Source of the DNA: Escherichia coli
GTDB lineage: Bacteria; Pseudomonadota; Gammaproteobacteria; Enterobacterales; Enterobacteriaceae
Length of the DNA stretch: 64,000 nucleotides
Strand: one strand, 5' to 3'
Assembly: GCF_001677475.2 (NCBI RefSeq)
Contig: NZ_CP015229.1
Part shown: positions 1 through 64,000 of the stretch, piece by piece
Layout of the letters: every line of letters begins with the position of its first letter
How positions within the stretch are numbered: position 1 is the stretch's first letter
The notes under the pieces: generated by a model
The model's database searches: none
What the model saw: the letters and a program-made list of their open reading frames with translations, nothing else
Told to the model about the DNA's origin: nothing
Made by a program: the position numbers and the translations under genes

Positions 1-3000
1 GCAAACAGCCGCTTCGTTTCACCATCAAGTGAAACGGTATTATCAGCCAACTGCATTGTCGGCTTAGCACCGGAACCGCCAAGGTCACTAATAACCTGCC
101 CGTCTATCTGCATACGACCGGTTGGTTGCTGCAAATCGTTGGCGGCAGTCGTCACCTGGGACGTGGAGGCTGGTTGAGGAGAATTATTTGAGCGCATTCC
201 CCGGGCATTAATGAGTTTGTCATACAGCCCATCAATCCCCATTTGTGCACCGAGTTGGTCAAAGTAACTTGAGTTGTTTGCTACCGGACGTGCCTCTTCA
301 ACTGGCATAGGTGTATCAACATACACATTGCCAGCTGCCGTTGCGGTTCCCCTTCCTCGTGCACGTTCTTCGAGGGTTCCCTGAACGACTTCCCGACGCA
401 TCCCCCGGCCATTCATGAATTTGTTGACCAGATCGTTAACGCCAACAGCATTGCCGATTTTGTCTACCAGACCGCCTTTCTCAAACGGGCTATCACCAGG
501 GGTAAACGCCAGGCCAGTAGACTGATCGATAACAGCGTTATCAGGCAGTGGTCCCCTCACTCCATATTGCGCCCCACCCTGTGCTCCTGCTCCAGGTGTA
601 TAGATTTCACCACCCAAATAGCGAGCACGATGAGTATTGACCTTGATCGCGTACTCACGGTTTTCTTTCGATAAGTCACCTGTGCCTTTTTTCCACTTAT
701 TGATAGTGCCAAACCCAGCGTTATATGCAGTGATGGCCTCGTTTAAGTCTCCATTGGCTTGCTTCAGATACTTGCTCATGAGAAGAGCCGCAGCTTCTGC
801 CGATTTCACAGGATCAAATGCATCCGGTTCCGATATCCCTGTCTCTTTACGAGCAATACTCGTGAACTGGAACATCCCGAGTGCGCCACCACTTAACTTT
901 CCATCTGGTGATCTTGTAAGCGGAGACTTTGCGTTAGGATCCCCTCCTGATTCAGTTGCAGCAATCGCGTAAAGAGTGCCTTCTGGAAGACCATATTTAT
1001 TCTCTAGTTCAGCAAAATATGGAGCCAACTTATCGAGATTTGCCTTACCTTCAGCGCCAAGACTTCCTACTTTTACATCCAAGTTGCCATTGTTGTAGGT
1101 ATCCGCAGCTTTCTGAATATCATTCCTGGTTCCAGTAGTATTACGCGACGATGATGACGAGCTATTTTGACCAATGGCTTTATCAATTTTCTGCAACGCG
1201 CGATTGCCCGTTTCTACGGCATTTGCATTGATAATCTGATTAGCAGTTTCTTTAACTGTTTTATTGCTATCTTTCGCCGTATCTAAGGATGCATTTACAA
1301 CACGAGTGACAATATTAGCCTTTTTAGGGGTATATTCAGTCTTAGGAGCATTGCCCTCCTGACGTTCTTTAGCAGGTGTTTTTAATTCAGGTGTAACCTC
1401 TTTCGCATCCGCTTTATTGACTAGCTTTGATGCAACCCAGGCCACAGGGGTGCTCTGAACAGCGGCATCAGCAACCTCACCTGAAAGCTCTTTTGCGGCA
1501 CTCCATAGATTACTGCCAGCCTCTTTAATGTATTTCCCCGGGTTCTTAATGAAATCAATTGCACTATCAATTGCATCACTGAAAACCTTTTTCAGGTTAT
1601 CGACAGTAAAGAAGTCTTTGATGGCGTCTAATTTTTCGTTCAGACTCTTGGTTGTGTCACTGAACCAAGCTGAAATAGCATCGCCAATCTTGGCTGTGTA
1701 ATCGTTGAATGTTGTGGATATGGTGTCACCAAGGTTAGAAATGTATGTTTCTAAATTGGTAATCCCACTATCAATGGCCTGTGCAATACTTTCCGTCGAA
1801 AATGATTGCAACATATTGCCGATATCCTCAAATCCAAGTGATTTGAGAACGCCACCAATGGCACTGCTAATACCAGATACCAGTCCTCCCATATCGAGAA
1901 CGTTAGCCAGTGTATAAGCCGCTTTTTGCTGAAAAGATGGATCTTCCCCATCCTTAAGCCCAAAGGTCCGACGTTGTGCTTCTGTATCATTCCAACCGGT
2001 TACCGCATCATAGATACCTCCAGCCACCGTGCCGACTAGCGGAATTGCGCGTAAAACCCCCTTTGCAAGTGCCTTAACACCTAGTTTCCCCAATCCCTTA
2101 GTTGCAAGTTTTCCGGCACCGCGAGTAGCCAATTCGCCAGCTTCTTTGGCAGCAGCTTTTTTCCCACCAAAGCCCAATAAGCTTGCAACTTTTTTTATAC
2201 CTAAAGCGCCTAGTGCCATCGAGCCAACTTTCTTTAGTGCCCCACGGCCAAAAATGAGGGAAGCAATACCACCGGCCCCCTTCCCTAACAGGCTAAATAA
2301 TTTGGACAGCAAGCCGCCCTTCTTTTTCCCGGTGTTTTTGGCTATCTGATCAAGGGCGCTGAGAATCTTGTCATTGCCCTCTTTAATTTCGCTGGTCTGA
2401 TCCTGAAGTTCCTGAACCGTCCGTTTTTGGGTGTTAACCTGAACGACATCGGCACTACTTTGCGATTTACGCCTAAAAAAACCTTTTTTACGGCTGTTAT
2501 CGTCATTGCCACGAATCACATCGGCAATAGACTTTCTGGCACCATTAAGCGATCCGCCAACTTCTTTTGATATCCCGCCAAGCTCCTTCCCTGCGGCCCA
2601 CAATGGACCAGCAACGGCATAACCTAACGCATCGACGGCACGAGTCTCTGAAGGGTTACCTATGCCTTCAGCTACTTTTGACAGTTTTTTTAATAAACCT
2701 GATTCAGCATTTAGACGCTCATCATCCTCTTTTCGCCTGGCCTTTTCTGCTCGTTCAGCATGGGCATCTTCCGCTGCGGCCTTACTCCCTGACTTTCCAA
2801 TAAAACGACCACGCGCATCGCGTTGGTTTTGGCTTTTTTGCGCACCGCCTTTTTGACCGAACATTTCGCGAGCGTGTTCGGCTGCTTCGGTCCGTTGCGC
2901 CTTTACATCCTCTGGTATAGCCTTCCTGCGTCGTTTTTTACCCTTTGGTGTGGTTGATTTGGCCCGCTGTTCCTGTTGAGCAACATCTTCCTGAACTACA

Positions 3001-3266
3001 CGAGAAACGTCCCCTAAATTAAGCCGTTTCATTGCGTCAACAATAGGGTCTACTGATGGCGCTTTGGCCACAAAGTCAGGCCGGGAATTTTCGATTGTGC
3101 GATTTAATGCCGACACGCTGCGAGAGACAGGATCAACAGTAGCAACTCGCCCACCTTTCAAATCTTCAACAGCTTCCCGGATACCAGCAAGCTCTTCCAG
3201 CTCTTTTGCGCTGGCGGTTTCAACTGTCCTTATAACATCGTCAATGTTGGCGTTTTTTCTTTCCAT
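1..3266 (-). CDS. Phage structural protein with lytic transglycosylase (SLT) domain, tape-measure or ejection-protein-like; partial, 3' end beyond window start
   Basis: One minus-strand frame is open from ATG at 3266-3264 to the window edge (absent from ORF track because no stop in window). My translation shows Gly/Lys/Ala-rich amphipathic repeats and SLT motifs (ATESGG, GMFQF, AYNAG) encoded around 640-1010. Confidence 0.6.
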   Translation of the reverse strand, partial: MERKNANIDDVIRTVETASAKELEELAGIREAVEDLKGGRVATVDPVSRSVSALNRTIENSRPDFVAKAPSVDPIVDAMKRLNLGDVSRVVQEDVAQQEQRAKSTTPKGKKRRRKAIPEDVKAQRTEAAEHAREMFGQKGGAQKSQNQRDARGRFIGKSGSKAAAEDAHAERAEKARRKEDDERLNAESGLLKKLSKVAEGIGNPSETRAVDALGYAVAGPLWAAGKELGGISKEVGGSLNGARKSIADVIRGNDDNSRKKGFFRRKSQSSADVVQVNTQKRTVQELQDQTSEIKEGNDKILSALDQIAKNTGKKKGGLLSKLFSLLGKGAGGIASLIFGRGALKKVGSMALGALGIKKVASLLGFGGKKAAAKEAGELATRGAGKLATKGLGKLGVKALAKGVLRAIPLVGTVAGGIYDAVTGWNDTEAQRRTFGLKDGEDPSFQQKAAYTLANVLDMGGLVSGISSAIGGVLKSLGFEDIGNMLQSFSTESIAQAIDSGITNLETYISNLGDTISTTFNDYTAKIGDAISAWFSDTTKSLNEKLDAIKDFFTVDNLKKVFSDAIDSAIDFIKNPGKYIKEAGSNLWSAAKELSGEVADAAVQSTPVAWVASKLVNKADAKEVTPELKTPAKERQEGNAPKTEYTPKKANIVTRVVNASLDTAKDSNKTVKETANQIINANAVETGNRALQKIDKAIGQNSSSSSSRNTTGTRNDIQKAADTYNNGNLDVKVGSLGAEGKANLDKLAPYFAELENKYGLPEGTLYAIAATESGGDPNAKSPLTRSPDGKLSGGALGMFQFTSIARKETGISEPDAFDPVKSAEAAALLMSKYLKQANGDLNEAITAYNAGFGTINKWKKGTGDLSKENREYAIKVNTHRARYLGGEIYTPGAGAQGGAQYGVRGPLPDNAVIDQSTGLAFTPGDSPFEKGGLVDKIGNAVGVNDLVNKFMNGRGMRREVVQGTLEERARGRGTATAAGNVYVDTPMPVEEARPVANNSSYFDQLGAQMGIDGLYDKLINARGMRSNNSPQPASTSQVTTAANDLQQPTGRMQIDGQVISDLGGSGAKPTMQLADNTVSLDGETKRLF

Positions 3267-3347
3267 GATCTTATCGCCTACCGTTTCGGTTTAAGTTTTT
3301 CTTCCAGTTTCTCCAACAGGAAAAACGCATAGGATTCAGTGAGCCTT

Positions 3348-4229
3348 TCAGCGTCCTGAATCGGTATACCCCCATACAAAACCAGGTTGGACACTAAGGT
3401 CTGATAGCTTTTCAATCCCCACCTGTGGAATGAAGTCGGTAGCCCGAAAGGGCACCCACAGACGGGTATATGCACCCTCTGTGGACTCCTTTTTATCCTG
3501 ATTTGGGCATTTATGCGGCGGGAGACGAAGACGCATTTCACCTTTATCGATGTAGCACGGTAAACCATGTTCGAGCTTTTCATGAGCCAGTCGGATGTGT
3601 GCCGCCAGCTTCATAAATTCAGTATCAATGGCCATCCGTTTAATCGTTTCATAACGACGCTCAGCCTGATCTTCACGAGTACCGCTAACATCGTTATAAA
3701 GCTCACACTGATAAGCGAATTCCCAAAAACGCAAATCAACGATCGCTTCTTTGAATTCCGCGTCGTCTTCAGGTGGCAATGCTGCACGGCGCATCTCCAG
3801 CATTTCCATTGCCCAACCATCAAGCGGCACGATACGCCATTGATAAGGTACTCCCTCTACAGACACCTCAATATCGTCAATGAAAGGTTCCACTTCCAGG
3901 ACCTGGATATCTTCAGCCAGAGCATTCATATCACAATCGTAATAATGCTCTTTACCACAATGTTTACAGGTGTAGGTGAATGTCTCGACCGGTGTTTCAC
4001 GGGAGCCGGTAAATATCCACCATAACGCGGTAATCCGGTCCTGCGCCGTCCATGTCAGGGGATCATGTTTCGCGGGTTCAGCCAGCAAGGCTTTTAAATA
4101 CGCCGTTGTCTGTTGTTCTTGTTCCTCCGGTGTTATCGAGTTGAAACGCATCGCATCAGCAATATTTGGCTGACGGAACTGGATCAATTCAGTTGGCCGC
4201 GATGGTAGCGGGAAAAGAGGTAAAAGCAT
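3348..4229 (-). CDS. Hypothetical phage-associated protein (293 aa)
   Basis: ORF track; co-directional and tightly spaced with neighbouring structural genes; Cys-rich segment CKHCGKEHYYDCD; no family recognised. Confidence 0.4.
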   Translation of the reverse strand: MLLPLFPLPSRPTELIQFRQPNIADAMRFNSITPEEQEQQTTAYLKALLAEPAKHDPLTWTAQDRITALWWIFTGSRETPVETFTYTCKHCGKEHYYDCDMNALAEDIQVLEVEPFIDDIEVSVEGVPYQWRIVPLDGWAMEMLEMRRAALPPEDDAEFKEAIVDLRFWEFAYQCELYNDVSGTREDQAERRYETIKRMAIDTEFMKLAAHIRLAHEKLEHGLPCYIDKGEMRLRLPPHKCPNQDKKESTEGAYTRLWVPFRATDFIPQVGIEKLSDLSVQPGFVWGYTDSGR

Positions 4230-4243
4230 CCTTGCTCCTTAAT

Positions 4244-4855
4244 TCAAAGAGAAAAGCTAAAGCCCAGAAGGGAAGCCAAAGAACTTGAGGATTGGTTAAA
4301 CGTGCTGTGCAATGCGAAGGTCATTGGGAATGACTTAAATTCAGTAACCTGATCTCGCGCATAGGTGACATCGCCGGTAGTGACCGGGAATACCGTCATC
4401 TCATTTTCCAGTTTGGTTAAACCGGAAGACAGTAACCGATAAATACGCACATTGAGCAAATATTTAGACGGTATATTCCCAGTACCGTCCGGATTAATCA
4501 CCCGACTTTTTGCCGTCTTAAACCAGTCCAAAACGAGGCCATCAACGGTATCCCTGACCATCATTGTTATCTGCCCAGGCGAACGCTCCGTTGGCTGAAG
4601 GATATTCCCTCCGCCGATTTTAATCGTTTCATATTCGATGCTGTAATCGTGGTAGGTAATGTCTTTGGCAAAGAAGTCTGCCCCCTCCAGTCCATCAACT
4701 TCGACAGAGAACTGCCATCCTTGCGCGAACAGCATTTTGTTCATGATGATTGACGTCAGCTTACCAACTTCCCGCTCACCAACGCCGGAGCCAAATAATG
4801 TCGTCGTTAATGCCGAAGATACATAAGACTTTACTGATGCAACATTAAGTCCCAT
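4244..4855 (-). CDS. Hypothetical phage structural protein (203 aa), possibly major tail/tube
   Basis: ORF track; 11-nt spacing to neighbours; position upstream of the SLT/tape-measure-like gene; family not recognised. Confidence 0.35.
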   Translation of the reverse strand: MGLNVASVKSYVSSALTTTLFGSGVGEREVGKLTSIIMNKMLFAQGWQFSVEVDGLEGADFFAKDITYHDYSIEYETIKIGGGNILQPTERSPGQITMMVRDTVDGLVLDWFKTAKSRVINPDGTGNIPSKYLLNVRIYRLLSSGLTKLENEMTVFPVTTGDVTYARDQVTEFKSFPMTFALHSTFNQSSSSLASLLGFSFSL

Positions 4856-4865
4856 ATCAACGACC

Positions 4866-5312
<447 letters not shown>

Positions 5313-5400
5313 TATTTCAAGCCTTTTAAGCCCCTTCAAAAATGCCCGCATCTCCTTTTAAAGCGAATTTTAAAGAAGCTCCAAAAGCAGGTCAATTAAG

Positions 5401-5916
5401 TCAACCTGCCTTTGCTTTTACGCTGTGTGAGAGAATACTTGCTTCAATTTCTTCCAAAATCTCTCTGACTTGCTCGTCGGACATATCAACCAACATCAAT
5501 GCAGCCAGGCGTTTACGACCCTCTAGTTGCAGCAGTTCTTGAGTATCTTTGTCCAATAAGCGTAGTACCGTTTCAACGCCTTTCCTTGCGAACATGCTGG
5601 TAAGAGCCTCTCGTTCTTCACTAGTAAGAAACGAGAGCATCTCAGTTAGCTGATCGCCTTGACTTAAACTGCTTTGTGATTCTTGTATTTTTGGTGGGTT
5701 TCCGTTGCCTGTTTTTAACCATTCAAGACTAACACCTTCACTTTCTGCAATGCGTACCAATATGCTTTCTCGAGGTTCTGGTGTGTTTCCCTTTTTAAAA
5801 TAGCTTTGTAACGTATTGATATTTATTCCCCAGGCTCTGGCTGCAGCACTTCTTGATGGATACCGTCTAATAAGATATGCCATGCGCTCTACGATAGGTT
5901 CTTTTGCTTGCTCCAT
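5401..5916 (-). CDS. Prophage repressor (c-like), HTH DNA-binding protein
   Basis: 171-aa ORF divergent from ner-A-B; HTH-like segment SAAARAWGININTLQSYF; position matches the Mu c gene. Confidence 0.6.
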   Translation of the reverse strand: MEQAKEPIVERMAYLIRRYPSRSAAARAWGININTLQSYFKKGNTPEPRESILVRIAESEGVSLEWLKTGNGNPPKIQESQSSLSQGDQLTEMLSFLTSEEREALTSMFARKGVETVLRLLDKDTQELLQLEGRKRLAALMLVDMSDEQVREILEEIEASILSHSVKAKAG

Positions 5917-6056
5917 AAAAGTACCTCTAGGTATTTTTCTGCATAAAGGTTCTTTTCCATCTATCTAATTGAATAGAAAGGAAAATTCAAAAATACAAAC
6001 AAAATACAAAAAATACCTTGTAATGGTACTTTTTGTGATCTACGATTTTATCCATA

Positions 6057-6078
6057 CGGATATCCGACCGGATATCCG
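6057..6078. promoter_or_regulatory. Tandem 10-bp palindromes CGGATATCCG (x2, 12-bp register) in the divergent c/ner control region; candidate Ner or repressor operator
   Basis: Seen directly: CGGATATCCG AC CGGATATCCG about 30 nt upstream of ner start; AAATACAAA-type repeats at 5990-6020 nearby. Confidence 0.45.
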
Positions 6079-6107
6079 CGCGGGTAACTTTGTAGGGTAA
6101 AGGAAAG

Positions 6108-6359
6108 ATGAGACAAAGAGAAGATCGCGACCGCGATTGGCCTTCGCTAAAGATTCAGCTGGCGCTCAAAGATAATGGGTGGTCTTCCTTCCGGGAGCTT
6201 TCACTCCATGCTGGTTATGCTCAGGATTCACTGAAAGCGGTAGTTCGTACACCGAACAAAAAATACGAACGCGTAATTTCTGACGCTATAGGTGTACCGC
6301 CAGAAATCATCTGGCCCAGCCGGTATCGTAACGATGGATTTATCAGGAAGGCGTCGTGA
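6108..6359 (+). CDS. ner: Ner-like DNA-binding transcriptional regulator
   Basis: 83-aa ORF with RBS; C-terminal motif IIWPSRY typical of Ner/Nlp family; sits immediately before the transposase gene. Confidence 0.75.
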   Translation: MRQREDRDRDWPSLKIQLALKDNGWSSFRELSLHAGYAQDSLKAVVRTPNKKYERVISDAIGVPPEIIWPSRYRNDGFIRKAS

Positions 6360-6360
6360 T

Positions 6361-8457
6361 ATGCAGTTGTACGTTACCGCAAACGACTTGCTCGGCGTAC
6401 CAGGAATGCCAGTCACTGCAAAAGGTATCCGTCAGGCGTTACAGCGTTTTGCCCATGGGCGCAATGACGTTAGCCGCCGACGTGAAGGCACAAAAGCCAT
6501 TGAATACCACATCGATTGCCTGCCAGAGGTAACTCAAAGGGCACTGCGTGAACGCTATGTGGAACAGCTGGTGGCTACAGAGAACAATGTTTCTGAAGTG
6601 AAGGTTGTTACCAGGAAGGCTCGTAATCCTGATGCAGTCCAGGCAATCGAAGCATATCGCGGTTCTCCACAACTGATGGAAGAACGCCTGAACGCGTTGA
6701 CCGAAAACCAGCGCCGGGTATCTGAAGCAAGATCTGCGCTGGTGGTGGAAGTGCTGAGGCTGGAAAGAGACGGTGATCTCGGGCGACTGAAAGCCATTAA
6801 CTTTCTTGTCGAAAAAGCCCGTAAAGGTGAACTACCGGAACGCCTGCAACAGGCCGCAGTTAACGCCAATGCAAAACGTGGTGCTAATCGCACCATCAGT
6901 CGTGACCCACTTTATCAGTGGGTGCTGAAGTACAACCAGTCACAGAACGCCGCAGAACGGCTGCTGTTACTGGCACCAGGAAAACGCGACGAAATAAAAC
7001 CGGAGGAAATTAGCTGGCTACCTGAATTTCTGGCGCAGTATCGCCAGGCGAATGGCAGACCTATGTCAGAAGCCTACGAAGATTTTGTCGCGGAATGGCA
7101 GCGTCGCCATGCAGACGAACCCTACATGATAGAGGTGATGCCCTCTTACGATGTGGTTCGTTATGCCATGAAGAAATTGCCGGAAGTGGTGAAACAAAAA
7201 GGCCGTGTTACCGGCAGTGAATACCGTCAGCTTGAAGGATTCACCCGCCGCGACTGGACAGCTATGCCGGTGAATTATGTCTGGATTGGTGACGGTCACG
7301 GTATGAAGCTGAAATGTGCGCATCCGATCCACGGGCGTCCATTCTCACCAGAAGTCACGTTTGTGATCGACGGTGGAACCCGGTTTGTTGTTGGCTGGAG
7401 TCTTGATCTTGCCGAGAACGTTTTCGCCGTTGCCGGAGCGATACAGCACGGCATTCGCAACCACGGAAAACCGTTCCTGTATTACTCGGATAACGGTTCT
7501 GGTGAAACGGCTGACATGCTTGACAAAGAGGTCGTGGGTATTCTGCCCCGCCTGGGGATTAAACACCCAACAGGTATTGCCGGTAATCCACAGGGGCGCG
7601 GCATTATTGAACGCCTGAACCGGACACTGCCGATGCGTATAGCCAGGAGGTATCGCACCTATTTTGGCAAGGGTGCTGACCGGGAATCGTTGCGTGTACT
7701 TAACCGTGATCTGCGTTCAGCGTTTAACGCCCTGCAACAGGACAAGCCTCTGAACGACCGCCAGAAAGCTGCAATGCGCGAGCTACCATCGTGGGCGGAG
7801 CTTATTGAGGCTATTCGTGAAGGCGTGGAATGGTACAACAACCGCCCGCATTCTGAGCTGCCTATGAAACCGAACGGGCGGCATTACAGCCCGGCAGAGT
7901 TCAGAAAAAAACGCCTGGCAGAAGAAGACACCGAAATTGAGTGGCTGAGTGATCTTGAGCTGCGCGACATGTTCCGCCCGATGGTGGAGCGTCCGGTAAA
8001 ACGCTGTGAAATCAAATGGCTTGGCAATATTTATTACGCGCCGGAGCTGCGTGACGAACACGGTCGCAAAGTGCTTATCAGTTATGACATTCATGACGCC
8101 GAGCGAATTACGGTACGTCGCAAGGACGGCAGCTTTATCTGTGAGGCGATATGGAACGGCAATAAACGCGCAGCCTTCCCTGTCAGTGCGGAATATCACA
8201 AACAACAGCAGCGTATTAAAGGGATGCGCAAACGCGCTGAGGAAAAAATTCGCGATGCTGAAGATGAAGGTATTCAGATTCTGGAACACAAACAGGCTGA
8301 ACCCTGGCTGGATAATGTTTATCGCCCGGTTGGTAATGTGGTGGCCGTTCAGCAACCGGAATATGAAGAAGAGCATGACGAAGAATTTGAACGCGATTTC
8401 AGACTGGGGATGCAAAAACTTTTTGCCATGCAGGAAGAAGATGATCCGCTGGCCTGA
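6361..8457 (+). CDS. Mu-type DDE transposase (A protein)
   Basis: Long ORF; ATG at 6361 follows the ner stop (ORF-track start at 6292 is an upstream alternative start overlapping ner); DDE-transposase-like core (WIGDGHG ... SDNGSGE); gene order ner-A-B. Confidence 0.8.
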   Translation: MQLYVTANDLLGVPGMPVTAKGIRQALQRFAHGRNDVSRRREGTKAIEYHIDCLPEVTQRALRERYVEQLVATENNVSEVKVVTRKARNPDAVQAIEAYRGSPQLMEERLNALTENQRRVSEARSALVVEVLRLERDGDLGRLKAINFLVEKARKGELPERLQQAAVNANAKRGANRTISRDPLYQWVLKYNQSQNAAERLLLLAPGKRDEIKPEEISWLPEFLAQYRQANGRPMSEAYEDFVAEWQRRHADEPYMIEVMPSYDVVRYAMKKLPEVVKQKGRVTGSEYRQLEGFTRRDWTAMPVNYVWIGDGHGMKLKCAHPIHGRPFSPEVTFVIDGGTRFVVGWSLDLAENVFAVAGAIQHGIRNHGKPFLYYSDNGSGETADMLDKEVVGILPRLGIKHPTGIAGNPQGRGIIERLNRTLPMRIARRYRTYFGKGADRESLRVLNRDLRSAFNALQQDKPLNDRQKAAMRELPSWAELIEAIREGVEWYNNRPHSELPMKPNGRHYSPAEFRKKRLAEEDTEIEWLSDLELRDMFRPMVERPVKRCEIKWLGNIYYAPELRDEHGRKVLISYDIHDAERITVRRKDGSFICEAIWNGNKRAAFPVSAEYHKQQQRIKGMRKRAEEKIRDAEDEGIQILEHKQAEPWLDNVYRPVGNVVAVQQPEYEEEHDEEFERDFRLGMQKLFAMQEEDDPLA

Positions 8458-8532
8458 ATAAAAAAACAGTCCGCGGGAACGGACTGTTAAACAAGGAAAA
8501 CAAAGTGAATCTGTAATGATGGAGGAAATACT

Positions 8533-9486
8533 ATGACTGATATTGATGATGTTTTCAACACTATTAATACGTTGATCAACGAGGGCGACAAGCCCCAGGA
8601 AGATATTGCTGATGAGGCCGGAATGTCTCCGGCAACACTCTCGGCTCTGCGTAAAGGAGAATACAAAGGCAATGTCGAAGGTATGCATGACAAATTACAG
8701 GAATGGTATCGGGTCTGGCAAAAAGGGCAGAATTTGTCAGGTGCCCCCGGCGTTGTGAAGACCCAGACATTTTGTGATTTGCATGAGCTGTTTAAAACAG
8801 TGCGCTCACTCGGGATTATCAGTGTTGTTGTTGGCGTACCGGGTGTCGGCAAAACTTTTGCTGCACGGGAATATTGCCGCAAGACAGCTAATGCCTGGAT
8901 GGTGACGCTTGCACCGGCACATTCGAGCGTAACGGAATGCCTCCTTGAAATAGCATATGCGCTGGAAATTAATAATCCGGGAAGAAATAAGGGGAATATA
9001 ACCCGCGCCATTCGCAGAAAACTGGGCGGTGGTAAAGAAACCAGTGGCCGTGTTAACCCCCTGCTGATTATTGATGAAGCTGATCACTTAAGTGTGGATG
9101 GTCTGGAGCAATTACGCGCCATTCAGGATGCTACTGGCGTGGGGATGGTTTTAATTGGCAACCCGAAACAGATGGCGGATGCCACCCGTCGTGGGACTGA
9201 TGAACTGGCTCGTTTGTTCAGCCGTTTTGCCATGACAAAACAACTGCGCAAAGTGAAAAAGACTGATGTGATGGCTGTAGCCAAAGCATGGGGAGTAACA
9301 CAGGAAGATGAGCTGGATCTGCTGATGAGGGTTGCCGAAAAGCCCGGGGGATTGCGTGTATTAACTCACACACTGAATCATGCGTGGCTGGCGGCGAAAG
9401 GTGCTGGTTCATCCCTGAATAAAAGTCACATAAAAGCGGCTTTTAAGGAGGCTTACAGCAACCCTAAGTTGCTGAACTGGCAGTAA
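8533..9486 (+). CDS. Transposition ATPase B (AAA+ target-DNA activator)
   Basis: 317 aa; Walker A GVPGVGKT and Walker B LLIIDEADHL; immediately downstream of the transposase as in Mu. Confidence 0.8.
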   Translation: MTDIDDVFNTINTLINEGDKPQEDIADEAGMSPATLSALRKGEYKGNVEGMHDKLQEWYRVWQKGQNLSGAPGVVKTQTFCDLHELFKTVRSLGIISVVVGVPGVGKTFAAREYCRKTANAWMVTLAPAHSSVTECLLEIAYALEINNPGRNKGNITRAIRRKLGGGKETSGRVNPLLIIDEADHLSVDGLEQLRAIQDATGVGMVLIGNPKQMADATRRGTDELARLFSRFAMTKQLRKVKKTDVMAVAKAWGVTQEDELDLLMRVAEKPGGLRVLTHTLNHAWLAAKGAGSSLNKSHIKAAFKEAYSNPKLLNWQ

Positions 9487-9498
9487 GGGGCATAAACC

Positions 9499-9726
9499 AT
9501 GATGTCACGGAATATCAAAATGGCAACGGAAGTAAAGACCTGGTTACAGGAGCGCGGCAGCCACGTCAACGAATCCTGGCTGGGCGTGGCCCGCCCGGTG
9601 CTTGAAATCACCTGCCCGCCACCAGAGCTGGTCAGAAACGCTGTCAGGATTATGGAGCATAAATCCGGGGTTGCCCGTTCAGTATGGACGGCCCGTCTTA
9701 ATGGTTGTCAGATTATCTGGAGATAA
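9499..9726 (+). CDS. Hypothetical early protein (75 aa)
   Basis: ORF track; ATG start; Mu semi-essential early region position. Confidence 0.4.
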
Positions 9727-9728
9727 CG

Positions 9729-9959
9729 ATGAGTATCAGGTCTGGAAAATATATTGAGTGGGTTAAACATTGTCAGCGCCACGGAGTGCCTTTGACGACA
9801 TATAAATGCCCAGGATGTGGCAAACAACTTATGACGCAAAGTTCCCCCGAAAATGAAGTATGGGACTCCTTCACATGTTGTCCGTGGTGTAGTGGTGTTT
9901 TCTTTAAACAGGTAGAAGGCGCGAAAATAAAGGTCAGCGCAGTTATTCAGAATCAATAA
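9729..9959 (+). CDS. Hypothetical early protein with Cys-rich zinc-ribbon-like motifs (76 aa)
   Basis: ATG at 9729 just after the previous stop; CxxC...CxxC pattern (CPGCGK ... CCPWCSG). Confidence 0.4.
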   Translation: MSIRSGKYIEWVKHCQRHGVPLTTYKCPGCGKQLMTQSSPENEVWDSFTCCPWCSGVFFKQVEGAKIKVSAVIQNQ

Positions 9960-9970
9960 GGAGAAACAAA

Positions 9971-10240
9971 ATGGCAAAAGTAATCTTTGAATTTAACCGC
10001 ATGGAAGATGTTGAGTTTCAGAAAAAAGGAGGTTTCTTTGTAGGAATGAGTGTGCAACTGGAAGAACGGTCTCCTAAGGAGCAAATCGGACCACATGACG
10101 TAATGGCAGGCATTATCAAGAGCATGGCTCCTGAAATTATTGAAAAAGCAACCCAGGAGTTGTTGAAGTCAGCCAGACAACTTGGACTGGAAGCCGAAGG
10201 CGAGTTATTCCGGTATAAACCGGATGCAGCCAAACATTAA
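9971..10240 (+). CDS. Hypothetical early protein (89 aa)
   Basis: ORF track, RBS AAGGAGAAA upstream. Confidence 0.4.
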   Translation: MAKVIFEFNRMEDVEFQKKGGFFVGMSVQLEERSPKEQIGPHDVMAGIIKSMAPEIIEKATQELLKSARQLGLEAEGELFRYKPDAAKH

Positions 10241-10260
10241 TTCATAAAGGAACTCTGACA

Positions 10261-10680
10261 ATGAAAGCCAAAATCAGAAACGAAATTCAGGCATTAATTC
10301 GAATTAAAATGCGTAATAACAATGGCAGAGACTTACGCGAGTTTATTTGCGCGCGCGAAGTTGAGGGGTATGGCGAAAAGACTTACCTGATTGCATTTGA
10401 CCATTACAGCATTTGTGCGCGTTATTGCGGGGAGGCGGTATTCCGCGCCATTACGTTTGGCAATGCCTTCAATGTGGATTTATGGGAATACGTCATGGAC
10501 CGCGAATACATCAGCGCGTCAGACCCGGACGCACGGGAGCAGTGGAAGAACATCTGGCGCGATTACCGGCAAATGGCGAAAGGCTGGACGCAGGGGACGT
10601 ATTCTTCCCTTGCCCTGAAAGCGGTTCAGCTATCTGTGCGGCATATGCTGTCGGCACGATTCGAACTCCCGGTGCACTGA
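10261..10680 (+). CDS. Hypothetical early protein (139 aa)
   Basis: ORF track; RBS-like AAGGAAC upstream. Confidence 0.4.
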   Translation: MKAKIRNEIQALIRIKMRNNNGRDLREFICAREVEGYGEKTYLIAFDHYSICARYCGEAVFRAITFGNAFNVDLWEYVMDREYISASDPDAREQWKNIWRDYRQMAKGWTQGTYSSLALKAVQLSVRHMLSARFELPVH

Positions 10681-10696
10681 TAAGGAGGGCATCATC

Positions 10697-10984
10697 ATGA
10701 TAATCCCTCGCAAAAGATGGTCACGTGAAGACCGGGAATTTATCGAAGCCAGTGTCGGGAAAATGACTGTTGAAGAAATGGCGAAAAAACTGAACGTTGC
10801 CACAAGCGCCCTGCGGGCACATGCCAGAAGGTACGGAATATCGTTGTGTGTATACAAAATCAGTGAGCACGACAAATATTTGTGTCGTGAACTTTATAAA
10901 GAAGGGGTGGCTATTCATGTCATTGCCCAAAAGATGGAATTAAGCAATCGGGCTGTATCCAGCATTGTATACAGAGAATATTAA
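10697..10984 (+). CDS. Hypothetical early protein with HTH-like repeats (95 aa)
   Basis: ORF track; RBS AAGGAGGG upstream; two helix-turn-helix-like segments. Confidence 0.4.
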   Translation: MIIPRKRWSREDREFIEASVGKMTVEEMAKKLNVATSALRAHARRYGISLCVYKISEHDKYLCRELYKEGVAIHVIAQKMELSNRAVSSIVYREY

Positions 10985-11004
10985 TTAACAGGAGCTTTAT
11001 TTAT

Positions 11005-11529
11005 ATGGCTAAACCAGCAAAACGAATCAGGAATGCCGCAGCAGCTTATGTTCCTCAATCCCGGGATGCCGTGGTGTGTGATATTCGCTGGATTGGTGAC
11101 CTGCAACGCGAAGCGGTACGACTTGAAACGGAAATGAATGACGCTATTGCTGAAATTACGGAGAAATACGCCTCACGGATTGCGCCGCTTAAAACCCGTA
11201 TTGAAACCCTTTCAAAAGGCGTTCAGGGGTGGTGTGAAGCGAACCGTGACGAACTGACGAACGGCGGCAAGGTGAAGACGGCCAACCTGGTAACCGGCGA
11301 TGTGTCATGGCGTCAGCGCCCACCATCGGTAAGTATTCGCGGTGTGGATGCGGTGATGGAAACGCTGGAGCGTCTTGGCCTGCAACGCTTTATTCGCACG
11401 AAACAGGAAATCAACAAGGAAGCGATTTTACTGGAACCGAAAGCGGTCGCAGGTGTTGCCGGAATTACAGTTAAATCGGGCATTGAAGATTTTTCTATTA
11501 TTCCGTTTGAACAGGAAGCCGGTATTTAA
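11005..11529 (+). CDS. gam: Gam-like host-nuclease inhibitor (DNA-end-binding protein)
   Basis: 174 aa, same size and early-region position as Mu Gam; sequence strongly reminiscent of the Mu Gam family (recollection, not searched). Confidence 0.6.
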   Translation: MAKPAKRIRNAAAAYVPQSRDAVVCDIRWIGDLQREAVRLETEMNDAIAEITEKYASRIAPLKTRIETLSKGVQGWCEANRDELTNGGKVKTANLVTGDVSWRQRPPSVSIRGVDAVMETLERLGLQRFIRTKQEINKEAILLEPKAVAGVAGITVKSGIEDFSIIPFEQEAGI

Positions 11530-11627
11530 TACCACCACAAATATTTAATTAGTTCACTTTCTTTTAATTATGGCGCGATGCGTCAGGGGATTGCTCGCGC
11601 CTGAATCTGATATACGGGATATAAAAA

Positions 11628-12170
11628 ATGATTAATACAAAAGTTCTGAGCGGCGTCAGCACATTATTACAGGTTTACGGGCGTCTGACCTGCGGCGTTC
11701 TGGCTGAAAAAATGAAGATGCCACCTTCCTCAATGGTGTATTTCCTGCGTGATGCGGTTGATGCCGGAGTTCTCACTGAATGCAACGGATTTTATGACGT
11801 TCCGCGCCCTCGTCCAACGCCGCCAGTAAGACGAAACGCAACAACTGAACACCCCGATGTTGATGATGCTCAATGGTGCGCGTTCCGCCGCTCTTTGCCC
11901 TGGCTGGAAGGCAATGCCATTCCGGCACTGGCAAAAGAATTCGCGACAGGCGTACTGACCTGCGAGTCGGTTTACATCGTTGCTGAAGTGGATGACGAGA
12001 TGTGCAAACAGGGAATGCCCCGTTTTGTGATGGCTTATATCGATATCCGGCTGGGTCGTTTTATTTGTGGCTCCAGTGGCTGGAATATCACCGACCACAT
12101 CCTGCGCTATCTCATTCTTGATTATTCACCGGTTCCGGCAGAAACACAGGAAATCAGCGAGCATGGTTAA
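11628..12170 (+). CDS. Hypothetical early protein (180 aa)
   Basis: ORF track; ATG start. Confidence 0.4.
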   Translation: MINTKVLSGVSTLLQVYGRLTCGVLAEKMKMPPSSMVYFLRDAVDAGVLTECNGFYDVPRPRPTPPVRRNATTEHPDVDDAQWCAFRRSLPWLEGNAIPALAKEFATGVLTCESVYIVAEVDDEMCKQGMPRFVMAYIDIRLGRFICGSSGWNITDHILRYLILDYSPVPAETQEISEHG

Positions 12171-12345
12171 GTCAACTGGCTTTGTCCTGCTGGTTGGCAC
12201 CTGCGGGAATGATGCCTGTGATGCCATTCCGGTAACGGAAAAAATCTGGCCCACAGAGCAGACATGTATGCAGGTGCAGGAACGCTTACAAAAACGCTAT
12301 CCCGGTGAAGTTTTTTATTGCGAAGAGGTATTACGAAATGAGTAA
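12163..12345 (+). CDS. Small hypothetical protein (60 aa)
   Basis: ATG at 12163 overlapping the preceding stop; ORF-track entry 12067-12345 trimmed to this internal start. Confidence 0.3.
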   Translation: MVKSTGFVLLVGTCGNDACDAIPVTEKIWPTEQTCMQVQERLQKRYPGEVFYCEEVLRNE

Positions 12346-12700
12346 GCATATTTATGACGACCCTAAATATCGGGCTGAAATGCGGGCGCAACTGGTTGTC
12401 AGTGGATATACACCGGAGCAGGCCGATACAACTATGACAGAACTGATGGGACAGCTTCCATTTGATGAAGCTGAATATGAATACTGGCTGAAGCGGTACA
12501 AGCTGGAAATTATGGAAAATACCACACTTCCATCGCTGATCAGAATAATAAAAAGCGTTGTCGACAATGCTTGTTATAGCGGTGATTGTCTGGCCGCAGC
12601 AATTGCGACCCATGCTCTGGTGAATCTGCTGGAGGTTACCGGCGCAGTTTTCCTGAATCCTGAAAAGGTATTAAGAGATGAAAATACAGATGATTACTGA
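12338..12700 (+). CDS. Hypothetical early protein (120 aa)
   Basis: ATG at 12338 overlapping previous stop (translational coupling). Confidence 0.4.
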   Translation: MSKHIYDDPKYRAEMRAQLVVSGYTPEQADTTMTELMGQLPFDEAEYEYWLKRYKLEIMENTTLPSLIRIIKSVVDNACYSGDCLAAAIATHALVNLLEVTGAVFLNPEKVLRDENTDDY

Positions 12701-13013
12701 TGCTGATTTAATGGCTGCAACCTTAGTTTCCAGTGGCATGTCAGAACAAAAGGTAAATGATTTTCTGGATAATGTCGTATACCAACACTATGAGCAGGCC
12801 AGAGAAAATTTAATTTCGGAAAAGCTCACGATGATTGCTGAATCATTAAGCCCTGCATGGATTATCGAAGAGTTGCGGGGAATCATTGCCAGCCATGATA
12901 AAGTGGCGGCAGTTGCCGCCCTCGATGTGCTACAGCGAATGAGTAAAGAGCTATTCAACACTGAATTAATTTTTAAATCCGGGGGACATAATGAGCCGCA
13001 CATCCCTGATTAA
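12678..13013 (+). CDS. Hypothetical early protein (111 aa)
   Basis: ORF track; overlaps neighbouring genes by a few codons. Confidence 0.4.
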   Translation: MKIQMITDADLMAATLVSSGMSEQKVNDFLDNVVYQHYEQARENLISEKLTMIAESLSPAWIIEELRGIIASHDKVAAVAALDVLQRMSKELFNTELIFKSGGHNEPHIPD

Positions 13014-13542
13014 ATTAATTCATGTTGCCCGTCGGGAGTTGCAACTCGACGATGACACTTACCGCGCCTTTCTGGTGCAGTGCACAGGCAAGACCAGTTG
13101 CCGCGAGCTGACCTTCGCACAACTGGAACTGGTGCTCGATGCCATGAAAGAGCGCGGTTTTAAGAAGCAGAAAAAACATCCCCGCCGTCGCTTTAAGGGG
13201 CATGTCACACCACGCGAGAAGATTTACAAAATCTGGCAGCAGATGTTTCTTGATGGTTTCGTCTCCGATATCAGCGACGCCGCGCTGGACAAATACGTTG
13301 AACGCCTGACGGCCAGACGTAATGGCGGTCAGGGTGTTTCCACGCTGGTCTGGTGTCACGGGGAATCGTTGCAGGTTGTGCTCGAAACGCTCAAGCAGTG
13401 GCACATGCGCTGCATCCGGGAAGCCTTTGCCCGACATGGTGTGCCGTTACCTGCAAGCCCATCCGGGCGGGAACTACGCGGATATGATGCACTGACCAGT
13501 GCATATGCCCGCGCACGAAACAGCGGGAGAATTGCTGTATGA
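12991..13542 (+). CDS. gemA: GemA-like (Mu gp16 / DUF1018) regulatory protein
   Basis: 183 aa directly upstream of mor, as in Mu; assignment from position and sequence recollection. Confidence 0.5.
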   Translation: MSRTSLIKLIHVARRELQLDDDTYRAFLVQCTGKTSCRELTFAQLELVLDAMKERGFKKQKKHPRRRFKGHVTPREKIYKIWQQMFLDGFVSDISDAALDKYVERLTARRNGGQGVSTLVWCHGESLQVVLETLKQWHMRCIREAFARHGVPLPASPSGRELRGYDALTSAYARARNSGRIAV

Positions 13543-13988
13543 AACAGATGAAAGAGCAGGATTTATTCGAAGACCTTCGGGACGACAGCGTTCTGGAATA
13601 TCTTCATGATTACCAGGAAAACACCGCTTATCCGGCGTTACTTTCTGAACTGAACGCACTGCTGCGTAAAGAGCTGGCCCGGATTGGCGCAGACCCTGCT
13701 CATTCCCTTGAGCTGGTTGTGGCGATTTGTCGCCATATCGGCGGGATGCAGGTTTATGTTCCGAGGGGGAATATTCTGGAGAATCTTGTCCGGGATATGC
13801 GTATCTGGCGTGATTTTAACGGTCATAATATTCCTGAACTGGTTCAGCGTTACGGGGTGACGTATAAAACCGTCTACAAGGCCATCAAACGGATGCGACG
13901 TCTGGAGCGCAATAAATACCAGCCGGATTTGTTTTACCCCTCCCCGAACCTGCCTCACCCCGTTCGTCGTCCACCACGACGCCCTTAA
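13539..13988 (+). CDS. mor: Mor/C-family transcriptional activator (middle operon regulator)
   Basis: 149 aa; Mor/C-family HTH region (...VYVPRGNILENLVRDMRIWRDFNGHNIPELVQRYGVTYKTVYKAIKRMRR); location before the lysis/late genes. Confidence 0.7.
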   Translation: MKQMKEQDLFEDLRDDSVLEYLHDYQENTAYPALLSELNALLRKELARIGADPAHSLELVVAICRHIGGMQVYVPRGNILENLVRDMRIWRDFNGHNIPELVQRYGVTYKTVYKAIKRMRRLERNKYQPDLFYPSPNLPHPVRRPPRRP

Positions 13989-13993
13989 TCAAT

Positions 13994-14018
13994 GAAGCCG
14001 GTAAATCCGGCTTTTTTT
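13994..14018 (+). terminator. Intrinsic terminator-like hairpin GAAGCCGG-TAAAT-CCGGCTTTTTTT after mor
   Basis: GC-rich inverted repeat followed by a T-run, directly after the mor stop. Confidence 0.6.
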
Positions 14019-14073
14019 ATGCCTCCGGCACCATGAAGCAGACCACGTTTAAATCTGCTTCACAGGTGCTTTT

Positions 14074-14670
14074 ATGGAAAATCAAAAATTCTCCCCGGCC
14101 TTTGAACATGCGCTGAATTTCATTCTGCGTCCCGATATCGAAGGCGTCTATGCCAATGACCCCACTGACCGTGGCGGTGAAACCAAATACGGCATTTCTG
14201 ACCGCCGCGACGGTGTGACTGACGGCAAAACCGATGTCAACGGCGACGGCAAACCGGATACCCGCATCAGGGATTTAACCCGCGAACAGGTTGCTCAGAT
14301 TTACTGGCGCGATTACTGGCTGCCTGCCGGATGTGACCAGTGGCCTGATGGCGTGGCGATGTTTGTGTTCGATGCGGCGGTTCAGCATGGCGTTAAAAAA
14401 GCTATCAGGATTTTGCAGGAAGCCGCGGATGTGGATGCTGACGGCATCATCGGCCCCCGTACCCGTAAGGCCGTGAGCCTGTCCACCCCGGACTGGCTGC
14501 TGGCCCGCTGCATTGTCCGTCGTTCCCGCTTTTATGCCGACATCATCAAGTCCAAACCCGCCCAGGGCAAATACCTGAACGGCTGGTTTAACCGCATGGA
14601 AAAGCTGACCGACGCCTGTCTGGAAATCATCGATACCCCTCCAGGCATCATGTCCGCCACGCGGGGGTGA
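14074..14670 (+). CDS. Endolysin (glycoside hydrolase family 108-like with peptidoglycan-binding domain)
   Basis: 198 aa; conserved N-terminal GH108-type region and PG-binding-like C-terminus; first gene of the late region. Confidence 0.7.
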   Translation: MENQKFSPAFEHALNFILRPDIEGVYANDPTDRGGETKYGISDRRDGVTDGKTDVNGDGKPDTRIRDLTREQVAQIYWRDYWLPAGCDQWPDGVAMFVFDAAVQHGVKKAIRILQEAADVDADGIIGPRTRKAVSLSTPDWLLARCIVRRSRFYADIIKSKPAQGKYLNGWFNRMEKLTDACLEIIDTPPGIMSATRG

Positions 14671-14671
14671 T

Positions 14672-14923
14672 ATGGGCAAAGGCTGGGATGCCTCTCTGAA
14701 AGCCGGGCGGCGCGACCGCCTGCGTCAGGAGGTTCTGCACCGCATGGCCGGAGGTCCGCCCCCGAAACCGCTGGACTATACCGGCCATGACGGCACACAC
14801 GCCAGCTACTACATGCGTGGCTGGAACTCCGTGGATACACGGGACATTTTCTGGCAGTGCCAGAAGTACAGGGAAAAATTCAATGTGGAAAAAGGTTATG
14901 AACAAAATTTTAAAACTGTGTGA
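14672..14923 (+). CDS. Hypothetical lysis-region protein (83 aa)
   Basis: ATG 2 nt after the endolysin stop. Confidence 0.35.
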   Translation: MGKGWDASLKAGRRDRLRQEVLHRMAGGPPPKPLDYTGHDGTHASYYMRGWNSVDTRDIFWQCQKYREKFNVEKGYEQNFKTV

Positions 14924-15308
14924 CTGGCTGATTTGTTCCCGACTGATGAGAACCCCATGGCCGCTGGCCGGACTGACGCTCTGTATGTTCATCATCAGCA
15001 TGTTATGTGGCTGGCGATCGTTCGTGTTGATGTTGTTGTCCTTTGCCGGGGTGGTGTTGTTTTCATACAGCGCAAGCCTCGGGAATGTGCCATTTCGCCT
15101 GCTGCCTGAGGTCCGTTACCGGGCTTTTGGTCGCCACATCATCGTGTGGTCATGGGTGGTCTGGGCGCTGGGATATTTCTGCTGCGTCTTCAGCACGCTG
15201 ATGATGATGTCACCGGCACACCCGGTGTTCTGGCTGTGTGGTGGCGGTTGCGGCGCTCTGCTCTGTCTTCAGCGTTATCTGTATGGAGGTTTCCCGTGGA
15301 TCCGTTAA
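14898..15308 (+). CDS. Multi-pass membrane protein, putative holin-like
   Basis: ORF 14787-15308 trimmed to ATG 14898; several hydrophobic segments; adjacent to endolysin. Confidence 0.35.
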   Translation: MNKILKLCDWLICSRLMRTPWPLAGLTLCMFIISMLCGWRSFVLMLLSFAGVVLFSYSASLGNVPFRLLPEVRYRAFGRHIIVWSWVVWALGYFCCVFSTLMMMSPAHPVFWLCGGGCGALLCLQRYLYGGFPWIR

Positions 15309-15904
15309 CCCTTTCAGGCATCGCCTCCGTTCTGCTGAAAGCCGGGCCGGGGCTGATTCGTTCCGTCGGGCGCTGGTTTGGTGGCGGTACATCTGCCGCC
15401 GCTGACTCGGTGGCCGGTATGGTGGAAAGCGTCCGGGAAAGCCTGCCGGTGGCTGAACAGCAGCGCGTTCTGGAACAGAAGATGGCGATGTTACCACCGG
15501 AACAACAGATACAACTGGAAACCCTGAAAATTCAGCTGCAACAACTGGAGGTGGAGCGGCAGAAGCTGGTGCTGGCTGACCAGCAGGCCGCACACCACGA
15601 ACAGCAGGAAACCATCCGCAATGGTGACAACGCCACGGACAGCTATGTGCGCCAGACGCGCCCGCTGCTGGCCCGCCTTTCCTGTTACAGCGGTCTGGCC
15701 TATGTGCTGTTGCTCTCCTGCGGCCAGATTGCCGGAGCCGTTGCCGGTGCCAGAGGTATCACGCTGCATATGCCAACACCGGACTGGGATATCACGCTGA
15801 TGTTGCTTACCCCTGCGCTGGGCTATCTCGGCGTGCGAACCCTTGACGGCTTTGCCCGTTACAGCAAATCAAGCCGTCACAAAATGTCTGCGGGGCTGAA
15901 ATGA
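15297..15904 (+). CDS. Membrane/coiled-coil protein, putative lysis accessory (spanin-like?)
   Basis: ORF 15146-15904 trimmed to GTG 15297 with GGAGG RBS; Gln/Leu-rich coiled coil plus C-terminal hydrophobic segments. Confidence 0.3.
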
Positions 15905-16128
15905 CCGATGAAATCGACCGCATCAGTGAAGTGGTTCTGAACGAGCGTCAGTGCGTCGTTAAAGCCTGGCAGACGCGGACAAAAGAAGCGCCCCACAGTC
16001 GGGGCTTCTGCAATGACTGCGGGAACGTTATTCCGGCACAGCGCCTTGCGGCGCTGCCGGATGTGGTGACCTGTATTGACTGCCAGCAGATGCGTGAGCG
16101 CAGGAGGAAGACATGTCCTGGGAAGTGA
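15901..16128 (+). CDS. TraR/DksA-family C4 zinc-finger protein
   Basis: 75 aa with CNDCGNVIP...CIDCQ four-Cys motif. Confidence 0.6.
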   Translation: MTDEIDRISEVVLNERQCVVKAWQTRTKEAPHSRGFCNDCGNVIPAQRLAALPDVVTCIDCQQMRERRRKTCPGK

Positions 16129-16418
16129 TCCGGGCCAACTGGCCCATTTTATGGGCGCTGTTGATGACAGCGATAAATTTGCTTCAGCTGATTCTGGCAA
16201 AGACTTACGTCAAACGCGAAGAGTTTGATTCGCTGCGTTCCCGTGTGTCGGTGATGGAAGGTCTGGTGAATCAGCTCCCCGACCGCAATGAATTTCACCG
16301 CCTGCAACTGGATATCAGCAACCTGCGGGGCGAAATCCGGGAACTGGGGCCATCCATACGCCAGGTTTCCCGCATCAGTGATTTGTTATTAGAGAACGAG
16401 TTAAAGGTAAAAAATTAA
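16113..16418 (+). CDS. Small membrane-anchored coiled-coil protein (DUF2730-like)
   Basis: 101 aa; N-terminal hydrophobic helix then coiled coil; common before Mu-like head genes. Confidence 0.4.
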   Translation: MSWEVIRANWPILWALLMTAINLLQLILAKTYVKREEFDSLRSRVSVMEGLVNQLPDRNEFHRLQLDISNLRGEIRELGPSIRQVSRISDLLLENELKVKN

Positions 16419-16711
16419 TGGCGATGAAAGAGATCCTCACTGAAGACCGTCGTCTGGTGTTGCTGCGTTCCCTGCTGGACTGTGGCGACAGCGCGAATGA
16501 ATCCGTGTTGCAGACCTGCCTTCAGGCTTATGGTCATAAGGTATCCCGTGATGTGGTGCGCACCCAGCTTGCATGGCTTCGCGAGCAGGGGTTGGTTCGT
16601 CTGTCTGATGTGGGCGGCTGTTACGTGGCTGAAATCACCGGCAGCGGCGAGGATGTGGCAAACGGCCTGTCCAGCGTTCCGGGCGTTAAAAAACCCCGTG
16701 CGAGGGGCTGA
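16418..16711 (+). CDS. Hypothetical protein (97 aa)
   Basis: ORF track; ATG overlapping the previous stop. Confidence 0.4.
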   Translation: MAMKEILTEDRRLVLLRSLLDCGDSANESVLQTCLQAYGHKVSRDVVRTQLAWLREQGLVRLSDVGGCYVAEITGSGEDVANGLSSVPGVKKPRARG

Positions 16712-16713
16712 GC

Positions 16714-17013
16714 ATGGCCCGAAAACTGAAGCCGTTAAGTCGCGGAGAACGGGCCGTCGTGCGGCAACTGGCGTACTGCCTTGTGCTGGCAGATATTGAG
16801 CAAAACGCCATTGTCCGTGCATACGAACAACAGACCGGAAAGCCCTGGAGCCCGGATGCACCGGACAGCCCCATGAAACGCTTTCTGCGGTCATCACCGG
16901 CATGTGCGCGGCTGTGGAAGCTGCTGGGTAAGGATATCCGGTCCGTTCGCGAAGAAATATACGCCGGTCTGAAAACACCGGGAACTGAAGACGGGGGCCG
17001 TCGTGAACCGTAA
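16714..17013 (+). CDS. Hypothetical protein (99 aa); frame stays open in-frame past its TAA
   Basis: ORF track; the same frame continues for about 49 codons after the TAA at 17011-17013. Confidence 0.35.
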   Translation: MARKLKPLSRGERAVVRQLAYCLVLADIEQNAIVRAYEQQTGKPWSPDAPDSPMKRFLRSSPACARLWKLLGKDIRSVREEIYAGLKTPGTEDGGRREP

Positions 17014-17150
17014 AAAGAATCCGATAAGTAAAGCGTCCCGTGATGAACTCCGCCGTCTGGCGCACAACCTGACATGGCGGGAAATCCAGAGCGGCGCGCT
17101 GAAATCTGCATACGAAAGTTTACAGCGTAGTGAGCAACAGGAGGGCAAAC

Positions 17151-17732
17151 ATGGAAAATGAACAACGCCCCACCCGTGGCCGTCTTTCCAAAGTGGATTT
17201 ACTCCCGGACAGCATCCGGGAGCAGTTGCATCAGATGCTGCGGGAAAAGCGGCACACGCAGGAAGAAATCCGCGAAGCCATCAACGCCCTGATTGACGAA
17301 CACAACCTGCCGGAAGAGATGCAGTTAAGCCGGACGGGTTTAAACCGTTATGCCAGCCGCATGGAAAAAGTCGGGGCCAAAATCCGCGCCTCCCGCGAAA
17401 TGGCCGAAGTCTGGGCGGCAAAGCTGGGTTCCGCGCCAACATCAGACGTCGGCAGGCTGCTGATGGAGTTTGTAAAAACGCTGGCCTTTGAAACGTCCAT
17501 GTCGATGGCAGAAGACGACAAACCTGTAGCACCAAAGGCGCTGGGGCAACTGGCGCTGGTTGCCCAGCGTCTGGAAGCGGCAGCCATGACCAGCCATAAA
17601 CGCGAGAAAGCGATCCGCGATGCGTTTGCACAGGAGATGGCTGAGAAAACCGAAGAGCTGGTCAGAACGGGTGGTCTGTCAGGCGGTGCGGCTGACACCA
17701 TCAAACGAGACATTCTGGGGATTAGCGCATGA
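17151..17732 (+). CDS. DUF3486-type protein (Mu gp27-like, putative small terminase subunit)
   Basis: ATG 17151 with AGGAGGG RBS (ORF-track start 17130 is an upstream GTG); N-terminus ...RGRLSKVDLLPDSIREQL typical of DUF3486; directly upstream of large terminase. Confidence 0.6.
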   Translation: MENEQRPTRGRLSKVDLLPDSIREQLHQMLREKRHTQEEIREAINALIDEHNLPEEMQLSRTGLNRYASRMEKVGAKIRASREMAEVWAAKLGSAPTSDVGRLLMEFVKTLAFETSMSMAEDDKPVAPKALGQLALVAQRLEAAAMTSHKREKAIRDAFAQEMAEKTEELVRTGGLSGGAADTIKRDILGISA

Positions 17733-19264
17733 CACAGATGAACACGTTCAGTGAATCCGATGTTCTGCTGCCGTATCAGAAACGCTGGGTGGCGGATGAT
17801 TCAAAACTGAAAATCGCCGAGAAATCACGCCGTACCGGGTTAACCTGGGCGGAAGCGGCAGATGCAGCACTGACCGCATCACTGAAGAAGGAAAACGGCG
17901 GGCGCGATCACTTTTATATCGGTTCGAATAAGGAGATGGCCCGCGAATTTATCGACGCCGTAGCGATGTGGGCGAAAGCGTTTAATGCGGCAGCGGAAGA
18001 AATCCGCGAGGAAGTGATCACCGACGAAGACATGGACATTCTGACGTTCGTCGTGTACTTCGCCAGCGGTTTTAAGGTCAAGGCGCTGTCCAGCAATCCG
18101 GGCAACATTCGCGGGATGCAGGGGAATGTCACCATCGACGAAGCGGCGTTTCATGAAAAACTGGATGAGGTACTCAAGGCGGTCACACCACTGACCACGT
18201 GGGGCGGTAAGGTTCGCCTTATCTCCACCCATGACGGCGTGGACAACCCGTTTAACCAGCTGATTCAGGAGAGCCGCGCAGGCAAAAAAGATTACCGTAT
18301 TCACACCATCACGCTGGATGACGCCTGCAGTGACGGGCTGTACCGGCGTATCTGTCAGGTACGCGGCATGGAGTGGTCACCGGAGGCCGAGGCGGAATGG
18401 AAAGAAGGCCTGCTGCGAAATACCGCCACCCGCGAAGACGCCCTGGAGGAATATTACTGCGTCCCGAAAAACGGCGGCGGCACGTATATCCCCCGCTCAA
18501 TGCGTGAACGTGCAGCCCGTGGCACCGGAAAAGTGTTGCGCTTTACCGGCACACCGGAATTTAACGCACTGACGGAAAGCCAGCGCCGGGCAGATATCCG
18601 GGAATGGCTGGAAACGGTGGTGCGCCCTGAACTGGAAAAACTCCCACAGAACCTGCGCCACTGTCTGGGGGAAGACTTTGCGCGTTCGGGTGACCTGACT
18701 GTGCTGGCCCCGGTGACGGTGAACGACGACACCACCCGCGAGGTGCCGTTCCTGGTTGAGCTTGCCAATGTGCCGTTTAAACAGCAGGAGCAGGTACTGT
18801 TCTGGCTTTGCGATCGTCTGCCCCGTCGTGACGGCATCAAAATGGATGCGCGGGGGAATGGTCAGTATCTGGCAGAACAGGCGGCGGAGCGGTACGGCGA
18901 CGAGGTGGAACAGGTGATGCTGTCCGTGGCGTTTTACCGTGAAAACATGCCCCGTTTCCGTGCGGCGTTTGAAGATGATGAGCTGATCCTTCCGAAGCAT
19001 GAAGACGTGATCAATGACCTCGGGGCCATTCAGTTACTGCGTGGCGTTCCCGGCATTGATGATTCACGAACCAGAGGCAGCGACGGTCACAAACGTCACG
19101 GCGACGCCGCTGTGGCCATTTTCCTGGGCTTCCTTGCCAGTAAAGATGACTGCCACCGTTACGAACTGCACCGTCTGAACCGCCCGGCGAAACCGGAAGA
19201 ACGCAACGCGCGCCGCCAGCTGAAGCTGACGCGCGGCCTGAAAAATGAGGGAGGTTTACTGTGA
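17729..19264 (+). CDS. Terminase large subunit (Mu gp28-like)
   Basis: 511 aa, between DUF3486 gene and portal gene; overlapping stop/start coupling. Confidence 0.7.
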   Translation: MTQMNTFSESDVLLPYQKRWVADDSKLKIAEKSRRTGLTWAEAADAALTASLKKENGGRDHFYIGSNKEMAREFIDAVAMWAKAFNAAAEEIREEVITDEDMDILTFVVYFASGFKVKALSSNPGNIRGMQGNVTIDEAAFHEKLDEVLKAVTPLTTWGGKVRLISTHDGVDNPFNQLIQESRAGKKDYRIHTITLDDACSDGLYRRICQVRGMEWSPEAEAEWKEGLLRNTATREDALEEYYCVPKNGGGTYIPRSMRERAARGTGKVLRFTGTPEFNALTESQRRADIREWLETVVRPELEKLPQNLRHCLGEDFARSGDLTVLAPVTVNDDTTREVPFLVELANVPFKQQEQVLFWLCDRLPRRDGIKMDARGNGQYLAEQAAERYGDEVEQVMLSVAFYRENMPRFRAAFEDDELILPKHEDVINDLGAIQLLRGVPGIDDSRTRGSDGHKRHGDAAVAIFLGFLASKDDCHRYELHRLNRPAKPEERNARRQLKLTRGLKNEGGLL

Positions 19265-20832
19265 ACCAGAAACAACAGGCCGGGGCCGCACGCCGTCTGC
19301 TGAACCCGGCAACCGGTGAGGAAGACACGCTGAAAAAAGAGGCGCTCAACGAAGCACAGGCCCGTCCGCGTCAGGCTGGCGTGCGTCCGGCCTCGCCGGG
19401 CATCAGCATCGCCTCCGGGCTGAATCCCGGCAGGCTGGCAGGCATTCTGCGCAATGCCGCCAACGGTATCACGCGTGATTTTTTTATCCTTGCCGAAGAG
19501 ATGGAAGAACGCGATTTGCATTACGCCTCGGTGCTGCGCACCCGCAAGCTGACGGTGGCGGGTATTGAACCGGTGGTGGTGGCTGCCAGTGATGACGATG
19601 CCGACGTACAGCTGGCGGATGCCATACGTGCGCTGATGGAAGCCCCGCAAATCCCCGAGCTGATGTTTGATTTGCTCGACGGGCTGGGAAAAGGCGTGGC
19701 GGTCTGTGAAATTTTGTGGAACACCCGCAACAACCACTGGGTGCCCCGTGATTATGAGTGGGTTGATCCCCGTTTTCTGAAAGCCGAAAAGCCCACTCTG
19801 CGCCGGTTCCGCCTGCTGACTGACGATGAACCGGTGGATGGCGTACCGCTGACACCGGGAAAATTCATTGTTCACCAGCCGCGTCTGAAATCCGGTCTGC
19901 CGCTGCGTAACGGTCTGGCCCGTCTGGTGGCTGTGATGTATATGCTGAAATCCTTTACCGTGCGTGACTGGTGGGCATTTGCGGAAAAATTCGGCATTCC
20001 GGTTACGGTGGGGAAATACGGTCCCAACGCCACGGAGGAGCAAATCCGCGTGCTGATTGATGCGATTGCCTCCATTGCCTCAGATGCCGGGTGTGCCATT
20101 CCGCAGTCCATGCAACTGGAGATGCAGGAAACCGCCAGCCGGAATAACGGCGGCGCGCTGTTCCGTGAAATGGCTGAATGGTGCGATGCGCAAATCAGTA
20201 AAGCCGTACTGGGGCAGACCATGACCACAGATAATGGCAGTTCGCGTTCACAGGCGGACGTGCACAATCAGGTGCGCATGGACATTGTGCGCTGGGACGC
20301 GCGACAGCTGGCTAACACGCTGAATGAATATCTGGTGCGTCCCTACATCGAGGCCAACTACGGGCCACAGGCGCACTATCCCCGTGTTGTTCTGCGTATC
20401 AGTGAAGCCGAAGATCTGAAGGCGCTGACTGATGCTCTGGTGCCACTGATTGACCGGGGGATGCGGGTTCAGGAATCGGAGCTGCGGGATCGGTTCGGCC
20501 TGGCGGAACCGGACGAAGGGGCTGATGTTCTGCATCCGGTGTCTGCCGGAATGTCAGGTGATATGGCGATGAACCACGAGCGCGTCGCCCTGAACCGGGA
20601 ACACCCCGACGAACTGGCACAGATGGTGGATGATGCCCTGCGTGACTGGCAGAAAACCGGCGAGGCGTTCACAAACCCGGTGCTGACACTGGCGCAGGAA
20701 TGCGACAGTTTTGATGACTTTCTGAAACGCCTGCCTGAGCTTCAGGAAACGCTGAACGCGGACGACTTTGCCCTGCAACTGGCGGAGGTGTGCTTTAAGG
20801 CCCGTGCGCTGGGAGACACTGGTCATGCGTGA
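19261..20832 (+). CDS. Portal protein (Mu gp29/H-like, DUF935)
   Basis: 523 aa; position after the terminase; GTG start overlapping the terminase stop. Confidence 0.7.
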   Translation: MNQKQQAGAARRLLNPATGEEDTLKKEALNEAQARPRQAGVRPASPGISIASGLNPGRLAGILRNAANGITRDFFILAEEMEERDLHYASVLRTRKLTVAGIEPVVVAASDDDADVQLADAIRALMEAPQIPELMFDLLDGLGKGVAVCEILWNTRNNHWVPRDYEWVDPRFLKAEKPTLRRFRLLTDDEPVDGVPLTPGKFIVHQPRLKSGLPLRNGLARLVAVMYMLKSFTVRDWWAFAEKFGIPVTVGKYGPNATEEQIRVLIDAIASIASDAGCAIPQSMQLEMQETASRNNGGALFREMAEWCDAQISKAVLGQTMTTDNGSSRSQADVHNQVRMDIVRWDARQLANTLNEYLVRPYIEANYGPQAHYPRVVLRISEAEDLKALTDALVPLIDRGMRVQESELRDRFGLAEPDEGADVLHPVSAGMSGDMAMNHERVALNREHPDELAQMVDDALRDWQKTGEAFTNPVLTLAQECDSFDDFLKRLPELQETLNADDFALQLAEVCFKARALGDTGHA

Positions 20833-21589
20833 AACCCTCATCCCGAAAGAGGCGCTGGCGTGGCTGAAGGCGAAGAAGCTGCGCCCCGGTTTTGATTACC
20901 GGGATGTGTGGCGGGAAGAACACCGGAACAGCTTCACCGTGGCAAAAATGCTGCAACTGGATTTGTTGTCGGATGTGAAATCCCTTGTGGAAGACGCCCT
21001 GCAAAGCGGGCAGACGTTCAGCGAGTTCCGGGAGATGCTGCAACCGCTGCTGATAAAACGCGGATGGTGGGGCGTACAGGAGATGGATGATCCGCTGACG
21101 GGCGAAAGGCGCACCGTGCAACTGGGCAGCGACCGCCGCCTCCGCACGATTTTTGACACCAACATGCGCACCGCCCGCGCGGCGGGCCAGTGGGAACGCA
21201 TTCAGCGGACAAAGCGGGCCATGCCGTATCTGATTTATGAGCTGGGGCCATCCCGCGAGCACCGGGCGGAGCATGTGAAATGGGCGCGTCTGTGTCTGCC
21301 TGTAGACCACCCGTTCTGGCAGACGCATTTCGCCCCTAACGGCTGGGGCTGCAAATGCACCATCCGTCAGGTCAGCCGTGGTGAGTATGCGCAACTGGCG
21401 GCACAGGGCACCATTCACACCGAAGCGCCGGAAATCAGGACTGTCCGCTGGGTGAACAAACGTACGGGCGAAGAGGAAGAGGTGCCGGAAGGGATTGATC
21501 CGGGCTGGAACTACAATCCCGGTATAAACCGTGAGCAGGAGCTGGCGCGCCAGCTGGCGACAAAACAGGCCCGTTTTGACAGTGAGTAA
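20825..21589 (+). CDS. Head morphogenesis protein (Mu F-like)
   Basis: ATG 20825 overlapping portal stop; position after the portal gene. Confidence 0.6.
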   Translation: MRETLIPKEALAWLKAKKLRPGFDYRDVWREEHRNSFTVAKMLQLDLLSDVKSLVEDALQSGQTFSEFREMLQPLLIKRGWWGVQEMDDPLTGERRTVQLGSDRRLRTIFDTNMRTARAAGQWERIQRTKRAMPYLIYELGPSREHRAEHVKWARLCLPVDHPFWQTHFAPNGWGCKCTIRQVSRGEYAQLAAQGTIHTEAPEIRTVRWVNKRTGEEEEVPEGIDPGWNYNPGINREQELARQLATKQARFDSE

Positions 21590-21726
21590 CCCTCCCGCCG
21601 TAAATCCCCCTGAAACGCATCAGAAACGCGTTTTTTATTCTGATGGCGTGAATGTGCATTCTGACGTTTTTGAAGATGCTGTGGCGTTTTTGAAGGGGTT
21701 TTGAAGGGGGTATTTCCCCGTTTTCA

Positions 21727-21753
21727 GTGAAGCCGGTAAATCCGGCTTTTTTT
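21727..21753 (+). terminator. Second copy of the GAAGCCGG-TAAAT-CCGGCTTTTTTT hairpin
   Basis: Same hairpin plus T-run as at 13994-14018, in the F-to-I intergenic region. Confidence 0.55.
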
Positions 21754-21802
21754 CTGCCTTCCGCATACTGACCGTCGGTAACCCCAGACGACGGAGACTG
21801 AC

Positions 21803-22758
21803 ATGCAACCGGAACTGCTGGCGCTGTGTTTTTCCCTGCCAGAACCCATCCCTGAGCTGACACCTGCTCAACTGCCGGAATGGCTCGAACTTGTCCCTGC
21901 GGGTGAGTTCACCGGCGCGATGGCCGGACGTGGATTAACCGCAATCCGCATGAGGTGGTTGCCCGTTCGTCCGGCATCAAAATTCCGGTGGATATTGAAC
22001 ACGCCACCGAAATTAAAGGCCCGCGTGGTGAAGATGCTCCGGCGTATGGCTGGGTGGAAGAACTGCGGGTGACGGACAGCAGCACCATTGAAGGGCGTGT
22101 TGTCTGGAGCGAGTCCGCCCGCTGGATGCTGAGCGAGCGCCGCTACCGCTATTACAGCCCGGCGTTTTTCTTTGACGCGGAAGGCGTAGTGACGCGCCTG
22201 TCCAGCGTCGGGCTGACCAACAAACCTAACCTGGATTTTCCTGCACTGAATACGGAGAAAAACCTGATGACAGTACCTGTGCAAATCACCGGCCTGCTTG
22301 GGCTGGCTGAATCTGCCACGGTGGACGATACCGTGGCCGCCATTAAACAACTTCAGGAGAACGAACAGGTGGCGCTGAACCGCGCACAGACACCTGATCT
22401 GACGAAGTTTGTGCCGGTGGAAACCCACAATCTGGCCCTGAACCGTGCCGAAACCGCAGAACAACGCCTTCAGCAACTTGAAGAGAAGGAAGCAGAAGCG
22501 CTTGTGGATGCGGCCATCGAAGCCGGAAAAGTGGCCCCGGCAAACCGTGACATGTTCCTTGCCACCTGCCGCACGGAAGAAGGCCGCAAACAGTTTGCGG
22601 AGTACACCAGAGGCGCACAGCCGCTGGTGAACAACGACAAGCCCAGCCAGGGCAAGGATAAACCCGCGCAGACACTGACCGACACCGAACTGGCGATGTG
22701 CCGCAGCATGGGTATTACCGGGGAAGAGTTCCTCGCCGCTAAACCGAAACAGGAGTAA
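21803..22758 (+). pseudogene. Head protease/scaffold (Mu I-like) with an apparent -1 frameshift near 21915
   Basis: N-terminal part (...LPEWLELVPAGEFTG) is in one frame (ORF 21803-22072), the rest (RDGRTWINRNPHEVVARSSGIKIPVDIEHATE...) in the -1 frame (ORF 21955-22758); joined by one missing base after ACCGG at about 21914. Confidence 0.55.
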
Positions 22759-22765
22759 GTAACAC

Positions 22766-23701
22766 ATGTCACAGACTATCAGTTCTGAAATCCTTCATGC
22801 ACTGACCACCTGCCTGAGCGCCGCCTTTACCCGTGGACTGAGTGGTGTCGAACCGCAGTGGAATCGTATTGCTTCTGAGGTGCCGAGTTCGTCCGCCTCC
22901 AACACCTACGGCTGGATGAAAGATTTACCGGACATCAAAGAATGGGTCGGTGAGCGTCAGCTGGCAACGCTGGACGGTTATGGTTACACCATCACCAACA
23001 AACTCTGGGAAAGTTCCATTCGCGTTAAGCGCGAACACATTGAAGATGACCAGATAGGTCAGTACAGCATTACCGCCGAACGCTATGGCCGTATGACTGC
23101 TGTGTTCCCGGACAAGCTGTGTTACGCCCTGTTGTGTGCCGGGTTTAACACCCTGTGCTTTGACGGCCAGAACTTCTTTGATGAAGACCACCCGCTGGGC
23201 GACGGCACCTACAGCAACGTTGTCGGTACACCAGGAACGGACCAGGGCGAACCGTGGTTTCTGATTGATGAGTCGCAGGTGCTGAAACCCATCATCTGGC
23301 AGACGCGACGCGCCTTTAAATTTGAAGCCCTGGACGATCTGAACAGCGAGCACACCTTCAAGAACCACGAGTTCCTGTACGGCGTGGACGGTCGCTGTAA
23401 TGCGGGCTTCGGCTTCTGGCAGACCGCCGTCGGTTCCGTGCAGCACTGACGGTGGAGAACTACAAAAAAGCCAATGAGTTGCTGCGGGGCATGAAGGCAC
23501 CAACGGTGAGCCGCTGGGCATCCGCCCGACCACCCTTGTGGTGGGGCCGAAAAACCGTGCGGACGCGAAGCTCATTATTGACGCCATGCTGGTTAACGGC
23601 GGCGATTCAACATCTGGTACAAGGATGTGGAGATCGTGGACAGCCCGTACATCACACCGCTGGCAATAACCCGTCATCGCGTATCTGTAACCCGCAGTTA
23701 A
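22766..23701 (+). pseudogene. Major head subunit (Mu T-like) interrupted by three apparent single-base deletions
   Basis: Protein-like translation continues through three frame changes: ...AVGSVQ / (A)LTVENYKKANELLRGMK / GTNGEPLGIRPTTLVVGPKNRADAKLIIDAMLVNGGDS / NIWYKDVEIVDSPYITPLAITRHRVSVTRS*, shifting at about 23443, 23497 and 23608. Confidence 0.55.
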
Positions 23702-23751
23702 AAGGCGCTGCGAATGCCCTTTTAACTGCCTTTTAAAAGGCAGAGTCATGA

Positions 23752-24060
23752 GTGAAAAAAGCAGGAACCAAAGGCGCGAAAGCCGCAAAGAACAGCGCTG
23801 CACAGGAAAACCCGGCACCGCTGGCAGACGTTATTGTGGCTGACGGTCAGGCGAATGAACCACGTCCGGCTGAAGACCCGGTTGCTGTACAGGGTGACGC
23901 CCCTGTCCGGCTGAACGTCCGGGCCGTGTCTGAAAACGGGTTCTGGCGCTGTGGCCGTTTCTGGTCACATGCCGGTGAGAATGTGGCGGTGATCGCTGCG
24001 GTTGCCACCCGCCTGATGGCAGAGCCGAATCTGATTGTCCGGGAAGCGGAGAAAGGCTGA
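23752..24060 (+). CDS. Hypothetical head-region protein (102 aa)
   Basis: ORF track (GTG 23752); an upstream ATG at 23748 is out of frame by one base across an A6 run, so the start is uncertain. Confidence 0.4.
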   Translation: MKKAGTKGAKAAKNSAAQENPAPLADVIVADGQANEPRPAEDPVAVQGDAPVRLNVRAVSENGFWRCGRFWSHAGENVAVIAAVATRLMAEPNLIVREAEKG

Positions 24061-24497
24061 TGGGGTACATCACGCAGGAAGACCTGTTACGCGCGGACGG
24101 CAATCTTGTCTGGAACATGGCGATTAACCGGGAAACCAACGGGCTGGACGAGGACAAAATCCGTCAGGCCATCAGTGATGCCGAAGCGGAAATTGATTCG
24201 TTTCTGTCCCGCCGCTACCAGCTGCCGCTGGGAGTGACGGAAATCCCGCGCCCGCTGCAACGCGTGGCAGTATCGCTGGCGTTTTACTGGTTGTCAGAGC
24301 GTGACAATCAAATCACTGAGCTGATCCAGAAACGCTACGACGACGCCATTAAAACCCTGCGTGAGATGGCGAACGGCACCCGTGACCTGGGTCTGCCGAC
24401 GTATGCCACCCCGGCAGAAACCGACCACGGGAAGATCATTGTAGTGGGTGCCAATGCCCGGCTGTTCACCCGTAACAACCTGAAAGGGGTGCTGTGA
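24060..24497 (+). CDS. Head-tail connector-like protein (Mu gp36-like, DUF1320)
   Basis: 145 aa; position after head genes; overlapping start/stop with neighbours. Confidence 0.45.
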   Translation: MGYITQEDLLRADGNLVWNMAINRETNGLDEDKIRQAISDAEAEIDSFLSRRYQLPLGVTEIPRPLQRVAVSLAFYWLSERDNQITELIQKRYDDAIKTLREMANGTRDLGLPTYATPAETDHGKIIVVGANARLFTRNNLKGVL

Positions 24498-25039
24498 TGG
24501 GGATTTCTGTACAGGTCAGCGGTGACCAGCGTCTGGAGGATATCCGCCGCGCCGTTGAAAAGCTGGCAGATGGTTCATTGCAGGCAGAGCTGCTGGAAAG
24601 CATCGGTGCGGTGGTGGAATCACAGACCCGCCGCCGCATCATCGATGAGAAAACCAGTCCGGGTGGCGAACGCTGGCCGGACTGGTCTGACGGGTACAAA
24701 AAGACCCGCCACGGCAACCAGAGTCTGCTGCGCGGTGAAGGCCATCTGCTGGAGAGTATCCAGTACATCGTGGAAAACCGTGTGGTGCGTATCGGTTCAC
24801 CGCTGGATTATGCCCGCATCATGAATGACGGCTTTTCCGGCAGTGTGCCGGTCAGCGCCCACAAACGGCTTATCTCGCAGTGTTTCGGGCGGGCGCTGAA
24901 ATATCCGGTCTGGCAGACCGTCGGCGCACATAACCGCATGATGAACATTCCACAACGTGAATTTCTGGGGCTGTCTTCTGCCAACCAGCAGGAGCTGCAA
25001 CAGGTTATCAGTCATTTCTGGAAGGAGGTTCTGCCATGA
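24494..25039 (+). CDS. Virion morphogenesis protein (Mu G-like / tail completion)
   Basis: 181 aa; gene order and size. Confidence 0.45.
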   Translation: MMGISVQVSGDQRLEDIRRAVEKLADGSLQAELLESIGAVVESQTRRRIIDEKTSPGGERWPDWSDGYKKTRHGNQSLLRGEGHLLESIQYIVENRVVRIGSPLDYARIMNDGFSGSVPVSAHKRLISQCFGRALKYPVWQTVGAHNRMMNIPQREFLGLSSANQQELQQVISHFWKEVLP

Positions 25040-25647
25040 CAGAACAACGCCCTGAACTGCGCACACCGGGGAGCACCGTTGCGGCCGCAGAGCGCATTGT
25101 GGCCTGGCTGAAAACAGCACTTCAGGGGAAAACCCCTGACCGGGCCGACGTGGTGGAGCGTCACATCGGCCAGTTCAACAGCCCGGAAGAAGTGAAGCGC
25201 TATCTGTCCGGTCGTACCGGCTGTATCCGGGTAGCTGCCCTGCGTGTCCGGGATATCAACCCGCGCGGCGGGCTGTCCGGTCTGGTCACCTGGGTGGCTT
25301 ACATCATGGCAACGGATTCGTGGGGGTATTCCCGCGACGTGCGCTGTGAAGTGCTGGCCGAAAAGGTGATCAAACGCCTGCTGTCGTCGGATGCCACAGC
25401 GGGCATGGGGGCTGAACGCATGGCCGCTGATGTGCGGGCAGACAACATTTACTCCGCCAGCCTCGACGGGCTGGGTGTCACCATGTGGGCGGTGACGTGG
25501 GAGCAGGAATTTCAGCTGGATGAAGAGATTGATCTCGCCGCGCTCCCGGACTTCCTGCGCCTCGGAGCGACGCTGCGCAGCGGTGAACATACTGAGATTA
25601 ACGACGTGATCCATGTACGGGGTGACGATGGAACAGAAACTGATTAA
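25036..25647 (+). CDS. Hypothetical virion protein (Mu gp37-like)
   Basis: 203 aa; AGGAGG RBS; position before sheath. Confidence 0.4.
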   Translation: MTEQRPELRTPGSTVAAAERIVAWLKTALQGKTPDRADVVERHIGQFNSPEEVKRYLSGRTGCIRVAALRVRDINPRGGLSGLVTWVAYIMATDSWGYSRDVRCEVLAEKVIKRLLSSDATAGMGAERMAADVRADNIYSASLDGLGVTMWAVTWEQEFQLDEEIDLAALPDFLRLGATLRSGEHTEINDVIHVRGDDGTETD

Positions 25648-25831
25648 GCCAGCGCGGGAAAACGTCCGTGTCCGTAAACCGGATGGCGCGCATTTATCCC
25701 CGGAAGGGGAACGTCTCGACGTCGGGGCGTACTGGCGACGTCGTGAAGCCGAGGGGGATGTGGTGATTGCTGATGTTCCGGCAGAAACATCCCTCCCTGA
25801 AACCAAAAATCAGAAACGAAAGAGGAAGTAA
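25628..25831 (+). CDS. Small hypothetical protein (DUF2635-like)
   Basis: ATG 25628 (ORF-track start 25613 trimmed); Lys/Arg-rich C-terminus. Confidence 0.35.
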   Translation: MEQKLIKPARENVRVRKPDGAHLSPEGERLDVGAYWRRREAEGDVVIADVPAETSLPETKNQKRKRK

Positions 25832-25835
25832 ATCT

Positions 25836-27311
25836 ATGTCGCTGGGTTCAATTCCTGATGATATCCGCGTCCCGCTCGTCGTGATCGATATTGACAATTC
25901 ACAGGCGCTGGACAGTGCATCCGCGCAAAGCCGAAAAATTCTGGTCATGGGCCATGCGGTATCGTCCGGCAGCGCAGACGCCCTGTCACTGACCCGCATC
26001 ACCAGTGACAGCCAGGCAGAGCAGCTTTATGGCAAAGGGTCTATGCTGGCTGAAATGCTCAAAATACTGCGTCGTGCCAACACGTACACGGAAACCTGGG
26101 CAATGCCGGTTGCCGCACCTGTTGGCGCTGCCGCAAAAGCCACGCTGACCGTGCTGGGGACAGCAACAGAGGCCGGAACGGTGGCACTACTGATTAACGG
26201 TGTCTCCGTTCAGGTGGGCGTGAGCGCCGGGGATACCAAAGAAAACATTGCAAAAGCCATTGCTGATGCGGTGACGAAAAAGCCTGCCACGCAGGTGGCC
26301 GCTGCGGTGAAGGATGATGCCACGGATACCGTGGAGCTGACCGTGAACTGGCACGGCGTCACCGGCAACGGTGCCGACGTTCGCCTGAACTACTACACCG
26401 GTGAAGCCTTCCCGGCAGGTGTGAAGGTGACCGCAACCGCGTTTACCGGCGGCACCGGGACACCGGAAATGGCAGACGCCGTTGCGGCCATCGGCCCGGA
26501 GTGGTTTACCGATATCATCGCCCCGTTCACCGACACGCAAAGCCTGAACACCCTGCGTGATGAACTGCTGAACCGCTGGGGGCCGCTCAGGATGATGGAA
26601 GCGCAGCTATGGACGGCGTTTCGTGGCACGCACGGCGAGACAGGCACGTTTGGTGAAACCCGCAATGACTGGCTGATTAGCTGTATCGGCACCAACCTGT
26701 CACCGCATCCGGCGTGGATGTGGGCCGCGTCATACGGCGCAACGGCAGCGTATCACCTTGCCATTGACCCGGCGCGTCCGCTTCAGACGCTGGTCCTGAC
26801 CGGCATTCTGCCGCCTGCGCGTAATGTTCGCTGGGATATGCCGGAACGTAACCTGCTGCTGCATGACGGCATTGCCACGCACATGGTGGACGCCGGGGAT
26901 AACGTCTGCATAGAGCGTGAAATCACCATGTACCGGGTTAATCAGTACGGTGATGCGGATGTGTCGTACCTGGATGTGCAGTCGCCCGCCACGCTGGGCC
27001 GTATCCGTTACATCATCAAAAACCGTTTCTCGAACCGTTATCCGCGCCACAAGCTGGCGGATGATGACGTGCTGGACTCGCTGGATGCGGGGCAGCCGGT
27101 GATGACGCCGAAGCTGTGCACCGCAGAGCTGCTGGATATCTGCCAGACCGAACTTATCCCGGCAGGCCTTGTGGAGAACTTCAGCGATTACAGGGACACG
27201 CTTCAGGTGACACGCGACAGCAGCGATAAAAACCGCCTGAACTTTATCTGCCACCCGAATCTGGTGAACCAGCTGCGTGTGCTGGCAGGCCTGATTCAGT
27301 TCAGAGTTTAA
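25836..27311 (+). CDS. Tail sheath protein (Mu L-like)
   Basis: ATG 25836 with AGAGGAAG RBS (ORF-track start 25767 is upstream alternative); about 491 aa immediately before the tube gene. Confidence 0.7.
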   Translation: MSLGSIPDDIRVPLVVIDIDNSQALDSASAQSRKILVMGHAVSSGSADALSLTRITSDSQAEQLYGKGSMLAEMLKILRRANTYTETWAMPVAAPVGAAAKATLTVLGTATEAGTVALLINGVSVQVGVSAGDTKENIAKAIADAVTKKPATQVAAAVKDDATDTVELTVNWHGVTGNGADVRLNYYTGEAFPAGVKVTATAFTGGTGTPEMADAVAAIGPEWFTDIIAPFTDTQSLNTLRDELLNRWGPLRMMEAQLWTAFRGTHGETGTFGETRNDWLISCIGTNLSPHPAWMWAASYGATAAYHLAIDPARPLQTLVLTGILPPARNVRWDMPERNLLLHDGIATHMVDAGDNVCIEREITMYRVNQYGDADVSYLDVQSPATLGRIRYIIKNRFSNRYPRHKLADDDVLDSLDAGQPVMTPKLCTAELLDICQTELIPAGLVENFSDYRDTLQVTRDSSDKNRLNFICHPNLVNQLRVLAGLIQFRV

Positions 27312-27320
27312 GGGGGCCGC

Positions 27321-27677
27321 ATGGCAAAAATTCTTGGCATGGCGACCATTCGCGTGAATGGCCGCGAAATTAAAACCGAGGGGAAATCCACGCTGAATCC
27401 GGGCGGCTTCAGCCGCACCCAGCATATGGGCGGCGGCAAGGTCTGGGGTATCTCCAGCAAGATGGCCTCGCCGTCCATCAAGGTGACCATTGCGGCAGCA
27501 GCGGATATGGACGTGATTGAAATCAGCAGCTGGGAAGATGTCACGGTGATGTTCTACGGCGACAACGGCCTGAACTACATGATGACGGGGTCCGCCACGG
27601 ATAACCCGGCGGAGCTGGACGAGGATTCCGGCACCATCAGTGCGAACTTTATCGGTGAAAAATGCGTGAAGGTGTGA
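27321..27677 (+). CDS. Tail tube protein (Mu M-like)
   Basis: 118 aa directly after the sheath gene. Confidence 0.65.
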   Translation: MAKILGMATIRVNGREIKTEGKSTLNPGGFSRTQHMGGGKVWGISSKMASPSIKVTIAAAADMDVIEISSWEDVTVMFYGDNGLNYMMTGSATDNPAELDEDSGTISANFIGEKCVKV

Positions 27678-27678
27678 C

Positions 27679-28074
27679 ATGGCTGAAATGACATTTGAAC
27701 TGAAACACGGGCTTCTGACCGGCAAAGGCACGGCAGATGAAACCCTGCATAAAACCGTGAAGCTGCGCGAGCTGACCGCCAGCGACGTGATTGATGCACA
27801 ACTGGCCGCAGAACGTGTGGTACTGGGCGAGAACGGAAAGGCGGTGGCCTACTGTTCTGAAGTGCTGATGGGGCTGGAGATGATGCGCCGTCAGGTTGCG
27901 TCCATCGGCAACATTCCCGGCCCGCTGGACATGAAACTGCTGCGAATGCTCCACCCGACAGACCTTGAGCTTATCAGCACCAAAGCTGCTGCGCTGGATG
28001 AAATGCTTGAGGAGGTGGCAACTCGGGGGCGAACTGATGCCGCTGGCGGCGGCACTGATGAACCTGCTGGTTAA
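27679..28074 (+). CDS. Tail assembly chaperone (Mu gp41-like); C-terminus may continue in the overlapping +1 frame 27965-28174
   Basis: 131 aa between tube and tape-measure genes; Gly/Ala low-complexity tail in this frame while overlapping ORF 27965-28174 looks more protein-like. Confidence 0.45.
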   Translation: MAEMTFELKHGLLTGKGTADETLHKTVKLRELTASDVIDAQLAAERVVLGENGKAVAYCSEVLMGLEMMRRQVASIGNIPGPLDMKLLRMLHPTDLELISTKAAALDEMLEEVATRGRTDAAGGGTDEPAG

Positions 28075-28160
28075 CCTGTCTCAGCGATTCAGCATTCAGT
28101 ACCTGGAACAGCTGCCCCTGTGGCAGCTGTTCCGTCTGATAAAGCAACTGGAGAAACAGC

Positions 28161-30026
28161 ATGGCAACAGGTAACCGTCTCAGCACGGAAATCATGATCA
28201 ACCTTGCCGGGAACCTGACCGCCAAAGCCCGGCAGTACGGCGCAAATATGTCGCAGTTCGCGCGTAATCATCAGAAGGCAATGAATCTGGTCAAAGCCAC
28301 AACGGAATCTGCCACACGTGGCCTCGATGTGCTGGGTAACCGCTACACGGCGATGGTTGCCGGTTTTGCGGGTAGCGCCATGATGCGTGAGTTTGCGCAG
28401 GTGGATCGCCGGATGACCCGTATTGGTATTTCCGCAGAAAAGACGCGCGACGAAATGGCGCAGATGCTGAATGGTATTCAGGACGCCGCCATCAAATTTA
28501 AGGTTGATGACAGTGAACTGATAAGCGCGGTGGAAAAAGTTGGCACCGTGACGGGTGAGATTAATTTTGGTTTCAAAAACAAGGAGATGATGGCGGCATC
28601 CATCGCCGCTTCCGGAAGTTCAGGGGAAGCCATCGGCTCGCTGTTTTCTCAGTTTACGAAGTTCGGGATTAAGGATGAAAACGATGCCTTAAAGGCAATG
28701 GATACCCTGAACCTGCTGGGAAAAGAAGGTGCCTATGAACTGAAAGACATCGCAGAAAAAGCAACCCGTGCGATGTCGCTGTATTCCGCTGCGGGCGGAC
28801 GTGGTGTGCAGGGTGTCAGGGATGTTGGGGTTGTGCTTGAATCTGCGATTGATGCAACCGGAGATCGGGATACTGCGGCTACAGTAGTAGAAAACCTTAT
28901 AAAAGATTTGCAAAAAACAGGAACCGTAAAGGTTCTTAAACACAATGGCATTAACGTATTCGATAACGAAGGAAATATGCGTTCATTGCCCCTTCTTCTT
29001 CAGGAGATTGCCGCACGCTCCGGAAGTAAAGGTACAGAAATACAATCCCAACGGCTGGATGAAGCCGGGTTTCTTGATGATGCAACAATGTTAATCAAAG
29101 CGGTAACCTCAGGCAAAGGCGCAGAAAACCTGCAACGTTATATGAAGGTTACAGGTGATGGAAAAGGCATCATGAAGGATGCCGCATATGCTGCACAGGA
29201 TTTTACGTCGGCCATGCAGGCGCTGGAAACCAGCTGGAAAAAATTCTCCCACCATCAACTGGCAAAACCCGTTCAGGACCTGGCTGATGCCATCAACAGC
29301 GTGGACCAGAACACCGTCCAGAACTGGTTGCAGGTCGGTAAATATATGGCGATTGCTGTGGGCGGCATTATCGCCATCAGAAAAACGTACCAGTTAGGTA
29401 AAACCCTCCACGACATCATGAATCCCAAAGGGAAAGGCAAAGGAATACCCGGCGGCATTACGGATGTTTTCGGCTCCGGCGTGATGCCGGTTTATGTGGT
29501 CAATATGGGCAGTGGCGGGATGAATGGTAATACCGGCGGTCTGCCGGATACACCGGATTCATCGCGCAATCCCCGCAATCCTCGGGGTCCGGGTAACCGT
29601 GGAGGAAAGGCAGGTAAAGGCGCTGGCATCATTGCCGGTGCTCTGGAGTTTTACGATTTTCTGACCACACAATACGCCCTGCCGGGTGAGGTTGACAGTC
29701 TCACTAAATCCGTTGCCGGTGATGCCAGCGCCAGCCCGTGGGAGCGCGAGTTCGCGCAACAAAGTCAGGACAACCAGAAAGCGCTCGAGTCCGTCTGGCG
29801 TAAGGTAACGGACTGGTTCAACTCGCTGGGTGACAAGAACATTGCCGACCCGCGACCGTGGGCAGGTATGCAACCCACACAGAATTATCCTTTCCTTCCG
29901 CAACAATTGCAGGGGGAAATCCGTGTGGTGGTGGAAGGTGACGCCCGCGTGAAAAGTGTCAGAGTGGATCAACCCGGCGTCAGACTCAGTGCGCAGGCTG
30001 GCGTCACCAGCGTGGAGCAAGGGTAA
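28161..30026 (+). CDS. Tail tape measure protein
   Basis: 621 aa, helix-rich with Gly-rich C-terminal region; between chaperone and baseplate genes. Confidence 0.65.
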   Translation: MATGNRLSTEIMINLAGNLTAKARQYGANMSQFARNHQKAMNLVKATTESATRGLDVLGNRYTAMVAGFAGSAMMREFAQVDRRMTRIGISAEKTRDEMAQMLNGIQDAAIKFKVDDSELISAVEKVGTVTGEINFGFKNKEMMAASIAASGSSGEAIGSLFSQFTKFGIKDENDALKAMDTLNLLGKEGAYELKDIAEKATRAMSLYSAAGGRGVQGVRDVGVVLESAIDATGDRDTAATVVENLIKDLQKTGTVKVLKHNGINVFDNEGNMRSLPLLLQEIAARSGSKGTEIQSQRLDEAGFLDDATMLIKAVTSGKGAENLQRYMKVTGDGKGIMKDAAYAAQDFTSAMQALETSWKKFSHHQLAKPVQDLADAINSVDQNTVQNWLQVGKYMAIAVGGIIAIRKTYQLGKTLHDIMNPKGKGKGIPGGITDVFGSGVMPVYVVNMGSGGMNGNTGGLPDTPDSSRNPRNPRGPGNRGGKAGKGAGIIAGALEFYDFLTTQYALPGEVDSLTKSVAGDASASPWEREFAQQSQDNQKALESVWRKVTDWFNSLGDKNIADPRPWAGMQPTQNYPFLPQQLQGEIRVVVEGDARVKSVRVDQPGVRLSAQAGVTSVEQG

Positions 30027-31300
30027 TGACAACGAGCAAAGGCAAATGGGACGGGCTGCGCGATGCCTCGTTTCGCGGCGTCCCCTTCTTTCTGGTGGAT
30101 ACGGAAGGCACCGGTGGCCGCAGGGCTATTCCCCGTGCTTATCCCCGGCGTGAAACCGCCTGGACGGATGATAACGGGGCCGTTCCGGGGCAACAGCAGA
30201 TTAACGCAAAGCTGCCAGGTAAAAACTTCCAGGATGATTTAAACGCCCTTTTAGACGCGCTCAATACCCCCGGCCCCGGCGAGCTTATCCACCCGTGGTT
30301 CGGGATACAGACCGTACAGGTTGGCAAGGTCACCCATCGCCTCAGCACGGAGGAAGATGGCATTGCATATGTCACCTTTGAAGTGTTTGAGGCAGGCGAG
30401 CGCCTGTTCCCGTCTGCGGCGGATAACACGCAGCAGGAGGTGCTGACAGGCATTGATGTGGTAAAAGCGGCCATTGATGCTGGCGACTGGTTCAGTGTAC
30501 CTGACGGGCTGGGTGATATGGCCGACAGCTTTCTGGCCGATATGGAAAACCTTGTGGCTAACCTGCCCACGTTACCGGCAGCACTGAATCAGTGGATGGA
30601 CAGGCTGAACCATTTTAAGGAGATGGCCGGAACCATTATTGCCATGCCGGGACGTCTGGTCAGTGAGCTGTCCTCGTTCATCGACGGCGTGGTTGATCTG
30701 GTGACGGAACCACCCGAAGCACTGGCGGTTTACACGACATTACACAACCAGTGGGCCGGAGAACGCGCCCGACAGGTTGCCACCGGCGCACTGCCGGAAG
30801 ATATCACCGTGAAGCCCGGCAGCGTGGCAGACGGCGAACCTGGCTTTGCTATCGGGTTGTCACCGGGTTATCAGCCGGTGTCTGACAGCCTGCAAAAGAA
30901 CATTGACGACTTCCGCCTGGTGGTTGTGCTGGAAACCCTGCTGGGACAGGCAAATGCCGTGGCCTCGATGACGTTCGATACCAGTGACGCGGCATTATCT
31001 GCCGGTGACACGCTGGCGGCTGAACTGCATGAGCAGGCGGTGGCGGCGGTGGAAAATAACCAGCGGGCATTGTGGCGAACGCTGCGCGATTTACGGCAGG
31101 CCGTGATTACGGATGCCCGCGAGCGCGCCGCCCGTCTGCCGGAAACCCGGCAGGTGACGCTGACCACAACCACATCTGCCGCATTGCTGGCATGGCGCGA
31201 GCATGGGGATACAAGCCGACGGGATGAAATCGTGCAGCGTAACCGCCTGCGCCATCCGTCATTCATTCTGCCAACGCAACCTGTGGAGATTACCGACTGA
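30026..31300 (+). CDS. DNA circulation protein (Mu N-like)
   Basis: 424 aa; position after the tape measure, as in Mu. Confidence 0.6.
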   Translation: MTTSKGKWDGLRDASFRGVPFFLVDTEGTGGRRAIPRAYPRRETAWTDDNGAVPGQQQINAKLPGKNFQDDLNALLDALNTPGPGELIHPWFGIQTVQVGKVTHRLSTEEDGIAYVTFEVFEAGERLFPSAADNTQQEVLTGIDVVKAAIDAGDWFSVPDGLGDMADSFLADMENLVANLPTLPAALNQWMDRLNHFKEMAGTIIAMPGRLVSELSSFIDGVVDLVTEPPEALAVYTTLHNQWAGERARQVATGALPEDITVKPGSVADGEPGFAIGLSPGYQPVSDSLQKNIDDFRLVVVLETLLGQANAVASMTFDTSDAALSAGDTLAAELHEQAVAAVENNQRALWRTLRDLRQAVITDARERAARLPETRQVTLTTTTSAALLAWREHGDTSRRDEIVQRNRLRHPSFILPTQPVEITD

Positions 31301-32370
31301 TGGGATCCGTGATTCTTACCGTTGACGGCAAACTGTGGGAAGGCTGGACGGAAATGTCTGTCAGTCGTTCCCTGAAGGCGATTGCCGGTGAGTTTGAGCT
31401 CAGTGTAACAACCCGCTGGTCATCGGCGGCACCGCGCGTGATTCGTGAGGGGCAACCCTGCACGGTCAGGCTGGGTGCAGATACCGTGCTGACGGGGTAT
31501 ATCGATGATTTTATCCCCAGCTATGACGCAAACAGCGTGGAGATTCGCGTCATGGGGCGCGATAAAACCGGCGACCTGGTGGACTGCTCTGTGGTGCATT
31601 CGTCCGGGAAATGGAAAGGCGTGCGGCTTGAACAGGTGGCGGCTGATGTCTGCCGCCCGTTCGGGATAACCGTCATCACGGAAAACCCGACCGGGGAGGC
31701 GTTTGCGTCCGTTGTTCTGGAACAGGGTGAAACGGGTTTTGAACTGCTCGACCGGCTGGCAAAACAGCGCGGCGTTCTGCTGACGTCTGACGGGGCGGGT
31801 AATCTGATTATCACCCGCGCCTCTTCCGTTCGCGCGGGCGTGTCACTGGTGCTGGGAAAAAATATCCTCGCCGCCCGTGGGCGCTTCAGCTGGCGGGAGC
31901 GTAACAGTCAGTACATCATCAAGGGCACCACCAGTGCCGGTGGCAGAGTGTGGGACAGCCAGCCTGCCCCGATGGTGGGCGGTCGCCAGTACATCATCGA
32001 AGACTCTGAAATTAACCGTTACCGTCCGCGCATTCTGGTCAATGAAGACAGCCTGACCGTGGGCGGGGCCAGCATTCGCGGAGAATGGTATAAAGCCCGG
32101 ATGCTGGGAGAGGCCCGCACGACGGAAATCACGGTGGCAGGCTGGCGCGAACAGGGCGACAGCGGTCCGCTGTGGCAGACCAACCGCCTTGTCGATATCG
32201 ACGACAGCATTCAGAACCTGAAAACCACCTGGCTGATATCCGGGGTGACCTGGACGGATGGCGCACAAGGGCGGATGACGGTTCTGGCGCTGGTTCCGCC
32301 TGAATCACTGGATATGCCGGAAATGAAAGCGAAGACGAAGAAAACAAAGGCGGTGGCCACATGGGATTAA
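31300..32370 (+). CDS. Tail/baseplate hub protein (Mu P-like, late control D-like)
   Basis: 356 aa; gene order. Confidence 0.55.
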   Translation: MGSVILTVDGKLWEGWTEMSVSRSLKAIAGEFELSVTTRWSSAAPRVIREGQPCTVRLGADTVLTGYIDDFIPSYDANSVEIRVMGRDKTGDLVDCSVVHSSGKWKGVRLEQVAADVCRPFGITVITENPTGEAFASVVLEQGETGFELLDRLAKQRGVLLTSDGAGNLIITRASSVRAGVSLVLGKNILAARGRFSWRERNSQYIIKGTTSAGGRVWDSQPAPMVGGRQYIIEDSEINRYRPRILVNEDSLTVGGASIRGEWYKARMLGEARTTEITVAGWREQGDSGPLWQTNRLVDIDDSIQNLKTTWLISGVTWTDGAQGRMTVLALVPPESLDMPEMKAKTKKTKAVATWD

Positions 32371-32897
32371 ACGCCATTGCCCGCCGTCTGCGACTGATGG
32401 TTGACCGTGCCATTGTCCGCATGGTGTCTGACAGTCTGGAGCGGCAGAACCTGCAAATCCAGACGCTGGCAGATGCCACCGACGACGACGTGGAACGCTT
32501 CCAGAACTACGGTTTTACATCCGTGCCGCCGGAAGGTTCTGAAGCCATAGTGCTGGCCGTTAGCGGGCGGCGTGACGGGCTGGTTGCCATCGCGGTGGAG
32601 GACAAGCGATGTCGCCCGAAAGGGCTGTCCCCCGGCGACGTCCGGCTGTATCACCAGGACGGCAAATCACATATCACGTTAAGGAAAGGCGGAATTATTG
32701 AAATCACAGGGGAACAATTAAACGTTTCAGGGAAAACGGTAAATCTCACCGCCGACGAATTACTGGCTATAAATGCAGGAAATATGAAATTCGTCGGTCC
32801 CTGTGAGTTTACTGAAGATGTCAGAATCAACGGCAAATCTTTCAGCGAACACATTCATAAGGACGGCGACAATGAGAATACATCACCGCCCGTATGA
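32361..32897 (+). CDS. Baseplate assembly protein V-like (spike; Mu gp45-like)
   Basis: 178 aa; gene order within baseplate cluster. Confidence 0.55.
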   Translation: MGLNAIARRLRLMVDRAIVRMVSDSLERQNLQIQTLADATDDDVERFQNYGFTSVPPEGSEAIVLAVSGRRDGLVAIAVEDKRCRPKGLSPGDVRLYHQDGKSHITLRKGGIIEITGEQLNVSGKTVNLTADELLAINAGNMKFVGPCEFTEDVRINGKSFSEHIHKDGDNENTSPPV

Positions 32898-33346
32898 CGA
32901 CAGGAATCCGCTGGAATAACATGCTCTCACGGGGTGACATCACCGTCACCCATAACGGCCTCTCACTGGATGAGGGGCTGGTCACTCAGGTTCTTATCTG
33001 CCTTTTCACCGATGCCCGTGCTGATGACGATGATGTCATTCCTGATGGTTCCGGCGACCCGCGCGGATGGCCGGGCGACACGTACAGCGATTTTTCGTGG
33101 GGTTCCCGCCTGTGGCTGCTTGAGCGCGAAAAACTGACGGAAGATGTCCGCCTGCGCGTGGAAGACTACGCGCGGTTGTCCATGCAACCGCTGCTGCGGG
33201 CCGGTTACGCCCGTAACGCCACCGTCACGGCCAGAATCATCGTCCCTGACCGTATTGCCTTTCAGGTGGTGTTAACCCGCCCGGACAAAACCACGCTCAC
33301 AATTGAAATCACCCGCCGATGGGAGGCCACCATTAATGCCGTATGA
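32894..33346 (+). CDS. Baseplate protein (Mu gp46-like)
   Basis: 150 aa; gene order. Confidence 0.5.
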   Translation: MTTGIRWNNMLSRGDITVTHNGLSLDEGLVTQVLICLFTDARADDDDVIPDGSGDPRGWPGDTYSDFSWGSRLWLLEREKLTEDVRLRVEDYARLSMQPLLRAGYARNATVTARIIVPDRIAFQVVLTRPDKTTLTIEITRRWEATINAV

Positions 33347-34412
33347 AATCCCCACGCTGGGCAAACTGATTGCCGACGGCGAAAAAGATATTGCGTATGA
33401 ACTCGGCCTGCAAAAGCTGCCGCCTGTCAGTGTTGAGCAGGCACTGAACGTGTCATTCAGCAGTCAGGTCCGGGATTTATACGACCATCAGAGCTGGATT
33501 AAGGACCAGATAATTCCGTCCACCGCGTCTGATGATGAAACCATTATCAAAACAGCAACGTATGAAGGGGTTATCCGCAAGCAGGCCACCTTTGCCAGCG
33601 GGCCGGTGACCTTCACCAGTCAGTCCCCCATTCCGGCAGAAACCCGGATGCAGTACGACACGAATCAGGTGTATCAGGTACTCACATCCGGCGAGGTACA
33701 GAACGGCGAGGTCACTGTCATCGTGCAGGCTGAAGAAGCCGGTGTTGCGGGCAATCTTGCTGCCGGTGCCGTGCTGACCCTGCTGTCCCCGTTGCCCGGA
33801 ACGGGCAGCACAGGCGCGGTGACTGAAAGTGGCATCACCGGTGGCGCAGATATCGAATCCATCGCAGAGCTGCTGGACCGTCTGCTGTATATGCGCCGCA
33901 ATCCCCCGGTGGGCGGTGCACTGCATGATTACGTCATCTGGGCGCGTGAAGTGCCGGGTGTCAGCCGCGCGTGGGCATGGGATGCGTGGCACGGCCCCGG
34001 CACGGTCGGGCTGGCATGGCTTTATGATGACCGTGAAGACATTATCCCCACACGGGACGACCTGAAGACAATGGAGCAGTATCTGTTCTGCCACAAACAC
34101 CCGGCCACCGGCGTGATGGTGGGCAAACCGGGCGGCATCGAGGTCTGGCCGGTGCAGGTCAGGCTGAAGAAGCTCGACCTGTCCATCCGTCTGACACCGG
34201 ACAGCCAGGCGAACAGGAACGCCGTCCGGGCAAACCTGACCGCATTACAGAAAACGCTGGCCCCCGGTCAGATGCTGCCGGTGTCCTCGCTGCGCACGTC
34301 CATCGGTATGACGTCCGGTATCACGGATTACTTCCTCAACATCGGGGAAGACACCACCAGTGATGTGGATGAGCTTATCACTATCGGGGAGGTGACATGG
34401 CTCACAGCGTGA
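33336..34412 (+). CDS. Baseplate J-like protein (Mu gp47-like)
   Basis: ATG 33336 overlapping previous stop; about 358 aa. Confidence 0.55.
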   Translation: MPYEIPTLGKLIADGEKDIAYELGLQKLPPVSVEQALNVSFSSQVRDLYDHQSWIKDQIIPSTASDDETIIKTATYEGVIRKQATFASGPVTFTSQSPIPAETRMQYDTNQVYQVLTSGEVQNGEVTVIVQAEEAGVAGNLAAGAVLTLLSPLPGTGSTGAVTESGITGGADIESIAELLDRLLYMRRNPPVGGALHDYVIWAREVPGVSRAWAWDAWHGPGTVGLAWLYDDREDIIPTRDDLKTMEQYLFCHKHPATGVMVGKPGGIEVWPVQVRLKKLDLSIRLTPDSQANRNAVRANLTALQKTLAPGQMLPVSSLRTSIGMTSGITDYFLNIGEDTTSDVDELITIGEVTWLTA

Positions 34413-34981
34413 CGGAATGGCTGACCGCGCTGCAACAGGTCATGCCACGGGGTAAGGCATGGCCGCGCGATAACGACGCGGATTTAAACCGTTTTTTAAG
34501 GGCGCTTGCAGAGCGTTTAACCCGCGTTGAATACGACGCCTCGCGCCTGCATGTGGAGATGCGACCGGAAACCACGCTCCAGCTGCTGCCGGAGTGGGAG
34601 CAATATCTGGCACTGCCGGAATGCGGAATTGCCGCCACCACAACGGAAGCCCGCCGCCGGGCCGTGGTGGAGAAATACCGCCGCAAAGGCGGGCTGGCAA
34701 CCTGGCAGATTGAAGCCGCTGCGGCGGCGCTGGGCTTCACCATTAAGGTGACGGCCGTTCTGCCGCACCACTGCCTGCGTGACTGCATGTACCCGCTGCA
34801 TCCGGCACGGTATCGCTGGCTGCTGAAAGTGGAAGTCCCGGACAACGATGCCGGGCGGTTTACCTGTATTGATGACGTCATGACGCCATTAATCAGCGAA
34901 CGCACCCGCGAGCTGGAATGCCTGCTGAAGCATTACCGGCTGGCGGGTACGGAATATGAATATTATTACACCGGAGAATAA
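34397..34981 (+). CDS. Tail protein (Mu gp48-like)
   Basis: 194 aa, last baseplate-cluster gene before the tail fibre. Confidence 0.5.
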   Translation: MAHSVTEWLTALQQVMPRGKAWPRDNDADLNRFLRALAERLTRVEYDASRLHVEMRPETTLQLLPEWEQYLALPECGIAATTTEARRRAVVEKYRRKGGLATWQIEAAAAALGFTIKVTAVLPHHCLRDCMYPLHPARYRWLLKVEVPDNDAGRFTCIDDVMTPLISERTRELECLLKHYRLAGTEYEYYYTGE

Positions 34982-34984
34982 TTT

Positions 34985-35764
34985 ATGTTTCACGTGGACA
35001 ATAATACGGGTGTGCCTGTTATGCCGCCTGTTGCGGCTGAATTAAGCAAAACAACGCTTTATTTCACCGAAGGCGGGAACGGTATTCCAGCCACTTATCC
35101 AGGACCAGACTGGTTTAATATTATTCAGTCTGAACTGCTGGAAATTCTCCGGCAGGCAAATATCAAACCGGATAAAAATACCACCAACCAGATTATGACG
35201 GCGCTGAAAAAACTGTTTATTACGAACAGTGGTTCAGCCGGAGCTATTGCTGGATTAACCGGTGAGAATAATACGTTCCCGTATTTTACCGGCGAAGACG
35301 AAATGGCATTAACGCCGCTCAGTGCGTTTGTGCGCGGCATTCTTGGTAAAACCACAGCCGATGAAATTATTGATGCACTTTCATTACGTGACACGGTAAA
35401 TAAAGCCAGTAGTGCCGTACCGAATACCCGCAGGGTCAACGGCATGGCCCTGACTTCAGATATCACCATCAGCAACATCAGCGGCAACGCCGGAACGGCA
35501 ACCCGACTTCAGACGGCCCGCAGGATTAACAATGTGCTGTTTGATGGTTCCGGTGATATCACAATCCCTGCCGGGATGAGTCAGTCCACAGCGGATGCGC
35601 GTTATGTTCAGAACGTTCAGTTAGGTGCGCAGGTACAGGGGGGATCTCAGGCACCCACAGGGTGTGTGGTCACCTTTGTTGATGGCGGCGAGAAGATGGA
35701 ATATATCCAGTATAAACCCCTGCAAATTTATATTAACGGCGCATGGCGCACGATATCCGGTTAA
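34985..35764 (+). CDS. Tail fibre protein (short; S-like)
   Basis: 259 aa; followed by an assembly chaperone gene. Confidence 0.55.
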   Translation: MFHVDNNTGVPVMPPVAAELSKTTLYFTEGGNGIPATYPGPDWFNIIQSELLEILRQANIKPDKNTTNQIMTALKKLFITNSGSAGAIAGLTGENNTFPYFTGEDEMALTPLSAFVRGILGKTTADEIIDALSLRDTVNKASSAVPNTRRVNGMALTSDITISNISGNAGTATRLQTARRINNVLFDGSGDITIPAGMSQSTADARYVQNVQLGAQVQGGSQAPTGCVVTFVDGGEKMEYIQYKPLQIYINGAWRTISG

Positions 35765-35778
35765 TTAAGGAGAAAATA

Positions 35779-36309
35779 ATGGAACTCAGAAACGTCACGC
35801 GTTATTACCCTGAAGATATGCCTTATGGTGAAAATATTCAGTATTTCCGTAGTGAAGACGGGCAGGATTTTTATGAATCGCTGGATAAATTCACGAAGAA
35901 ATACAAATTGTGTATTCACCCGGAAACCGGCGTGATTTATTCGATGGCAGAAGACGTGTCCCGTCTTTATCCGGCGGGGTTCACTATTGTGGAAGTGGAC
36001 GAACTGCCGGAGGGTTTTGGCATTGAAGCCTGCTGGTATTACCGGGATGGCGAAGTGCTGCCGGTTCCGGTTGATTATTCGCAACTGGCAGAAAAGCAAC
36101 GCCAGCGTCTTCTGGCTGAAGTCAGGGACATCACCTCCGACTGGCGAACCGAGCTGGAGTTGGGCACCATCAGCGACGATGACAAAGCCCGTCTTACGCA
36201 GTGGATGGCATATATCAAAGCGGTGAAGGCGCTGGATTTAAGCACCGTTACTGATGAAGCCTCCTTTAATGCCATCAACTGGCCGGAGCGTCCCGATGCC
36301 GCAGCTTAA
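35779..36309 (+). CDS. Tail fibre assembly protein (Tfa/U-like)
   Basis: ATG 35779 with AAGGAGAAAA RBS; about 176 aa; follows a fibre gene. Confidence 0.6.
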   Translation: MELRNVTRYYPEDMPYGENIQYFRSEDGQDFYESLDKFTKKYKLCIHPETGVIYSMAEDVSRLYPAGFTIVEVDELPEGFGIEACWYYRDGEVLPVPVDYSQLAEKQRQRLLAEVRDITSDWRTELELGTISDDDKARLTQWMAYIKAVKALDLSTVTDEASFNAINWPERPDAAA

Positions 36310-38545
36310 AGGTGTGATTAAAACGCCCACGGGAGAACCGCTGGGCGGCGCAACCATTACTCTGACCTCCCTGCACAACCGTGCAGGGATCCTGAAAGGT
36401 GTTTTCAGCCACGTCACCACACAGAGCGGGGAGTACGACTTCCCCGTTCTGCCGGGTGTGTACAGCGTTCGCCTGACACAAAGCACACAGCGCCTTTCAG
36501 AAATCGGTGTCATCCGCGTTTATGAAGATTCACAGGACGGTTCGCTGAATGATTTTCTGGGTGCAACCGATATTGACCTGCGCCCGGAAGCCCTGAAGAA
36601 ATTCGAGGAGCTGGCGCAACAGGCGCAGCAAAGCGCGGAAGAAGCCGGAGAGCACGCGGACGCGGCTGAACAGGCCCGCCAGGATACAGAAACCCTCGCC
36701 GGGGAAATACAGCAGGATGCAGAAGAAATTGCAGGCAATGTGCAGAAAGCTGAAGAGCTTGCCTCTGAAACCAGTCAGAATGCAGCCCGCGCAGAGCAGG
36801 CTGTCAAGGATGCCGACACGATAGTCCGGAAAGCGGTCGATAAACTTGCTGATGCTGCAACGCTGAGCGGCGAGGCAAAAGCCAGTGCCGGAGCTGCCGC
36901 ACAAAGCGAACAGAATGCGGAAAATCACGCTGATAATGCAGCACAAAGCGCACAGCAGACCGCGCAGGATGTGCAGGCAACGGTCACAGCCCGCAGTGAT
37001 GCGGAACGTTTTGCGGGTGAGGCAGAAAACAGCGCACAGTCATCAGGCACAGCGCGGGACGAATCAGTCGATGCCGCCGAACGCGCCCGCCTTTATCATA
37101 ATGCCGCATCATCAGCTGCAACCAGCGCGGAAAATGCAGCAAATGCTGCACTCGGGCATGAAAACAGCGCCGCCGAATACGCCCGACAGGCTAAAGCCAG
37201 CCAGGATGCAGGTGCAGACAATGCGCAGGAAGCGAAACAGTACAGGGATGAGGCGCAGCAGATAGTTGATGACCTGAATGCAACAAATGCCTCCACGACA
37301 GAAAAAGGTCTGGTGCAACTGTGTAGTGATACGGACAACGACAGCGAGGAACTGGCTGCCACGCCAAAGGCTGTCAAAACCGTCATGGACGAGACGAAAA
37401 CAAAAGCGTCACTGGACAGCCCGGCTTTCACCGGCACCCCAACCACCCCAACCCCACCGGATGATGCCGCCGGTCTGGAAGCAGCGAACGCAGCGTTTGT
37501 GCGCAAACTGCTTGCTGCGCTGGTTGGTTCATCGCCGGAAGTTCTGGACACCCTGAACGAGCTGGCAGCGGCGCTGGGCAATGACCCGAACTTTGCGACG
37601 ACAATCACAAACGCGCTGGCAGGCAAACAACCGCTTAATGACGTCTTAACGGCAATCAGCGCACTGACGCAACGGGCAGATAATCTTCTGTACTTCAATA
37701 CAGACGGGAATGCCTCACTGTCTCCGCTGTCAGAGAAGGCCCGCGCATTACTGGCGCATGACACGGCTGAAGCCATGCGCACGGAGCTTGAGCTGAGCGC
37801 GGCTGCGACGATGGAACCCCAGAGTGATATCCGTGACCGCACACCGGGCAGGCTGGCCCTGTCCGGGATGTATGGGTTTGGACAGGCATTCACCAGCGCC
37901 GAAGCTCTGTCATTTAACGGACAGGCTGATTTCGTTATATGGCTGCAGACAGTCACACCGGGGCGTTATGCGGTCAGTATTGCGGACTCCTCCACGCTGC
38001 TGAAGGGGACCACGAAATTTAACGGTATCATTGATGTGATGTGGTCACCGTCTGATAACGACGAATCAGACACGGCGCGTAAATTCAAAACGCTGCTGTA
38101 CTACAACCAGTATTACGAGGATGAGCACAGCATACATTGTATGCGTTATCGCTACAGTGGTAACAGCTGGAATGCAACATCAAGCCTTATTGTGTATGAC
38201 GGCAACTCCCTGGCATATCTGATGTCCTCAACCGCCGGTAATGGTCCGTTCTCATATTACCAATACCCGGCCGTCGGTGTGCCGATTATGGCGGTATATC
38301 AGGGAGAAAGTTTTGGTGAAAATGCTTCTCTGGGACTCGGTGATACTGTGCCGGGTTCCCGTCTTGGTCCTCTGGCCATGAGTGCACAGGTTAGTGATAC
38401 AGGGACATACGCATCCTCACCGCAGGTTGTGATTGGCGGTGCCGGTGAATACAACTTCCCCGGTCGTTACACGGCGCTTTCGGGCCTGGGTAACAATTAT
38501 GGTACTCAGCGTGGCTTTATCGGTCTTTTTGTACGCATTGAGTAA
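36296..38545 (+). CDS. Long tail fibre protein with Ala/Glu/Gln-rich coiled-coil repeats (side-tail-fibre-like)
   Basis: ATG 36296; about 749 aa; long low-complexity helical repeat region (residues ~110-330) and a distinct C-terminal domain. Confidence 0.6.
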   Translation: MPQLKGVIKTPTGEPLGGATITLTSLHNRAGILKGVFSHVTTQSGEYDFPVLPGVYSVRLTQSTQRLSEIGVIRVYEDSQDGSLNDFLGATDIDLRPEALKKFEELAQQAQQSAEEAGEHADAAEQARQDTETLAGEIQQDAEEIAGNVQKAEELASETSQNAARAEQAVKDADTIVRKAVDKLADAATLSGEAKASAGAAAQSEQNAENHADNAAQSAQQTAQDVQATVTARSDAERFAGEAENSAQSSGTARDESVDAAERARLYHNAASSAATSAENAANAALGHENSAAEYARQAKASQDAGADNAQEAKQYRDEAQQIVDDLNATNASTTEKGLVQLCSDTDNDSEELAATPKAVKTVMDETKTKASLDSPAFTGTPTTPTPPDDAAGLEAANAAFVRKLLAALVGSSPEVLDTLNELAAALGNDPNFATTITNALAGKQPLNDVLTAISALTQRADNLLYFNTDGNASLSPLSEKARALLAHDTAEAMRTELELSAAATMEPQSDIRDRTPGRLALSGMYGFGQAFTSAEALSFNGQADFVIWLQTVTPGRYAVSIADSSTLLKGTTKFNGIIDVMWSPSDNDESDTARKFKTLLYYNQYYEDEHSIHCMRYRYSGNSWNATSSLIVYDGNSLAYLMSSTAGNGPFSYYQYPAVGVPIMAVYQGESFGENASLGLGDTVPGSRLGPLAMSAQVSDTGTYASSPQVVIGGAGEYNFPGRYTALSGLGNNYGTQRGFIGLFVRIE

Positions 38546-38559
38546 TGAGGAAATCAGGC

Positions 38560-39135
38560 ATGAAAATCAGAGCGGTGAAAGGTATCAGAAACGCACATTA
38601 TCTTGAAAATGGTGCGGTTGACTGCGAGGTGTTATTTGAAGGTGAAACGGAGTTCGCCCTGTATACTGCCATACAGGATGATATGGCCCCGACAGGCCAG
38701 CACATCTGGCAGGAGCTGCAAAGCGGGAAATGGGGCGAAATCGCCCCGTTCACCGTCACGCCGGAACTTATTGCAGCGGCAAAGGATGCCAAAAGGCGGG
38801 AAATTGAGGCATGGCGCGACAGTCAGGAAAACGTTGAGTTTATTTTCACGTTTGATGGCCGTCGTTTTGATGGCGGAAAAACCTCGCAGTCACGCCTTGC
38901 CCCCGTGGTTGCAGCAGCGCAGGCCGGACTGCTTCCGGAGGGATTTTTCTGGACTGATGCGGATAATAACAACGTCGTACTGACCAGGGAGAAACTTATT
39001 GCGCTGAACGATGCCATGATGGTGGCCATGGTGACGGAGGGCTTTAAAATCCACGAACGCCAGCGCGAGATGAAAGAGCAACTTTCCCTGCTGTCCACAC
39101 TGAGCGATATAAGAGCGTTAACGCCCGGTTATTAA
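38560..39135 (+). CDS. Tail fibre assembly protein (second Tfa)
   Basis: ATG 38560 (alternative ATG 38545 right after the fibre stop); about 191 aa downstream of the long fibre gene. Confidence 0.5.
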   Translation: MKIRAVKGIRNAHYLENGAVDCEVLFEGETEFALYTAIQDDMAPTGQHIWQELQSGKWGEIAPFTVTPELIAAAKDAKRREIEAWRDSQENVEFIFTFDGRRFDGGKTSQSRLAPVVAAAQAGLLPEGFFWTDADNNNVVLTREKLIALNDAMMVAMVTEGFKIHERQREMKEQLSLLSTLSDIRALTPGY

Positions 39136-39158
39136 GTCATCATTTTGTATAGTTTATA

Positions 39159-39257
39159 ACGATCGATACAATCGTATCGATCGTCAGTTTGCATCATCTG
39201 TGATTAAATACCCTGGCCCTCAGGGCTGTCGTATCTGGTTAATACACAGGTGGGATC
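39159..39257 (+). promoter_or_regulatory. com-mom upstream control region with GATC-containing inverted repeat
   Basis: Inverted repeat ACGATCGATAC/GTATCGATCGT (39159-39184) carrying two GATC sites, a third GATC at 39254-39257 abutting the com ATG. Confidence 0.45.
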
Positions 39258-39443
39258 ATGGATGCTGTTCGTTGTAAAAACTGCAATAAATTGCTGTTTA
39301 AAGGAAGTTTTAAGCATATAGAAATCAAATGCCCTCGTTGTAAACGTTACATTGTCATGTCGAGTGCCCGGGAGCATCCCACGGAGCTGTATTGTGGGAA
39401 AAGAGAAGAAATCACGCATCCTTACAAAACCCTGCGTTATTGA
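39258..39443 (+). CDS. com: Com zinc-finger translational activator of mom
   Basis: 61 aa; [10 protein letters not shown]...CPRCKR four-Cys zinc finger closely resembling Mu Com; overlaps the mom 5' end. Confidence 0.8.
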
Positions 39444-40089
39444 GTATGAAGGCCGTATTGTCGGCTATGGTTCAAGGGAACTGCGCGTTGAAACCATATC
39501 CTGCTGGCTGGCCCGCACAATCATTCAGACAAAGCACTATTCCCGCCGTTTTGTGAATAACTCCTGGTTGCATCTGGGGGTATTCAGCGGACGTGATCTG
39601 GTTGGCGTTCTCCAGTGGGGATACGCCCTTAATCCCAACTCAGGGCGTCGGGTCGTGCTGGAAACGGATAACCGGGGCTATATGGAACTGAACCGCATGT
39701 GGTTACACGACGACATGCCCCGCAACTCTGAATCACGGGCTATCAGCTACGCACTGAAAACCATCAGGTTACTGTATCCATCAGTGGAGTGGGTTCAGTC
39801 CTTTGCAGACGAACGCTGCGGACGTGCAGGTGTTGTGTATCAGGCATCTAATTTTGATTTTATTGGTAGCCATGAAAGCACGTTCTACGAGCTGGACGGC
39901 GAGTGGTATCACGAGATAACGATGAACGCGATTAAGCGTGGAGGACAACGAGGCGAGTATTTGCGGGCTAATAAGGAGCGGGCGGTGGTACACAAATTTA
40001 ATCAGTATCGCTACATCAGATTCCTGAACAAGCGCGCAAAAAAGCGATTAAATACCAAGCTATTCAGGATTCAGCCATACCCGAAGTGA
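39394..40089 (+). CDS. mom: Mom DNA-modification protein (anti-restriction)
   Basis: Frame open from 39352; start placed at GTG 39394 (231 aa, start uncertain); last gene before the prophage right end as in Mu. Confidence 0.7.
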
Positions 40090-40154
40090 TCTCACTTAAT
40101 GAATAAAAAAGCAGCGGCCAATGCCGCTGTTTCGTTTGAAGCGCGAAAATTAAA

Positions 40155-40204
40155 GTTTTCGCATTTATCGTGAAACGTTTTCGCGTTTTTCGTGCGCCGC
40201 TTCA
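40155..40204. repeat. Prophage right terminus (Mu attR-like transposase binding sites, ends ...GCGCCGCTTCA)
   Basis: Reverse complement reads TGAAGCGGCGCACGAAAAACGCGAAAACGTTTCACGATAAATGCGAAAAC, nearly identical to my recollection of the canonical Mu right end. Confidence 0.7.
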
Positions 40205-40207
40205 GCG

Positions 40208-40609
40208 ATGACCCCAAACGGGGAAATGTATTATCCTGATGCTGTTTATAGTTCAGATTATTCATCGCAAGCAATGCCTGGTGATCGTGAAACAGTAGCA
40301 GGTGCTTCTCACTTGTTTATTCATGAAATGATGCATGTTTGGCAATATCAGAAAGGGTATGCAGTTAAGTTGCGTGGTTTATTTTCCTGGGCGGCAAATT
40401 ATCATTACGATCTTAATTTACAGTCAATTTCTTCTTATTCCATGGAACAACAAGCATCTATAGTTGCTGATTATTGGCTATTAATTAACTATGGACTGGT
40501 GGCTGATTTGGCAAATGTTAACTATGTAGGTGATACAACTGAATCAGTGAACACTCTATCGGAAAAATACAAAAAGGTGCTTAATTTTTTTCCTGCGGGT
40601 GTCATATGA
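40208..40609 (+). CDS. HEXXH motif protein (putative zinc metallopeptidase-like toxin domain), possibly a 5'-truncated remnant
   Basis: 133-aa ORF starting 4 nt after the prophage terminus; HEMMH signature; stop overlaps the start of the next gene (ATGA). Confidence 0.45.
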   Translation: MTPNGEMYYPDAVYSSDYSSQAMPGDRETVAGASHLFIHEMMHVWQYQKGYAVKLRGLFSWAANYHYDLNLQSISSYSMEQQASIVADYWLLINYGLVADLANVNYVGDTTESVNTLSEKYKKVLNFFPAGVI

Positions 40610-40962
40610 AGAGATTCTTTTTGTTTTTCTTTTTGTCGGGATGCACTGTTGGTGATTATGTTCGCCCATTGTTACCCGGTAGTGTATATTTGCAAGACGG
40701 ACAGATTTGTTCAAAACCAGACGATGGGAATATTATTTCAAATTATGTTTTATATGAAGGTAAATATGGCAATGCAATAAAGTTGAAAAGAGTGACAGGT
40801 CAGTTCGAACCCGTATGTATTGATATAAGTGAGCTATCTTCAGATGTTATGTATATCGGGAAATATATGCTCTCTTCCGGAAGTAAAAAAGAATACTATG
40901 GTTTTAGCATAATTAGAACCGGAGAACGTATTTTAAGACTTGATGATAATCATATCAAATAA
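40606..40962 (+). CDS. Lipoprotein, candidate immunity protein
   Basis: 118 aa; signal peptide with lipobox (MKRFFLFFFLSGC); AT-rich; translationally coupled to the upstream HEXXH ORF. Confidence 0.5.
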   Translation: MKRFFLFFFLSGCTVGDYVRPLLPGSVYLQDGQICSKPDDGNIISNYVLYEGKYGNAIKLKRVTGQFEPVCIDISELSSDVMYIGKYMLSSGSKKEYYGFSIIRTGERILRLDDNHIK

Positions 40963-41183
40963 CAGATTAAATAATTTTATTAGTTTTATTAATGTACTTT
41001 AGGTGAATGTTTCCACCAGGTTAACATGACGGTGCATTCTTCAAGGCATATATGGTTGATAGTATCTTCAGTAGCATGCATAAGTATTGAGATGTTTTAT
41101 GCCAGCTACGAATATATTGCATGTTTTATTCTCTGTAAGATTTCTTATTAGCACTTATCCATTTCTAGTTAAAAGGATTAATT

Positions 41184-43178
41184 ATGAGTTTTGCAGCTAC
41201 AGATTATCCATCCGGCGCACTAACTGGATCGGGTACACATAACGTGACTTTGAGCGGCAGCGCAGTTCCTGATGGAATGTTACTGTTTGCAAGCTTAGGG
41301 GGTACAGAAACAGTAGGGGAACTATTTACTTATTCTATTAAATTAAAAACTCCTGACATCCTGAACCTGGGCTATGTTTCCCCCGCAGCCAACCTACAGC
41401 TCAAACCGATGGTGGGCAAAGATCTGTGCGTCAATATCGAATTGGATGGCGGCGGAAAACGTTACATCAGCGGGCTGGTGACGGCGGCACGCGTGGCTGG
41501 TCATCAAGGACGTTCGGTGGTGTATGAACTGCGGCTCGAACCGTGGTTAAAAATACTGACCCACACTAGTGACTACAAAGCGTTTCAAAATAAAAACGTG
41601 GTGGAGATCCTGGATGAGGTACTGGATGAGTACCCCTGGCCAGTGGAAAAACGACTGGTGGAAAATTATCCGACTCGCGCCTGGCAGGTGCAGTACGGTG
41701 AAACAGATTTCGATTTTATTCAGCGCCTGATGCAGGAGTGGGGTATCTACTGGTGGTTTGAGCACAGCGAGAACAGTCACACGTTAGTGCTGGCTGATGC
41801 CATTAATGTCCACAAGGCATGCGCAGATTCGCCGCTGGTGTGTTATTACCAGAAAGGGCTGAAACTGGACAAGGAGTTTATCCATACCATCACAGCAAAT
41901 GAAAGTCTGCGCAGCGGACAGTGGGTGCTGAATGATTTCGACTTTATGAAGCCGCGTTCACTGCTGAAGAGCACCGTGGCTAATCCGCGTGAAACCGGCC
42001 TTGCTGAATATGAGCACTACGAATGGCCGGGAGATTACTTCACAAAGAGTGAAGGTGAAATGCTGACACGCATTCGCATGGAAGAACAGCGTAGCCCCGG
42101 TAGTCGGGTACAGGGCAGCGGCAATATTCGTACCCTGATAACGGGTTTTACCTTCACCCTGGAAAACTATCCGACAGCCGAAGTGAACCGGGAATATCTG
42201 CTGGTACAGACCACGCTATTTATACAGGACAATGCGCAACACAGCGGCCAGGAGCAGCATTTCTCTTACTCAACCAGCTTTGAACTGCATCCCACCAGCG
42301 AAGTTTACCGCCCACAACGAACCCTGTGCAAACCCCACACTAAAGGCCCGCAGAGCGCAATCGTCACCGGCCCGGCAGGGCAGGAAATCTGGACAGATAA
42401 ATATGGACGGGTGAAAGTTCAGTTTGGCTGGGATCGTTACGGTAAGAATGACGAAAATAGTTCCTGCTGGGTCCGTGTCAGTTATCCGTGGGCGGGTAAA
42501 GGATTCGGTGGCATTCAGATCCCGCGCATTGGTCAGGAAGTACTGGTGGATTTCAAAAACGGTGATCCGGATTTACCGATAATTGTTGGGCGTACCTACA
42601 ACCAGGACACCATGCCACCGTGGGGACTACCGGGCGCAGCGACGCAAAGCGGATTTTACAGTCACACTATCGGCGGCGGCCCAACCAATGCCAACGCACT
42701 ACGTTTTGAGGATAAACCTGGCGGTGAAGAGGTCTGGCTACATGCCGAAAAAGATCAGCGGATTGAAGTAAATAATAATGAAAGCCACTGGGTGGGCAAT
42801 AATCGCCTTAAAGTCATTGATAAAACAGAAACAGCGATAATTGGTGAGGAACGTTCTCTTACAGTTCAGATGGATGATACCTCCCTTGCCGGACAAAACA
42901 AAACGATTCAGGCCGTACAGAATTTACGCCTTGCTGCGGGAGATTCCATAATTCTTAGTTGTGGGAACACTATCCTGCAAATGACCAGTGACGGAATATT
43001 TAATATAACCTGTAAGAATTTTAATATTACTGCAACAGAAAATGGAAAGATAAATACACAATCAGGTCAGCTTGATTTAAATATGAATAACAGGGCGGCA
43101 GATATACTTCCGCCTGGAACATCGGAAAAAACAGCCCTTCAATTGGCGATAGACGTCGCCTTCATGACTAAAAAATAA
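41184..43178 (+). CDS. vgrG: Type VI secretion system spike protein VgrG
   Basis: 664 aa with conserved VgrG gp27/gp5-like core (e.g. [38 protein letters not shown]); AT-rich promoter region upstream. Confidence 0.85.
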
Positions 43179-43228
43179 ACAAAAACCATCATTAAATAAT
43201 TTATTAATTTAAAAGGACTCATATCATT

Positions 43229-43681
43229 ATGACGGAGTATTATCTCAATGAAACTGTTGTAAGTTTTTCCGGGAATATTATTCAGGACAGTACTATTAAT
43301 ATGCTTCGCCTCAGCGATCCCGACGCTGCACTCATTATCAGCCGGGGCCAGATGCAGGAAGGAGACGAATTAGCCTCCCAGATTGAACAGCAAATGAAAA
43401 AACTGGAGAAACAGGTAAAGGATCTTCACTACACGCCCGTTCAGGTAACACGGGTGGGGATTAATGACGGTGAAGAAGGACTGGAAATACAGAGCCAGTT
43501 TCTCCGGGGTAACGAGCAGGTGTACCAGTGTCAGGTGGCATTTGTATTGCCGGGTGAGCGGGTCATGATGGCCTTCACCTACGCCCGAACCACACCGCTG
43601 ACCCCGGCAGATATGACGCGCTGGGCTGAAATTAAAAAGAATCTGCGCTTCAGGATGCGGCAGGAAGCCGGGACGAATTAA
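43229..43681 (+). CDS. DUF1795 (EagR-like) effector chaperone
   Basis: 150 aa between vgrG and a prePAAR-Rhs gene; typical position and size. Confidence 0.6.
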   Translation: MTEYYLNETVVSFSGNIIQDSTINMLRLSDPDAALIISRGQMQEGDELASQIEQQMKKLEKQVKDLHYTPVQVTRVGINDGEEGLEIQSQFLRGNEQVYQCQVAFVLPGERVMMAFTYARTTPLTPADMTRWAEIKKNLRFRMRQEAGTN

Positions 43682-43699
43682 TCACACAGGGAACGGGAC

Positions 43700-46600
43700 A
43701 TGGAAGAGGCATTCTGGGCGGCAAGGCAGGGTGATGCCCTGCTGCATACGTCGTTTATGGCAGATGTGCTGGGGGCAGTTGTAGAGGTTGCCGCCACAGC
43801 CCTGGTGGATGTTCTGGTTGTCGGAACCATGGCGGCGCTGGGCGGAGTTGAAGTGGCAACGCTGGGCTGCTCAACCATTTTAGCGATCGGTATAGCAACA
43901 GCGGTATTTATGTCGTATCAGGGCTGGAATGACCGAATCAGTAGGGAAAGTGAGCAACTGGCGAACTGGCTTTTCCCGCCTCAGATTGAAGGTTACATCC
44001 TCACCGGCTCTGGCGACACATGGATCAACAGCAAACCTGCCGCGCGGGCCGCGGCGACTGCGGCATCGCGGCAGGACATTGAGGCGCAGGAGGCGCAGGC
44101 GAAGGCGGAACAGGAAGAAGCGCAGCGTCAGGAGGATGCCAGAACGTTCCTGGATGTGGCCGGGGAATATCTGGAAATGGCGGGGGCCATAGCCCTGGCG
44201 GTTAACCCGGTGACAGGGCCTGTGCTGATGTCCCGGGCGCTGCACGACCAGCTCAGTACGGAAGAAGGGCGTTCTGAAATGGTGGATGGCGTGACACATT
44301 TTGTGTCGGAACTATGGCAGCCCACCGTGGCCAGTGCGGCCCCGGGCTCCACCCCGACCCCTGACGATAAAATCGACTGCCATAAACATCCCTCCTCACT
44401 GACGCAGTTTCTCGCACAAAAAAAAGCCGCCTTTCTGGATGACCCCCTGGGAACGGCCCTTAACCTGCTGAGTCCGGGCGGTATGCTGGAAACCGCCTTT
44501 CAGGGAGTGAATGCGGTTATTGGCAGCATCAGTAATCTGTTCAAAGGCGATGATGAACCGCCCGCAGCGGAATATATCGCGGAAGGCGCGCGGGATGTGC
44601 GTATCAACAGCCAGCCGGCGGCACGCAGCGGGGCACGCTGCACCTGCGAGGCCAGGGTGGTGAATGAGCCGGGGAACGGGGCGTTTGTGTCACCGGATGT
44701 CCGCATTGGCGGTCCGTTACTGGTGGTCAGGGATATCAGAAGCGGCAGGTCGCAGATAACCCTGGTGGCAACCGTGGCGCTGATGTTTCTTCGCCCGGGC
44801 AAAATGCTTTCTAAAATCGCCTGTTTTGCTGCCAGTGTCGGGATGGGGGTGATGACGCAGAAGGCCATCAGTGCCCTTCCGCATCCGGTCAATGCCGCCA
44901 CCGGAGCCAAATATCTGGCCGATGACGATGATTTTGACTTCAGTCTGCCGGGCCACTTTCCGCTGGACTGGCAGCGCGTGTACAGCAGTCGTGACGACCG
45001 CACGGAAGGGATGTTCGGGCAGGGCTGGAGTGTAATGTATGAAGTCAGCCTCGAGCGCACGCCGGGTACTGCTGACGAAAACTGTATGACCTTTGTGTCG
45101 GGCATGGGACGACGTCTGGATATGGAGGCCGTGCTGCCGGGGAGCGGGTTTTACAGCCCCGGCGAAGGACTGGCAGTACGGCGGGGTGAGCAGGGGCACT
45201 GGCTTATCAGCAGCGATGACGGGCAGTTTTTTCTGTTTGAGGCCGACCCGCGTCACCCGCAGCGCCAGCGGCTGAAAATGCTGGGCGACCGCAACAGCAA
45301 CTGTCTGAATCTGTACTACGACGAGCTGGGGCGCATCACGCAAATCAGCGGTGAACAGCAGCGTCCGTGCATCCGTCTGCATTATGAACTGGCGGCGCAT
45401 CCCCGGCGGGTGACACAGATTTATCAGCATTTCCCTGAGATGGCTCCTTTACTGCTGCGTCGTTACCGCTATGACGAGGCCGGCGACCTGAACGGCGTGT
45501 ACGACAGCACGGGGCACCTGCTGCGCGAGTTTGCTTACGACGAAAACCACTGCATGACCCTGCACCGCCAGCCGGGCGGCGAAGGGTATTATTACCAGTG
45601 GGGCTGGTATGAAGGCCCGGATGACGCAGCGTGGCGGGTGACGGGGCACCACACGGACAGCGGTGAACAGTACCGGCTGGCGTGGAGCCTGGCGGCACGC
45701 AGGCTGTGCGTGACGGACGGGCTGGGGCGCACGCGTTATCATCAGTGGGACGCGCAAAATCAGGTGACGGCGTACCAGGACGAAGCCGGGCAGGTGACGA
45801 CGTTCCGCTGGAGCGACGAAGAACGGCTGTTACTGGGAATGACCGATGCGCAGGGCGGCAAATGGCGCTATGTGTATGACCGGCAGGGGCATATCACGGA
45901 GACGCACGACCCGCTGGGGCGGGTGGCACAGACACAGTGGCACCCGGTGTGGCACCAGCCGGAAACGGAGGTGGACGCGGCGGGGAACAGCTGGTGCTGT
46001 GAGTACGATGAACGCGGCAATCTTCTTGCGGTGACCGACCCGCTGCAGCAGAACACCCGGTATCAGTATGACCGCCACGGCCAGGTGGTGCAGATAACGG
46101 ATGCGCGCGGGGGGAATAAATACCTTCAGTGGAACGAAGACGGGCAGCTCATGCGGCACACGGACTGTTCCGGCTCGCAGACGGCCTGGTTCTACGACGA
46201 ACGCACGCGGCTGATACGGATGACAGACGCGCAGAGCCACAGCACGCGCTACGGGTATGACGACAGCGGCCACCTGACGGAGGTGATACTGGCGGACGGC
46301 CGCACGGTGAATTACCAGTCGGACGCGGCGGGCAGGCTGGTGAAGTACACCAGCCCGATGGGGAGGATAACGCGCTGGCAGCGGGACGGGCAGGGCCGGG
46401 TGCGCAGCCGGACAGACGCGACGGGGCGCAGGACGGCGTTCGGGTACGATGCCTACGGGCGTCTGGTCACGCTCACGAACGAGAACGGAGAAAGCTACCG
46501 GTTCCGCCATGACGTGCTGGACCGTCTGGCGGAGCAGATAAATCCGGACGGCTGCCGCCAGACGTACCGCTACAACGCGCTGAACGCGGTCACGGAAGTG

Positions 46601-48415
46601 GTGTTCACCGGGGACCGGGGCGGTGAAATCCGCCACCGGCTGGCACGTGATGCGGCGGGCCGGCTCACGGCAAAGGAGACAGCCGATGGCCATACGGAAT
46701 ACGTCCATGATGCGGCAGACCAGCTACTGGAAATCCGCCGCCGACGGTCGGATGCCGGGGAAACAGACGCACCGGAGATTATCCGTTTCAGTTACGACAG
46801 ACTGGGGCGGATGCTGACCGAGGAGACGGCGCAGGGCGTCCTGACCCATCAGTACGATGAACTCAGCAACCGGACAGCCACCACCTTTCCGGATGGCAGA
46901 ACGCAGCGTCATCTGTACTACGGCAGCGGCCATCTCCAGCAGATAAATCTGGACCGGGAGGTCATCAGCGAGTTCACACGTGACGCCCTGCACCGGGAAG
47001 TGCTCAGAAGTCAGGGGCGACTGAGCACGCGGCAGCTTTATGACCCCGCCGGGCGGCTGAAGCGCAGGGAGACATACAGCGGGATGCGCGGGGTGGTACC
47101 GGAGACGTTCACGGACCGGCAGTACAGCTACAGCGGCGAGGATGAATTGCTGAAGACGCGGCACAGCCGGCGGGGGGAAACGGATTACGTCTACGACCCC
47201 ACGGGGCGCATCACGGCGTGCCGCTCGGAGGATGAGGGGTATCTGGCGAGCTGGCAGTACGACGCGGCGGGAAACCTGCTGGGGAGGCGCGCGGGGGAAA
47301 GGGCCACGGCAGAAAACAGCGTGGTGCCGTTCAACCGGCTGATGTCTTACCGTGGTGTGCACTACCGTTATGACGAATTTGGCCGGACGGTGGAAAAGGA
47401 GGGCCGGAGCGGCACGCAGAGTTACCGTTATGATGCGGAACACCGGATGGTGGAAGTGACGACAGCGCGGGGGACATACCGGTATGTGTACGATGCGCTG
47501 GGGAGGCGGACGGAAAAACAGCACATCAGCCCTGACGGTAAAGCGTACAACCGGACGACATTTTTATGGGACGGAATGCGGCTGGCGCAGGAGAGCAGGC
47601 CGGAGGGAATAAGCAGCCTGTATATCTACAGCGACCCGGGGAGTTATGAACCGCTGGCGCGGGTGGATAAGGCGGGCAAAGAGGGCCCGAACCGGATACT
47701 GTATTTTCACACGGATGTGAACGGTGCGCCGGAAGAGATGACGGACAGTGACGGGAAAATCGTGTGGGAGACGGGGTATCAGGTCTGGGGTAACACGATA
47801 CAGGAGAAGGACCACGGCGGGGTGGAGCAGAACCTGCGCTACCAGGGACAGTACCTCGACAGGGAAACGGGGCTGCACTACAATCTGCACAGGTACTATG
47901 ATCCGGATGTCGGGCGGTTCATGGTAACGGACCCGATAGGGCTGGCGGGGGGGCTGAATCTTTATACTTATGCGCCTAATCCAGTAAGCTGGATAGATCC
48001 CCTTGGTTTAAGTTGTTACTTTAATTCTAAGTCTAATCGCTGGCATGACAGGCAGACAGGTCGTTTTACAAAACGACCAACAGATCCTTCAGAATTAGTT
48101 CATAATGGCCGAATTGACAAGGCTGATATAGATGTTTGGGCTAGTCAAGGAGGGATTCCAAATACATGGGGGCATGATCCGTTAAAATTCCCCAGTGGTG
48201 GTTTTAAATATGATGCTGGTAATTATACTGTTCATGGTCATGGTGCTAATCCATCTGCGGCAGCTAAATTTCCTAATTCTAATGCGGCAAATGGGCCGAC
48301 AGCGAGCATGAAAAATACTTCAACAGGTGAAGTGTTTAGAACCGATGGAACTTGGGGGACATTCAAATCAGATGCCAATGGTGCTCATATCCCCCTTGAT
48401 GGCTCACCTTATTGA
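43700..48415 (+). CDS. rhs: Rhs-family polymorphic toxin (T6SS effector) with prePAAR motif, TM segment, YD repeats and variable C-terminal toxin domain
   Basis: 1571 aa; N-terminal AARQGDALLH (prePAAR) plus hydrophobic helices; many YD-type repeats; conserved DPIGLAGGLNLYTYAPNPVSWIDPLGL boundary followed by about 135 aa of unrelated AT-rich sequence. Confidence 0.85.
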   Translation: MEEAFWAARQGDALLHTSFMADVLGAVVEVAATALVDVLVVGTMAALGGVEVATLGCSTILAIGIATAVFMSYQGWNDRISRESEQLANWLFPPQIEGYILTGSGDTWINSKPAARAAATAASRQDIEAQEAQAKAEQEEAQRQEDARTFLDVAGEYLEMAGAIALAVNPVTGPVLMSRALHDQLSTEEGRSEMVDGVTHFVSELWQPTVASAAPGSTPTPDDKIDCHKHPSSLTQFLAQKKAAFLDDPLGTALNLLSPGGMLETAFQGVNAVIGSISNLFKGDDEPPAAEYIAEGARDVRINSQPAARSGARCTCEARVVNEPGNGAFVSPDVRIGGPLLVVRDIRSGRSQITLVATVALMFLRPGKMLSKIACFAASVGMGVMTQKAISALPHPVNAATGAKYLADDDDFDFSLPGHFPLDWQRVYSSRDDRTEGMFGQGWSVMYEVSLERTPGTADENCMTFVSGMGRRLDMEAVLPGSGFYSPGEGLAVRRGEQGHWLISSDDGQFFLFEADPRHPQRQRLKMLGDRNSNCLNLYYDELGRITQISGEQQRPCIRLHYELAAHPRRVTQIYQHFPEMAPLLLRRYRYDEAGDLNGVYDSTGHLLREFAYDENHCMTLHRQPGGEGYYYQWGWYEGPDDAAWRVTGHHTDSGEQYRLAWSLAARRLCVTDGLGRTRYHQWDAQNQVTAYQDEAGQVTTFRWSDEERLLLGMTDAQGGKWRYVYDRQGHITETHDPLGRVAQTQWHPVWHQPETEVDAAGNSWCCEYDERGNLLAVTDPLQQNTRYQYDRHGQVVQITDARGGNKYLQWNEDGQLMRHTDCSGSQTAWFYDERTRLIRMTDAQSHSTRYGYDDSGHLTEVILADGRTVNYQSDAAGRLVKYTSPMGRITRWQRDGQGRVRSRTDATGRRTAFGYDAYGRLVTLTNENGESYRFRHDVLDRLAEQINPDGCRQTYRYNALNAVTEVVFTGDRGGEIRHRLARDAAGRLTAKETADGHTEYVHDAADQLLEIRRRRSDAGETDAPEIIRFSYDRLGRMLTEETAQGVLTHQYDELSNRTATTFPDGRTQRHLYYGSGHLQQINLDREVISEFTRDALHREVLRSQGRLSTRQLYDPAGRLKRRETYSGMRGVVPETFTDRQYSYSGEDELLKTRHSRRGETDYVYDPTGRITACRSEDEGYLASWQYDAAGNLLGRRAGERATAENSVVPFNRLMSYRGVHYRYDEFGRTVEKEGRSGTQSYRYDAEHRMVEVTTARGTYRYVYDALGRRTEKQHISPDGKAYNRTTFLWDGMRLAQESRPEGISSLYIYSDPGSYEPLARVDKAGKEGPNRILYFHTDVNGAPEEMTDSDGKIVWETGYQVWGNTIQEKDHGGVEQNLRYQGQYLDRETGLHYNLHRYYDPDVGRFMVTDPIGLAGGLNLYTYAPNPVSWIDPLGLSCYFNSKSNRWHDRQTGRFTKRPTDPSELVHNGRIDKADIDVWASQGGIPNTWGHDPLKFPSGGFKYDAGNYTVHGHGANPSAAAKFPNSNAANGPTASMKNTSTGEVFRTDGTWGTFKSDANGAHIPLDGSPY

Positions 48416-48425
48416 GATTATTAAT

Positions 48426-64000: not shown

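Follow-up and report, generated by a model that had tools for sequence, protein, structure and literature searches.

How the 191 bp between a leftward repressor gene and the rightward ner-A-B genes (5917-6107) are divided among promoters and protein-binding sites is the question raised by this locus, which lies in a 64,000-nucleotide stretch of Escherichia coli DNA (the window) near the left end of a Mu-like prophage. An earlier, sequence-only reading had taken the gap for a divergent c/ner control region with two tandem palindromes just upstream of ner and A-rich repeats near the repressor start, arranged as overlapping early and repressor promoters with operators. Comparison of the window with related loci supports that reading with some refinements and suggests, with a probability of roughly 80 per cent, that 5917-6107 is the bidirectional immunity and early control region by which this E. 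coli prophage, a transposable one of the Mu type, decides between lysis and lysogeny. The genes and sites that frame it are as follows:

5155-5300, plus strand: attL, the left end of the Mu-like prophage, which begins with TG at 5155.
5382-5414, minus strand: hairpin resembling a terminator (14 pairs, of which 5 are G-C, followed by a T run), at the 3' end of the repressor gene.
5401-5916, minus strand: immunity repressor gene (171 aa, helix-turn-helix near residues 20-45).
6108-6359, plus strand: ner-like gene (83 aa; PF13693, 1e-13).
6361-8457, plus strand: MuA-like transposase gene (Pfam Mu-transpos_C, HTH_Tnp_Mu_1, rve).
8533-9486, plus strand: MuB-like ATPase gene (Pfam Phage-MuB_C).

Three direct TTCAAGATA repeats in attL (at 5170, 5241 and 5292) are presumed transposase-binding sites. 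Homology to P1 ends at 5152, just outside the prophage left end, and this end adjoins narI in E. coli FDAARGOS_943. Searching for the right end with the left-end inverted repeats gave no match; a Mu-type right end, ...GCGCCGCTTCA, was located at 40204 via homology to SfMu com/mom. The gap, at the left end of the transposable prophage, is placed between attL and the ner-A-B genes, and the ner, MuA-like and MuB-like genes (6108-9486) would constitute an early operon driven by a predicted promoter, Pe (see below). Mu has the same arrangement, with divergent repressor and ner-A-B genes just inside attL and an intergenic region of 169 bp, compared with 191 bp here.

The identification of ner was borne out, since the product matched, besides PF13693, the structure of Mu Ner (1NEQ, 3.6e-7). 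The two proteins are 35% identical and share fifteen invariant columns (pattern DW...LS..G...PExIWPSRY), the conserved PExIWPSRY tail being present here too, but the recognition helix of the window's Ner, AQDSLKAVV, is unlike that of Mu Ner. The divergent gene does encode a phage repressor, as had been proposed (phrog_3037, 'transcriptional repressor', 8e-53), but not a homologue of Mu c: BLASTP gave E = 0.4 against Mu c and no alignment with SfMu/D108-type c, and the SfMu repressor has no similarity to the one here. Mu c is homologous to the N-terminal domain of the transposase (PF02316) and shares sites with it, whereas the repressor of the window had no PF02316 match and gave E = 55 in BLASTP against the N-terminus of the prophage's own transposase. 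Pfam and NCBIfam returned for it only weak matches to generic or CI-repressor HTH families, a peptidase S24 (LexA-like cleavage) domain was not detected, and no related solved structure was found. All repressors of the family that were compared share a putative recognition helix, (N/S)T(L/I)xxY.

BLAST and pattern scans yielded 17 non-redundant versions of the region. They come from three E. coli prophages, a Mu-like element in an Stx phage, IMG/VR contigs, and species-representative genomes of Serratia, Erwinia, Mixta, Izhakiella, Buttiauxella, Pantoea and Edwardsiella. In the representative genomes Ner is at most 54% identical to that of the window, and prophages of E. coli account for all the close relatives.

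The promoter prediction that had been suggested as a check was performed with a sigma-70 weight matrix calibrated on Mu, where the annotated Pe and a second promoter over the ner start were the top matches on their respective strands. The top plus-strand match in the window was:

6018-6046, plus strand: predicted early promoter Pe, with -35 TTGTAA at 6018-6023, a 17-bp spacer and -10 TACGAT at 6041-6046.

A stricter consensus scan missed Pe, since this promoter agrees with the consensus at just 8 of 12 positions. The best plus-strand match was nevertheless found at the homologous position in 15 of the 17 relatives (for example TTGACT-17-TATGAT in L012 and TTGACA-17-TATGCT in L087), its -10 element ending 58-62 bp before the ner ATG, so that a conserved sigma-70 promoter for ner was indeed obtained. 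Early transcription would start near 6053-6054. Pe sits between two sets of repeats, the A-rich ones on its left and the palindromes on its right.

The two perfect 10-bp palindromes can be read directly from the sequence: CGGATATCCG occurs at 6057-6066 and again at 6069-6078, 12 bp from start to start, and CGGATATCCG-AC-CGGATATCCG as a whole is one perfect 22-bp palindrome (6057-6078), located at about +5 to +26 of the predicted early transcript. Weaker flanking units keep the 12-bp register (TTTTATCC at 6046 and GGGTAACT at 6082). Alignment of the relatives suggests that the palindromes are the inner units, U2 and U3, of a five-unit array starting at the presumed transcription start:

6046-6101 (about 56 bp), no strand assigned: putative Ner operator array, five units with a 12-bp period.
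6048-6053: unit U1, TTATCC.
6058-6065: unit U2, GGATATCC.
6070-6077: unit U3, GGATATCC.
6082-6088: unit U4, GGGTAAC.
6094-6100: unit U5, AGGGTAA.

In the alignment from the -35 element to the ner ATG, which is free of indels in 16 of 17 sequences, the invariant columns lie within the GATA/TATC cores 12 bp apart. The family consensus of the inner pair is the inverted repeat GATAACC-N4-GGTTATC (written aGATAACC-N4-GGTTATCC); in the subclade of the window both arms are altered to GATATCC/GGATATC, which makes each unit palindromic in itself.

Could the palindromes be a chance pair of EcoRV-type (GATATC) sequences without function? The exact tandem motif has 60 matches in IMG/VR, and 56 of these have no ner gene nearby and lie mostly inside coding repeats; with just 4 of the 60 adjoining ner, the motif by itself was rejected as a marker of ner genes. 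Those 56 matches speak for coincidence. On the other side, the 64-kb window has four occurrences of GGATATCC where 0.56 would be expected. When the 191-bp intergenic region was shuffled 20,000 times with its dinucleotides preserved, the tandem arrangement never came up, and an 8-bp palindrome of any sequence recurring within 20 bp came up 38 times. Position and period of the array are conserved in the 17 relatives, from at least nine genera, most of which carry GATAAC in their units and not an EcoRV site. The probability left to chance is negligible, and conservation effectively refutes it.

A second possibility is that the U2/U3 dyad acts mainly at the RNA level, as a 5' stem-loop that stabilises the early mRNA or modulates ner translation, perhaps coexisting with an operator. 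In a fold of the RNA from 6053-6115 the two palindromes pair as a 9-bp stem (about -14 kcal/mol), and the dyad is kept in 82.6% of alignment cells, as compared with 25-59% for slid partners. One dyad position is changed on both sides, being A:T in 8 sequences and T:A in 6, a compensatory change that may represent one or two evolutionary events; dyad symmetry of this kind is equally expected of a hairpin. The fold, however, is no better than those of shuffled sequences (z = -1.4; 18 of 200 fold as well), the helix is absent from the RNAalifold consensus, and Rfam gave no match. Moreover, the units are direct and not inverted repeats in L011 and in the Vitreoscilla locus L109, U1, U4 and U5 are conserved at the same 12-bp period outside the stem, and at the same position Mu and D108 have proven protein operators. 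A primarily RNA-level role is on this evidence improbable.

That the unit array is the operator of Ner is supported by the way in which the elements are inherited. In L002 and L005 Ner is 99-100% identical to that of the window and the palindromes are identical, while L002 has different left-hand repeats and a repressor of just 42% identity; the left-hand region of L005 is the same as in L002. L004 shows the converse: its repressor has 67% identity and its AAAATACC repeats are unchanged, but Ner identity is 53% and the units are variant. These exchanges support co-inheritance of the palindromes with ner and of the A-rich repeats with the module on the repressor side. They also bear on the proposal that the palindromes serve the immunity repressor, and not Ner, as a third, autoregulatory operator. 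The proposal has a precedent in the weak operator O3 of Mu, which overlaps the Ner site. Here, no AAARWAC half-site of the type discussed below was found in 6040-6107, and the palindromes stay identical with repressors that are 42% identical and vary with Ner, which makes an O3-like role very unlikely.

Among the Ner loci the recognition helix goes with the motif, in a purely qualitative correlation. A DSLK helix accompanies GATAAC/GATATC units, the distant locus L109 included, the Mu-like STLANAL helix accompanies CTTAG/CTAAG repeats, and a DTLRNAL helix accompanies CCGATAA-N10-TTATCGG. The observation of the sequence-only reading that the operators differ from those of Mu holds, and the comparison was extended to D108: as against CGGATATCCG-N2-CGGATATCCG here, the Mu Ner site is AGCTAGCTAAGT-N6-ACTTAGTTAAAT, and the D108/SfMu site, in the same place but of different sequence, is CCGTGAGCTAC-N8-GTAGCTCACGG, a perfect inverted repeat with 19 bp from centre to centre instead of 12. 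Both known sites follow directly on the -10 element of Pe, like the palindromes here; the dyad-symmetric site of Mu begins within a few bp of the Pe start, as here, and is placed between two facing start points. Mu Ner, like the proteins of its family in general, is monomeric, and it represses both Pe and the repressor promoter. The D108 Ner operator is reported to be 61 bp long, which is comparable to the 56-bp array.

The Ner of the window also belongs to the same fold family as EnrR of Edwardsiella piscicida (PDB 7F9H/7F9I; E = 1.8e-5 against 7F9H). EnrR differs from it in being encoded on an island in the chromosome and in acting as a global regulator, with AT-rich DNA as its target. The base-contacting residues His29, Arg40, Arg47 and Arg55 of EnrR align with Lys21, Leu33, Asp40 and Thr48 of the window's Ner, and with these replacements a different specificity is to be expected. 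In the EnrR-DNA crystal structure two monomers are packed on the short continuous palindrome CTATAG (PMC9023278), so that an 8-bp self-palindrome such as GGATATCC could by itself be a complete site.

On the left of Pe, A-rich repeats of the AAATACAAA type do occur at 5990-6017, but they are not near the repressor start, as had been stated: they lie 74-100 bp from the start codon (5916) and abut the -35 element of Pe. Two copies of AAATACAAA (5991-5999 and 6002-6010) are followed by a third, partial one, AAATACC (6011-6017). Written as AAARTAC, the motif has six sites in 5918-6032 against 0.18 expected (none of 20,000 shuffles had as many), and four of these form two inverted pairs, 5918-5937 and 6010-6032, which are 93 bp apart:

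5917-5938, inverted repeat Oc: AAAAGTACC-TCTA-GGTATTTTT, half-sites AAAGTAC/AAAATAC separated by N6.
5990-6016, plus strand: three direct AAAATAC copies at 5990, 6001 and 6010, corresponding to the AAATACAAA repeats.
6006-6036, inverted repeat Oe: ACAAAAAATACC-TTGTAAT-GGTACTTTTTGT, 12-nt arms, 92% complementary.

The core of Oe, AAAATACC-TTGTAAT-GGTACTTT at 6010-6032, consists of the half-sites AAAATAC/AAAGTAC separated by N9 and straddles the -35 element of Pe; the AAAATAC copy at 6010 is its left half, and those at 5990 and 6001 are outlying. A terminator-like match on the minus strand (6036-6006) was discarded, being merely the Oe inverted repeat beside a T run. Oc covers the Shine-Dalgarno sequence of the repressor (GAGG, 5927-5924, minus strand) and abuts its ATG. 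Across the family the Oe pair is located at -97/-80 from the ner ATG, and the Oc pair at -190/-177 in 14 of the 17 relatives, being partial or shifted in the other three (L004, L085 and L090). The spacings are constant (N6 for Oc and N9 for Oe), and the relatives carry one or two additional half-site-like copies in the region corresponding to 5990-6016.

From their geometry, position and linkage to the repressor module, the AAARWAC pairs are putative repressor sites. We also examined a possible immunity code, in which the half-site type (ATAC or GAAC) would follow the HTH class of the repressor (SAAARAWG...SYF or SEAARAWG...NYY), and rejected it, as the types are mixed across classes. Since the ATAC and GAAC variants do not sort by HTH class, the assignment to the repressor rests on position and on analogy.

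The same repeats, which share a CTTTT core, could alternatively be a transposition enhancer to which the MuA-like protein binds through its N-terminal domain, or an A-tract/UP-like element that stimulates Pe, instead of or in addition to being repressor operators. In Mu this domain of the transposase binds the operator region. The transposase of the window has a Mu-type N-terminal DNA-binding domain (PF02316, 7e-7), the Mu operator sites have the CTTTT core and likewise flank the -35 element of Pe, and AAAGAA(C/A) repeats keep their positions in relatives whose repressor HTH is only 26-30% identical (L085, L090, L092 and L093). Inverted pairs placed exactly over a -35 element and over the ribosome-binding site of the repressor, however, are classic repressor geometry. 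Furthermore, between the window and L002 the left-hand repeats change with the repressor module while ner and A are constant, and the (N/S)T(L/I)xxY helix common to all these repressors would explain the shared core. We consider the enhancer or UP explanation unlikely, if less so than the RNA hairpin. In Mu an IHF site lies between the operators. Perfect matches to the IHF consensus WATCAANNNNTTR were found only at 5215-5227 (in attL) and 5809-5821, and 5917-6107 contains none with up to one mismatch.

Two leftward promoters can be proposed for the repressor gene, whose present start codon appears to have replaced an upstream one:

6116-6087, minus strand: weak candidate distal repressor promoter, -35 TTGTCT at 6116-6111, 18-bp spacer, -10 CAAAGT at 6092-6087.
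5990-5962, minus strand: weak candidate proximal repressor promoter, -35 TTGAAT at 5990-5985, 17-bp spacer, -10 TAGATA at 5967-5962.
5942-5955, minus strand: vestigial upstream start, ATG at 5944-5942 (MQKNT, then stop), with the old Shine-Dalgarno sequence/half-site GGTTCTTT at 5948-5955.

The distal candidate, with a start near 6080, scores 7.1 in the window and 9.2 at the same place in L002, L003 and L009; the leftward matches of the remaining relatives are in a different register. Its geometry is equivalent to that of the leftward promoter of Mu over the ner start, and it would face Pe with the core of the Ner array between the two starts. The proximal candidate scores 7.2, with a start near 5955, and in the relatives leftward matches occur at various positions between -126 and -146 from the ner ATG. 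Of the layout with overlapping promoters, the conserved Pe could thus be established as a prediction, whereas its leftward counterparts are weak and not consistently conserved; that the early and repressor promoters overlap would follow from the analogy with Mu. Relatives begin repressor translation at the position of the vestigial ATG (5944), and in most of them the Oc pair is inside the first nine codons of the repressor (MxKE...GSF), an extension that has been lost in the window. The left part of the intergenic region also contains a conserved box, TATC(T/C)AATTGAA, at 5962-5975; it was tried as a -10 element, a -35 element and an IHF site, and no assignment was obtained.

In the mechanism that we propose, the repressor (5401-5916) would bind AAARWAC half-sites arranged as two inverted pairs. 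Bound at Oe (6006-6036), it would clamp the -35 element of Pe and keep the early operon off in the lysogen, supplemented by the extra direct half-sites at 5990 and 6001; Oc, over the repressor's own ribosome-binding site and 93 bp from Oe, would probably serve autoregulation or looping. Ner made from the first early transcripts would bind all five GGWTAWCC-like units of the 12-bp-period array (6046-6101), damp early transcription and prevent leftward transcription of the repressor gene, leading to lytic commitment as with Mu Ner. In the lambda OR switch (CI/Cro), too, the repressor and anti-repressor genes diverge and operators overlap the two diverging promoters, but its two proteins use the same three 17-bp operators, whereas here two unrelated motif families lie on either side of Pe.

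The region is an ordinary Mu-type early control region, in which the sequence of the putative Ner operator is distinct and the repressor belongs to a family other than that of Mu c, and it leaves the general understanding of such switches unchanged. What it adds is a proposed operator map for a Mu-like lineage, with one early promoter, GGWTAWCC units at a 12-bp period and AAARWAC pairs 93 bp apart. It also adds a small natural data set linking recognition helices of the Ner family to motifs, which could help to predict the targets of Ner-like regulators encoded in chromosomes, SfsB and EnrR among them. Two bolder readings, separate from each other, are speculative and on balance doubtful. In the first, Ner of this lineage would dispense with a simple dimer operator: monomers, paired in the manner of EnrR, would occupy each 8-bp quasi-palindrome and polymerise along the five units of the array, and the resulting nucleoprotein filament of about 56 bp, reaching from the early start to the ner ribosome-binding site, would control two facing promoters. 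In the second, the AAARWAC repeats would double as a transposition enhancer although the repressor is not related to the transposase, and competition of these two proteins for the same DNA would have arisen by convergence and not, as in Mu, by shared ancestry.

The lineage is represented in nine or more genera of Enterobacterales, and phages of Yersinia and Pseudomonas that are in culture belong to it. vB_YpM_Tongde (Yersinia) and VW-6B (Pseudomonas fluorescens host), for the control regions of which we found no published analysis in the searchable literature, carry the same region, with the same repressor family, Pe position and AAARWAC pairs and a DSLK-type Ner. Their 12-bp array reads GGATAACC-gcgc-GGTTATCC..., the inner units being GATAACC/GGTTATC, which are not palindromic in themselves.

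The two inverted pairs of the half-site AAARWAC that we take as putative repressor sites, Oc (5917-5938) and Oe (6006-6036), are separated by a constant distance of approximately 93 bp, or about nine helical turns, throughout the family. This separation holds both where the left pair is part of a coding sequence and where it is non-coding, and its constancy is compatible with looping or with cooperative binding of the putative repressor pairs. The coding state of the left pair can be followed at the old repressor start (5942-5955). In most relatives (L003, L089, L087 and others) the ATG homologous to position 5944 is the translation start of the repressor, and the first nine codons (MxKE...GSF) coincide with the inverted repeat AAAGAAC-N6-GTTCTTT. 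Because these codons and the repeat are the same DNA, the N-terminal peptide of the relatives' repressors appears to be constrained by the DNA site. In the window the ATG at 5944 would now give MQKNT followed by a stop codon, and is a vestigial repressor start.

Between Oc and Oe lies the box TATC(T/C)AATTGAA (5962-5975), which is kept at the homologous position in relatives, including those in which the neighbouring sequence and the repressor diverge; it could not be assigned as a -10, -35 or IHF site. The IHF site of Mu is intergenic, whereas the intergenic region of this prophage contains no perfect match to the IHF consensus. Perfect matches were found at two other places:

5215-5227, in attL, between the first and second presumed transposase-binding repeats
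5809-5821, approximately 100 bp into the repressor coding region

In the Ner family, represented by ner/sfsB-like genes at loci L016-L023 and L097-L162, the upstream repeat motif follows the recognition helix:

helix STLANAL, upstream motif CTTAG/CTAAG
helix DSLK, upstream motif GATAAC
helix DTLRNAL, upstream motif CCGATAA-N10-TTATCGG
helix RTLNNAL, upstream motif GAATAACAC-N4-GTGTTATTC

These pairings could serve as the seed of a recognition code for Ner-like regulators. Tandem GGATATCC repeats also occur, in intergenic-looking positions, in high-GC viral contigs of IMG/VR, for example as GTGGATATCCACGTGGATATCCACACG with a third copy close by:

L033, 6285-6304
L084, 7868-7887
L038, 9645-9664

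No ner gene was detected around these repeats in the DNA segments retrieved.

The prophage is a mosaic, its two ends differing in affinity. The right end (39268-40204), which carries com/mom and whose terminus ...CGTTTTTCGTGCGCCGCTTCA ends as that of Mu does, is 88.6% identical to SfMu, whereas in the left end (5155-8457) no similarity of the immunity region to Mu or SfMu was detectable. The flanks of the prophage (5155-40204) are mismatched. The left flank (1-5152) carries late genes resembling those of P1 (sit, pmgB, tub and pmgC, the last cut off at 5152), with 96-98% identity to P1 and phi456; the right flank (40205-64000) is E. coli chromosomal T6SS vgrG/rhs DNA, with 99.3% identity. The bordering 5-mers, ATATA and GCGAT, are unequal, and therefore the prophage is not a simple insertion. 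Two origins are suggested by this mismatch: a P1-like plasmid-prophage may have become joined to the chromosome in a Mu-mediated replicon fusion, or the assembly may have been joined across two copies of the prophage.

Follow-up and report, generated by a model that had tools for sequence, protein, structure and literature searches.

The small ORFs that lie between the transposition gene B and gemA of this Mu-like prophage raise the question of whether they are genuine genes and whether they serve host takeover or anti-defence, as the initial annotation had proposed. We analyzed the block (positions 9499-13013) within the window, i.e., the whole stretch of 64,000 nucleotides of Escherichia coli DNA (GCF_001677475.2, NZ_CP015229.1). 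With a probability of roughly 0.8, what lies here is the semi-essential early (SEE) region of a transposable, Muvirus-like prophage of E. coli, that is, accessory cargo in the distal part of one early transcript. The ten ORFs and their flanking features are as follows.

8533-9486, + strand: transposition ATPase B, 317-aa ORF, upstream boundary
9499-9726, + strand: Kil (Mu gp5 orthologue), 75 aa, basic; host-killing/division-blocking early protein
9729-9959, + strand: gp6-like Cys-rich putative zinc-ribbon protein (CxxC...CxxC), 76 aa
9971-10240, + strand: gp7-slot gene of the D108 gp7 type, 89 aa; product probably a diverged relative of Mu gp7 (Gnarl2)
10261-10680, + strand: gp8-like protein, 139 aa, basic
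10697-10984, + strand: gp9-like protein, two helix-turn-helix (HTH)-like units, putative DNA-binding, 95 aa, basic
11005-11529, + strand: Gam, Ku-like double-strand-end binding protein/host exonuclease inhibitor, 174 aa
11628-12170, + strand: gp11-like protein, possible N-terminal winged-helix domain and Gp11_C, 180 aa
12163-12345, + strand: 60-aa protein with four conserved Cys and a short hydrophobic N-terminus; Mu gp13 slot, absent from Mu
12338-12700, + strand: 120-aa acidic helical protein, net charge -9; rare cassette
12678-13013, + strand: 111-aa acidic helical protein, net charge -8; SfMu gp14 family, 23-nt overlap with the gemA start
12991-13542, + strand: GemA, 183-aa ORF, downstream boundary
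13539-13988, + strand: Mor-type middle-operon activator, 149-aa ORF
13994-14014, + strand: intrinsic terminator, early operon end, 8-bp stem then TTTTTTT

The gene order B-kil-gp6-gp7-gp8-gp9-gam-gp11-...-gemA-mor-terminator is syntenic with that of Mu, and the DNA is approximately 85% identical to Mu, D108, and SfMu over 9499-12141 (2.6 kb). The orthologues of Mu kil, gp6, gp8, gp9, gam, and gp11 show 78-91% identity, and the D108 gp7 orthologue shows 74%. The block is flanked by B and gemA/mor, has the same strand as they do, and forms part of the early operon closed by the terminator after mor; kil directly follows B, and gam is also in the block. The synteny and DNA identity bear out the proposal that this is the Mu semi-essential early region. 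Its position, strand, and operon logic are the same as in Mu (kil, gp6-gp9, gam, gp11-gp15, gemA), D108, and SfMu. It differs from Mu as follows: the gp7 slot carries the D108-type allele and not the Mu (gnarl2) allele; Mu gp12 (DUF5420 family), gp13, gp14, and gp15, which is antisense, are missing, and genes for two acidic paralogues and a Cys-containing 60-aa protein stand in their place; and the transposition module next to the block shares only 25-40% identity with Mu A and B. The block is an ordinary variant of the well-known Mu block and not a new kind of system, because it consists of ten real genes, of which two are established as host-directed, one is probably related to counter-defence, and seven have no assigned function. 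The identity of the region, its gene set, the purifying selection, the mosaicism, and the assignments of Kil and Gam all follow from homology.

In regard to the flanking genes, B is 97-98% identical to B of several Mu-like contigs in IMG/VR and only approximately 40% identical to Mu B, and the B proteins of related loci contain AAA_22 and Phage-MuB_C domains. GemA is 80-82% identical to Mu and D108 GemA and is annotated in relatives as "gp16 family/GemA". Mor shares 62% identity with Mu Mor and 98-100% with its counterparts in related E. coli prophages, and the terminator is at the same place as the annotated rho-independent terminator after mor in D108. The early transcript would run ner-A-B-SEE-gemA-mor and be closed by this terminator. 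It is expected to be repressed in the lysogen and to be switched on within minutes of infection or induction, and the ten accessory genes would be translated by coupling from the single mRNA.

The ten ORFs are separated, in order, by gaps of 2, 11, 20, 16, 20, and 98 nt; from there on, neighbouring genes overlap by 8, 8, 23, and 23 nt, the final value being the overlap with gemA. The sole terminator of the early operon is the one after mor, the genes being tightly coupled, and no promoter or terminator beyond shuffle expectation was found inside the block. The same ten frames are called by RefSeq/PGAP in related E. coli prophages. Each ORF gave a full-length match to a PHROG family (E values from 1.6e-24 to 3e-101), and the dN/dS values of all ten genes, calculated from orthologues at up to 59 related loci, were 0.10-0.31, which indicates purifying selection. 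The initial description of about ten small, tightly coupled genes from B to GemA thus holds. That some or all of these ORFs arose by chance or are decaying remains of genes in a defective prophage is highly improbable and was already disfavoured. In relatives, gp8 and the gp7-slot gene do occur as frameshifted copies. The flanks of the prophage come from two different replicons and its ends are apparently unmatched; the prophage may be a recombinant. Against such a reading, the ten ORFs are intact with full-length family matches and the low dN/dS values given above, identical copies of the proteins occur on 8-698 independent contigs, and the antisense and overlapping alternative-frame ORFs in the block matched no family. 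All ten proteins are already present verbatim in public E. coli records under the name "hypothetical".

We compared the gene content of 35 close loci to examine the mosaicism of the region. The kil, gp9, and gam genes were universal; gp6, gp8, gp11, and the genes for the 60-aa and 111-aa proteins were variable; and the 120-aa gene was rare. The gp7 slot was occupied by at least five allele classes, and the distance from B to gemA ranged from 2.6 to 4.8 kb. Gene content probably turns over via cassette exchange at short conserved junctions formed by a Shine-Dalgarno sequence and ATG, a pattern that one would expect if the genes interact with host factors that vary.

Kil and Gam are the two genes with the clearest assignments. 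Kil matched phrog_2743, "Kil protein for bacterial septation inhibition", over its full length (E = 1.9e-39), is 85% identical to Mu Kil (dN/dS 0.10), and is encoded by the first gene after B, likewise in Mu, D108, and SfMu; it would block host division and kill the host. The 11005-11529 product, annotated initially as a Gam-like nuclease inhibitor, is Gam: it matched Pfam Phage_Mu_Gam (PF07352) over its full length (E = 4.1e-40), phrog_491 (2.3e-72), and the "host-nuclease inhibitor protein Gam" structure in PDB (2p2u, E = 9e-7), and is 91% identical to Mu Gam (dN/dS 0.12). It is an ordinary member of the Gam/Ku family (PF07352; 2p2u), with no notable difference. From the 91% identity to Mu Gam, we infer that it binds double-strand DNA ends and blocks RecBCD. 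As a Ku-like dimer, it would cap the double-strand ends of the infecting linear DNA and protect them from RecBCD and other exonucleases.

The semi-essential region of Mu belongs to the early transcript, is not needed for growth or plaque formation, and is toxic to the host; its deletion restores host viability after infection to 100% (PMC3325207). In Mu, kil, gam, and the entire region have established host-directed roles. "Host takeover/anti-defence" suits the block as a whole, and for most single genes it is a label only: seven of the ten have no experimentally characterised homologue, the gp7-slot protein is only a remote relative of Gnarl2, and mechanisms other than those of Kil and Gam are all inferred. 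The ten proteins had no PADLOC match except a chance-level HTH match for the gp9-like protein (E = 0.0023), and searches of solved structures in PDB gave no match other than Gam. Remote-homology searches and structure prediction, which had been suggested as a check, yielded a PHROG family for every ORF and the 2p2u match for Gam, but fold searches with models of two proteins (gp7-slot and 111-aa) gave nothing significant. The phage had also been described as well equipped for anti-restriction together with mom at its right end. This description is justified insofar as both Mom and Gam are present, and it extends to these two proteins only.

39352-40089: mom, 95% identical to Mu Mom

An Ocr/ArdA-type DNA mimic was considered and rejected. 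We took as the criterion a net charge of approximately -20 or more per 110-170 aa (approximately) or homology to Ocr/ArdA; even the two most acidic proteins reach only -9 and -8 (pI 4.6-4.8), far from the acidity of classical DNA mimics, and no PHROG, Pfam, or PDB link to the Ocr, Ard, or Klc families was found.

Early accessory regions are also found in lambda (the pL operon with kil, gam, cIII, and others) and in the early operons of the Pseudomonas Mu-like phages D3112 and DMS3 (Tip, Aqs1), which likewise consist of small, coupled, dispensable early genes that bind host proteins and are mosaic in content. We detected no sequence relationship of the block to these operons, and lambda Gam and lambda Kil are not known to be related in sequence to their Mu namesakes.

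In Mu, gp7 (E6/Mup07) is gnarl2, a counter-defence accessory gene (Silas et al., Nat Commun 2025, PMC12373910); when it is expressed, the O-antigen bands shift and wild E. coli is sensitised to T5 (PMC12373910). The gp7-slot protein in the window belongs to phrog_2230 (8.8e-36) and is 74% identical to D108 gp7, and its dN/dS (0.31) is the maximum of the block. BLASTP detected no similarity between it and Mu gp7 (NP_050611). Profile methods gave a weak but collinear similarity: Mu gp7 matched phrog_2230 collinearly (E = 0.009), and hhalign aligned the two types over 70 columns with a probability of 62.5% (E = 7e-5), which is weak. In a search of 6392 ORFs, the HMM of the gp7-slot type retrieved all Mu gp7-type proteins over their full length and collinearly (E from 7e-4 to 5e-3), and the next unrelated match was above E = 4. 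Both types begin with MAKVI[FI]E[FI], have a C-terminal His, and are 87-89 aa long (89 aa here, 87 aa for Gnarl2), which places them in one size class (40-90 aa); the gene lies between gp6 and gp8, like gnarl2, and the D108-type and Mu-type alleles are mutually exclusive across the 35 loci. The AF2 model (pLDDT 78, pTM 0.59) consists of a beta-hairpin and two helices, and its top Foldseek match in BFVD was an unnamed 82-aa protein at a non-significant E value of 0.099 (TM 0.57-0.61). These profile and positional similarities suggest that the gp7-slot protein is probably a remote homologue of Gnarl2. The link is weak, with no match by BLASTP and an hhalign probability of only 62%. The function of the gp7-slot protein may differ from that of Gnarl2, because its central two-thirds has diverged completely and is not alignable by eye with Mu gp7. 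As a divergent gnarl2-family allele, it would most likely bind a protein of the host envelope or of the O-antigen pathway, and the LPS would change as a result.

The gp6-like protein (phrog_3786, 5e-38; 78% identical to Mu gp6; dN/dS 0.13) has six Cys, including CPGC (residues 27-30) and CPWC (residues 51-54, in the context CCPWC), which are conserved in homologues. Its matches to NCBIfam zinc ribbons were weak and below the curated cut-offs (TIGR02605, E = 8e-4, 19.4 bits against a cut-off of 31.3). The initial "Cys-rich, zinc-ribbon-like" description holds, with the zinc ribbon itself putative. Only approximately a third of the close relatives have such a gene. The gp8-like protein (78% identical to Mu gp8; dN/dS 0.26) had no match in Pfam, NCBIfam, PADLOC, or PDB, and its homologues occur in Enterobacterales only, at 68% identity or more. 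The gp9-like protein, read initially as an HTH-repeat protein, matched phrog_323, "transcriptional regulator, D5-like" (3.8e-26), in agreement with that reading, and gave matches below cut-off to sigma-70 region 4 and Cbp1-like HTH; it is 85% identical to Mu gp9 and 42-50% identical to its counterparts in distant Mu-like prophages. The gp11-like protein is 83% identical to Mu gp11 and matched Pfam Gp11_C (PF25754) at residues 91-168 (2e-38), as did all nine aligned members; residues 9-53 gave non-significant matches to MarR and Lrp/AsnC (E 0.7-1.4). The initial view that the 10261-10680 and 11628-12170 products have no recognisable family does not stand, since the former belongs to phrog_3690 (3.9e-80) and the latter to phrog_1949 (3.1e-101) and Gp11_C, though these families have no known function.

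From these features, gp9 and gp11 look like DNA-binding proteins and could serve the phage's own regulation; they would most likely tune phage or host transcription or replication. For the gp6-like, gp8-like, and 60-aa Cys proteins and for both acidic helical paralogues, the best picture is that of small non-enzymatic binders. It is possible, though we consider it doubtful, that most of the unassigned genes serve transposition, replication, and transcription of the phage itself and do not attack host defences, with gp9 and gp11 as DNA-binding regulators and gp6 as a zinc-ribbon nucleic-acid binder. The classical Mu functions arm (amplified replication), cim (control of immunity), and lig were mapped to this region. 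The HTH-like gp9 is conserved together with kil and gam in distant Mu-like prophages, the N-terminus of gp11 gives the faint MarR/Lrp-like matches, and the adjoining genes gemA and mor encode regulators. A counter-defence screen of approximately 200 accessory genes in wild E. coli included Mu gp6 and gp8, and neither is among the reported phenotypes. On the other hand, the Mu region is dispensable for growth and toxic to the host (PMC3325207), the gene content varies highly among close relatives, which is unusual for core regulators, and kil, gam, and gp7, at the least, act on the host. Accessory, partly host-directed cargo is the reading that we prefer.

A further element common to the window, Mu, D108, and SfMu lies upstream of the gp11-like gene.

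11530-11627, + strand: conserved 98-nt spacer between gam and gp11, AT-rich tract then GC hairpin (11572-11601)

The spacer is almost invariant among these four and E. coli prophages and is better conserved than the flanking genes. It had no Rfam match. A hairpin (GGCGCGA/TCGCGCC) is predicted, with a stability not above that of shuffled sequences (z = -1.0); as it has no T-run, it is not a typical intrinsic terminator.

The last three genes occupy the place of Mu gp12-gp15, their PHROG families have no function, and we found nothing that links them to any function. The 60-aa protein (phrog_16556, 1.6e-24; dN/dS 0.28) is encoded in approximately 20 of the 35 close relatives, and the start ATG of its gene overlaps the gp11 stop by 8 nt. 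The 120-aa protein (phrog_27371, 2.7e-75) is encoded at four of the 35 loci. Its homologues among 5.8 billion clusters were restricted to E. coli/Shigella (at least 84% identity), and the only true distant relatives among 1.84 billion representatives were two proteins, P0166 and P0167 (33%), both of which adjoin GemA in other Mu-like prophages. The 111-aa protein (phrog_1988, 6.1e-43) is 39% identical to SfMu gp14, and its AF2 model is all-helical with low confidence (pLDDT 66, pTM 0.31). The hhalign comparison of the 111-aa and 120-aa families gave a probability of 92% (E = 6e-7), and each HMM detected members of the other family. These profile matches indicate that the two genes are remote paralogues related to a GemA-adjacent family of other Mu-like phages.

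Instead of counter-defence, these three proteins might serve prophage-encoded defence or superinfection exclusion to the advantage of the lysogen, but we regard this as quite unlikely. Variable prophage cassettes often carry defence genes, and the hydrophobic N-terminus of the 60-aa protein followed by Cys faintly resembles an exported or lipoprotein signal. In regard to the gnarl genes, their authors suggested that the LPS change may serve kin-phage exclusion (PMC12373910). However, none of the ten proteins matches PADLOC, the three are too small for the enzymes or sensors of known defence systems, and their genes lie within an early operon that is repressed and in which no promoter exceeded shuffle expectation, so these distal genes should be silent in the lysogen.

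The junctions of the 120-aa gene carry two copies of a 20-nt repeat, identical at 17 of the 20 positions.

12322-12341, + strand: junction repeat copy 1 (GAAGAGGTATTACGAAATGA), Shine-Dalgarno and start codon of the 120-aa gene
12662-12681, + strand: junction repeat copy 2 (GAAAAGGTATTAAGAGATGA), Shine-Dalgarno and start codon of the 111-aa gene

Loci without the 120-aa gene have a single repeat copy, and the 60-aa gene is joined directly to the 111-aa gene. This arrangement indicates that the 120-aa gene is a cassette bounded by the junction repeats. The 120-aa protein ends in VLRDENTDDY, which repeats the C-terminus of 65-aa variants of the 60-aa protein (VLRNENTDDY).

Ten open reading frames, all on the + strand, lie between the transposition gene B, which stops at 9486, and gemA, which starts at 12991. 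They are listed below and are referred to as o1-o10.

Genes of the block 9499-13013, with amino acid identity to the Mu counterpart in parentheses
9499-9726, + strand, o1, 75 aa, Kil homologue (85%)
9729-9959, + strand, o2, 76 aa, gp6-like protein (78%)
9971-10240, + strand, o3, 89 aa, protein in the gp7 slot
10261-10680, + strand, o4, 139 aa, gp8-like protein (78%)
10697-10984, + strand, o5, 95 aa, gp9-like protein (85%)
11005-11529, + strand, o6, 174 aa, Gam homologue (91%)
11628-12170, + strand, o7, 180 aa, gp11-like protein (83%)
12163-12345, + strand, o8, 60 aa, Cys protein
12338-12700, + strand, o9, 120 aa, acidic protein
12678-13013, + strand, o10, 111 aa, acidic protein

The intergenic gaps are 2-20 nt, with the single exception of a 98-nt spacer 3' of o6, and the start codons past o7 overlap the upstream gene by 8 or 23 nt. 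The sole convincing terminator was found at 13994-14014, 3' of mor, and within the block the candidate promoters and terminators did not exceed the shuffle expectation. Each of the ten ORFs matched a PHROG family nearly end to end (E-values of 1.6e-24 to 3e-101), and the median dN/dS against orthologues in related loci was 0.10-0.31 per ORF. The alternative-frame and antisense ORFs of the block gave no family match. These results indicate that the ten-gene block is real and not a chance pattern, and the arrangement of about ten small, tightly coupled genes described in the initial annotation was borne out. The same frames were called by PGAP in related E. coli prophages, and all ten proteins already occur verbatim in public records under E. 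coli "hypothetical protein" or "Gam family protein" (ANO89003-ANO89010 among others). In related E. coli prophages, the gp7-slot gene and gp8 were also observed in frameshifted form (L004, 3261-3529; L005, 3551-3971; and the comparison protein P0154), and single genes of the region therefore decay in some lineages, purifying selection overall notwithstanding.

Megablast aligned the block with Mu, D108, SfMu, and Yersinia Mu-like phages at approximately 85% identity, limited to 9499-12141. The gene order B, kil, gp6, gp7, gp8, gp9, gam, and gp11 is common to the annotated maps of Mu, SfMu, and D108. The synteny, the DNA identity, and the protein identities all identify the block as the semi-essential early region of a Mu-like prophage, as had been proposed from the sequence at the outset. 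Mom, which had been placed at the right end, is encoded at 39352-40089 and is 95% identical to Mu Mom; this DNA modification gene lies approximately 115 nt from the prophage right end, the same layout as in Mu. The block is of a known kind with a different accessory complement, and it adds no new principle. With regard to the comparison phages, the order of genes in SfMu (L001, 5105-6193) differs from that in Mu (L002, 4378-5438). The orthologue of Mu gp12 is the DUF5420 protein annotated as gp11 in SfMu, and that of Mu gp11 is SfMu gp12, so that the numbering of one record cannot be carried over to the other.

Mu Gam is a Ku-like end binder that guards linear phage DNA against host exonucleases, and Mu Kil is an early protein that kills the host and blocks division. 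Strong homology points to the same roles for o6, as an end-binding protein protecting linear phage DNA, and for o1, as a host-killing, division-blocking early protein. Pfam detected only Gam (PF07352, 4e-40) and Gp11_C (PF25754) in the concatenate of the ten proteins and only Gp11_C in the gp11 alignment, and the single relative found for the block in the PDB was Gam (2p2u). The semi-essential region of Mu comprises 14 ORFs and belongs to one long early transcript together with A and B; it accounts for host killing after infection, since its deletion returned viability to 100% (PMC3325207).

The gene o3 occupies exactly the slot of gp7, the Mu gene E6/Mup07 (NP_050611), which was named gnarl2 by Silas et al. 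(PMC12373910) when approximately 200 accessory genes of phages were screened in wild E. coli (bioRxiv 10.1101/2023.04.06.535777; Nat Commun 2025, PMC12373910). Expression of gnarl2 shifted the O-antigen banding and made some ECOR strains more susceptible to T5, with infection increasing up to 10^5-10^6-fold (PMC12373910). The o3 protein shares 74% identity with D108 gp7, and neither BLASTP nor tblastn gave a match between o3 and Mu gp7. Both types are 87-89 aa long, never occur together in any of the loci compared, and have in common the N-terminal motif MAKVI[FI]E[FI] and a C-terminal His. Mu gp7 matched the PHROG of o3 collinearly (E 0.009), and hhalign of the o3 type against Mu gp7 gave a probability of 62.5% (E 7e-5). 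Furthermore, an HMM of the o3 type retrieved all Mu gp7-type proteins at full length with E-values of 7e-4 to 5e-3 among 6392 ORFs, the unrelated proteins scoring above E 4. Taken together, these similarities make it probable (roughly 75%) that o3 is a remote homologue of Mu gp7, a statement that concerns homology alone and not function. The AF2 model of o3, which was of moderate confidence, retrieved nothing at E ≤ 0.001 (best E 0.099 in BFVD and 1.9 in the PDB). The o3 protein would then act like Gnarl2 through binding of a host envelope-pathway protein.

At least five allele classes occupy the gp7 slot: the Mu type and classes with ≥90%, 65-76%, 58%, and approximately 40% identity to o3. 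The flanking kil and gp8 genes hold at 76-100% identity across these classes. Conceivably, the slot is a hypervariable "gnarl" locus in which each allele has its own target among the host proteins of envelope or O-antigen biosynthesis, and the allele in the window may then be an uncharacterised one. As a second, very divergent allele of the gnarl2 slot, o3 could be compared with Mu gp7 to show the determinants of target specificity in LPS-modifying proteins. Mu gp6, gp8, gp13, gp14, and gp15 were included in the same screen and were not named among its phenotype genes (PMC12373910), and this speaks weakly against the gp6 and gp8 orthologues acting in counter-defence in the conditions of that screen.

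The label of host takeover or anti-defence, which the initial annotation had attached to the whole cluster, is reasonable but generic, and it found support only for Gam, Kil, and, tentatively, o3. PADLOC gave no defence-system match for any of the ten proteins, no NCBIfam model scored above its curated cut-off for the block proteins, and none of the ten resembles a DNA mimic or an enzyme. Sequence and profile searches of the PDB with the ten-protein concatenate and with the gp8, gp11, gp7-slot, and acidic-paralogue alignments retrieved only Gam, the remaining matches being artefacts or having E > 0.1. One of these matches, the designed repeat protein 7rdr, was rejected as a repeat-summed artefact. 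We found nothing relevant in the literature on Mup06, Mup08, Mup11, Mup12, or DUF5420.

On moderate HTH evidence, gp9 would bind DNA; the HTH evidence for gp11 is weak, and it might do the same. The main alternative, which covers part of the set, is that several genes of the block tune the replication or transcription of the phage itself; we regard it as less likely than not. Assignment of every ORF to a replication or regulatory family, the outcome that would have refuted the initial annotation, was not obtained. The gp6-like and gp8-like proteins, o8, o9, and o10 would be small binders. It is conceivable, at odds clearly below even, that an arms race with variable host factors operates at two loci, namely the hypervariable gp7 slot and the pair of acidic paralogues adjacent to GemA. 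Although Mu serves as a model phage, most of its 14 semi-essential early ORFs have, to our knowledge, no assigned function. Should one of the seven unknown genes prove to neutralise a wild E. coli defence, the small catalogue of counter-defence genes of transposable phages would be extended; if none does, the block is routine prophage cargo. Nothing in the block is surprising to a Mu specialist, and the leads are the gnarl-slot allele, the GemA-adjacent paralogues, and the exchange of cassettes at gene junctions.

In the distal part of the block, Mu gp12-gp15 are replaced by o8, o9, and o10, and gp12 (phrog_2314, DUF5420 family), gp13, gp14, and the antisense gp15 of Mu were all absent. The o8 protein has four Cys residues conserved in all homologues and a short hydrophobic N-terminus. 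It fills the same position as Mu gp13, a 60-aa double zinc finger, but is without similarity to it. The o8 product begins MVKSTGFVLLVGTCG, and the hydrophobic stretch followed by Cys bears a faint resemblance to a lipoprotein or export signal, the residues at -1 and -2 being outside the usual lipobox.

The o9 gene is rare: the only relatives found among 5.8 billion clusters were from E. coli and Shigella, at ≥84% identity. An exhaustive phmmer search of 1.84 billion representatives added two true relatives, P0166 and P0167, at 33% identity, and their genes adjoin gemA in otherwise different Mu-like prophages. A third candidate, P0165 (3495 aa, with 15 stretches matching o9), is a VCBS/cadherin-like repeat adhesin and was rejected as a homologue because its score sums low-identity repeats. 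The o10 protein belongs to phrog_1988 together with SfMu gp14. Alignment of the o9 and o10 families by hhalign gave a probability of 92% (E 6e-7) over 97 columns, and the HMM of each family retrieved the members of the other. These profile comparisons indicate that o9 and o10 are remote paralogues. Both are mildly acidic (net charges of -9 and -8) and are predicted to be all-helical, and neither gave a significant match in fold or profile searches; the AF2 model of o10 was of low confidence and was discarded (pLDDT 66, pTM 0.31; best E 1.7 in BFVD). The family recurs beside gemA in distant Mu-like prophages, and its members, including SfMu gp14, P0166, and P0167, may be unrecognised early host-binding and possibly counter-defence proteins of Mu-like phages that are shuffled as cassettes through conserved SD-ATG junctions.

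We compared 35 close loci, namely those of Mu, D108, and SfMu, two from E. coli chromosomes, and 30 from IMG/VR contigs with Gam as the anchor, across which the distance from B to gemA ranged from 2555 to 4831 nt. The genes kil, gp9, and gam were present in every locus (35/35), and gp8 was absent from six; gp11 and o8 were frequent, gp6 and o10 each occurred in approximately one third, and o9 was found in 4 of the 35. Direct repeats of 20 nt bound o9, GAAGAGGTATTACGAAATGA at 12322-12341 and GAAAAGGTATTAAGAGATGA at 12662-12681, with 17 of 20 positions matching, and each comprises the Shine-Dalgarno sequence and the start codon of the gene that follows it. Where o9 is missing, the locus has one hybrid copy of the repeat, and o8 is joined straight to o10. 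These results indicate gene turnover via recombination at conserved translational-coupling junctions, of which the o9 repeats are a clean example of cassette gain and loss.

The 98-nt spacer between gam and gp11 (11530-11627) is near-invariant across Mu, D108, SfMu, and E. coli prophages, and in SfMu a different gene comes after it. The spacer is made up of an AT-rich tract with a 7-bp GC stem (hairpin 11572-11601) and is without a T-run. The predicted fold of the hairpin was no more stable than those of shuffled sequences (z -1.0), and the sole Rfam match (E ≤ 1) over 5-15 kb of the window was a sub-threshold sroD at the operon terminator, with none in the spacer. The spacer may serve in RNA processing, in pausing, or in protein binding.

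The two ends of the prophage appear not to match. The right end (40141-40204) is of the Mu type and carries TGAAGCGGCGCACGAAAAACGCGAAAA on the - strand with one mismatch to Mu. The left end (5153-5310) carries three ATTCAAGATA repeats, at 5169, 5240, and 5291, and no CGAAA sites of the Mu type were found there. Transposase A is approximately 25% identical to the A proteins of Mu and D108, and B is approximately 40% identical to Mu B; by contrast, Mom and the semi-essential early genes resemble those of Mu at 78-95%. Two Mu-like lineages may have recombined to form this element, and it may be incapable of transposition. In a search for natural phages that pair the left end of the window element with a Mu-type right end, the exact left-end 39-mer was absent from IMG/VR, and the IMG/VR contigs with the right-end 26-mer, which are possibly truncated, included none with a B gene of the window type.

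The two flanks of the prophage (1-5152 and 40205-48500) belong to different replicons. The left flank, for which 3500-5152 was examined, shares 99.6% identity with IncY P1-like phage-plasmids of approximately 100 kb and occurs at 515 plasmid places versus 14 chromosomal ones, and the plasmid homology ends inside a plasmid CDS at 5152/5153. Past 40204, the right flank is chromosomal at 99% and contains hypothetical genes, a DcrB-like gene, and a T6SS vgrG/Rhs cluster with the following members.

41184-43178, T6SS vgrG
43700-48415, Rhs

A second Mu-like copy apparently lies approximately 148 protein accessions upstream in the source genome (Gam ANO88858 = ANO89006). The flanks and the second copy suggest a fusion of a P1-like plasmid with the chromosome through two Mu-like prophages; flanks from two replicons and a second Mu-like copy fit equally well with an assembly chimera across the repeated prophage. 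Within 43700-49000, the G+C content is 0.61-0.64 over the 1571-aa Rhs ORF and falls abruptly to 0.38 at 48-49 kb. Such a drop is typical of an Rhs gene whose C-terminal toxin tip has been exchanged along with the immunity gene.

Follow-up and report, generated by a model that had tools for sequence, protein, structure and literature searches.

Phage Mu provides the textbook three-step phage transcription cascade. In its annotated genome (AF083977), gemA is followed by mor, the promoter Pm, genes 18–20, C, the promoter Plys and lys, and Pm drives genes 18–20 and C. Both activators are under active study, with cryo-EM activation complexes reported in 2025 and clamp-dependent late transcription in 2026. 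In Pm, Mu Mor binds a dyad of 16 bp that spans positions −51 to −36, with its centre at −43.5; the promoter has a −10 hexamer and no −35 element, with G at −57 and A at −54 (PMC4390567, PMC4287176). Footprints and mutations in Mu both identify this 16-mer as the Mor site (PMC4390567, PMC4287176). A clamp-binding motif of the form [D/E][L/M]F, located at the N-terminus, has been reported as general for the Mor/C family; the clamp-binding motif is required in Mor (L5A) and in MuC, and Mu Mor possesses the N-terminal DLF only (PMC12867686). For C, a cryo-EM preprint lists S110, Q113, Y115, Q116 and R120 as the residues through which its helix-turn-helix (HTH) domain contacts DNA.

Here, we analysed a stretch of 64,000 nt from the Escherichia coli contig NZ_CP015229.1 (called the window in the following), which contains a transposable, Mu-like prophage belonging to a lineage that is widespread in enterobacteria. 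At the right end (40204), the prophage and Mu match. The left end was not located with the Mu left-end sequence or by comparison with the prophage of E. coli STEC1575, and the immunity region differs. The mor-like gene (13539..13988, + strand) begins with ATG and encodes a protein of 149 amino acids that matches the Pfam family Mor (PF08765) over profile positions 3–107 of 107, with an E-value of 3.6e-30 and 104.6 bits at a cut-off of 24.9. Within this known family the protein is unremarkable, with 63% identity to Mu Mor and 32% to Mu C; among structures in the PDB, Mor (1RR7/9L0Y) is matched at an E-value of 4e-52 and C (9L0X) at 3e-14. Upstream lies a gemA-like gene (12991..13542, + strand; GemA, PF06252, E-value 2.1e-31), the penultimate gene of the early operon, whose 3′ end overlaps the mor start by 4 nt, in the same order as in Mu. 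Downstream follows the endolysin gene lys (14074..14670, + strand; Glyco_hydro_108, E-value 3.2e-23, and PG_binding_3, E-value 3.2e-17), which opens the first late operon, and the gap between mor and lys (13989–14073) is exactly 85 bp long. The original prediction had described a single 149-aa Mor-like gene followed 85 bp later by an endolysin gene and had compared it to the gene order of Mu; the reading frames and Pfam matches agree with the former, and the AF083977 annotation with the latter. With its closer similarity to Mor than to C, its position directly 3′ of gemA and its place at the end of the early operon, the gene has the properties of a mor orthologue. The identity to C of 32% and contact residues that are not C-type do not fit a C orthologue.

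We searched for a second member of the family with phmmer and tblastn, using Mu Mor, Mu C and the window Mor as queries against all six-frame open reading frames of the 64-kb window, and found none, the best other match having an E-value of 0.67. We also built a profile from 50 sequences of the family, Mu Mor and Mu C among them; it recovered the mor reading frame at an E-value of 1.2e-71, with the next best match in the window at 1.3. The same profile detected one member only in the complete STEC1575 prophage, for which the PGAP annotation likewise lists one Mor/C gene, and one in the complete Klebsiella phage Kp4866-3. Furthermore, 58 related viral loci from IMG/VR, with Mor proteins 61–100% identical to that of the window, contained exactly one Mor/C gene each within 10 kb of mor; in all 56 loci long enough to show it, a GH108-type lys homologue started approximately 0.1–0.65 kb beyond the mor match. 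The claim that there is only one Mor/C-family activator, with no separate C between mor and the endolysin gene, was therefore borne out by the phmmer, tblastn and profile searches of the window. A C-like activator encoded elsewhere, which had been left as an option, is excluded as far as sequence tells in the window, in the two complete relatives and within 10 kb of mor in the 58 loci. A Pfam scan of the other small early and late reading frames revealed no further regulator above threshold, and a weak HTH signal was seen in the homologue of Mu gp9 (10697–10984).

In the phage collection, the window Mor and Mu C matched 50 records each. Two Mor/C positions were present only in Muvirus records, namely Mu, D108, SfMu and close relatives from Yersinia and E. 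coli, and other Mu-like phages had one. Since among the deposited phages only Muvirus carries two, a single Mor/C activator is the usual state among the relatives of Mu outside this genus, with the pair in Mu as the exception. One Mor/C gene per genome is also found in BcepMu (gp01), phiE255 (gp32), Vibrio phage martha 12B12, Mu-like phages of Pasteurella and Shewanella, and Kp4866-3. The latter has the whole layout in common with the window, whereas the single homologues of the other phages are only 27–39% identical at the protein level.

A prophage with one activator could in principle be a decayed Mu from which the C gene and the middle operon were deleted, the single activator then being the result of damage. 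The window copy does have frameshifting single-base deletions in its genes similar to I and T of Mu, and consequently the circuit may not be productive in this particular prophage. The same layout lacking C, however, recurs with Mor proteins 61 to 100% identical in the 58 viral loci, in 50 complete E. coli genomes (of 5426 searched for the segment from mor to lys) and in a deposited Klebsiella phage genome. Moreover, the set of late genes is not that of Mu, with a GH108 endolysin and no C boxes, and we regard decay as an extremely improbable origin of this arrangement.

The window protein appears to possess the architecture of the family, with an N-terminal dimerisation region, a β-strand linker (GGxQxYxP) and a C-terminal HTH; in our alignment, IGGMQVYVPRG and VTYKTVYKAIKRMRRLE come to lie in register with Mor and C. 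The latter segment is the HTH at residues ~94–121 (13818..13901, + strand), for which Pfam gave sub-threshold matches to HTH_28 and HTH_23 at residues 94–121. Aligned to the contact residues S, Q, Y, Q and R of C are T, T, Y, K and R in the window protein, the same residues as in Mu Mor and different from C at three positions. At the N-terminus, EQDLF occupies residues 6–10, in agreement with the [D/E][L/M]F motif of the family, and its QDLF (residues 7–10; 13557..13568, + strand) aligns with the N-terminal clamp-binding DLF that Mu Mor and Mu C both have.

The C-terminus differs from that of Mu Mor. Residues 128–132 read QPDLF (13920..13934, + strand) and match exactly, in the alignment, the motif with which the C-terminus of Mu C binds the clamp (PMC12867686); Mu Mor has QPSLL at this position. 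A C-terminal Qxx[LM]F is present in 44 of 59 proteins of the lineage. The window Mor probably also couples late transcription to the replication clamp in the manner of C. Clamp coupling via QxxLF cannot be universal in the lineage, as the other 15 proteins do not have the C-terminal QxxLF. Beyond this motif and beyond the end of Mu Mor, the window protein continues with a tail of 17 residues, YPSPNLPHPVRRPPRRP (13935..13985, + strand), containing seven prolines and four arginines. The Pro/Arg-rich C-terminal extension that had been pointed out is thus present; it is not a lineage-wide feature, being limited in the alignment to the closest clade (13 of 59 proteins), and the conserved part of the C-terminus is the QPDLF-type motif, the other members of the lineage ending 0–5 residues past QxxLF. 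Because Qxx[LM]F occurs in 44 of the 59 proteins and the tail in 13, the tail is an addition, confined to one clade, to a conserved motif of the C type.

The 85-bp gap between mor and lys contains GAAGCCGGTAAATCCGGCTTTTTTT, an intrinsic terminator almost identical to the one after mor in Mu. For comparison with Pm, we placed the Mu site from the published −51 to −36 dyad and checked the numbering against the G at −57 and the A at −54; together, these published positions fix the Mu start at 9224 and the Mor site, AGTAAAGCCGGTTAAT, at 9173–9188. In the window, a matching Mor box (box 1), AATGAAGCCGGTAAAT, is located at 13991..14006 (+ strand; 23.5 bits with our position weight matrix, PWM) and is identical to the Mu site in 13 of 16 positions. 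Such a near-identical box fits the Mor-type contact residues of the window protein. The terminator of the early operon detected by the terminator scan, GAAGCCGG-TAAAT-CCGGCTT followed by seven T (13994..14018, + strand), overlaps box 1. Likewise, the Mu terminator (9179–9200) overlaps Pm, the Mor site lying over its 5′ half, and TATCCT (9211–9216) follows 22 nt past the site. In the window, the −10-like hexamer CACCAT (14029..14034, + strand) also lies 22 nt past the box and no −35 element is present, as in Pm. The gap hence matches Mu Pm in four respects, namely the box, the overlapping terminator, the 22-nt spacer and the position of the hexamer. Box 1 would lie at −51 to −36 of a predicted lysis-operon promoter starting near 14042 (lys ATG 32 nt further downstream), so that the box sits approximately 43.5 bp upstream of a promoter without −35 just 3′ of mor, in register with Pm. 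A scan with the sigma-70 consensus gave no promoter in this gap or in the gap between the genes similar to F and I.

Each of the 56 related loci with a lys gene has a box at the place of box 1, 77–110 nt upstream of lys, and the relatives have CAAAAT, CACTAT or TAAATT at the position of CACCAT. In Kp4866-3 and others, a small reading frame is inserted between mor and the box, which indicates that the box travels with lys and not with mor. We also considered an inverted second box ~58 bp downstream of box 1 as a general Mor site and rejected it, as it is strong only in some sub-clades and reaches 5.7 bits (p about 0.07) in the clade of the window.

The box is not restricted to this gap. Exactly two copies of the 21-mer AGCCGGTAAATCCGGCTTTTT are present in the window, with zero expected, one at 13996 and the other at a second Mor box (box 2), AGTGAAGCCGGTAAAT (21726..21741, + strand). 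With 24.0 bits, box 2 is the best PWM match of the window and lies between the F-like and I-like (head protease/scaffold) genes, at the position of PI in Mu. The −10-like hexamer CATACT (21764..21769, + strand) follows at 22 nt, giving a predicted start near 21777, upstream of the I-like ATG at 21803. A box was present in this gap in 50 of 50 related loci reaching it, with GACACT or CACACT 22–23 nt further on in relatives. The hexamers CACCAT and CATACT of the window itself are weak.

Box 2 also overlaps an intrinsic terminator (21729..21753, + strand), identified by the terminator scan at the end of the first late operon, and the copies at box 1 and box 2 have 46 nt of similar sequence in common. 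Both strong copies in the window are therefore terminators with a hairpin and a T-run, as would be expected if the repeat were a reused module marking operon ends, its resemblance to a Mor site being a by-product and the late promoters being recognised otherwise. Against this, many diverged copies in the F–I gap have lost the stem complement and the T-run and have kept the 16-mer, including the 5′ arm outside the stem, together with the spacing; the conserved element is thus the box, not the terminator. The distance from box to −10-like hexamer is constant at 22–23 nt, and in Mu it is this 16-mer that footprints and mutations have defined as the Mor site. Together with a third, intragenic box that has neither hairpin nor T-run, these observations make a mere terminator module very unlikely.

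The third box (box 3), AGGGAAAACGGTAAAT (32729..32744, + strand), lies inside a baseplate-V-like gene (32361–32897), upstream of a gp46-like gene, and is the third-best PWM match. TATAAA (32768..32773, + strand) follows at 23 nt, with TATTAT, CATTAT, ATTAAT or ATAAAT at this position in relatives. Among 44 related loci retrieved with the baseplate protein (59–95% identity), the top match lay at the same gene position in 42. Box 3 coincides with the part of the baseplate gene in which synonymous variation is lowest (0.24 compared with a mean of 0.53), and its codons are restricted to synonyms compatible with the box (GGG in 37 of 38 sequences, AAT in all of 37, GTA or GTT in all of 37), a conservation that is partly coding constraint, the box overlapping the codons for a conserved G-K-x-V-N peptide and the compared sequences being phylogenetically related.

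Scanning the entire 64-kb window with the PWM yielded boxes 2, 1 and 3 as the top three matches, and three matches of at least 18 bits compared with 0.075 expected in shuffled sequences. A control PWM made from the Mu and Klebsiella sites only, without those of the window, returned the same top three, and the homologous three positions were the top three matches in STEC1575 and in Kp4866-3. The pattern of the C boxes that mark late promoters in Mu (TTAT-N5-6-ATAA) matched four times, always left of 10300 and never in the late region.

The single gene, the three boxes, their spacing and their conservation are directly visible in the DNA, and they make it likely that the prophage uses a two-tier cascade, in which the early operon would deliver Mor and Mor would act directly on three late promoters with no need for C. 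The original prediction had offered a simpler two-tier cascade as one implication of the missing C gene, and it gains support from these Pm-type boxes, which stand at the right spacing before the lysis, head and baseplate/tail-fibre blocks and are conserved in the lineage. A three-tier arrangement of the Mu type, with a Mor-dependent promoter leading to a second Mor/C gene, does not describe the locus, as the promoter reads into lys and no second member was found in the window or in the complete relatives.

We infer the binding and activation by Mor, the start points and the use of the clamp as follows. Early transcription would run through gemA and mor and stop at the terminator at 13994–14018. 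Mor would then accumulate and bind the 16-bp boxes at about −43.5, box 1 overlapping the 5′ half of this terminator, and may recruit sigma-70 RNA polymerase to the three promoters lacking a −35 element, as Mu Mor does at Pm. The first promoter would read directly into the endolysin gene and the rest of the first late operon, comprising genes for lysis, packaging and the portal as well as the F-like gene. The lysis/packaging, head/tail and baseplate/fibre transcripts would accordingly start together under one activator, and the C-terminal QPDLF may tie late transcription to replication, as in MuC.

The three tiers could also have been kept in another form, with Mor acting on the lysis operon only and a regulator outside the Mor/C family, encoded in that operon, turning on the head and tail genes. 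Two candidates are encoded there, a TraR/DksA-type zinc-finger protein (15901–16128; zf-dskA_traR, E-value 6.5e-11) four genes past lys, and a protein similar to Mu gp26 (16418–16711), homologous over 16424–16708 and annotated as a winged-helix protein in the Mu record. TraR/DksA proteins act via the secondary channel of RNA polymerase, not at specific promoters, which counts against the first candidate, and Mu itself has gp26 and yet still needs C. The lysis, head and baseplate promoters have the same box at the same spacing, conserved in the lineage, which argues for one common activator. A second regulator of this kind is therefore unlikely, although the mom promoter, which has no Mor box, is a point in its favour.

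At the com-mom promoter region (39160..39257, + strand), three GATC sites are followed by TGTGATTAAATACCC, and com starts at 39258. Searching this region by PWM and by eye, we found no full Mor box and no C box. The right arm TAAAT alone occurs 22–23 nt before TATCTG or TATCCT, with TATCTG at 22 nt in the window. The Mom protein is 97% identical between the window lineage and Mu-type phages, and the com-mom promoter and the 5′ half of com are lineage-specific, the similarity breaking inside com. At least one late unit, com-mom, is thus left outside the model of three boxes.

Compared with Mor and Pm of Mu, the window protein is 63% identical to Mor, has the same HTH contacts and is encoded by the last early gene after gemA, and its first predicted promoter combines a nearly identical 16-bp site over the early terminator with 22 nt to the −10 hexamer and no −35. 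Unlike Pm, which leads to genes 18–20 and C, this promoter leads to the endolysin and late genes, and its box recurs at two more late promoters; unlike Mu Mor, the protein has the C-type QPDLF and the 17-residue tail. In its proposed role as the one activator of several late promoters lacking −35 it would resemble Mu C with Plys, PI, PP and Pmom; one of the window promoters, like PP, lies inside a tail or baseplate gene, and the C-terminal QPDLF is shared with C. It is unlike C in the 32% identity, the Mor-type contacts, the late region without C boxes and the mom promoter, where C boxes and full Mor boxes are both absent. Kp4866-3 has all three boxes in common with the window. In P2-like phages, one phage activator of the Ogr/Delta family turns on all late operons, from promoters without a good −35. 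The logic proposed here is the same; fold and site are unrelated (zinc finger compared with Mor/C HTH), and the window Mor is not a member of that family.

The gene and the layout with a single activator are already familiar and common, and the system is a variant of a known one. In our literature search, of incomplete coverage, we found no paper describing the late promoters of this lineage. Nor did we find described the combination of Pm-type boxes at the late promoters of a close relative of Mu, a Mor-type DNA-binding domain with a C-type clamp motif, and the equivalence of Pm and the lysis promoter. For annotation, such prophage proteins are better read as late-gene activators than as "middle operon regulator". 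This lineage is near to Mu, yet one activator appears to do both jobs, which makes it a natural comparison. It raises the questions of how the specificities of Mor and C diverged, whether clamp coupling goes with whichever activator drives the late genes, and why Mu inserts a middle step.

Using Mu gp18 as a tblastn query, we detected a homologue of Mu gene 18 (E18) at 14672..14923 (+ strand), with 69% identity over all 72 residues (E-value 1e-31). It is located directly 3′ of lys, whereas in Mu gene 18 is the first gene of the middle operon, after Pm. Because the gene 18 homologue follows lys and the promoter sequence is shared, this indicates that Mu Pm and the lysis promoter of the window lineage would be the same promoter. 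One may tentatively go further and suppose that the three tiers of Mu are derived, a diverged C having been placed in the first Mor-dependent operon and the other late promoters re-keyed. The window lineage would then have kept the simpler circuit, in which one activator with the DNA specificity of Mor and the clamp tail of C runs replication-coupled late transcription. Close single-copy relatives of Mu C were sought as a clue to the origin of C; the best match outside Muvirus was 39% identical and uninformative.

An inverted repeat that follows the −10 hexamer may, in the same tentative scheme, be an unrecognised control element of Mor-dependent promoters. In the window, GAAGCAGA-(11 nt)-TCTGCTTC (14035..14061, + strand) lies between the −10 hexamer and the lys ribosome-binding site. 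An Rfam scan of positions 5000–41000 returned no known RNA family. The segments had a mean folding z-score of −2.5 over 30 unique segments, and an inverted repeat was present after the −10 hexamer in Mu Pm as well as in nearly all of 38 unique promoter variants, whose stems have many different sequences.

At the lysis promoter, which lies between the gene for Mor, the sole Mor/C-family activator of the prophage, and the endolysin gene lys, an inverted repeat (window 14035-14061) extends from directly 3′ of the -10-like hexamer to just 5′ of the ribosome-binding site. Of the 38 unique variants of this promoter, nearly all have it, as does the Mu middle promoter Pm (9218-9247 of the Mu sequence L001). 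Inverted repeats likewise occur at the predicted promoters of box 2 (21772-21794) and box 3 (32752-32796), two of the predicted 16-bp Mor sites, the latter repeat surrounding the box 3 hexamer. Among the lysis-promoter variants the stem sequences differ widely, with a mean folding z of -2.5. Because transcription is predicted to begin downstream of the 5′ arm, only read-through transcripts could form the inverted repeat as RNA.

Several sub-clades possess a second box-like 16-mer in inverted orientation (15-19 bits), centred 55-59 bp downstream of box 1, the predicted Mor site at 13991. It is located at about 8363-8378 in Klebsiella phage Kp4866-3 (L005) and was also detected in the related viral loci L027, L035, L039-L044, L047, L049 and L051-L055; in the clade of the window it is degenerate (5.7 bits). 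Small ORFs are inserted between mor and the box in relatives (L005 7967-8295; mor-lys intervals of L018-L025 and others), the AT-rich insert of Kp4866-3 encoding a predicted membrane protein. The mor-box interval of the window has no such inserted ORF. Its first late operon encodes a TraR/DksA-type C4 zinc-finger protein (15901-16128; Pfam E-value 6.5e-11), of which Mu has no homologue.

In the late com-mom unit, comparison of window 39130-39560 with Mu (L004 21650-22060) showed near-identity in Mom and across the 3′ half of com; apart from the GATC sites, neither the promoter nor the 5′ half of com is related to its Mu counterpart. From this alignment, it looks like a recombination joint lies inside com, so that every promoter stays paired with the type of activator that belongs to it. 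The right end of the prophage (40140-40204) is almost identical to that of Mu, terminating in ...TTTTCGTGCGCCGCTTCA at 40204. The left end was not located. To the left of the repressor-like gene (5401-5916), the sequence is unlike Mu or the complete related prophage of E. coli STEC1575 and has ATTCAAGATA repeated three times, at about 5168, 5240 and 5292.

With the intact genes of STEC1575 as reference, a single base is deleted near 21914 in the I-like protease/scaffold gene (21803-22758), and the T-like major head gene (22766-23736) has single-base deletions from about 23436. Either this prophage copy is defective or the assembly contains indel errors.

Just outside the prophage, a 1571-aa ORF (43700-48415) lies in a block of ~62% G+C, followed by AT-rich DNA. 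In the AT-rich DNA downstream of the prophage, a stretch of at least 80 nt occurs in two identical copies 2.3 kb apart (49614-49700 and 51928-52014), which are probably parts of a repeated mobile element. The chromosomal flank at 56000-60000 (narI, narW, yddE, nhoA region) shares only ~96% identity with the best-matching E. coli genomes, and judged by this sequence the host may belong to a divergent Escherichia lineage.

Follow-up and report, generated by a model that had tools for sequence, protein, structure and literature searches.

The prophage and its repeated hairpin

The DNA analysed here (the window) is a 64-kb stretch of Escherichia coli sequence, which carries a Mu-like prophage. Its early side consists of the repressor gene, ner, the transposase genes A and B, gemA and then mor (13539-13988, plus strand), the final gene of the early operon. 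The 149-aa product of mor is assigned to PHROG 532, "late transcriptional activator" (E 5e-41). It is 63% identical to Mu Mor and 32% identical to Mu C, and its recognition helix, VTYKTVYKAIKRMRR, is nearly identical to the helix of Mu Mor. A tblastn search of the window found no second gene of the Mor/C family, and hence no C gene. The middle operon is also absent, and the endolysin gene directly follows mor. This gene (14074-14670, plus strand; PHROG 315 endolysin, E 1e-53) is of the GH108 type, its homologues in E. coli relatives being annotated as glycoside hydrolase family 108. It is the first gene of a lysis and packaging operon, in which it is followed by other lysis and small genes, the small and large terminase genes, the portal gene and F (ending at 21589). 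After a gap of 213 bp, gene I (21803-22758, plus strand; PHROG 328), for the head maturation protease/scaffold, is the first gene of the head-tail operon, and the gene for the major head protein T, the tail genes and com/mom follow.

Some other features of the window were recorded. The C-terminus of its Mor (13935-13988) is longer than that of Mu Mor by a 20-aa extension containing QPDLF, which resembles C (HQPDLF) and not Mu Mor (QPSLL), and QPDLF matches a C-terminal clamp-binding consensus reported for the Mor/C family (PMC12867686). Gene I is frameshifted at 21914, where one homopolymer nucleotide present in the intact E. coli homologue is missing. Single-base homopolymer deletions at 21914, 23436, 23498 and 23608 together frameshift I and the major head gene T when compared with the intact E. 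coli relative L007, and they represent either errors of a homopolymer-prone sequencing platform or a decaying prophage. The com/mom operon lies at 39135-40086, with a Mom 95% identical to Mu Mom; the region upstream of mom retains the GATC cluster but not the TTAT-N6-ATAA C box of Mu Pmom. A tandem duplication of about 2.3 kb (48780-52400) lies outside the prophage body, and each of its units contains a full-length match to the Hfq-binding sRNA isrA (48931-49059, 115 bits; 51449-51577, 104 bits). In the collection of near-relative phages, no close isolate is present: the best matches, the Yersinia phages vB_YpM_5 and vB_YpM_6 and the Klebsiella phage Kp4866-3, show a DNA identity of about 70%. 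Mu-like prophages of the present group, which is without C, occur in 48 of 5426 complete E. coli genomes and in about 90 viral contigs.

An earlier note on this sequence had reported the same terminator-like hairpin twice in the prophage, and this is confirmed. The 25-mer GAAGCCGGTAAATCCGGCTTTTTTT occurs exactly twice in the 64-kb window, both times on the plus strand, as copy 1 at 13994-14018 and copy 2 at 21729-21753 (the second had been placed from 21727, which must be corrected to 21729). No further copy was found in the window with up to 3 mismatches, and 100 shuffles of the sequence gave no match at all, so none is expected by chance. The exact identity between the copies covers 26 nt (13993-14018 and 21728-21753), within a wider repeat of 49 nt that is 86% identical (13982-14030 and 21717-21765; repeat family D11). 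As also reported, the flanks are related, the left one being TCA[A/G]TGA and the right one [A/C]TGCCT(T)CCG.

RNA folding predicts for each copy a stem of 8 bp that closes a 5-nt loop and has a run of U's behind it (dG -12.6 kcal/mol; z-scores against shuffles of -2.9 and -3.7 for the two copies). Both copies are picked up by a simple terminator scan as a GC-rich stem-loop followed by seven T's and co-oriented with the upstream genes. Copy 1, with its stem-loop at 13994-14014 and T-run at 14012-14018, begins 5 nt past the mor stop codon (13986-13988). Copy 2, with its stem-loop at 21729-21749 and T-run at 21747-21753, lies 139 nt past the stop of F (21589) and 50 nt ahead of the ATG of I (21803). 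An Rfam search of both sites returned no family at its gathering score; the only matches, sub-threshold hits to sroD (22 bits against a cut-off of 50), reflect the terminator shape.

Correspondence with the Mu promoters Pm and PI

Immediately 3' of mor, phage Mu carries AAAGCCGGTTAATCCGGCTTTTTTT, which is the middle promoter Pm. Pm and Mor have been studied by the Howe laboratory (PMC4287176, PMC4390567), and a cryo-EM preprint is also available (10.1101/2025.05.02.651988). The published Mor site extends from -51 to -36 and consists of two 5-bp inverted repeats around a G/C-rich hexanucleotide (PMC4287176). We rebuilt the Pm numbering from the primer tables in PMC4390567 together with the Mu sequence. 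In this numbering, the G of CTTCTGTAAAC falls at -57 and its C at -52, after which AGTA follows, and the Mor dyad from -51 to -36 is AGTAAAGCCGGTTAAT (AGTAA-AGCCGG-TTAAT). The hexamer TATCCT at -13 to -8 is the -10 hexamer, the T-run occupies -30 to -24, and the right arm of the hairpin is the -35 region. A cloning primer named "Mu Pm nt9163" includes the hairpin (PMC9239132).

The 25-mer of the window corresponds to about -47 to -23 of Mu Pm, and 23 of its 25 bases are identical. The Mor box takes in the left arm and loop of the hairpin together with the bases that immediately precede it. In copy 1, the box is AATGA-AGCCGG-TAAAT (13991-14006, plus strand), which agrees with the Mu Pm box at 13 of 16 positions, and in copy 2 it is AGTGA-AGCCGG-TAAAT (21726-21741, plus strand), with 14 of 16. 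Dyad symmetry is 3/5 in the window boxes compared with 4/5 in Mu. A regular-expression scan of the 64-kb window for such boxes returned only these two on the plus strand. We also considered the palindrome GCCGG-N5-CCGGC itself as the Mor site. This candidate was ruled out, since the published box has the GC-rich hexamer as its spacer and lies half a turn further left. In the stretch from -57 to -52, where Pm-type promoters have an A/T-rich proximal UP subsite, copy 1 has TTAATC, copy 2 has GTTTTC and Mu has GTAAAC; all three are A/T-rich, and the sequence is not conserved among relatives.

Downstream of each box, a hexamer is found at the spacing of Mu Pm. For copy 1 it is the -10-like CACCAT (14029-14034, plus strand), 22 nt after the box as is TATCCT in Mu, which would place the start of transcription at about 14042. 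For copy 2 it is CATACT (21764-21769, plus strand), again 22 nt after the box, with a predicted start at about 21777. These starts would fall 32 nt (endolysin) and 26 nt (I) ahead of the start codons and, given them, the box is centred about 43.5 nt upstream of the start. CACCAT matches TATAAT at only 3 of 6 positions and is a poor -10 hexamer. A sigma-70 scan requiring both hexamers reported no promoter at either site; we account for this by the lack of a -35 hexamer at Pm-type promoters, where the -35 region is CCGGCT, though the scan does not positively support a promoter either.

No third Mor-type site was found before the tail genes or com/mom, either with up to 4 mismatches in intergenic DNA or by the consensus expression, and the single extra match to the core is on the minus strand within a tail-fibre gene (35252-35263). 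The transcript from I would therefore need to span about 17 kb, or other, unrecognised promoters exist.

The second site can be compared with another Mu promoter, the C-dependent PI. Just upstream of copy 2, part of the F-I gap (21640-21725, plus strand) is homologous to the Mu G-I gap with its strong gyrase site (alignment with Mu 17860-18062), and this block is also present in the relatives; it contains repeated units similar to CGTTTTTGAAG. In the same alignment, the -10 hexamer and leader are homologous as well, with CCGCATACTGAC in the window against CCGCAAACTGAC at Mu PI. The C-type box of Mu PI, CATAACCCC..., is replaced by the Mor box at copy 2. The C-box consensus has been given as TTAT-N5-6-ATAA (PMC12867686); it is absent at copy 2, which does not classify as a C-dependent promoter. 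The distribution among genomes follows the activator genes. Where mor is accompanied by C (in Mu, in vB_YpM_5 and in a few contigs), the Mor box is present at Pm only, while in genomes with mor alone (the window and, as a complete genome, Kp4866-3) it precedes both the lysis genes and I. We read this as a replacement of the activator box at an otherwise conserved I promoter, which would imply a two-step cascade from the early genes through Mor to the late genes. It would be a natural example of regulatory rewiring, in which the activator box is swapped and the -10 hexamer and leader are kept.

Conservation among relatives and alternative readings

An exact-pattern scan of viral contigs gave 113 occurrences of the element; because the scan required the exact 21-mer, its sample of sites before the endolysin gene (lys sites) is biased. 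All 113 are at one of the two syntenic positions. The next gene, always 50-88 nt further on, is the GH108 endolysin gene in 84 cases, I in 24 cases and Mu E18 in one. On the upstream side the neighbour differs: either mor lies 10 nt off, or there is an extra ORF and mor is 350-550 nt distant. The E. coli relative L007 is a case with the extra ORF, in which the element has remained beside the endolysin gene. When lineages are compared, A[A/G]TGA, the T-run, the 10-nt spacer and a CAnnAT hexamer (CAYACT before I) are kept in register, and beyond about -53 the sequences are unrelated. The -10 hexamers of the relatives include CAAAAT, CACTAT, CATGAT and CATAAA in register at the lys site, and CATACT or CACACT at the I site.

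To correct for the bias, loci were also retrieved by the Mor protein alone (n=80). The exact 21-mer follows mor in 77 of them, two loci end before the element, and one has a single mismatch; across the loci, Mor identity drops to 54%. The only Mor-encoding locus without the exact 21-mer (L170, IMGVR_UViG_2531839192_000008, 2414-2475) contains a partial copy, AGCCGGTTAATCCGG..., followed 41 nt later by a full copy with one mismatch, TGCCGGTTAATCCGGCTTTTT, which is a local tandem rearrangement. The invariant 21-mer can serve as a convenient marker for the clade.

The I-site copies were taken from contigs found via their lys-site copy, so this sample was not selected for I-site sequence. Among its 12 distinct variants, columns 1-18 (the box and CC) show little or no variation. 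The right arm and T-run are free to vary, as in CCACCTGAGTCC, CCACTTTCTTCT and CCATCTTCCCTT, and the T-run is gone in several lineages. The stem positions pair in 77% of cases compared with 75% in shuffles; lineage L012 has a compensated GGCGG/CCGCC stem. Judged from these sequences, promoter function is the conserved function of the element, and at the I site what is conserved is the protein-binding half and not the RNA hairpin, because the right arm and T-run are often lost there and the Mor box is kept. The earlier note had pointed to related prophages for comparison: the same element is indeed found there at the same positions, but at the I site it is the terminator features that are lost in many of them and the Mor box that stays.

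The alternative that retains most weight is that the element is purely an intrinsic terminator, used once after mor and once after F, with no promoter role. The shape of the element is canonical, with its 8-bp GC-rich stem, 5-nt loop, seven T's and dG of -12.6 kcal/mol, and copy 1 starts immediately behind the mor stop codon. After mor, the right arm and T-run are invariant, which suggests an added constraint such as termination, and the Mu early transcript is reported to end at about 9.2 kb, where this hairpin is located (Mu 9177-9200). Nevertheless, we consider a terminator without promoter role to be improbable. Two conserved features, the 3-5 nt upstream of the stem (A[A/G]TGA) and the -10 hexamer at fixed spacing, are not required for termination. 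It is the gene behind the element, and not the one before it, that lies at a fixed distance. Among the I-site copies the left half is kept, and the stem and U-run have decayed, with pairing no better than in shuffles. Also, the homologous Mu sequence is an experimentally defined promoter (PMC4287176, PMC4390567, PMC9239132).

A terminator function in addition to that of a promoter is another matter. Since the right arm and T-run are invariant after mor, though Mor-type promoters evidently can manage without them, the early transcript likely terminates at copy 1. The invariance of the post-mor element (77 of 80 loci) indicates a strong constraint, under which covariation cannot show. In the window's own clade, copy 2 retains the full hairpin and seven T's, and it may also end the first late transcript. 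The original description as a terminator is thus plausible for copy 1, just after the last early gene, but it missed the identity with the Pm core and the spaced -10 hexamers. Of the transcript ends that the two hairpins were thought to mark, the early one is likely at copy 1; the sites mark late starts more securely, and a separate middle operon is not borne out, as C is absent.

A second alternative is that the copies are identical through recent duplication or gene conversion, the second being a passenger without function. The 26-nt identity and the related flanks would fit, and the two sites of a genome agree in their loop variant, an outcome that occasional gene conversion might also produce. 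However, lineages with F and I proteins only 59-67% identical to the window's (L029, L036, L053, L065, L072 and L102) also have both copies, in the same two places. Each site has a long-standing signature of its own, with A at -50 (AATGA) and CAnnAT at the lys site, and G at -50 (AGTGA) and CAYACT at the I site. The diverged I-site copies also keep exactly the protein-binding half, which points to selection on function. We therefore regard recent duplication as very unlikely, and the earlier suggestion of duplication or recombination at module boundaries is not supported. Because both sites exist in diverged lineages with site-specific signatures, the identity of the repeat is in our reading old and maintained by selection on a shared binding site.

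Finally, it is scarcely credible that the palindrome GCCGG-N5-CCGGC is the site of some other protein (a host factor or a phage repressor) or a small mobile repeat unrelated to Mor: its arms do form a perfect 5-bp inverted repeat, and 11 such strings with at most 1 mismatch are found in the window against 3.2 expected, but only the two copies are exact, and the other nine, each with one mismatch, fit neither the 25-mer nor the pattern of the Mor box. Relatives can dispense with the right arm at the I site, a pair of copies at fixed syntenic positions within 64 kb does not make a dispersed repeat of the REP or MITE type, and no Rfam family reaches threshold.

The paired sites also vary along with Mor. 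In 17 of 18 lineages, by visual comparison, the two sites of a genome share one loop variant, either TAAAT or TTAAT. In 53 distinct Mor proteins, the variable residue of YKAI[K/R]RMRR is K with TAAAT in 29 of 29 cases and R with TTAAT in 19 of 24. The residue is encoded in the window at about 13880-13900, and the box base concerned, -39 (A or T), is at 14003 and 21738. Residue and base may co-evolve, though the pattern is clade-structured and shared ancestry could explain it. The paired sites are in any case natural variants with which Mor specificity can be studied.

Proposed late switch and comparison with known systems

The sequence homology with Pm, the spacing, the single activator gene and the pattern of conservation are direct observations. 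From them we infer Mor binding, the start sites, Mor dependence and termination. Each copy is, with good confidence, the core of a Mor-dependent sigma-70 promoter of the Pm type, which has no -35 hexamer and through which Mor would switch on the late genes directly, because the activator C is absent. In the proposed sequence of events, the early transcript leads to the production of Mor, which would bind the 16-bp box (AATGA/AGTGA-AGCCGG-TAAAT) and recruit RNA polymerase, with the -10 hexamer 22 nt downstream. Transcription from about 14042 would then express the endolysin and the lysis and packaging genes through F, and transcription from about 21777 would express I, T and the remaining head and tail genes. 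RNA arriving from upstream would form the stem-loop and U-run instead, so that copy 1 most likely doubles as the stop of the early transcript behind mor; copy 2 might terminate as well, although this would not be its conserved function. An annotation trap is corrected in this way, in that a textbook-looking terminator would be first of all an activator-dependent promoter and would mark the starts of the late operons.

Both leaders contain inverted repeats near the ribosome-binding site. In the endolysin leader, a nested inverted repeat (14024-14070, plus strand; dG -22.8, z -4.3) has the outer stem GGCACC (14027-14032, over the -10 hexamer) with GGTGCT (14065-14070) and the inner stem GAAGCAG with CTGCTTC; the GGTGCT arm covers the Shine-Dalgarno sequence AGGTG at 14064-14068. 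In the I leader, the inverted repeat CCGTCG/CGACGG (21772-21796, plus strand) overlaps the Shine-Dalgarno sequence GGAG (21793-21796) with its 3' arm. In the window and in relatives L004-L116, the 5' arms of these repeats overlap the -10 hexamer and the predicted start, and the 3' arms cover the Shine-Dalgarno sequence.

Leader structure was assessed by folding each sequence separately with shuffles. No consensus structure emerged when RNAalifold was applied to 24 endolysin leaders aligned with MAFFT, since variable loops misaligned the arms. Among 12 diverse relatives, 11 have an endolysin leader with z from -2.7 to -6.1 despite quite different sequences, and compensated outer stems were seen, such as CCGGAA/TTCCGG and ATGCCTGC/GCAGGCAT. 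The repeat of the I leader is weak in the window (6 bp, z -1.0), but its counterparts in relatives and at Mu PI reach 9-11 bp and show compensatory changes. RNA that begins at the predicted endolysin start loses the leader structure, with a mean MFE of -5.1 kcal/mol compared with -21.3 for RNA started upstream, and pairing in the ribosome-binding window is 0.49 compared with 0.71.

As the 5' arms lie upstream of or at the start, only RNA read through from upstream could fold the leader hairpin. The leader hairpins may therefore block the translation of read-through transcripts, which would mean that the terminator leaks. A late switch of three layers before both late operons in the clade without C (the terminator, the Mor promoter in the same hairpin and the leader hairpin), together with co-evolution of the K/R residue and base -39, is a tentative proposal, which we hold to be possible rather than probable. 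If it is true, leaked RNA hides its ribosome-binding site and only RNA started by Mor is translated, as in the case of T4 lysozyme. What is moderately new is confined to the two-step cascade and to a possible coupling of translation to the choice of promoter. The results illustrate how a widespread group of Mu-like prophages would run without C, and the understanding of Mu regulation is not overturned.

When compared with Mu Pm, the sites share the identical AGCCGG hexamer, and the 16-bp box, the CCGGCT -35 region, the T-run and the 22-nt distance to the -10 hexamer match. Copy 1 is also positioned directly after mor, and both systems are without a -35 hexamer. The differences are that Mu Pm drives a short middle operon ending in C and the sites here would drive the endolysin/packaging genes directly, that this prophage has a second copy before I, and that the half-sites are AATGA/AGTGA and TAAAT here but AGTAA and TTAAT in Mu, with differing -10 hexamers. 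The cascade of Mu has three steps, and for this prophage we propose two.

With Mu PI, the I site shares its position after the gyrase-site region and before I, the homologous -10 hexamer and leader, the inverted repeat ahead of the ribosome-binding site and an activator box centred about 43 nt upstream of the start. The difference is in the box, which is Mor-type here and C-type in Mu, and in the C gene, which is absent from the window. The likeness to intrinsic terminators consists of the GC-rich stem-loop, the immediate U-run, the orientation with the upstream genes and, for copy 1, the position 5 nt past the mor stop codon. Unlike such terminators, the element overlaps an activator site and a promoter, and the I-site relatives lose the stem and U-run and keep the left half.

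The leader arrangement resembles that of the lysozyme gene e of phage T4, in which, as McPheeters et al. reportedly described in 1986, late promoters lie within a hairpin by which early read-through RNA conceals its ribosome-binding site. In both systems the 5' arms coincide with the -10 region and the first transcribed bases, and the 3' arm covers the Shine-Dalgarno sequence of the endolysin. The present case differs from T4 in its activator system, in being deduced from sequence, and in having a similar, weaker arrangement also before I.

Follow-up and report, generated by a model that had tools for sequence, protein, structure and literature searches.

Clustered head-gene indels and a conserved Mu-type frameshift site in a Mu-like Escherichia coli prophage: consensus errors as the probable cause of the cluster

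Background

In one Mu-like prophage of Escherichia coli, several head genes and the tail chaperone gene can be followed as proteins only across changes of reading frame. Does such a cluster record the decay of a prophage, an imperfect sequence, or a mode of expression? The window, i.e. the whole stretch of 64,000 nucleotides analysed here, had been described in an earlier note which listed six frame changes between head gene I and the chaperone gene. That note treated all six as one group and offered two causes, decay restricted to the head module or sequencing errors of homopolymer type. We wondered which of these causes agrees better with the sequences of related genomes, and if all six sites indeed belong together.

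Results

The prophage and its repeated head module

The affected genes reside in a Mu-like prophage (Table 1) with repressor, transposases A and B, Gam, Mor, lysis genes, terminase, portal, F, I and T, along with tail genes, tail fibres and com/mom-like genes. On its left side a plasmid/P1-like match ends at 5152. On the right, the chromosomal vgrG region resumes at approximately 40203, and a Mu-type right end, ...CGCCGCTTCA, is located at 40204. A target-site duplication is missing.

The head and early-tail module is common to two Mu-like prophages and occurs twice in the lineage. In related draft genomes it is a collapsed 14-kb exact repeat. One complete stand-alone contig of 14,011 bp (L036 of GCA_033692315.1) corresponds to the whole module, and another contig of the same assembly (L017) is 100% identical to window positions 27402-31820, which belong to the tail. 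Two types of the prophage, with tape measures of 621 aa (as in the window) and 615 aa, part at 13349 and 27401. The cluster of frame changes in the head genes lies 8.5-10.4 kb inside this repeat, not exactly at its centre.

Protein accessions indicate that the source chromosome (5,498,453 bp) carries a second Mu-like prophage with identical head genes; this copy is deduced from the accessions and not from its DNA. The two prophage copies correspond to proteins ANO88873-88878 and ANO89022-89032. Terminase is present twice on the chromosome in identical form (ANO88873.1 and ANO89022.1), and ANO88876.1, ANO88877.1 and ANO88878.1 are the exact intact I, T and 103-aa proteins, respectively.

Table 1. 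Features of the prophage discussed in the text (window coordinates)
Feature	Position	Strand	Alteration or basis
Mu-like (transposable) prophage	5155..40204	+	approximate ends; gene order and annotation of relatives
Head and early-tail module, 14-kb exact repeat	13371..27379		contig matches in related drafts
Gene I, head protease/scaffold, Mu-like_Pro_N	21803..22758	+	one G missing after 21913 (GGG -> GG)
Gene T, major head subunit, Mu-like_gpT	22766..23669	+	three missing bases, last codons garbled
Garbled 28-bp stretch, T stop codon and 3' flank	23655..23682	+	alignment
103-aa gp35/HI1506-like gene	23748..24060	+	extra A in run 23755-23760 (A5 -> A6), codons 3-4
gp41-like tail assembly chaperone, 131 aa in zero frame, intact	27679..28074	+	exact protein on 20 contigs
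CGG_GGG_CGA, putative slip site	28024..28032	+	same nonamer, same frame in all relatives and in phage Mu gp41
48-codon extension ORF, +1/-2 frame	28028..28174	+	extension peptide conserved in all relatives

Head genes are interrupted by indels found only in the window

All six frame changes exist, each at most 8 nt from where it had been placed earlier. To characterize them, the window was aligned with four complete E. coli genomes and with 17 near-identical assemblies. Five of the six proved to be indels that no other sequence in these alignments shares. The comparison with orthologous genes that the earlier note had called for gives a uniform picture: at each head-gene site relatives carry the intact base, which restores a single frame. 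Klebsiella phage Kp4866-3 (L001) was also tried for comparison and, with 70% identity, was too distant to help.

In gene I, the frame is broken at codon 38 of 318. Translation of the repaired gene is exactly ANO88876.1 (protein P0046), and Pfam PF10123 is assigned to the identical relatives. The reading frame of gene T as written ends at 23449, after 227 of 301 aa; the intact 301-aa T is encoded on the same chromosome (ANO88877.1). That each frame change in T reflects one missing base holds true, the absent bases being C after 23435 (CCC -> CC), G after 23495 (GGG -> GG) and C after 23607 (CC -> C), but the garbled stretch around the T stop codon had been overlooked. Here, five indels and one substitution separate the window from every relative, even from those that are ~96% identical overall.

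A further shift had been suspected in the A6 run at 23748-23755. The extra A is real, but it need not disrupt the 103-aa gene, because translation from a GTG at 23752 stays in frame and gives a product of 102 aa, present in GenBank as ANO89025.1 (P0016). The intact 103-aa form (P0022, ANO88878.1) is found on the same chromosome and on at least 16 other contigs. Six single-base edits are sufficient to restore the 318-aa I, the 301-aa T and the 103-aa protein.

Further, we examined how far the differences extend. Compared with the 17 independent near-identical assemblies, the window displays ten single-base indels and one substitution, the same 11 differences against all of them, and all 11 are situated within 1,843 bp (21913-23755). 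The same set recurs against more distant complete genomes, among which the best match in the RefSeq complete E. coli set reaches 96.6%. The closest assembly, GCA_043014985.2, is identical to window positions 10769-32757 (22 kb) except for the ten indels and one mismatch, and the ~20.1 kb compared outside the cluster show 0 differences. GCA_025810455.1 shares a 100% identical chromosomal flank as well as the tail (0 differences in 5,977 bp and 11,071 bp, respectively). Between 10769 and 38074, no other uncompensated indels were detected relative to close relatives. By a scan-statistic approximation of our own, n·f^(n-1), the chance that all 11 random differences fall in one 1.84-kb span of 22 kb is ~2e-10.

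Finally, the products of the altered genes were looked up as exact proteins. The 267-aa and 102-aa products are found on the source contig only, and the 227-aa and 89-aa fragments are on no contig. In assemblies with a 100% identical tail, head contigs are intact wherever they were retrieved, although a variant copy might go unseen where repeats are collapsed.

Origin of the head-gene cluster

We consider it very likely that the head-gene cluster consists of consensus errors, arisen in sequencing or assembly of one repeat copy, and not of lesions left by prophage decay. This reading is favoured because the differences are almost exclusively indels, are clustered, include a garbled 28-bp stretch, lie in a repeat and occur in one assembly only. 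Most of them affect short runs (GGG -> GG twice, CCC -> CC, CC -> C and A5 -> A6, in addition to the 28-bp scramble), and their location coincides with a long repeat of the same genome.

Such errors might have arisen as follows. In the interior of a 14-kb repeat few reads would be uniquely placeable, and one copy may therefore have been left with a poorly supported, indel-rich consensus, in which too few or too many bases would be called in short G/C and A runs and a stretch of 28 bp would be scrambled. The true I, T and 103-aa genes of the affected copy would then most likely be intact, like those of the second copy and of all other assemblies.

The pattern resembles residual indel errors in long exact repeats of finished assemblies, which are likewise dominated by indels, fall in short runs, cluster together and appear in one record; here too, a 14-kb repeat is present twice and the flanks are free of error. 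It differs from them in that most affected runs are only 2-3 nt long, shorter than classic homopolymer-error sites, and in that one of two copies is apparently affected. It should also be kept in mind that very recent real mutations would predict intact genes in close relatives as well. Illumina assemblers can pop small bubbles, and collapsed draft contigs do not strictly exclude a frameshifted copy.

Of the two causes originally offered, errors are the one favoured, while decay of the head module fits poorly with a 10:1 spectrum, ~20 kb of clean sequence and a 14-kb repeat. Still, the prophage might be genuinely defective, one Mu-like copy having really gained frameshifts in I, T and the 103-aa gene. 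It would then form no heads unless the second copy supplied identical proteins in trans. As written, the frames are indeed broken relative to intact orthologues, and GenBank apparently holds no I and T proteins for the affected copy: the ANO numbering from 89022 (terminase) to 89025 (102-aa gene) leaves room for portal and F only. Related prophages, e.g. RM9088, have frameshifted or interrupted genes, and a redundant second copy would render the loss harmless. Nevertheless, we regard a genuine defect as unlikely. In E. coli, substitutions arise by spontaneous mutation several times as often as indels, and lesions from neutral decay would be spread along the whole prophage. What is observed instead are ten indels to one substitution, all in 1.84 kb of a ~35-kb prophage, and zero substitutions in ~20 kb around the cluster. 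The six changes packed in 28 bp look like base-calling noise. Moreover, the variant products occur in no other assembly, even though several assemblies of the same lineage are in the collection; a variant copy could be concealed by collapsed repeats. Defective or cryptic Mu-like prophages such as RM9088, with its frameshifted and IS-interrupted genes, share with our case the disruption of structural genes in the deposited sequence, whereas here the changes are confined to 1.8 kb and are accompanied by no substitutions elsewhere, IS elements or deletions.

Quite improbable, in our estimation, is that the indels are real and stem from a localized burst of almost purely frameshift mutagenesis in one copy of the duplicated head module. 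If the two 14-kb copies recombined or took part in gap repair, error-prone synthesis would be a possible cause, as would targeted inactivation of a redundant prophage. If true, such a burst was not accompanied by substitutions elsewhere.

Programmed recoding in I and T, by ribosomal frameshifts or transcriptional slippage, has practically no credibility and was rejected on account of intact orthologues and the intact second copy. Capsid genes of some phages do contain programmed frameshifts (reviewed in PMC5009743), and the three -1 shifts in T add up to -3, which brings back the original frame. In all relatives, however, I and T are each one uninterrupted ORF with the extra base at each site, and some of these relatives match the window at every other base. 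In T, a stop codon is reached four codons after the first shift, and GG or CC dinucleotides carry no slippery motifs.

If the cluster indeed consists of consensus errors, as we favour, the I and T "pseudogenes" of the record should not be taken as evidence of a defective or decaying prophage. Where Mu-like prophages are duplicated, finished assemblies would then be liable to local indel errors.

The frame change in the tail chaperone gene is of a different kind

The sixth site had been grouped with the head-gene indels, which proved to be wrong: no base is missing there. At the G5 run (28025-28029) the reading frame does change, by +1 in frame terms, but no indel is involved: relatives, without exception, and phage Mu agree with the window at this site in sequence and in ORF layout. 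The chaperone protein (P0031) has the Pfam domains PF23746 Gp41_Mu and PF10109. The nonamer CGG_GGG_CGA is identical in all 20+ relatives and is found in phage Mu gp41 (position 10958 of L025). Genes are arranged in the order tube (27321-27677), chaperone, extension ORF and tape measure (28161-30026), and the same order is found in relatives. The extension ORF ends 14 nt inside the tape-measure gene, and Mu has a 51-codon ORF at the same position.

Judged by analogy with phage Mu, from which the slippage is deduced, this frame change is the documented programmed -2 ribosomal frameshift of Mu. A documented programmed frameshift had been named in the earlier note as an observation that would speak against its indel interpretation, and one of Mu gp41 type is present at this site. 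In Mu, the -2 frameshift giving gpGT is documented, with an efficiency of ~2.2% (PMC5009743, PMC3498833). Low-level production of a fusion protein by -2 slippage, required for tail assembly, is known for Mu itself (PMC3498833, PMC5009743). By the same scheme, most ribosomes would finish the 131-aa gp41-like protein, while a few per cent would move two bases backwards on CGG_GGG_CGA as the Gly tRNA pairs anew with GGG. The slipped ribosomes would read 48 more codons, which would yield a longer fusion protein for tail assembly, as is the case for lambda gpG/gpGT.

Could the site instead represent a +1 frameshift, or a sequencing error after all? Both +1 and -2 shifts lead to the same frame, so sequence alone cannot separate them, and a G5 run is a plausible site of error. 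An error is nonetheless excluded, because no relative differs in sequence here and Mu has the same nonamer; as for the direction of slippage, the literature gives -2 for Mu (PMC5009743, PMC3498833). Taken together, we find a +1 shift or an error at this site highly improbable. Neither the head-gene cluster nor the chaperone site is new biology.

The resemblance to Mu gp41 and its extension, the functional counterpart of lambda gpG/gpGT and of P2 E/E+E', concerns several features. Both systems are located between tail tube and tape-measure genes, possess the Gp41_Mu domain and have CGG_GGG_CGA in the same frame; in both, a +1/-2 extension of ~50 codons runs as far as the beginning of the tape-measure gene. 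The extension ORF described here would be the counterpart of the T part of lambda gpGT. On the contrary, sequences of chaperone and extension differ from those of Mu, the extension has 48 codons compared with 51, and the distance from slip site to zero-frame stop amounts to 16 codons here and 9 in Mu.

The chaperone site appears to add one more clear case to the rare Mu-type -2 programmed frameshifts. Conservation of CGG_GGG_CGA between Mu and a divergent family of E. coli prophages is useful for annotation. In relatives, the 131-aa ORF alone is annotated, sometimes together with a 45-aa "hypothetical protein".

Disrupted reading frames in the head genes

Window 21500-24100 was aligned with related prophages from four complete E. 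coli genomes (93.8-96.6% identity). Relative to all four, single bases are missing only in the window after 21913 (GGG to GG), 23435 (CCC to CC), 23495 (GGG to GG) and 23607 (CC to C), and an additional A is present only in the window at 23665 and again in the run 23755-23760. Across the late region 13986-35380, these are the only uncompensated single-base indels with respect to the more distant relative RM9088. Reversing the six indels restores a 318-aa I protein (protease/scaffold), a 301-aa T protein (major head subunit) and the 103-aa product of the gp35/HI1506-like gene that follows T, all collinear with the proteins of the relatives. Frame changes flagged in these three genes by the earlier note are thus present, as seen in both the ORF list and the alignments.

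Features of the prophage and its surroundings (gene I, T and 103-aa gene entries from the ORF list)
Feature	Position	Remark
Mu-like transposable prophage	about 5155-40204	
Gene I fragment, 89-aa ORF	21803-22072	
Gene I fragment, 267-aa ORF	21955-22758	
Gene T as written		stop at 23449 after 227 codons; remainder over two other frames
Gene after T (103-aa protein)		A6 run at start
Tail chaperone, 131 aa	27679-28074	overlapped by +1-frame ORF 27965-28174
Type VI secretion cargo island	40606-48415	directly right of prophage
Putative T6SS immunity lipoprotein	40606-40962	cargo island
VgrG	41184-43178	cargo island
150-aa ORF		cargo island, listed between VgrG and Rhs
Rhs core protein, 1,571 aa	43700-48415	cargo island; 62% G+C
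ISAs1 transposase, intact	49576-50712	beyond the island
ISAs1 transposase, truncated	51890-52372	beyond the island

Exact-sequence look-ups retrieved essentially the same prophage from 17 independent assemblies, which comprise GenBank drafts and sequencing runs assembled by Logan. The closest, GCA_043014985.2, is identical to window 10769-32757 (22 kb) except for 10 single-base indels and 1 substitution, all of which fall between 21913 and 23755; the identical set of 11 differences was found against each remaining near-identical assembly. Six of the 11 are packed in 28 bp (23655-23682), where all relatives read CACCACCCCGGCATAACCCGTCATCCGTAATC and the window reads CACACCGCTGGCAATAACCCGTCATCGCGTATC. 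Against the draft GCA_025810455.1, chromosomal flank (5,977 bp) and tail genes (11,071 bp) show 0 differences each; the record is accurate outside the cluster.

Two draft contigs, L030 (GCA_029619415.1) and L036 (GCA_033692315.1), match the window at all but the 11 cluster positions; their gene table shows only a 14-aa call in place of the 103-aa gene, probably a gene-calling quirk. Relative to RM9088 and another more distant relative, FDAARGOS_943, the portal gene of the window carries 12 extra bp in frame (19527-19538), and indel-rich variable patches occur at 25768-25830 (DUF2635/sheath junction) and 28910-29102 (tape-measure gene). Since near-identical assemblies have them too, these represent genuine natural variation, unlike the error cluster.

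A second prophage and a 14-kb repeat

The 102-aa and 267-aa products of the window (ANO89025.1, WP_251597828.1) occur on one contig only, 5,498,453 bp long, while the 227-aa and 89-aa fragments had no match in any protein collection looked up. The same contig encodes repaired I (exactly ANO88876.1), intact T (ANO88877.1), the intact 103-aa protein (ANO88878.1) and two terminase accessions (ANO88873.1 and ANO89022.1). The source chromosome therefore carries two Mu-like prophages with identical head proteins, about 147 genes apart judging from protein accessions. In the window copy terminase is numbered 89022 and the 102-aa gene 89025, with space between them for portal and F only, so that I and T apparently lack a protein entry; they seem to have been annotated as pseudogenes.

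GCA_033692315.1 has the head module on a contig of its own (14,011 bp), equal to window 13371-27379, and a second contig that is 100% identical to window 27402-31820. Prophage types with 621-aa and 615-aa tape measure diverge at 13349 and 27401, and the head-module contig stops about 22 bp short of these points at either end, a pattern characteristic of short-read assemblers collapsing an exact repeat. The cluster is situated 8.5-10.4 kb into this 14-kb repeat.

Complete E. coli genomes with this prophage family number 50 out of 5,426, and some of them contain 2-3 copies; Mu-like prophages in multiple copies, with the assembly problems that follow, are therefore not rare.

Origin of the cluster

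Near-identical intact genes do not decide the question, because they are expected for both recent mutations and errors. In spontaneous mutation of E. coli, substitutions are several-fold commoner than indels; the cluster holds ten indels to a single substitution. No substitutions were found in about 20 kb surrounding it in comparison with near-identical assemblies. Clustering of the 11 differences has a probability of about 2e-10 (simple scan approximation), and the 28-bp scramble is typical of consensus with poor support. Moreover, a long exact repeat extends to both sides of the cluster, leaving few uniquely placeable reads there. On these grounds, consensus errors within a single copy of the repeat are the very probable cause of the differences. 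Of the two options in the earlier note, homopolymer-type errors are thereby favoured, and decay of the head module is at odds with the absence of substitutions around. A genuinely frameshifted prophage copy is improbable; if it existed, the intact second copy, whose I and T proteins are identical, could complement it. For I and T, programmed recoding is ruled out: all relatives have single ORFs, and in T a stop codon comes four codons past the first shift. As consensus errors, the cluster is not a biological feature, and the I and T "pseudogenes" should not be taken as a sign of prophage decay.

A predicted programmed frameshift in the tail chaperone

The frame change reported earlier in the tail chaperone reflects a real overlapping +1-frame ORF but is not an indel: no base is missing at the site in comparison with relatives, all of which have the same 131-aa ORF and the overlapping ORF, the latter appearing in some annotations as a hypothetical protein of 45 aa. 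The upstream 131-aa protein contains the Gp41_Mu domain. Its zero frame reads ACU CGG GGG CGA at 28021-28032, and the 3' end of phage Mu gp41 (GAA CGG GGG CGA) contains the identical nonamer CGG_GGG_CGA in the same frame. In the +1/-2 frame, prophage and phage Mu alike have an ORF, 48-51 codons long, that runs as far as the start of the tape-measure gene. The site matches a known programmed frameshift, reported as -2 for phage Mu, and is conserved across the prophage family; slippage here, whether -2 or +1, is predicted by analogy. The mechanism is already known, and the prophage adds a further Mu-family member to it; the chaperone fusion is worth annotating in these prophages.

Prophage junctions and neighbouring chromosome

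Prophage genes are ordered as repressor, transposases A and B, Gam, Mor, lysis genes, terminase, portal, F, I, T, tail genes, fibres and com/mom-like genes. With ends taken as TG at 5155 and ...CTTCA at 40204, a matching 5-bp target-site duplication is absent at the junctions (ATATA at 5150-5154 on the left, GCGAT at 40205-40209 on the right). The flanks also differ in kind, phage-plasmid-like DNA on the left and a chromosomal vgrG island on the right. The mismatched 5-bp flanks and the phage-plasmid-like left flank could result from recombination between two Mu-like copies, or the assembly may have taken a wrong route across the 14-kb repeat.

Window 1-5152 is 97-99% identical to E. coli plasmids of about 96-100 kb, which account for 526 of 540 matching places and encode a lytic transglycosylase and hypothetical proteins; they may be P1-like or SSU5-like phage-plasmids. 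Here the segment is chromosomal and abuts the left end of the prophage.

To the right, identity of the core stretch 56000-64000 (narZ-narH-narW, yddE, nhoA region) to the 5,426 complete E. coli genomes in RefSeq reaches at most 96.4%, whereas adjoining 51658-57634 is 100% identical to the draft GCA_025810455.1. Compared with complete E. coli genomes, the lineage or its 56000-64000 region is therefore unusually divergent.

Follow-up and report, generated by a model that had tools for sequence, protein, structure and literature searches.

Two Co-Oriented Tail Fibre/Chaperone Pairs and No Detected Inversion System in a Mu-like Escherichia coli Prophage

Introduction

Phage Mu is the textbook case of host-range switching by DNA inversion, and its G-segment/Gin design is also found in D108, SfMu and P1 (in the last as the C segment and Cin). 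Cryo-EM demonstrated that the Mu fibre S docks on loop 133-155 of the baseplate protein gp48, with six fibres per particle (PMC11915804). In other phages, homologues of the PF08400 anchor domain wrap rings of tube-fold proteins, namely those where the lambda tail tube meets gpM and those of the XM1 neck (PMC12617516, PMC10457771), and experiments support a fibre-chaperone role for DUF4376 proteins (PMC10579305, PMC7882524).

Here we analysed a stretch of 64,000 nucleotides of Escherichia coli DNA (the window), in which a first-pass annotation had described a tail-fibre module with two fibre/chaperone pairs in one orientation and no invertase, followed directly by com-mom. We conclude that the module is a genuine variant of the host-range modules known from phages, though only a moderately unusual one.

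Results

Module Layout

The region 34985-39135 contains four ORFs, all on the + strand and in the same orientation, which form two fibre/chaperone pairs in the order Mu S-type fibre, Caudo_TAP chaperone, lambda Stf-type fibre and DUF4376 chaperone (Table 1). The paired arrangement was thus confirmed, as were the 259 aa of the short fibre, the approximately 749 aa of the long coiled-coil fibre (with the start at 36296) and the position of com-mom directly after the module, 122 bp separating the second chaperone gene from com. Both chaperones had been assigned to the Tfa family; this holds for the first (Caudo_TAP, E 2e-21) but not for the second, which is a DUF4376 protein. The genes are packed in an operon-like manner, with a 14-nt gap, a 14-nt overlap and a 14-nt gap between successive genes, and a Shine-Dalgarno sequence is present at each gene start after the first fibre. 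Terminator-like matches on the + strand of 34985-39135 were only weak (5-pair stems, within coding sequence), and every ORF in 33.3-40.1 kb was given a function other than recombinase.

Table 1. Features of the fibre module and its surroundings, in window coordinates.
Feature	Coordinates	Strand	Evidence
Mu gp48-type baseplate wedge protein (YmfQ family)	34397..34981	+	Pfam Phage_Mu_Gp48 E 6e-32; 30% identity to Mu gp48
Short Mu S-type tail fibre, 259 aa	34985..35764	+	PDB 5yvq, phrog_1833
Tail fibre assembly chaperone, Mu U / lambda Tfa family, 176 aa	35779..36309	+	Caudo_TAP
Long lambda Stf-type fibre, 749 aa	36296..38545	+	PF08400, Phage_fiber_2
Recently exchanged cassette: distal shaft, receptor-binding tip, most of chaperone gene	36937..39083		Lambdoid identity
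DUF4376 protein, 191 aa, predicted chaperone partner of the Stf-type fibre	38560..39135	+	Pfam DUF4376
mom regulatory region	39136..39257	+	Alignment with Mu and two relatives
com + mom	39258..40089	+	Pfam Zn_ribbon_Com and Mom, E 1e-75
Prophage right end (...TTTTCGTGCGCCGCTTCA)	40187..40204	+	Mu homology, chromosomal homology, sequence read

The Two Fibre/Chaperone Pairs

Residues 1-81 of the short fibre match the N-terminus of the Mu tail fibre S (PDB 5yvq, E 4e-24), its C-terminal ~55 aa correspond to the tip of Mu S, and the protein was also matched to the tail fibre family phrog_1833 (E 1e-80). In an alignment with Mu S and relatives, the fibre consists of an N-terminus for docking on the baseplate, a hinge motif and a small tip for receptor binding, and has no equivalent of the middle ~235 aa of Mu S (259 aa vs 504 in Mu). 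Conservation among relatives is seen in the N-terminal part (to nt 35380 or 35566), and variation in the tip. The first chaperone has 24-32% full-length identity to Mu U and U'. Its ORF opens at 35743, and the best start, at 35779, has AAGGAG 7 nt before the ATG and lies 14 nt past the short-fibre stop codon. The combination typical of Mu S/U, i.e., an S-like N-terminus and tip, Caudo_TAP and a gp48 homologue upstream, is found in the first pair only.

The maximal ORF of the long fibre, 36254-38545, encodes 763 aa; the start at 36296, which has a Shine-Dalgarno sequence and is the choice of PGAP in relatives, gives the 749-aa product. Domain analysis of this fibre revealed an Ig-like PF08400 anchor domain (E 1e-26) at aa 1-~100, an A/E/Q-rich coiled-coil shaft at about aa 100-330, a Phage_fiber_2 repeat at nt 37292-37411 (E 6e-16), and a distal shaft followed by a globular C-terminal tip at aa ~520-749. 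The N-terminal domain matches both the collar domain of lambda Stf (PDB 9e7m/9mgh, E 9e-10) and the neck spike of XM1 (PDB 7kjk, E 1e-10). In the Pfam search, the second chaperone matched DUF4376 alone (E 2e-19), with no match to PF02413 (Caudo_TAP). phrog_11571 combines a Tfa-like N-terminal part with a DUF4376-like C-terminal part, and therefore the two chaperone families are functionally linked. The ORF of the second chaperone opens at 38545, and its ATG at 38560 is preceded by GAGGAA and situated 14 nt past the long-fibre stop codon.

PF08400, the coiled-coil shaft, Phage_fiber_2 and a dedicated downstream chaperone are thus all present, as in a lambda Stf cassette, but the location differs: lambda Stf follows gpJ-lom in a phage with a non-contractile tail, whereas the context here is of Mu type (sheath, gp47, gp48). 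Judged by its domain content, the second pair is a lambdoid Stf cassette, complete with an N-terminal anchor, and is not equivalent to Mu S'/U'.

Origin of the Distal Fibre and Its Chaperone

Positions 36937-39083 align, over 2147 bp and ungapped, at 97.95% identity with stf-DUF4376 of a lambdoid prophage in E. coli 08-00022, where the locus has a gpJ-lom-stf-DUF4376 context. The homology ends sharply on both sides, conserved boxes are located at both junctions, and the breakpoints coincide with the borders between conserved and variable DNA among Mu-like relatives. In that lambdoid prophage, the product of the gene following stf shares 93% identity with the second chaperone. The N-terminal ~100 aa of the long fibre show only about 30% identity to those of the lambdoid donor vs 69-99% inside the Mu-like lineage, and this PF08400 subtype was found only in Mu-like contexts, except for one IS-riddled remnant and one 1.8-kb fragment. 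The cassette in the window was recently acquired from a lambdoid (siphovirus) prophage through homologous recombination.

Search for an Inversion System

The reported lack of a recombinase gene and of flanking inverted repeats stood up to a targeted search. Mu Gin, used as a tblastn query against all 64 kb, gave a best E value of 0.88, with no Gin-like gene; the longest inverted repeat in 33-41.5 kb was 31 nt at 71%, at unrelated positions, and was judged to be at chance level; and the 34-bp Mu gix repeat had no match with <=12 mismatches anywhere in the 64-kb window. Gin had no match among 25 related IMG/VR loci, and alignment with Mu and two relatives revealed no gin coding remnant upstream of the mom-region cluster. 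As a positive control, the same searches were applied to sister prophages with a related baseplate, and yielded a Gin homologue at 61-80% identity as well as inverted repeats of 49-84 nt around the fibre genes (49 nt in locus L104 and 84 nt in L103); both are absent from the window. Nor are there two opposed variable cassettes with a common fibre N-terminus: the N-terminus of the second fibre belongs to a different family.

Recurrence and Variation among Relatives

The layout is not peculiar to the window, and defines a widespread E. coli prophage lineage. It is collinear in all eight E. coli complete genomes inspected, none of which has Gin and in which the insertion genes differ (flhA, opp, fic/yhfG, chiP, ynfD, irp1), and in 23 of 25 IMG/VR loci. 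A count over 5426 E. coli complete genomes gave about 45 with the gin-less region upstream of com, compared with 44 carrying the Mu gin-com junction. The same layout is retained in a more distant relative, whose gp47 is 72% identical.

The conserved and variable blocks across relatives place the variation exactly at the two fibre tips; in the long fibre, distal parts have been exchanged again and again, but the N-terminal anchor has stayed intact. A considerable proportion of relatives carry either no second fibre or a truncated one consisting of its first ~110-130 aa; examples are 23CRST050 and the IMG/VR loci L027, L029 and L030, and many genomes are similar to 23CRST050, as judged by equal coverage and feature lists. 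Because it has been lost in many relatives, the second fibre is dispensable, at least for prophage persistence. In strain SA53-3, the second-fibre gene has an IS3 element at its 3' end, at the place expected for the chaperone gene.

com-mom and the Prophage Right End

com occupies 39258-39443, and mom ends at 40089 with a start at 39352 or 39364. The Mom protein is 95% identical to Mu Mom, and the com/mom/right-end DNA has 88% nucleotide identity to Mu and SfMu. The 122-bp mom region, which occupies the position of the gin 3' end in Mu, contains paired CGATCG Dam sites (GATC at 39161 and 39179) and a ACGATCGA...ATCGATCG cluster that is invariant in the alignment with Mu and two relatives. At the right end, Mu homology stops no more than 4 nt short of the terminal base of Mu, and homology to uninterrupted chromosomal sequence starts at 40203/40205. 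Mu-transpos_C, Phage-MuB_C, gp36, gpT, the sheath, com-mom and the Mu-type right end are all present, as in a Mu-like transposable phage. In comparison with relatives, a frameshift splits the gene for the major head protein, and because of this, the present prophage copy may be defective.

Discussion

We consider it probable that this locus represents a Mu-like lineage without G-segment inversion, in which two fibre systems are co-displayed at different sites on the virion and host range is altered by cassette exchange. The first system is a minimal Mu S-type fibre with its U-type chaperone, and the second a complete lambda-type side tail fibre with a DUF4376 chaperone and an unrelated PF08400 Ig-like 'collar' anchor. 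Because the anchors are different, the two fibres would not compete for one site. Both are presumably made from the late tail transcript and shown on the same particle, and co-display would provide two receptor specificities at once, whereas Mu alternates between two. The outer two thirds of the long fibre, together with the chaperone, would constitute a cassette that is exchangeable between short conserved boxes, the anchor remaining lineage-specific; host range would be altered by exchange of this cassette with co-resident lambdoid prophages, and not by site-specific inversion.

The most speculative step is the docking site of the second fibre, for which the neck is our preferred guess ('collar fibre'). 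In a sheathed tail, a tube-fold ring is exposed mainly at the neck, and therefore the neck position is preferred. The neck proteins of the prophage (gp37-like and following) had no sequence match in the PDB and none to the XM1 proteins that bind the collar spike; gp37 is nearly invariant (96-99%) across relatives regardless of the N-terminal-domain subtype. It is possible, but rather unlikely, that both fibres are displayed and the Stf-type fibre is attached at the periphery of the baseplate instead, or to the short S-type fibre, which would then serve partly as an adaptor in a branched fibre. Such docking would suit the adjacent fibre genes, translationally coupled via the chaperone gene between them, the unusual shortness of the S-type fibre (259 aa, about half of the Mu protein), and the two sets of fibres on the Mu-like baseplate of Sf14 (PMC11821841). 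However, both solved PF08400 homologues bind tube-fold rings, not fibres or wedge proteins (PMC12617516, PMC10457771), and the N-terminal domain diverges among relatives (69-99%) in a way that follows neither gp47/gp48 nor the short-fibre N-terminus.

That the Stf-DUF4376 pair is a lambdoid passenger, decaying or at most a recombination reservoir and absent from the virion, with only the S-type fibre working, appears improbable. Under laboratory conditions, lambda can do without its own side fibres (PMC12617516), and both the truncation to ~110-130 aa or deletion of the second fibre in many relatives and the IS3 element in SA53-3 would fit with such a role. Against it, the anchor is specific to the lineage (about 30% identity to the lambdoid donor vs 69-99% within the Mu-like lineage) and stays intact while distal parts get replaced, the distant relative retains the layout, and the genes are translationally coupled to tail genes.

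It is highly improbable that the module is still switched, whether by other phase variation or by a recombinase in trans (Cin of the adjoining P1-like plasmid DNA or Pin of a cryptic prophage): P1-family elements encode Cin, positions 1-5152 of the window are P1-like phage-plasmid DNA, and invertases of the Gin/Cin/Pin/Hin group work on each other's sites, but a gix-like site at <=12/34 mismatches and an above-chance inverted repeat near the fibre genes were both lacking, the two fibre genes are each complete and point the same way, leaving no shared constant part to re-join, and one orientation was seen in 8/8 inspected genomes and 23 IMG/VR loci. A 'frozen' G segment, i.e., an ancestral S'/U' pair fixed in forward orientation after loss of gin, is likewise scarcely credible and is contradicted by the domain content of the second pair: the pair does fill the U'-S'-gin slot of Mu, between U and the mom promoter, but its fibre has a full PF08400 anchor where S' lacks a separate N-terminus, DUF4376 takes the place of a U'-like chaperone, the fibre gene precedes the chaperone gene and neither gix nor gin has left a trace, and the distal part is 98% identical to lambdoid stf.

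With co-display and cassette exchange as the preferred reading, the gin-less lineage, about as frequent as the gin-com arrangement in E. coli complete genomes (about 45 vs 44 of 5426), would be a different solution to Mu's problem, namely two complete fibre systems with different anchors. More tentatively, a Mu-type contractile phage may mount a lambda-type side fibre via a lineage-adapted PF08400 domain, possibly at the neck, and thereby carry two receptor-binding systems, while myovirus and siphovirus prophages in one E. coli cell share a pool of tip/chaperone cassettes swapped at short conserved boxes; this would be a recombination-based alternative to the G-segment switch that operates across tail morphotypes. 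If PF08400 does sit at a Mu-type neck, the 'collar spike' design of XM1 extends to temperate enterobacterial phages. The locus also offers a clean example of a receptor-binding cassette that moved between prophages of two kinds, lambdoid siphovirus and Mu-type myovirus (2.1 kb, 98%, sharp junctions at conserved boxes), with only the virion-anchoring domain remaining lineage-specific. For phage engineering, it marks the part to keep and the part to swap, and for prophage host-range prediction, it suggests that the information is in the tip and not in the phage type.

Comparison with Known Systems

The Mu G segment (Sc-Sv-U / U'-Sv') shares with this module the slot between gp47-gp48 on one side and the mom promoter, com and mom on the other, a first fibre that is a true S homologue with a U-family chaperone, and the encoding of two receptor specificities. 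In contrast to Mu, there is no gin, gix repeat or inverted cassette here; the second fibre is encoded by a full gene of its own, with another anchor domain and another chaperone family, and its display is expected to be simultaneous, whereas that of Mu is alternating.

Ur-lambda Stf and the lambdoid stf-DUF4376 loci of E. coli have the same PF08400 collar domain, coiled coil, Phage_fiber_2, globular tip and downstream chaperone. The fibre described here differs in being encoded in the baseplate operon of a Mu-type phage with a contractile tail, and not after gpJ-lom, and the tube/gpM surface gripped by the lambda collar would be covered by the sheath.

The Vibrio myophage XM1 likewise has a contractile tail, and its gp40 (PDB 7kjk) begins with a homologous Ig-like domain that leads into a trimeric coiled coil; six gp40 trimers bind the neck, at the head-completion protein and the tail terminator. 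XM1 gp40 differs in its tailspike-like C-terminus and in being encoded outside the baseplate cluster, and shared docking is only a hypothesis. As a precedent for co-display, the Shigella phage Sf14 (Mooglevirus) displays two different fibres at once on a 'simple' Mu-like baseplate (PMC11821841), and its fibre genes are adjacent, co-oriented and of unequal length (391 and 792 aa). The Sf14 fibres differ from those described here in having neither chaperones nor a PF08400 anchor, and Sf14 itself is a virulent phage with an unrelated genome organisation.

Architecture of the tail-fibre module

The Mu-like transposable prophage extends from about 5.15 kb to 40204 in the window and encodes MuA, MuB, gp36, the gpT head protein and the sheath protein, together with homologues of gp47 (baseplate J) and gp48. 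Over com, mom and the right end, its DNA identity to Mu and SfMu is 88%. Downstream of gp48, the four tail-fibre genes that the first-pass annotation had described are all present, in one orientation.

Genes of the tail-fibre module and the gene preceding it
Feature	Position	Strand	Assignment
gp48 homologue	34397-34981	+	directly upstream of short fibre
Short fibre, 259 aa	34985-35764	+	Mu S homologue
First chaperone	35779-36309	+	Caudo_TAP (Mu U / lambda Tfa family)
Long fibre, 749 aa	36296-38545	+	PF08400 ('prophage tail fibre N-terminal' domain) at the N-terminus (E 1e-26)
Second chaperone	38560-39135	+	DUF4376, not Caudo_TAP

Residues 1-81 of the short fibre match Mu S (PDB 5yvq, E 4e-24) and its final ~55 residues match the Mu S tip, and about 235 residues from the middle of Mu S have no counterpart; judged by these matches, it is a genuine yet minimal Mu S homologue. 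The Mu S hinge motif IQNLGLQETVN, which is gix-encoded in Mu, is recognisable in it as IDALSLRDTVN. The long fibre continues after PF08400 with an A/E/Q-rich coiled coil (about residues 100-330), a Phage_fiber_2 repeat and a beta-rich globular end. Many homologues of this tip domain are named 'shikimate transporter, partial' at NCBI (proteins P0008, P0018-P0026 and others), which looks like a naming error that has spread through records of prophage tail-fibre fragments. The last gene had been called a second Tfa, a name that is right in function and wrong in family, since members of the DUF4376 family have been reported as fibre chaperones in Alteromonas phages and Campylobacter CJIE1 prophages (PMC10579305, PMC7882524).

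The four genes are successively spaced by a 14-nt gap, a 14-nt overlap and a 14-nt gap, with a Shine-Dalgarno sequence at each start; terminator-like matches on the + strand inside the module are weak only (5-pair stems within coding sequence), and the packing appears operon-like. The 122 bp that separate the last gene from com carry the conserved mom-control Dam-site cluster, ACGATCGA...ATCGATCG, which overlaps the gin 3' end in Mu and directly follows the DUF4376 stop codon here. The paired CGATCG Dam sites (GATC at 39161 and 39179; region 39136-39257) do not differ between this lineage and Mu; the upstream gene does, being the DUF4376 gene in the former and gin in the latter.

Absence of an inversion system

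Neither an invertase gene nor flanking inverted repeats had been noticed around the module, and dedicated searches confirmed this observation. A tblastn search of the full 64-kb window with Mu Gin returned no homologue (best E 0.88). In a general repeat search of 33-41.5 kb, the longest inverted repeat was 31 nt at 71%, joining unrelated positions, and a mismatch-tolerant scan of the window found no site similar to the 34-bp Mu gix at ≤12 mismatches. A gin remnant upstream of com was ruled out, because the alignment there contains no trace of gin coding sequence, just the conserved regulatory cluster of Dam sites.

Sister prophages whose baseplate J is 58-72% identical to that of the window prophage served as a positive control. 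The same tblastn detected a Gin homologue (61-80% identity) just past the fibre genes in nine sister loci, some of which also have chaperone genes in opposite orientations; two of the nine, analysed in more detail, have inverted repeats of 49 and 84 nt on either side of the variable part. The search methods therefore work, and what they recover in gin-bearing relatives is absent from the window. SfMu was considered as a gin-less relative and rejected, as it has both the G segment and gin (PMC4406740).

A cassette shared with lambdoid prophages

The possibility that the second pair is a frozen S'/U' was rejected, since it constitutes a complete lambdoid side-tail-fibre cassette. A lambdoid prophage of E. 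coli 08-00022 has the gene order gpJ, lom, PF08400 fibre and DUF4376 gene, and window positions 36937-39083 (2147 bp, ungapped) are 97.95% identical to its stf-DUF4376 region, with homology stopping sharply at both ends. The two fibre proteins are near-identical from residue ~215 onwards and only about 30% identical over the first ~100 residues; the chaperones are 93% identical, the last ~15 residues excepted. Both junctions lie in short boxes common to the lambdoid and Mu-like versions: GCACAGCAGAC.GC.CAGGATGTG on the left, and CGCCAGCGYGARATGAARGARCARCT, coding for RQREMKEQL, on the right. The same junctions also divide conserved from variable DNA in a comparison with eight Mu-like relatives, which additionally vary over a shorter stretch at the short-fibre tip (35380 or 35566 to about 35720). 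The final ~15 codons of the DUF4376 gene lie outside the exchanged cassette, in the block conserved within the lineage.

Recurrence and variation in relatives

All eight E. coli complete genomes inspected carry gp47, gp48, a short fibre (259-331 aa), Tfa (176 aa), a PF08400 fibre, usually DUF4376, com and mom. Their insertion sites differ (flhA, an opp gene, fic/yhfG, chiP, ynfD, adjoining irp1), as expected of an actively transposing phage. Among 5426 complete E. coli genomes, about 45 have this lineage's gin-less region upstream of com and 44 have the Mu gin-com junction. In IMG/VR, 23 of the 25 loci with this N-terminal-domain subtype have the same collinear Mu-like context, and Gin is absent from all 25; the other two loci are an IS-riddled remnant (L036) and a 1.8-kb fragment. 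L036 was rejected as a non-Mu (lambdoid) context of the N-terminal domain because it is an IS-disrupted remnant.

The second fibre ranges from 301 to 1037 aa across relatives. SA53-3 has an IS3 element at its 3' end, in the position of the chaperone gene, and in 23CRST050 the fibre is cut to its first ~110 residues, a truncation that many similar genomes appear to share, judging from coverage and feature lists. Such frequent truncation indicates that the second fibre is dispensable for prophage maintenance; lambda side fibres are also dispensable in the laboratory (PMC12617516). In STEC719 (locus L010, 2327-5053), the fibre is split into a 301-aa PF08400 N-terminal protein, small separate ORFs and a 456-aa SGNH/GDSL esterase, which suggests a putative enzymatic (deacetylase-like) spike on the same anchor.

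A distant relative (L087; gp47 72% identity) retains the short fibre, Tfa, PF08400 fibre and com. Three IMG/VR loci with gp47 identities of 58-61% (L100, L101 and L105) lack Gin and have, at about 10650-12720, a tandem of two co-oriented S-type fibre N-termini separated by a chaperone gene. From these layouts, the slot after S-U is filled in one of three ways: by an inverted S'/U' pair plus gin, by a fibre of lambda type or by another S-type fibre. The tail module was not found in any isolated phage of the phage collection, where baseplate J came closest in Klebsiella phage Kp4866-3 (55% identity), a phage with a third tail protein that shows no relation to PF08400. Within the literature searched, no paper linked a side tail fiber to a Mu-like prophage of Escherichia coli. 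We conclude that the module is a real, recurrent host-recognition module that, as far as could be found, has not been described before.

Prophage integrity and flanking DNA

The window DNA is from E. coli, and its right flank (40300-44300) has 99.3% identity to many chromosomes of this species. The two flanks, 1-5152 and 40205-48007, stem from different replicon types. The left one is 97-99% identical to ~95-100-kb IncY P1-like phage-plasmids; plasmids account for 526 of the 541 places matched, and the similarity stops within a plasmid gene. The right one is a chromosomal T6SS vgrG/Rhs island that starts 125 nt inside a chromosomal gene for a 176-aa protein. The window lacks the chromosomal DNA expected on the left (yncE, ansP), and GCGAT, the 5 bp past the right end, has no repeat at the left end. 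These mismatched flanks are consistent either with a replicon fusion by Mu (cointegrate) or with two prophage copies having been joined in the assembly. The gene broken by the prophage (40208-40609) is small, has an HExxH-like motif (FIHEMMH) and lies just upstream of a vgrG - DcrB-like - Rhs toxin cluster (41184-48000), whose Rhs core at 44-48 kb has a high GC content of 61-64%, falling sharply to about 38-43% from 48 kb.

The left end and repressor-side region (about 5153-5420) are unlike those of the otherwise similar ETEC1732 prophage, which has the canonical Mu-like left end TGTATTGATTCACGAGAAGTACGAAAAAAACCGGGAGG; the window copy resembles it only loosely. TTCAAGATA is present there three times, and the putative left end is 5153 or 5155. 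The major head gene (Mu gpT family; 22766-23736) is split, with a 227-aa ORF spanning 218 of 289 Pfam positions and the remainder in another frame, and is a single 301-aa ORF in relatives (L040, 2269-3174). The split is a frameshift or a sequencing error, and this prophage copy may be defective, without capsids.

Proposed function and comparison with known phages

Mu S and S' have one common N-terminal part, through which they dock to the gp48 loop in every wedge (PMC11915804), so that each Mu particle bears one fibre kind or the other. Instead of one common N-terminal part, the fibres in the window have unrelated anchors, namely the Mu S N-terminus and PF08400, from which we infer that both sit on the same particle. 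Both would be made from the late tail transcript and occupy different virion sites, giving the particle two specificities at once. The first-pass interpretation, of two fibre/chaperone pairs in one orientation directly before com-mom, with neither an invertase nor flanking inverted repeats, is supported, with refinements.

Lambdoid prophages are abundant in E. coli. The shaft end, tip and chaperone would be exchanged with those prophages at conserved boxes, leaving the anchor specific to the lineage, and such cassette exchange may act as a recombination-based substitute for inversion.

Solved PF08400 homologues form a collar around rings of tube-fold proteins (PMC12617516, PMC10457771): in Ur-lambda, twelve copies (four trimers) at the gpV/gpM junction (PMC12617516), and in myophage XM1, eighteen copies (six trimers) at the neck head-completion and terminator rings (PMC10457771). 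Our preferred guess is that the second fibre docks at the neck, because the sheath covers the tube elsewhere. Searches with the gp37-like protein and those following it gave no PDB sequence matches and none to XM1. gp37 is 96-99% identical in all relatives, whatever their N-terminal-domain subtype, and is too invariant to show co-variation; the identities of gp47, gp48 and the short-fibre N-terminus do not follow the subtype across relatives.

In bearing two specificities at once, the proposed particle would resemble Sf14, which has two fibre sets on a Mu-like baseplate (PMC11821841). The module itself newly combines known parts: the S/U pair of Mu, a lambda Stf/DUF4376 cassette and the com-mom end of Mu.

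Follow-up and report, generated by a model that had tools for sequence, protein, structure and literature searches.

What controls the com-mom genes at the right end of a Mu-like prophage of Escherichia coli, and does the GATC-bearing palindrome in front of them take part in that control? The window, i.e., the whole stretch of E. coli DNA analyzed here (64,000 nucleotides; 64 kb), contains a Mu-like transposable prophage whose right end has Mu-type terminal repeats ending at about position 40203. Beyond this point, the sequence matches the E. coli chromosome at 99.3% and adjoins a type VI secretion vgrG gene. The early region of the prophage is Mu-like, and so are com-mom, its final two genes. 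The first, com (39258 to 39443, plus strand), encodes a 61-aa zinc-ribbon translational activator of mom (Pfam PF10122, Zn_ribbon_Com; E = 2e-7), and it is followed by mom (39394 to 40089, plus strand; Pfam PF25680, Mom; E = 1e-75), the start of which was set by homology to the annotated GTG of Mu. DNA identity to Mu is 77% for com and 91% for mom. The gene 5' of com is a DUF4376 tail-fibre assembly gene with its stop codon at 39135, whereas the upstream neighbor of com in Mu is gin.

A com ribosome-binding site, AGGTGGG (39248 to 39254, plus strand), was read from the sequence and aligns with the annotated site of Mu. Around the mom start (39378 to 39398), a CCCAC...GTGGG stem is kept in Mu, with a different loop (ggagctgtatt in the window and ggagaaacatt in Mu). 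In Mu, Com acts on the mRNA in the region of this stem, and because the stem is conserved, Com-dependent translational control of mom is probably intact in the window prophage. The closest relative of the com upstream region is a 99.6% identical copy in E. coli RM9088, in which mom is truncated and an ISEc12/IS66 insertion cluster lies directly downstream.

The initial annotation described an inverted repeat upstream of com-mom and GATC sites at 39161, 39179, and 39254, and all of these were borne out. The repeat is perfect, with two 11-nt arms (39159 to 39169, ACGATCGATAC; 39174 to 39184, GTATCGATCGT) that are 100% complementary and enclose a 4-nt loop. A site search, together with alignments to Mu and to related prophages, places GATC1 at 39161 to 39164 and GATC2 at 39179 to 39182, each within a CGATCG and 18 bp apart, while the third site (39254 to 39257) stands directly before the com ATG. 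Taken alone, the repeat has only modest significance. Two loci of the window, versus 0.27 expected, carry a perfect inverted repeat that reaches 11 nt or more and whose loop does not exceed 10 nt, and 20 of 100 first-order Markov randomizations of the window sequence contained one or more such repeats. Furthermore, some of the symmetry follows automatically from the CGATCG cores, which read the same on both strands. The clustering of GATC sites was dropped as statistical evidence, as about ten other close GATC pairs exist in the window. With a repeat that is only mildly unusual and close GATC pairs that are no rarity, the argument for a real, albeit predicted, element draws on comparison with relatives, namely positional homology to Mu and invariance within the lineage, and on the top OxyR-consensus score.

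Two further observations concern the window as a whole. Its sole other perfect short-loop inverted repeat (28105 to 28134, GGAACAGCTGCC / GGCAGCTGTTCC, 12-nt arms) sits in an 86-nt gap before a 621-aa tape-measure-like gene. GATC is under-represented across the whole window (157 sites versus 237 expected from shuffles) and is very sparse in the tail/tail-fibre region, where 2 sites were counted in the 7.8 kb just before the predicted operator (31304 to 39161).

The GATC cluster of the Mu mom control region is bound by OxyR when it is unmethylated by Dam. Following the proposal of the initial annotation to compare the region with the Mu mom promoter, we used an alignment anchored on com that included Mu, SfMu, and D108. 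The arrangement ATAG-N8-CGATCG-N12-CGATCG is invariant in these three phages and in the window, so that the GATC spacing is 18 bp in all of them and the ATAG stands 12 nt upstream of GATC1, as in Mu. Positions 39149 to 39185, referred to below as the operator, align without a gap to positions 1370 to 1406 of the Mu sequence (L001), with 25 of 37 nucleotides identical (68%), including the ATAG and both CGATCG motifs. The flanks are essentially unalignable with Mu, at 42% identity over the 60 nt upstream and 50% over the 72 nt downstream to the com ATG. Thus, the operator forms an island of conservation. BLAST misses the upstream homology because the region is too diverged or too short: a megablast search of a phage collection gave a Mu match only from 39268 onward, and a sensitive blastn search of the same collection with 39100 to 39290 found nothing.

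This comparison identifies the GATCs of the palindrome as positional homologs of Mu GATC1 and GATC2. When the Mu +1 is taken at about 7 nt after the TAAGAT -10 hexamer, the Mu elements lie at -99 (ATAG), -87 (GATC1), -69 (GATC2), and -56 (GATC3). The suggestion of a different site arrangement in the prophage therefore holds in part. The first two sites are placed exactly as in Mu (18 bp apart, both in CGATCG), while the third is changed and the promoter downstream is replaced; instead of three GATC sites with spacings of 18 and 13, the window has two, and the position at the +13 offset of Mu GATC3 (39192 to 39195) reads CATC and is lost as a Dam target. Digestion of a Mu Pmom fragment with PvuI releases an 18-bp piece, and transcription from Pmom is stated to be governed by Dam and OxyR (PMC3378877; for the latter, see also PMC2909390). 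The PvuI recognition site is CGATCG, and the published 18-bp release fits the Mu GATC1-GATC2 arrangement.

Every 37-mer of the window, on both strands, was scored against ATAGnTnnnAnCTAT-N7-ATAGnTnnnAnCTAT, which Toledano et al. reportedly gave as the OxyR binding-site consensus. In PMC2909390, the 3' end of the half-site reads differently. The operator (39149 to 39185), which contains both conserved GATCs, scored 14/20, the unique top score of the 64 kb on both strands; the consensus for OxyR is a degenerate one, and counting matches in this way predicts binding only crudely. Its left half-site (39149 to 39163) matches at 9 of 10 positions and is one of only two half-sites in the window to do so, while the right half-site is weak (5/10). 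The left half-site is nearer to the consensus than its Mu counterpart (9/10 versus 7/10). For the whole site, Mu scores 12/20 in the homologous register and 13/20 in its best register, and most members of the prophage lineage described below score only 12/20. Three of the four methylatable adenines of the operator fall on consensus-specified positions. The GATC1 adenine (39162) is on consensus position 14 (the A of CTAT), the adjacent thymine (39163), opposite the bottom-strand adenine, is on position 15, and the GATC2 adenine (39180) is on position 32. This placement appears to be what a methylation-sensitive contact would need.

The lineage set consists of 23 distinct sequences of the same upstream type, collected from E. 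coli genomes and viral contigs. The operator core is invariant in all 23 and follows the pattern GTATAG(T/A)TTAT(A/G)ACGATCGATA-NN-ATC(A/G)TATCGATCGTC, which is otherwise without variation. The variable columns inside the operator are confined to consensus positions 5, 10, 21, 22, and 26; the loop of the repeat contains positions 21 and 22, and the consensus leaves positions 5, 21, and 22 unspecified ("n"). In most members, the arms are 10 nt long and the loop measures 6 nt. In the sublineage of the window, two substitutions (positions 10 and 26) lengthen the repeat to 11 nt, and both are toward the OxyR consensus. Homology among the members starts just past the stop codon of whichever gene lies upstream (DUF4376, tail-fibre fragments, or a hydrolase). 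The invariance of the lineage is partly explained by shared descent among close relatives.

The same alignment bears on the sites downstream of the operator. CATC stands at the Mu GATC3 offset in 23/23 sequences. A short dyad, ATCA-N4-TGAT (39193 to 39204), was read from the lineage alignment and overlaps this CATC remnant. About 70% of the 23 sequences retain its arms, and its central 4 nt vary freely, a pattern that suggests a candidate protein-binding dyad. The GATC at 39254, which the initial annotation listed along with the palindrome, lies outside the operator, and it is probably incidental, because only 3 of the 23 relatives carry it; the others read GAATC, AAGTT, or AAATT.

A wider scan covered 80 viral contigs that encode Mom relatives of 69 to 99% identity, and a tight GATC cluster was found upstream of com in 72 of them. 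The Mu-type spacing of 18 and 13 nt occurs at 23 loci, the single 18-nt spacing of the window type at 18 loci, and a single 13-nt spacing, corresponding to sites 2 and 3 only, at 26 loci; spacings of 19 and 13 or of 31 and 13 nt account for a few more. With equivalents assigned by the recurring 18- and 13-nt spacings, and not by locus-by-locus alignment, GATC2 is represented in every clustered arrangement, and either flanking site can be lost. In most of these loci, the best or a near-best OxyR-consensus match is at or beside the GATC cluster. The modules with the 13-nt spacing (26/80) resemble the window in that two of three sites are retained, including the GATC2 equivalent. However, they keep the equivalents of Mu GATC2 and GATC3 and have lost GATC1, whereas the window lineage keeps GATC1 and GATC2. 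Because two independent natural two-site forms exist, two sites would seem to suffice. The Mom proteins of the 13-nt modules (loci L101 to L130, viral contigs) are about 77 to 79% identical. The com ATG of these modules is only about 50 nt past the cluster, and hence their promoter layout must also differ from that of Mu.

Thus, the palindrome is likely to be the core of a Dam-methylation-sensitive OxyR operator that has the same origin as the Mu mom control element. With the GATCs at 39161 and 39179 in the unmethylated or hemimethylated state, host OxyR would occupy 39149 to 39185 and so keep com-mom off. Full methylation of both GATCs by Dam would exclude OxyR from the operator. We infer OxyR binding, methylation sensitivity, and repression of com-mom from the homology to Mu, the conservation in relatives, the OxyR-consensus match, and the E. 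coli host context. The Mu-like interplay of Dam and a repressor that the initial annotation had in mind is therefore supported at the sequence level, with the homologs of both GATC1 and GATC2 falling within the 37-mer of the window that best matches the OxyR consensus. The lost third GATC need not impair OxyR binding, because a change of GATC to CATC leaves the consensus positions untouched; it is the very substitution by which experimenters abolish methylation without disturbing them (PMC2909390; PMC4856963).

The regulation of Mu mom by Dam and OxyR is a textbook example of methylation-dependent control, and a homolog of it is thus expected rather than surprising. What the comparison adds is that, over many com-mom modules, the operator persists as a conserved island in surroundings whose promoter and activator logic are replaced. 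The two natural two-GATC forms (sites 1 and 2; sites 2 and 3) offer natural variants for measuring the contribution of each site.

The four late promoters of Mu require the activator C, which binds a dyad centered at -43.5 (PMC2582627). The C dyad of Mu Pmom, TTATgccccaATAA, is followed by a T6 run. The corresponding stretch of the window, GCATCATCTGTGATTAAATACCCTGGCCCTCAGGGCTGTCGTATCTGG, is 12 nt shorter, and in the alignment with Mu, neither a C dyad (TTAT-N6-ATAA) nor a T-run was found between the operator and com. The place of the Mu C box and T6 spacer region is occupied by a GC-rich dyad, GCCCTCAGGGC (39216 to 39226), which reads GCCC-N3-GGGC across the lineage and is followed by no U-tract; no covariation at this dyad was seen in 14 lineage sequences. 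The C gene itself was not found in the prophage. A tblastn search with Mu C and Mor gave a single Mor-type gene (13539 to 13988), the product of which is 63% identical to Mor and 32% identical to C, and the same C-less layout with a single Mor-type gene exists in three other E. coli prophages of the lineage (L056, L057, and L058).

The Mor-type activator appears to have sites of its own. An exactly repeated 24-mer, AAGCCGGTAAATCCGGCTTTTTTT, is found at 13995 to 14018, before the lysis genes, and at 21730 to 21753, before the head protease gene. It closely resembles a dyad-containing element in the annotated middle-promoter region of Mu (AAGCCGGTTAATCCGGCTTTTTTT), and we read the two copies as putative boxes of the activator. 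Near com, no Mor box was found, either with the exact 24-mer, which is limited to 13995 and 21730, or with a relaxed pattern. The com upstream region was accordingly ruled out as a Mor box, the exact 24-mer being found elsewhere only, and so was the GC-rich dyad, on account of its arm spacing (GCCC-N3-GGGC versus GCCGG-N5-CCGGC). Because a single Mor-type activator with its own boxes is present and the C gene is absent, the lineage appears to run a two-tier, Mor-only cascade rather than a three-tier one. Within this cascade of a common E. coli prophage lineage, com-mom, with its cytotoxic anti-restriction function, appears to be left without a recognizable activator site.

From where, then, would com-mom be transcribed? 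A scan of 39136 to 39257 for sigma-70 promoters and for terminators found none. The best sigma-70-like hexamer pair in 39120 to 39262 is TTGTAT (39145 to 39150) and TACAAT (39167 to 39172), with a 16-nt spacer and 8 of 12 matches; it lies inside the operator and is below the threshold of the standard promoter scan. Three sources can be considered. (i) Downstream of the operator, com may be preceded by an activator-dependent promoter that is placed as in Mu but responds to another activator, a reading that we favor tentatively. A -10-like TATCTG is present at 39232 to 39237; its use would yield a short leader carrying the ribosome-binding site and would need some further activator. (ii) Another possible source is read-through from the tail-fibre operon upstream, which OxyR would block, because no terminator separates this operon from com. 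(iii) A weak sigma-70 promoter that overlaps the operator is a doubtful one. The weights are rough, and we infer them in this order, the downstream activator-dependent promoter before read-through and read-through before the overlapping promoter. CRP-like (TGTGA) and IHF-like matches at about 39199 to 39212 were inspected by eye and judged too weak. A separate observation concerns the leader RNA. In the predicted consensus fold, the C-run at 39211 to 39214, directly 5' of the GC-rich dyad, pairs with the G-run of the com Shine-Dalgarno sequence (39249 to 39254) and might be an anti-Shine-Dalgarno element; compensatory changes for this pairing were not seen.

Among the alternatives to an operator of the Mu kind, the one that survives best is an epigenetic switch of the agn43 type, in which a weak sigma-70 promoter inside the operator would need no C and lysogens would hold com-mom heritably ON or OFF through the competition of Dam and OxyR alone. 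The TTGTAT/TACAAT pair, with its 8 of 12 matches, would be this promoter, and its TAnnAT is kept in 23/23 lineage sequences. The absence of the C gene and of a C or Mor box at com agrees with such a switch, as does a left half-site stronger than that of Mu (9/10 versus 7/10), and agn43 itself uses a GATC-bearing OxyR site that overlaps its regulatory region (PMC13337833). However, the promoter match is weak and under the standard scan threshold, the TA..AT bases are equally explained by the repeat arm together with the ATAG-type element of OxyR sites, and 2 of the 23 sequences depart from the TTG. A prophage that is fully methylated would also incur a cost by expressing a cytotoxic function (PMC3378877). 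We regard such a switch as unlikely. The broader claim that com-mom is uncoupled from a late activator throughout a widespread C-less lineage and answers chiefly to the Dam/OxyR operator, whose target would be either an overlapping promoter or read-through transcription, seems to us quite unlikely. If it were true, Mom modification would be an epigenetically switched and possibly phase-variable lysogen trait, and not a strictly late lytic one.

Alternatively, the GATC pair could be a vestige of a Mu-like ancestor that regulates nothing in the C-less lineage, com-mom being silent or merely cotranscribed with the tail-fibre genes. Such a reading would accommodate the lost C box and the lack of a terminator between the end of the upstream gene (39135) and com, and the close kinship of the lineage members means that the invariance could partly reflect recent descent. 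The operator is nevertheless conserved between two flanks that are either replaced or so diverged that their identity is near random, and the module boundary is immediately upstream of it although the neighboring genes differ. Moreover, at the specified positions 10 and 26, both substitutions of the window sublineage give the base of the OxyR consensus, and the GATC cluster recurs among Mom relatives of about 70 to 99% identity. On these grounds, a vestigial element is improbable, and a functional Dam/OxyR operator is the better reading.

Much less probable is a role of the palindrome as a hairpin, be it a terminator or an mRNA-stabilizing stem-loop at the end of the tail-fibre operon. An RNA stem of 11 bp with a 4-nt loop is predicted to form, and folding of the 165-nt region is more favorable than that of shuffled versions (z = -3.5). 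However, no U-tract follows the stem (sequence CAGTTTGCATC), and RNAalifold applied to 14 lineage sequences gave no compensatory pairs. The symmetry is largely a by-product of the two self-complementary CGATCG cores, and the Mu homolog of the palindrome has arms of only 7 nt and overlaps gin at the 3' end of its coding sequence. An intrinsic terminator was ruled out, since the stem is of mixed AT/GC composition and is followed by CAGTTTGC, with no U-tract, and since the terminator scan had no match at 39136 to 39257.

SeqA could be recruited by two neighboring hemimethylated GATCs, and the prophage encodes a Mor-family activator, so that a binder other than OxyR, either GATC-reading (SeqA) or phage-encoded (a Mor-type activator), might be imagined. 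This is very unlikely, however, as the 18-bp spacing should put the GATCs on different helical faces, poorly suited to SeqA, the Mor boxes consist of another sequence, an exactly repeated 24-mer to which no counterpart was found near com, and the OxyR-consensus match is the best in the window.

Among known systems, agn43 and the Salmonella/P22 gtr and opvAB loci share the Dam/OxyR principle. At agn43 (Ag43), OxyR represses whatever its oxidation state, and Dam and OxyR compete for the site (PMC13337833; PMC4856963). The likeness to the window element is that a single OxyR site contains several GATCs, while agn43 differs in having three GATCs and a constitutive promoter and has no sequence homology with the element. 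Heritable ON/OFF switching has been shown for no mom operon (PMC2909390). The gtr and opvAB loci likewise have GATCs inside OxyR half-sites, and CATC substitutions in these switches remove methylation without disturbing the consensus (PMC2909390; PMC4856963). Their half-sites number three or four and are occupied alternatively, and activation by OxyR occurs there as well, whereas the window element is one 37-bp site.

The closest system is the Mu mom control region itself. Both elements are directly upstream of com-mom in the same host species, with positional as well as sequence homology, both match the OxyR consensus, and the ATAG and the two CGATCG motifs 18 bp apart are identical. The differences are that Mu has a third GATC 13 bp downstream, where the window has CATC, and that Mu has the C activator, the C box, and the T6 run, whereas the window prophage is without all three. 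The element is thus a variant of a well-known regulatory element that, without activator C, stands before a different promoter.
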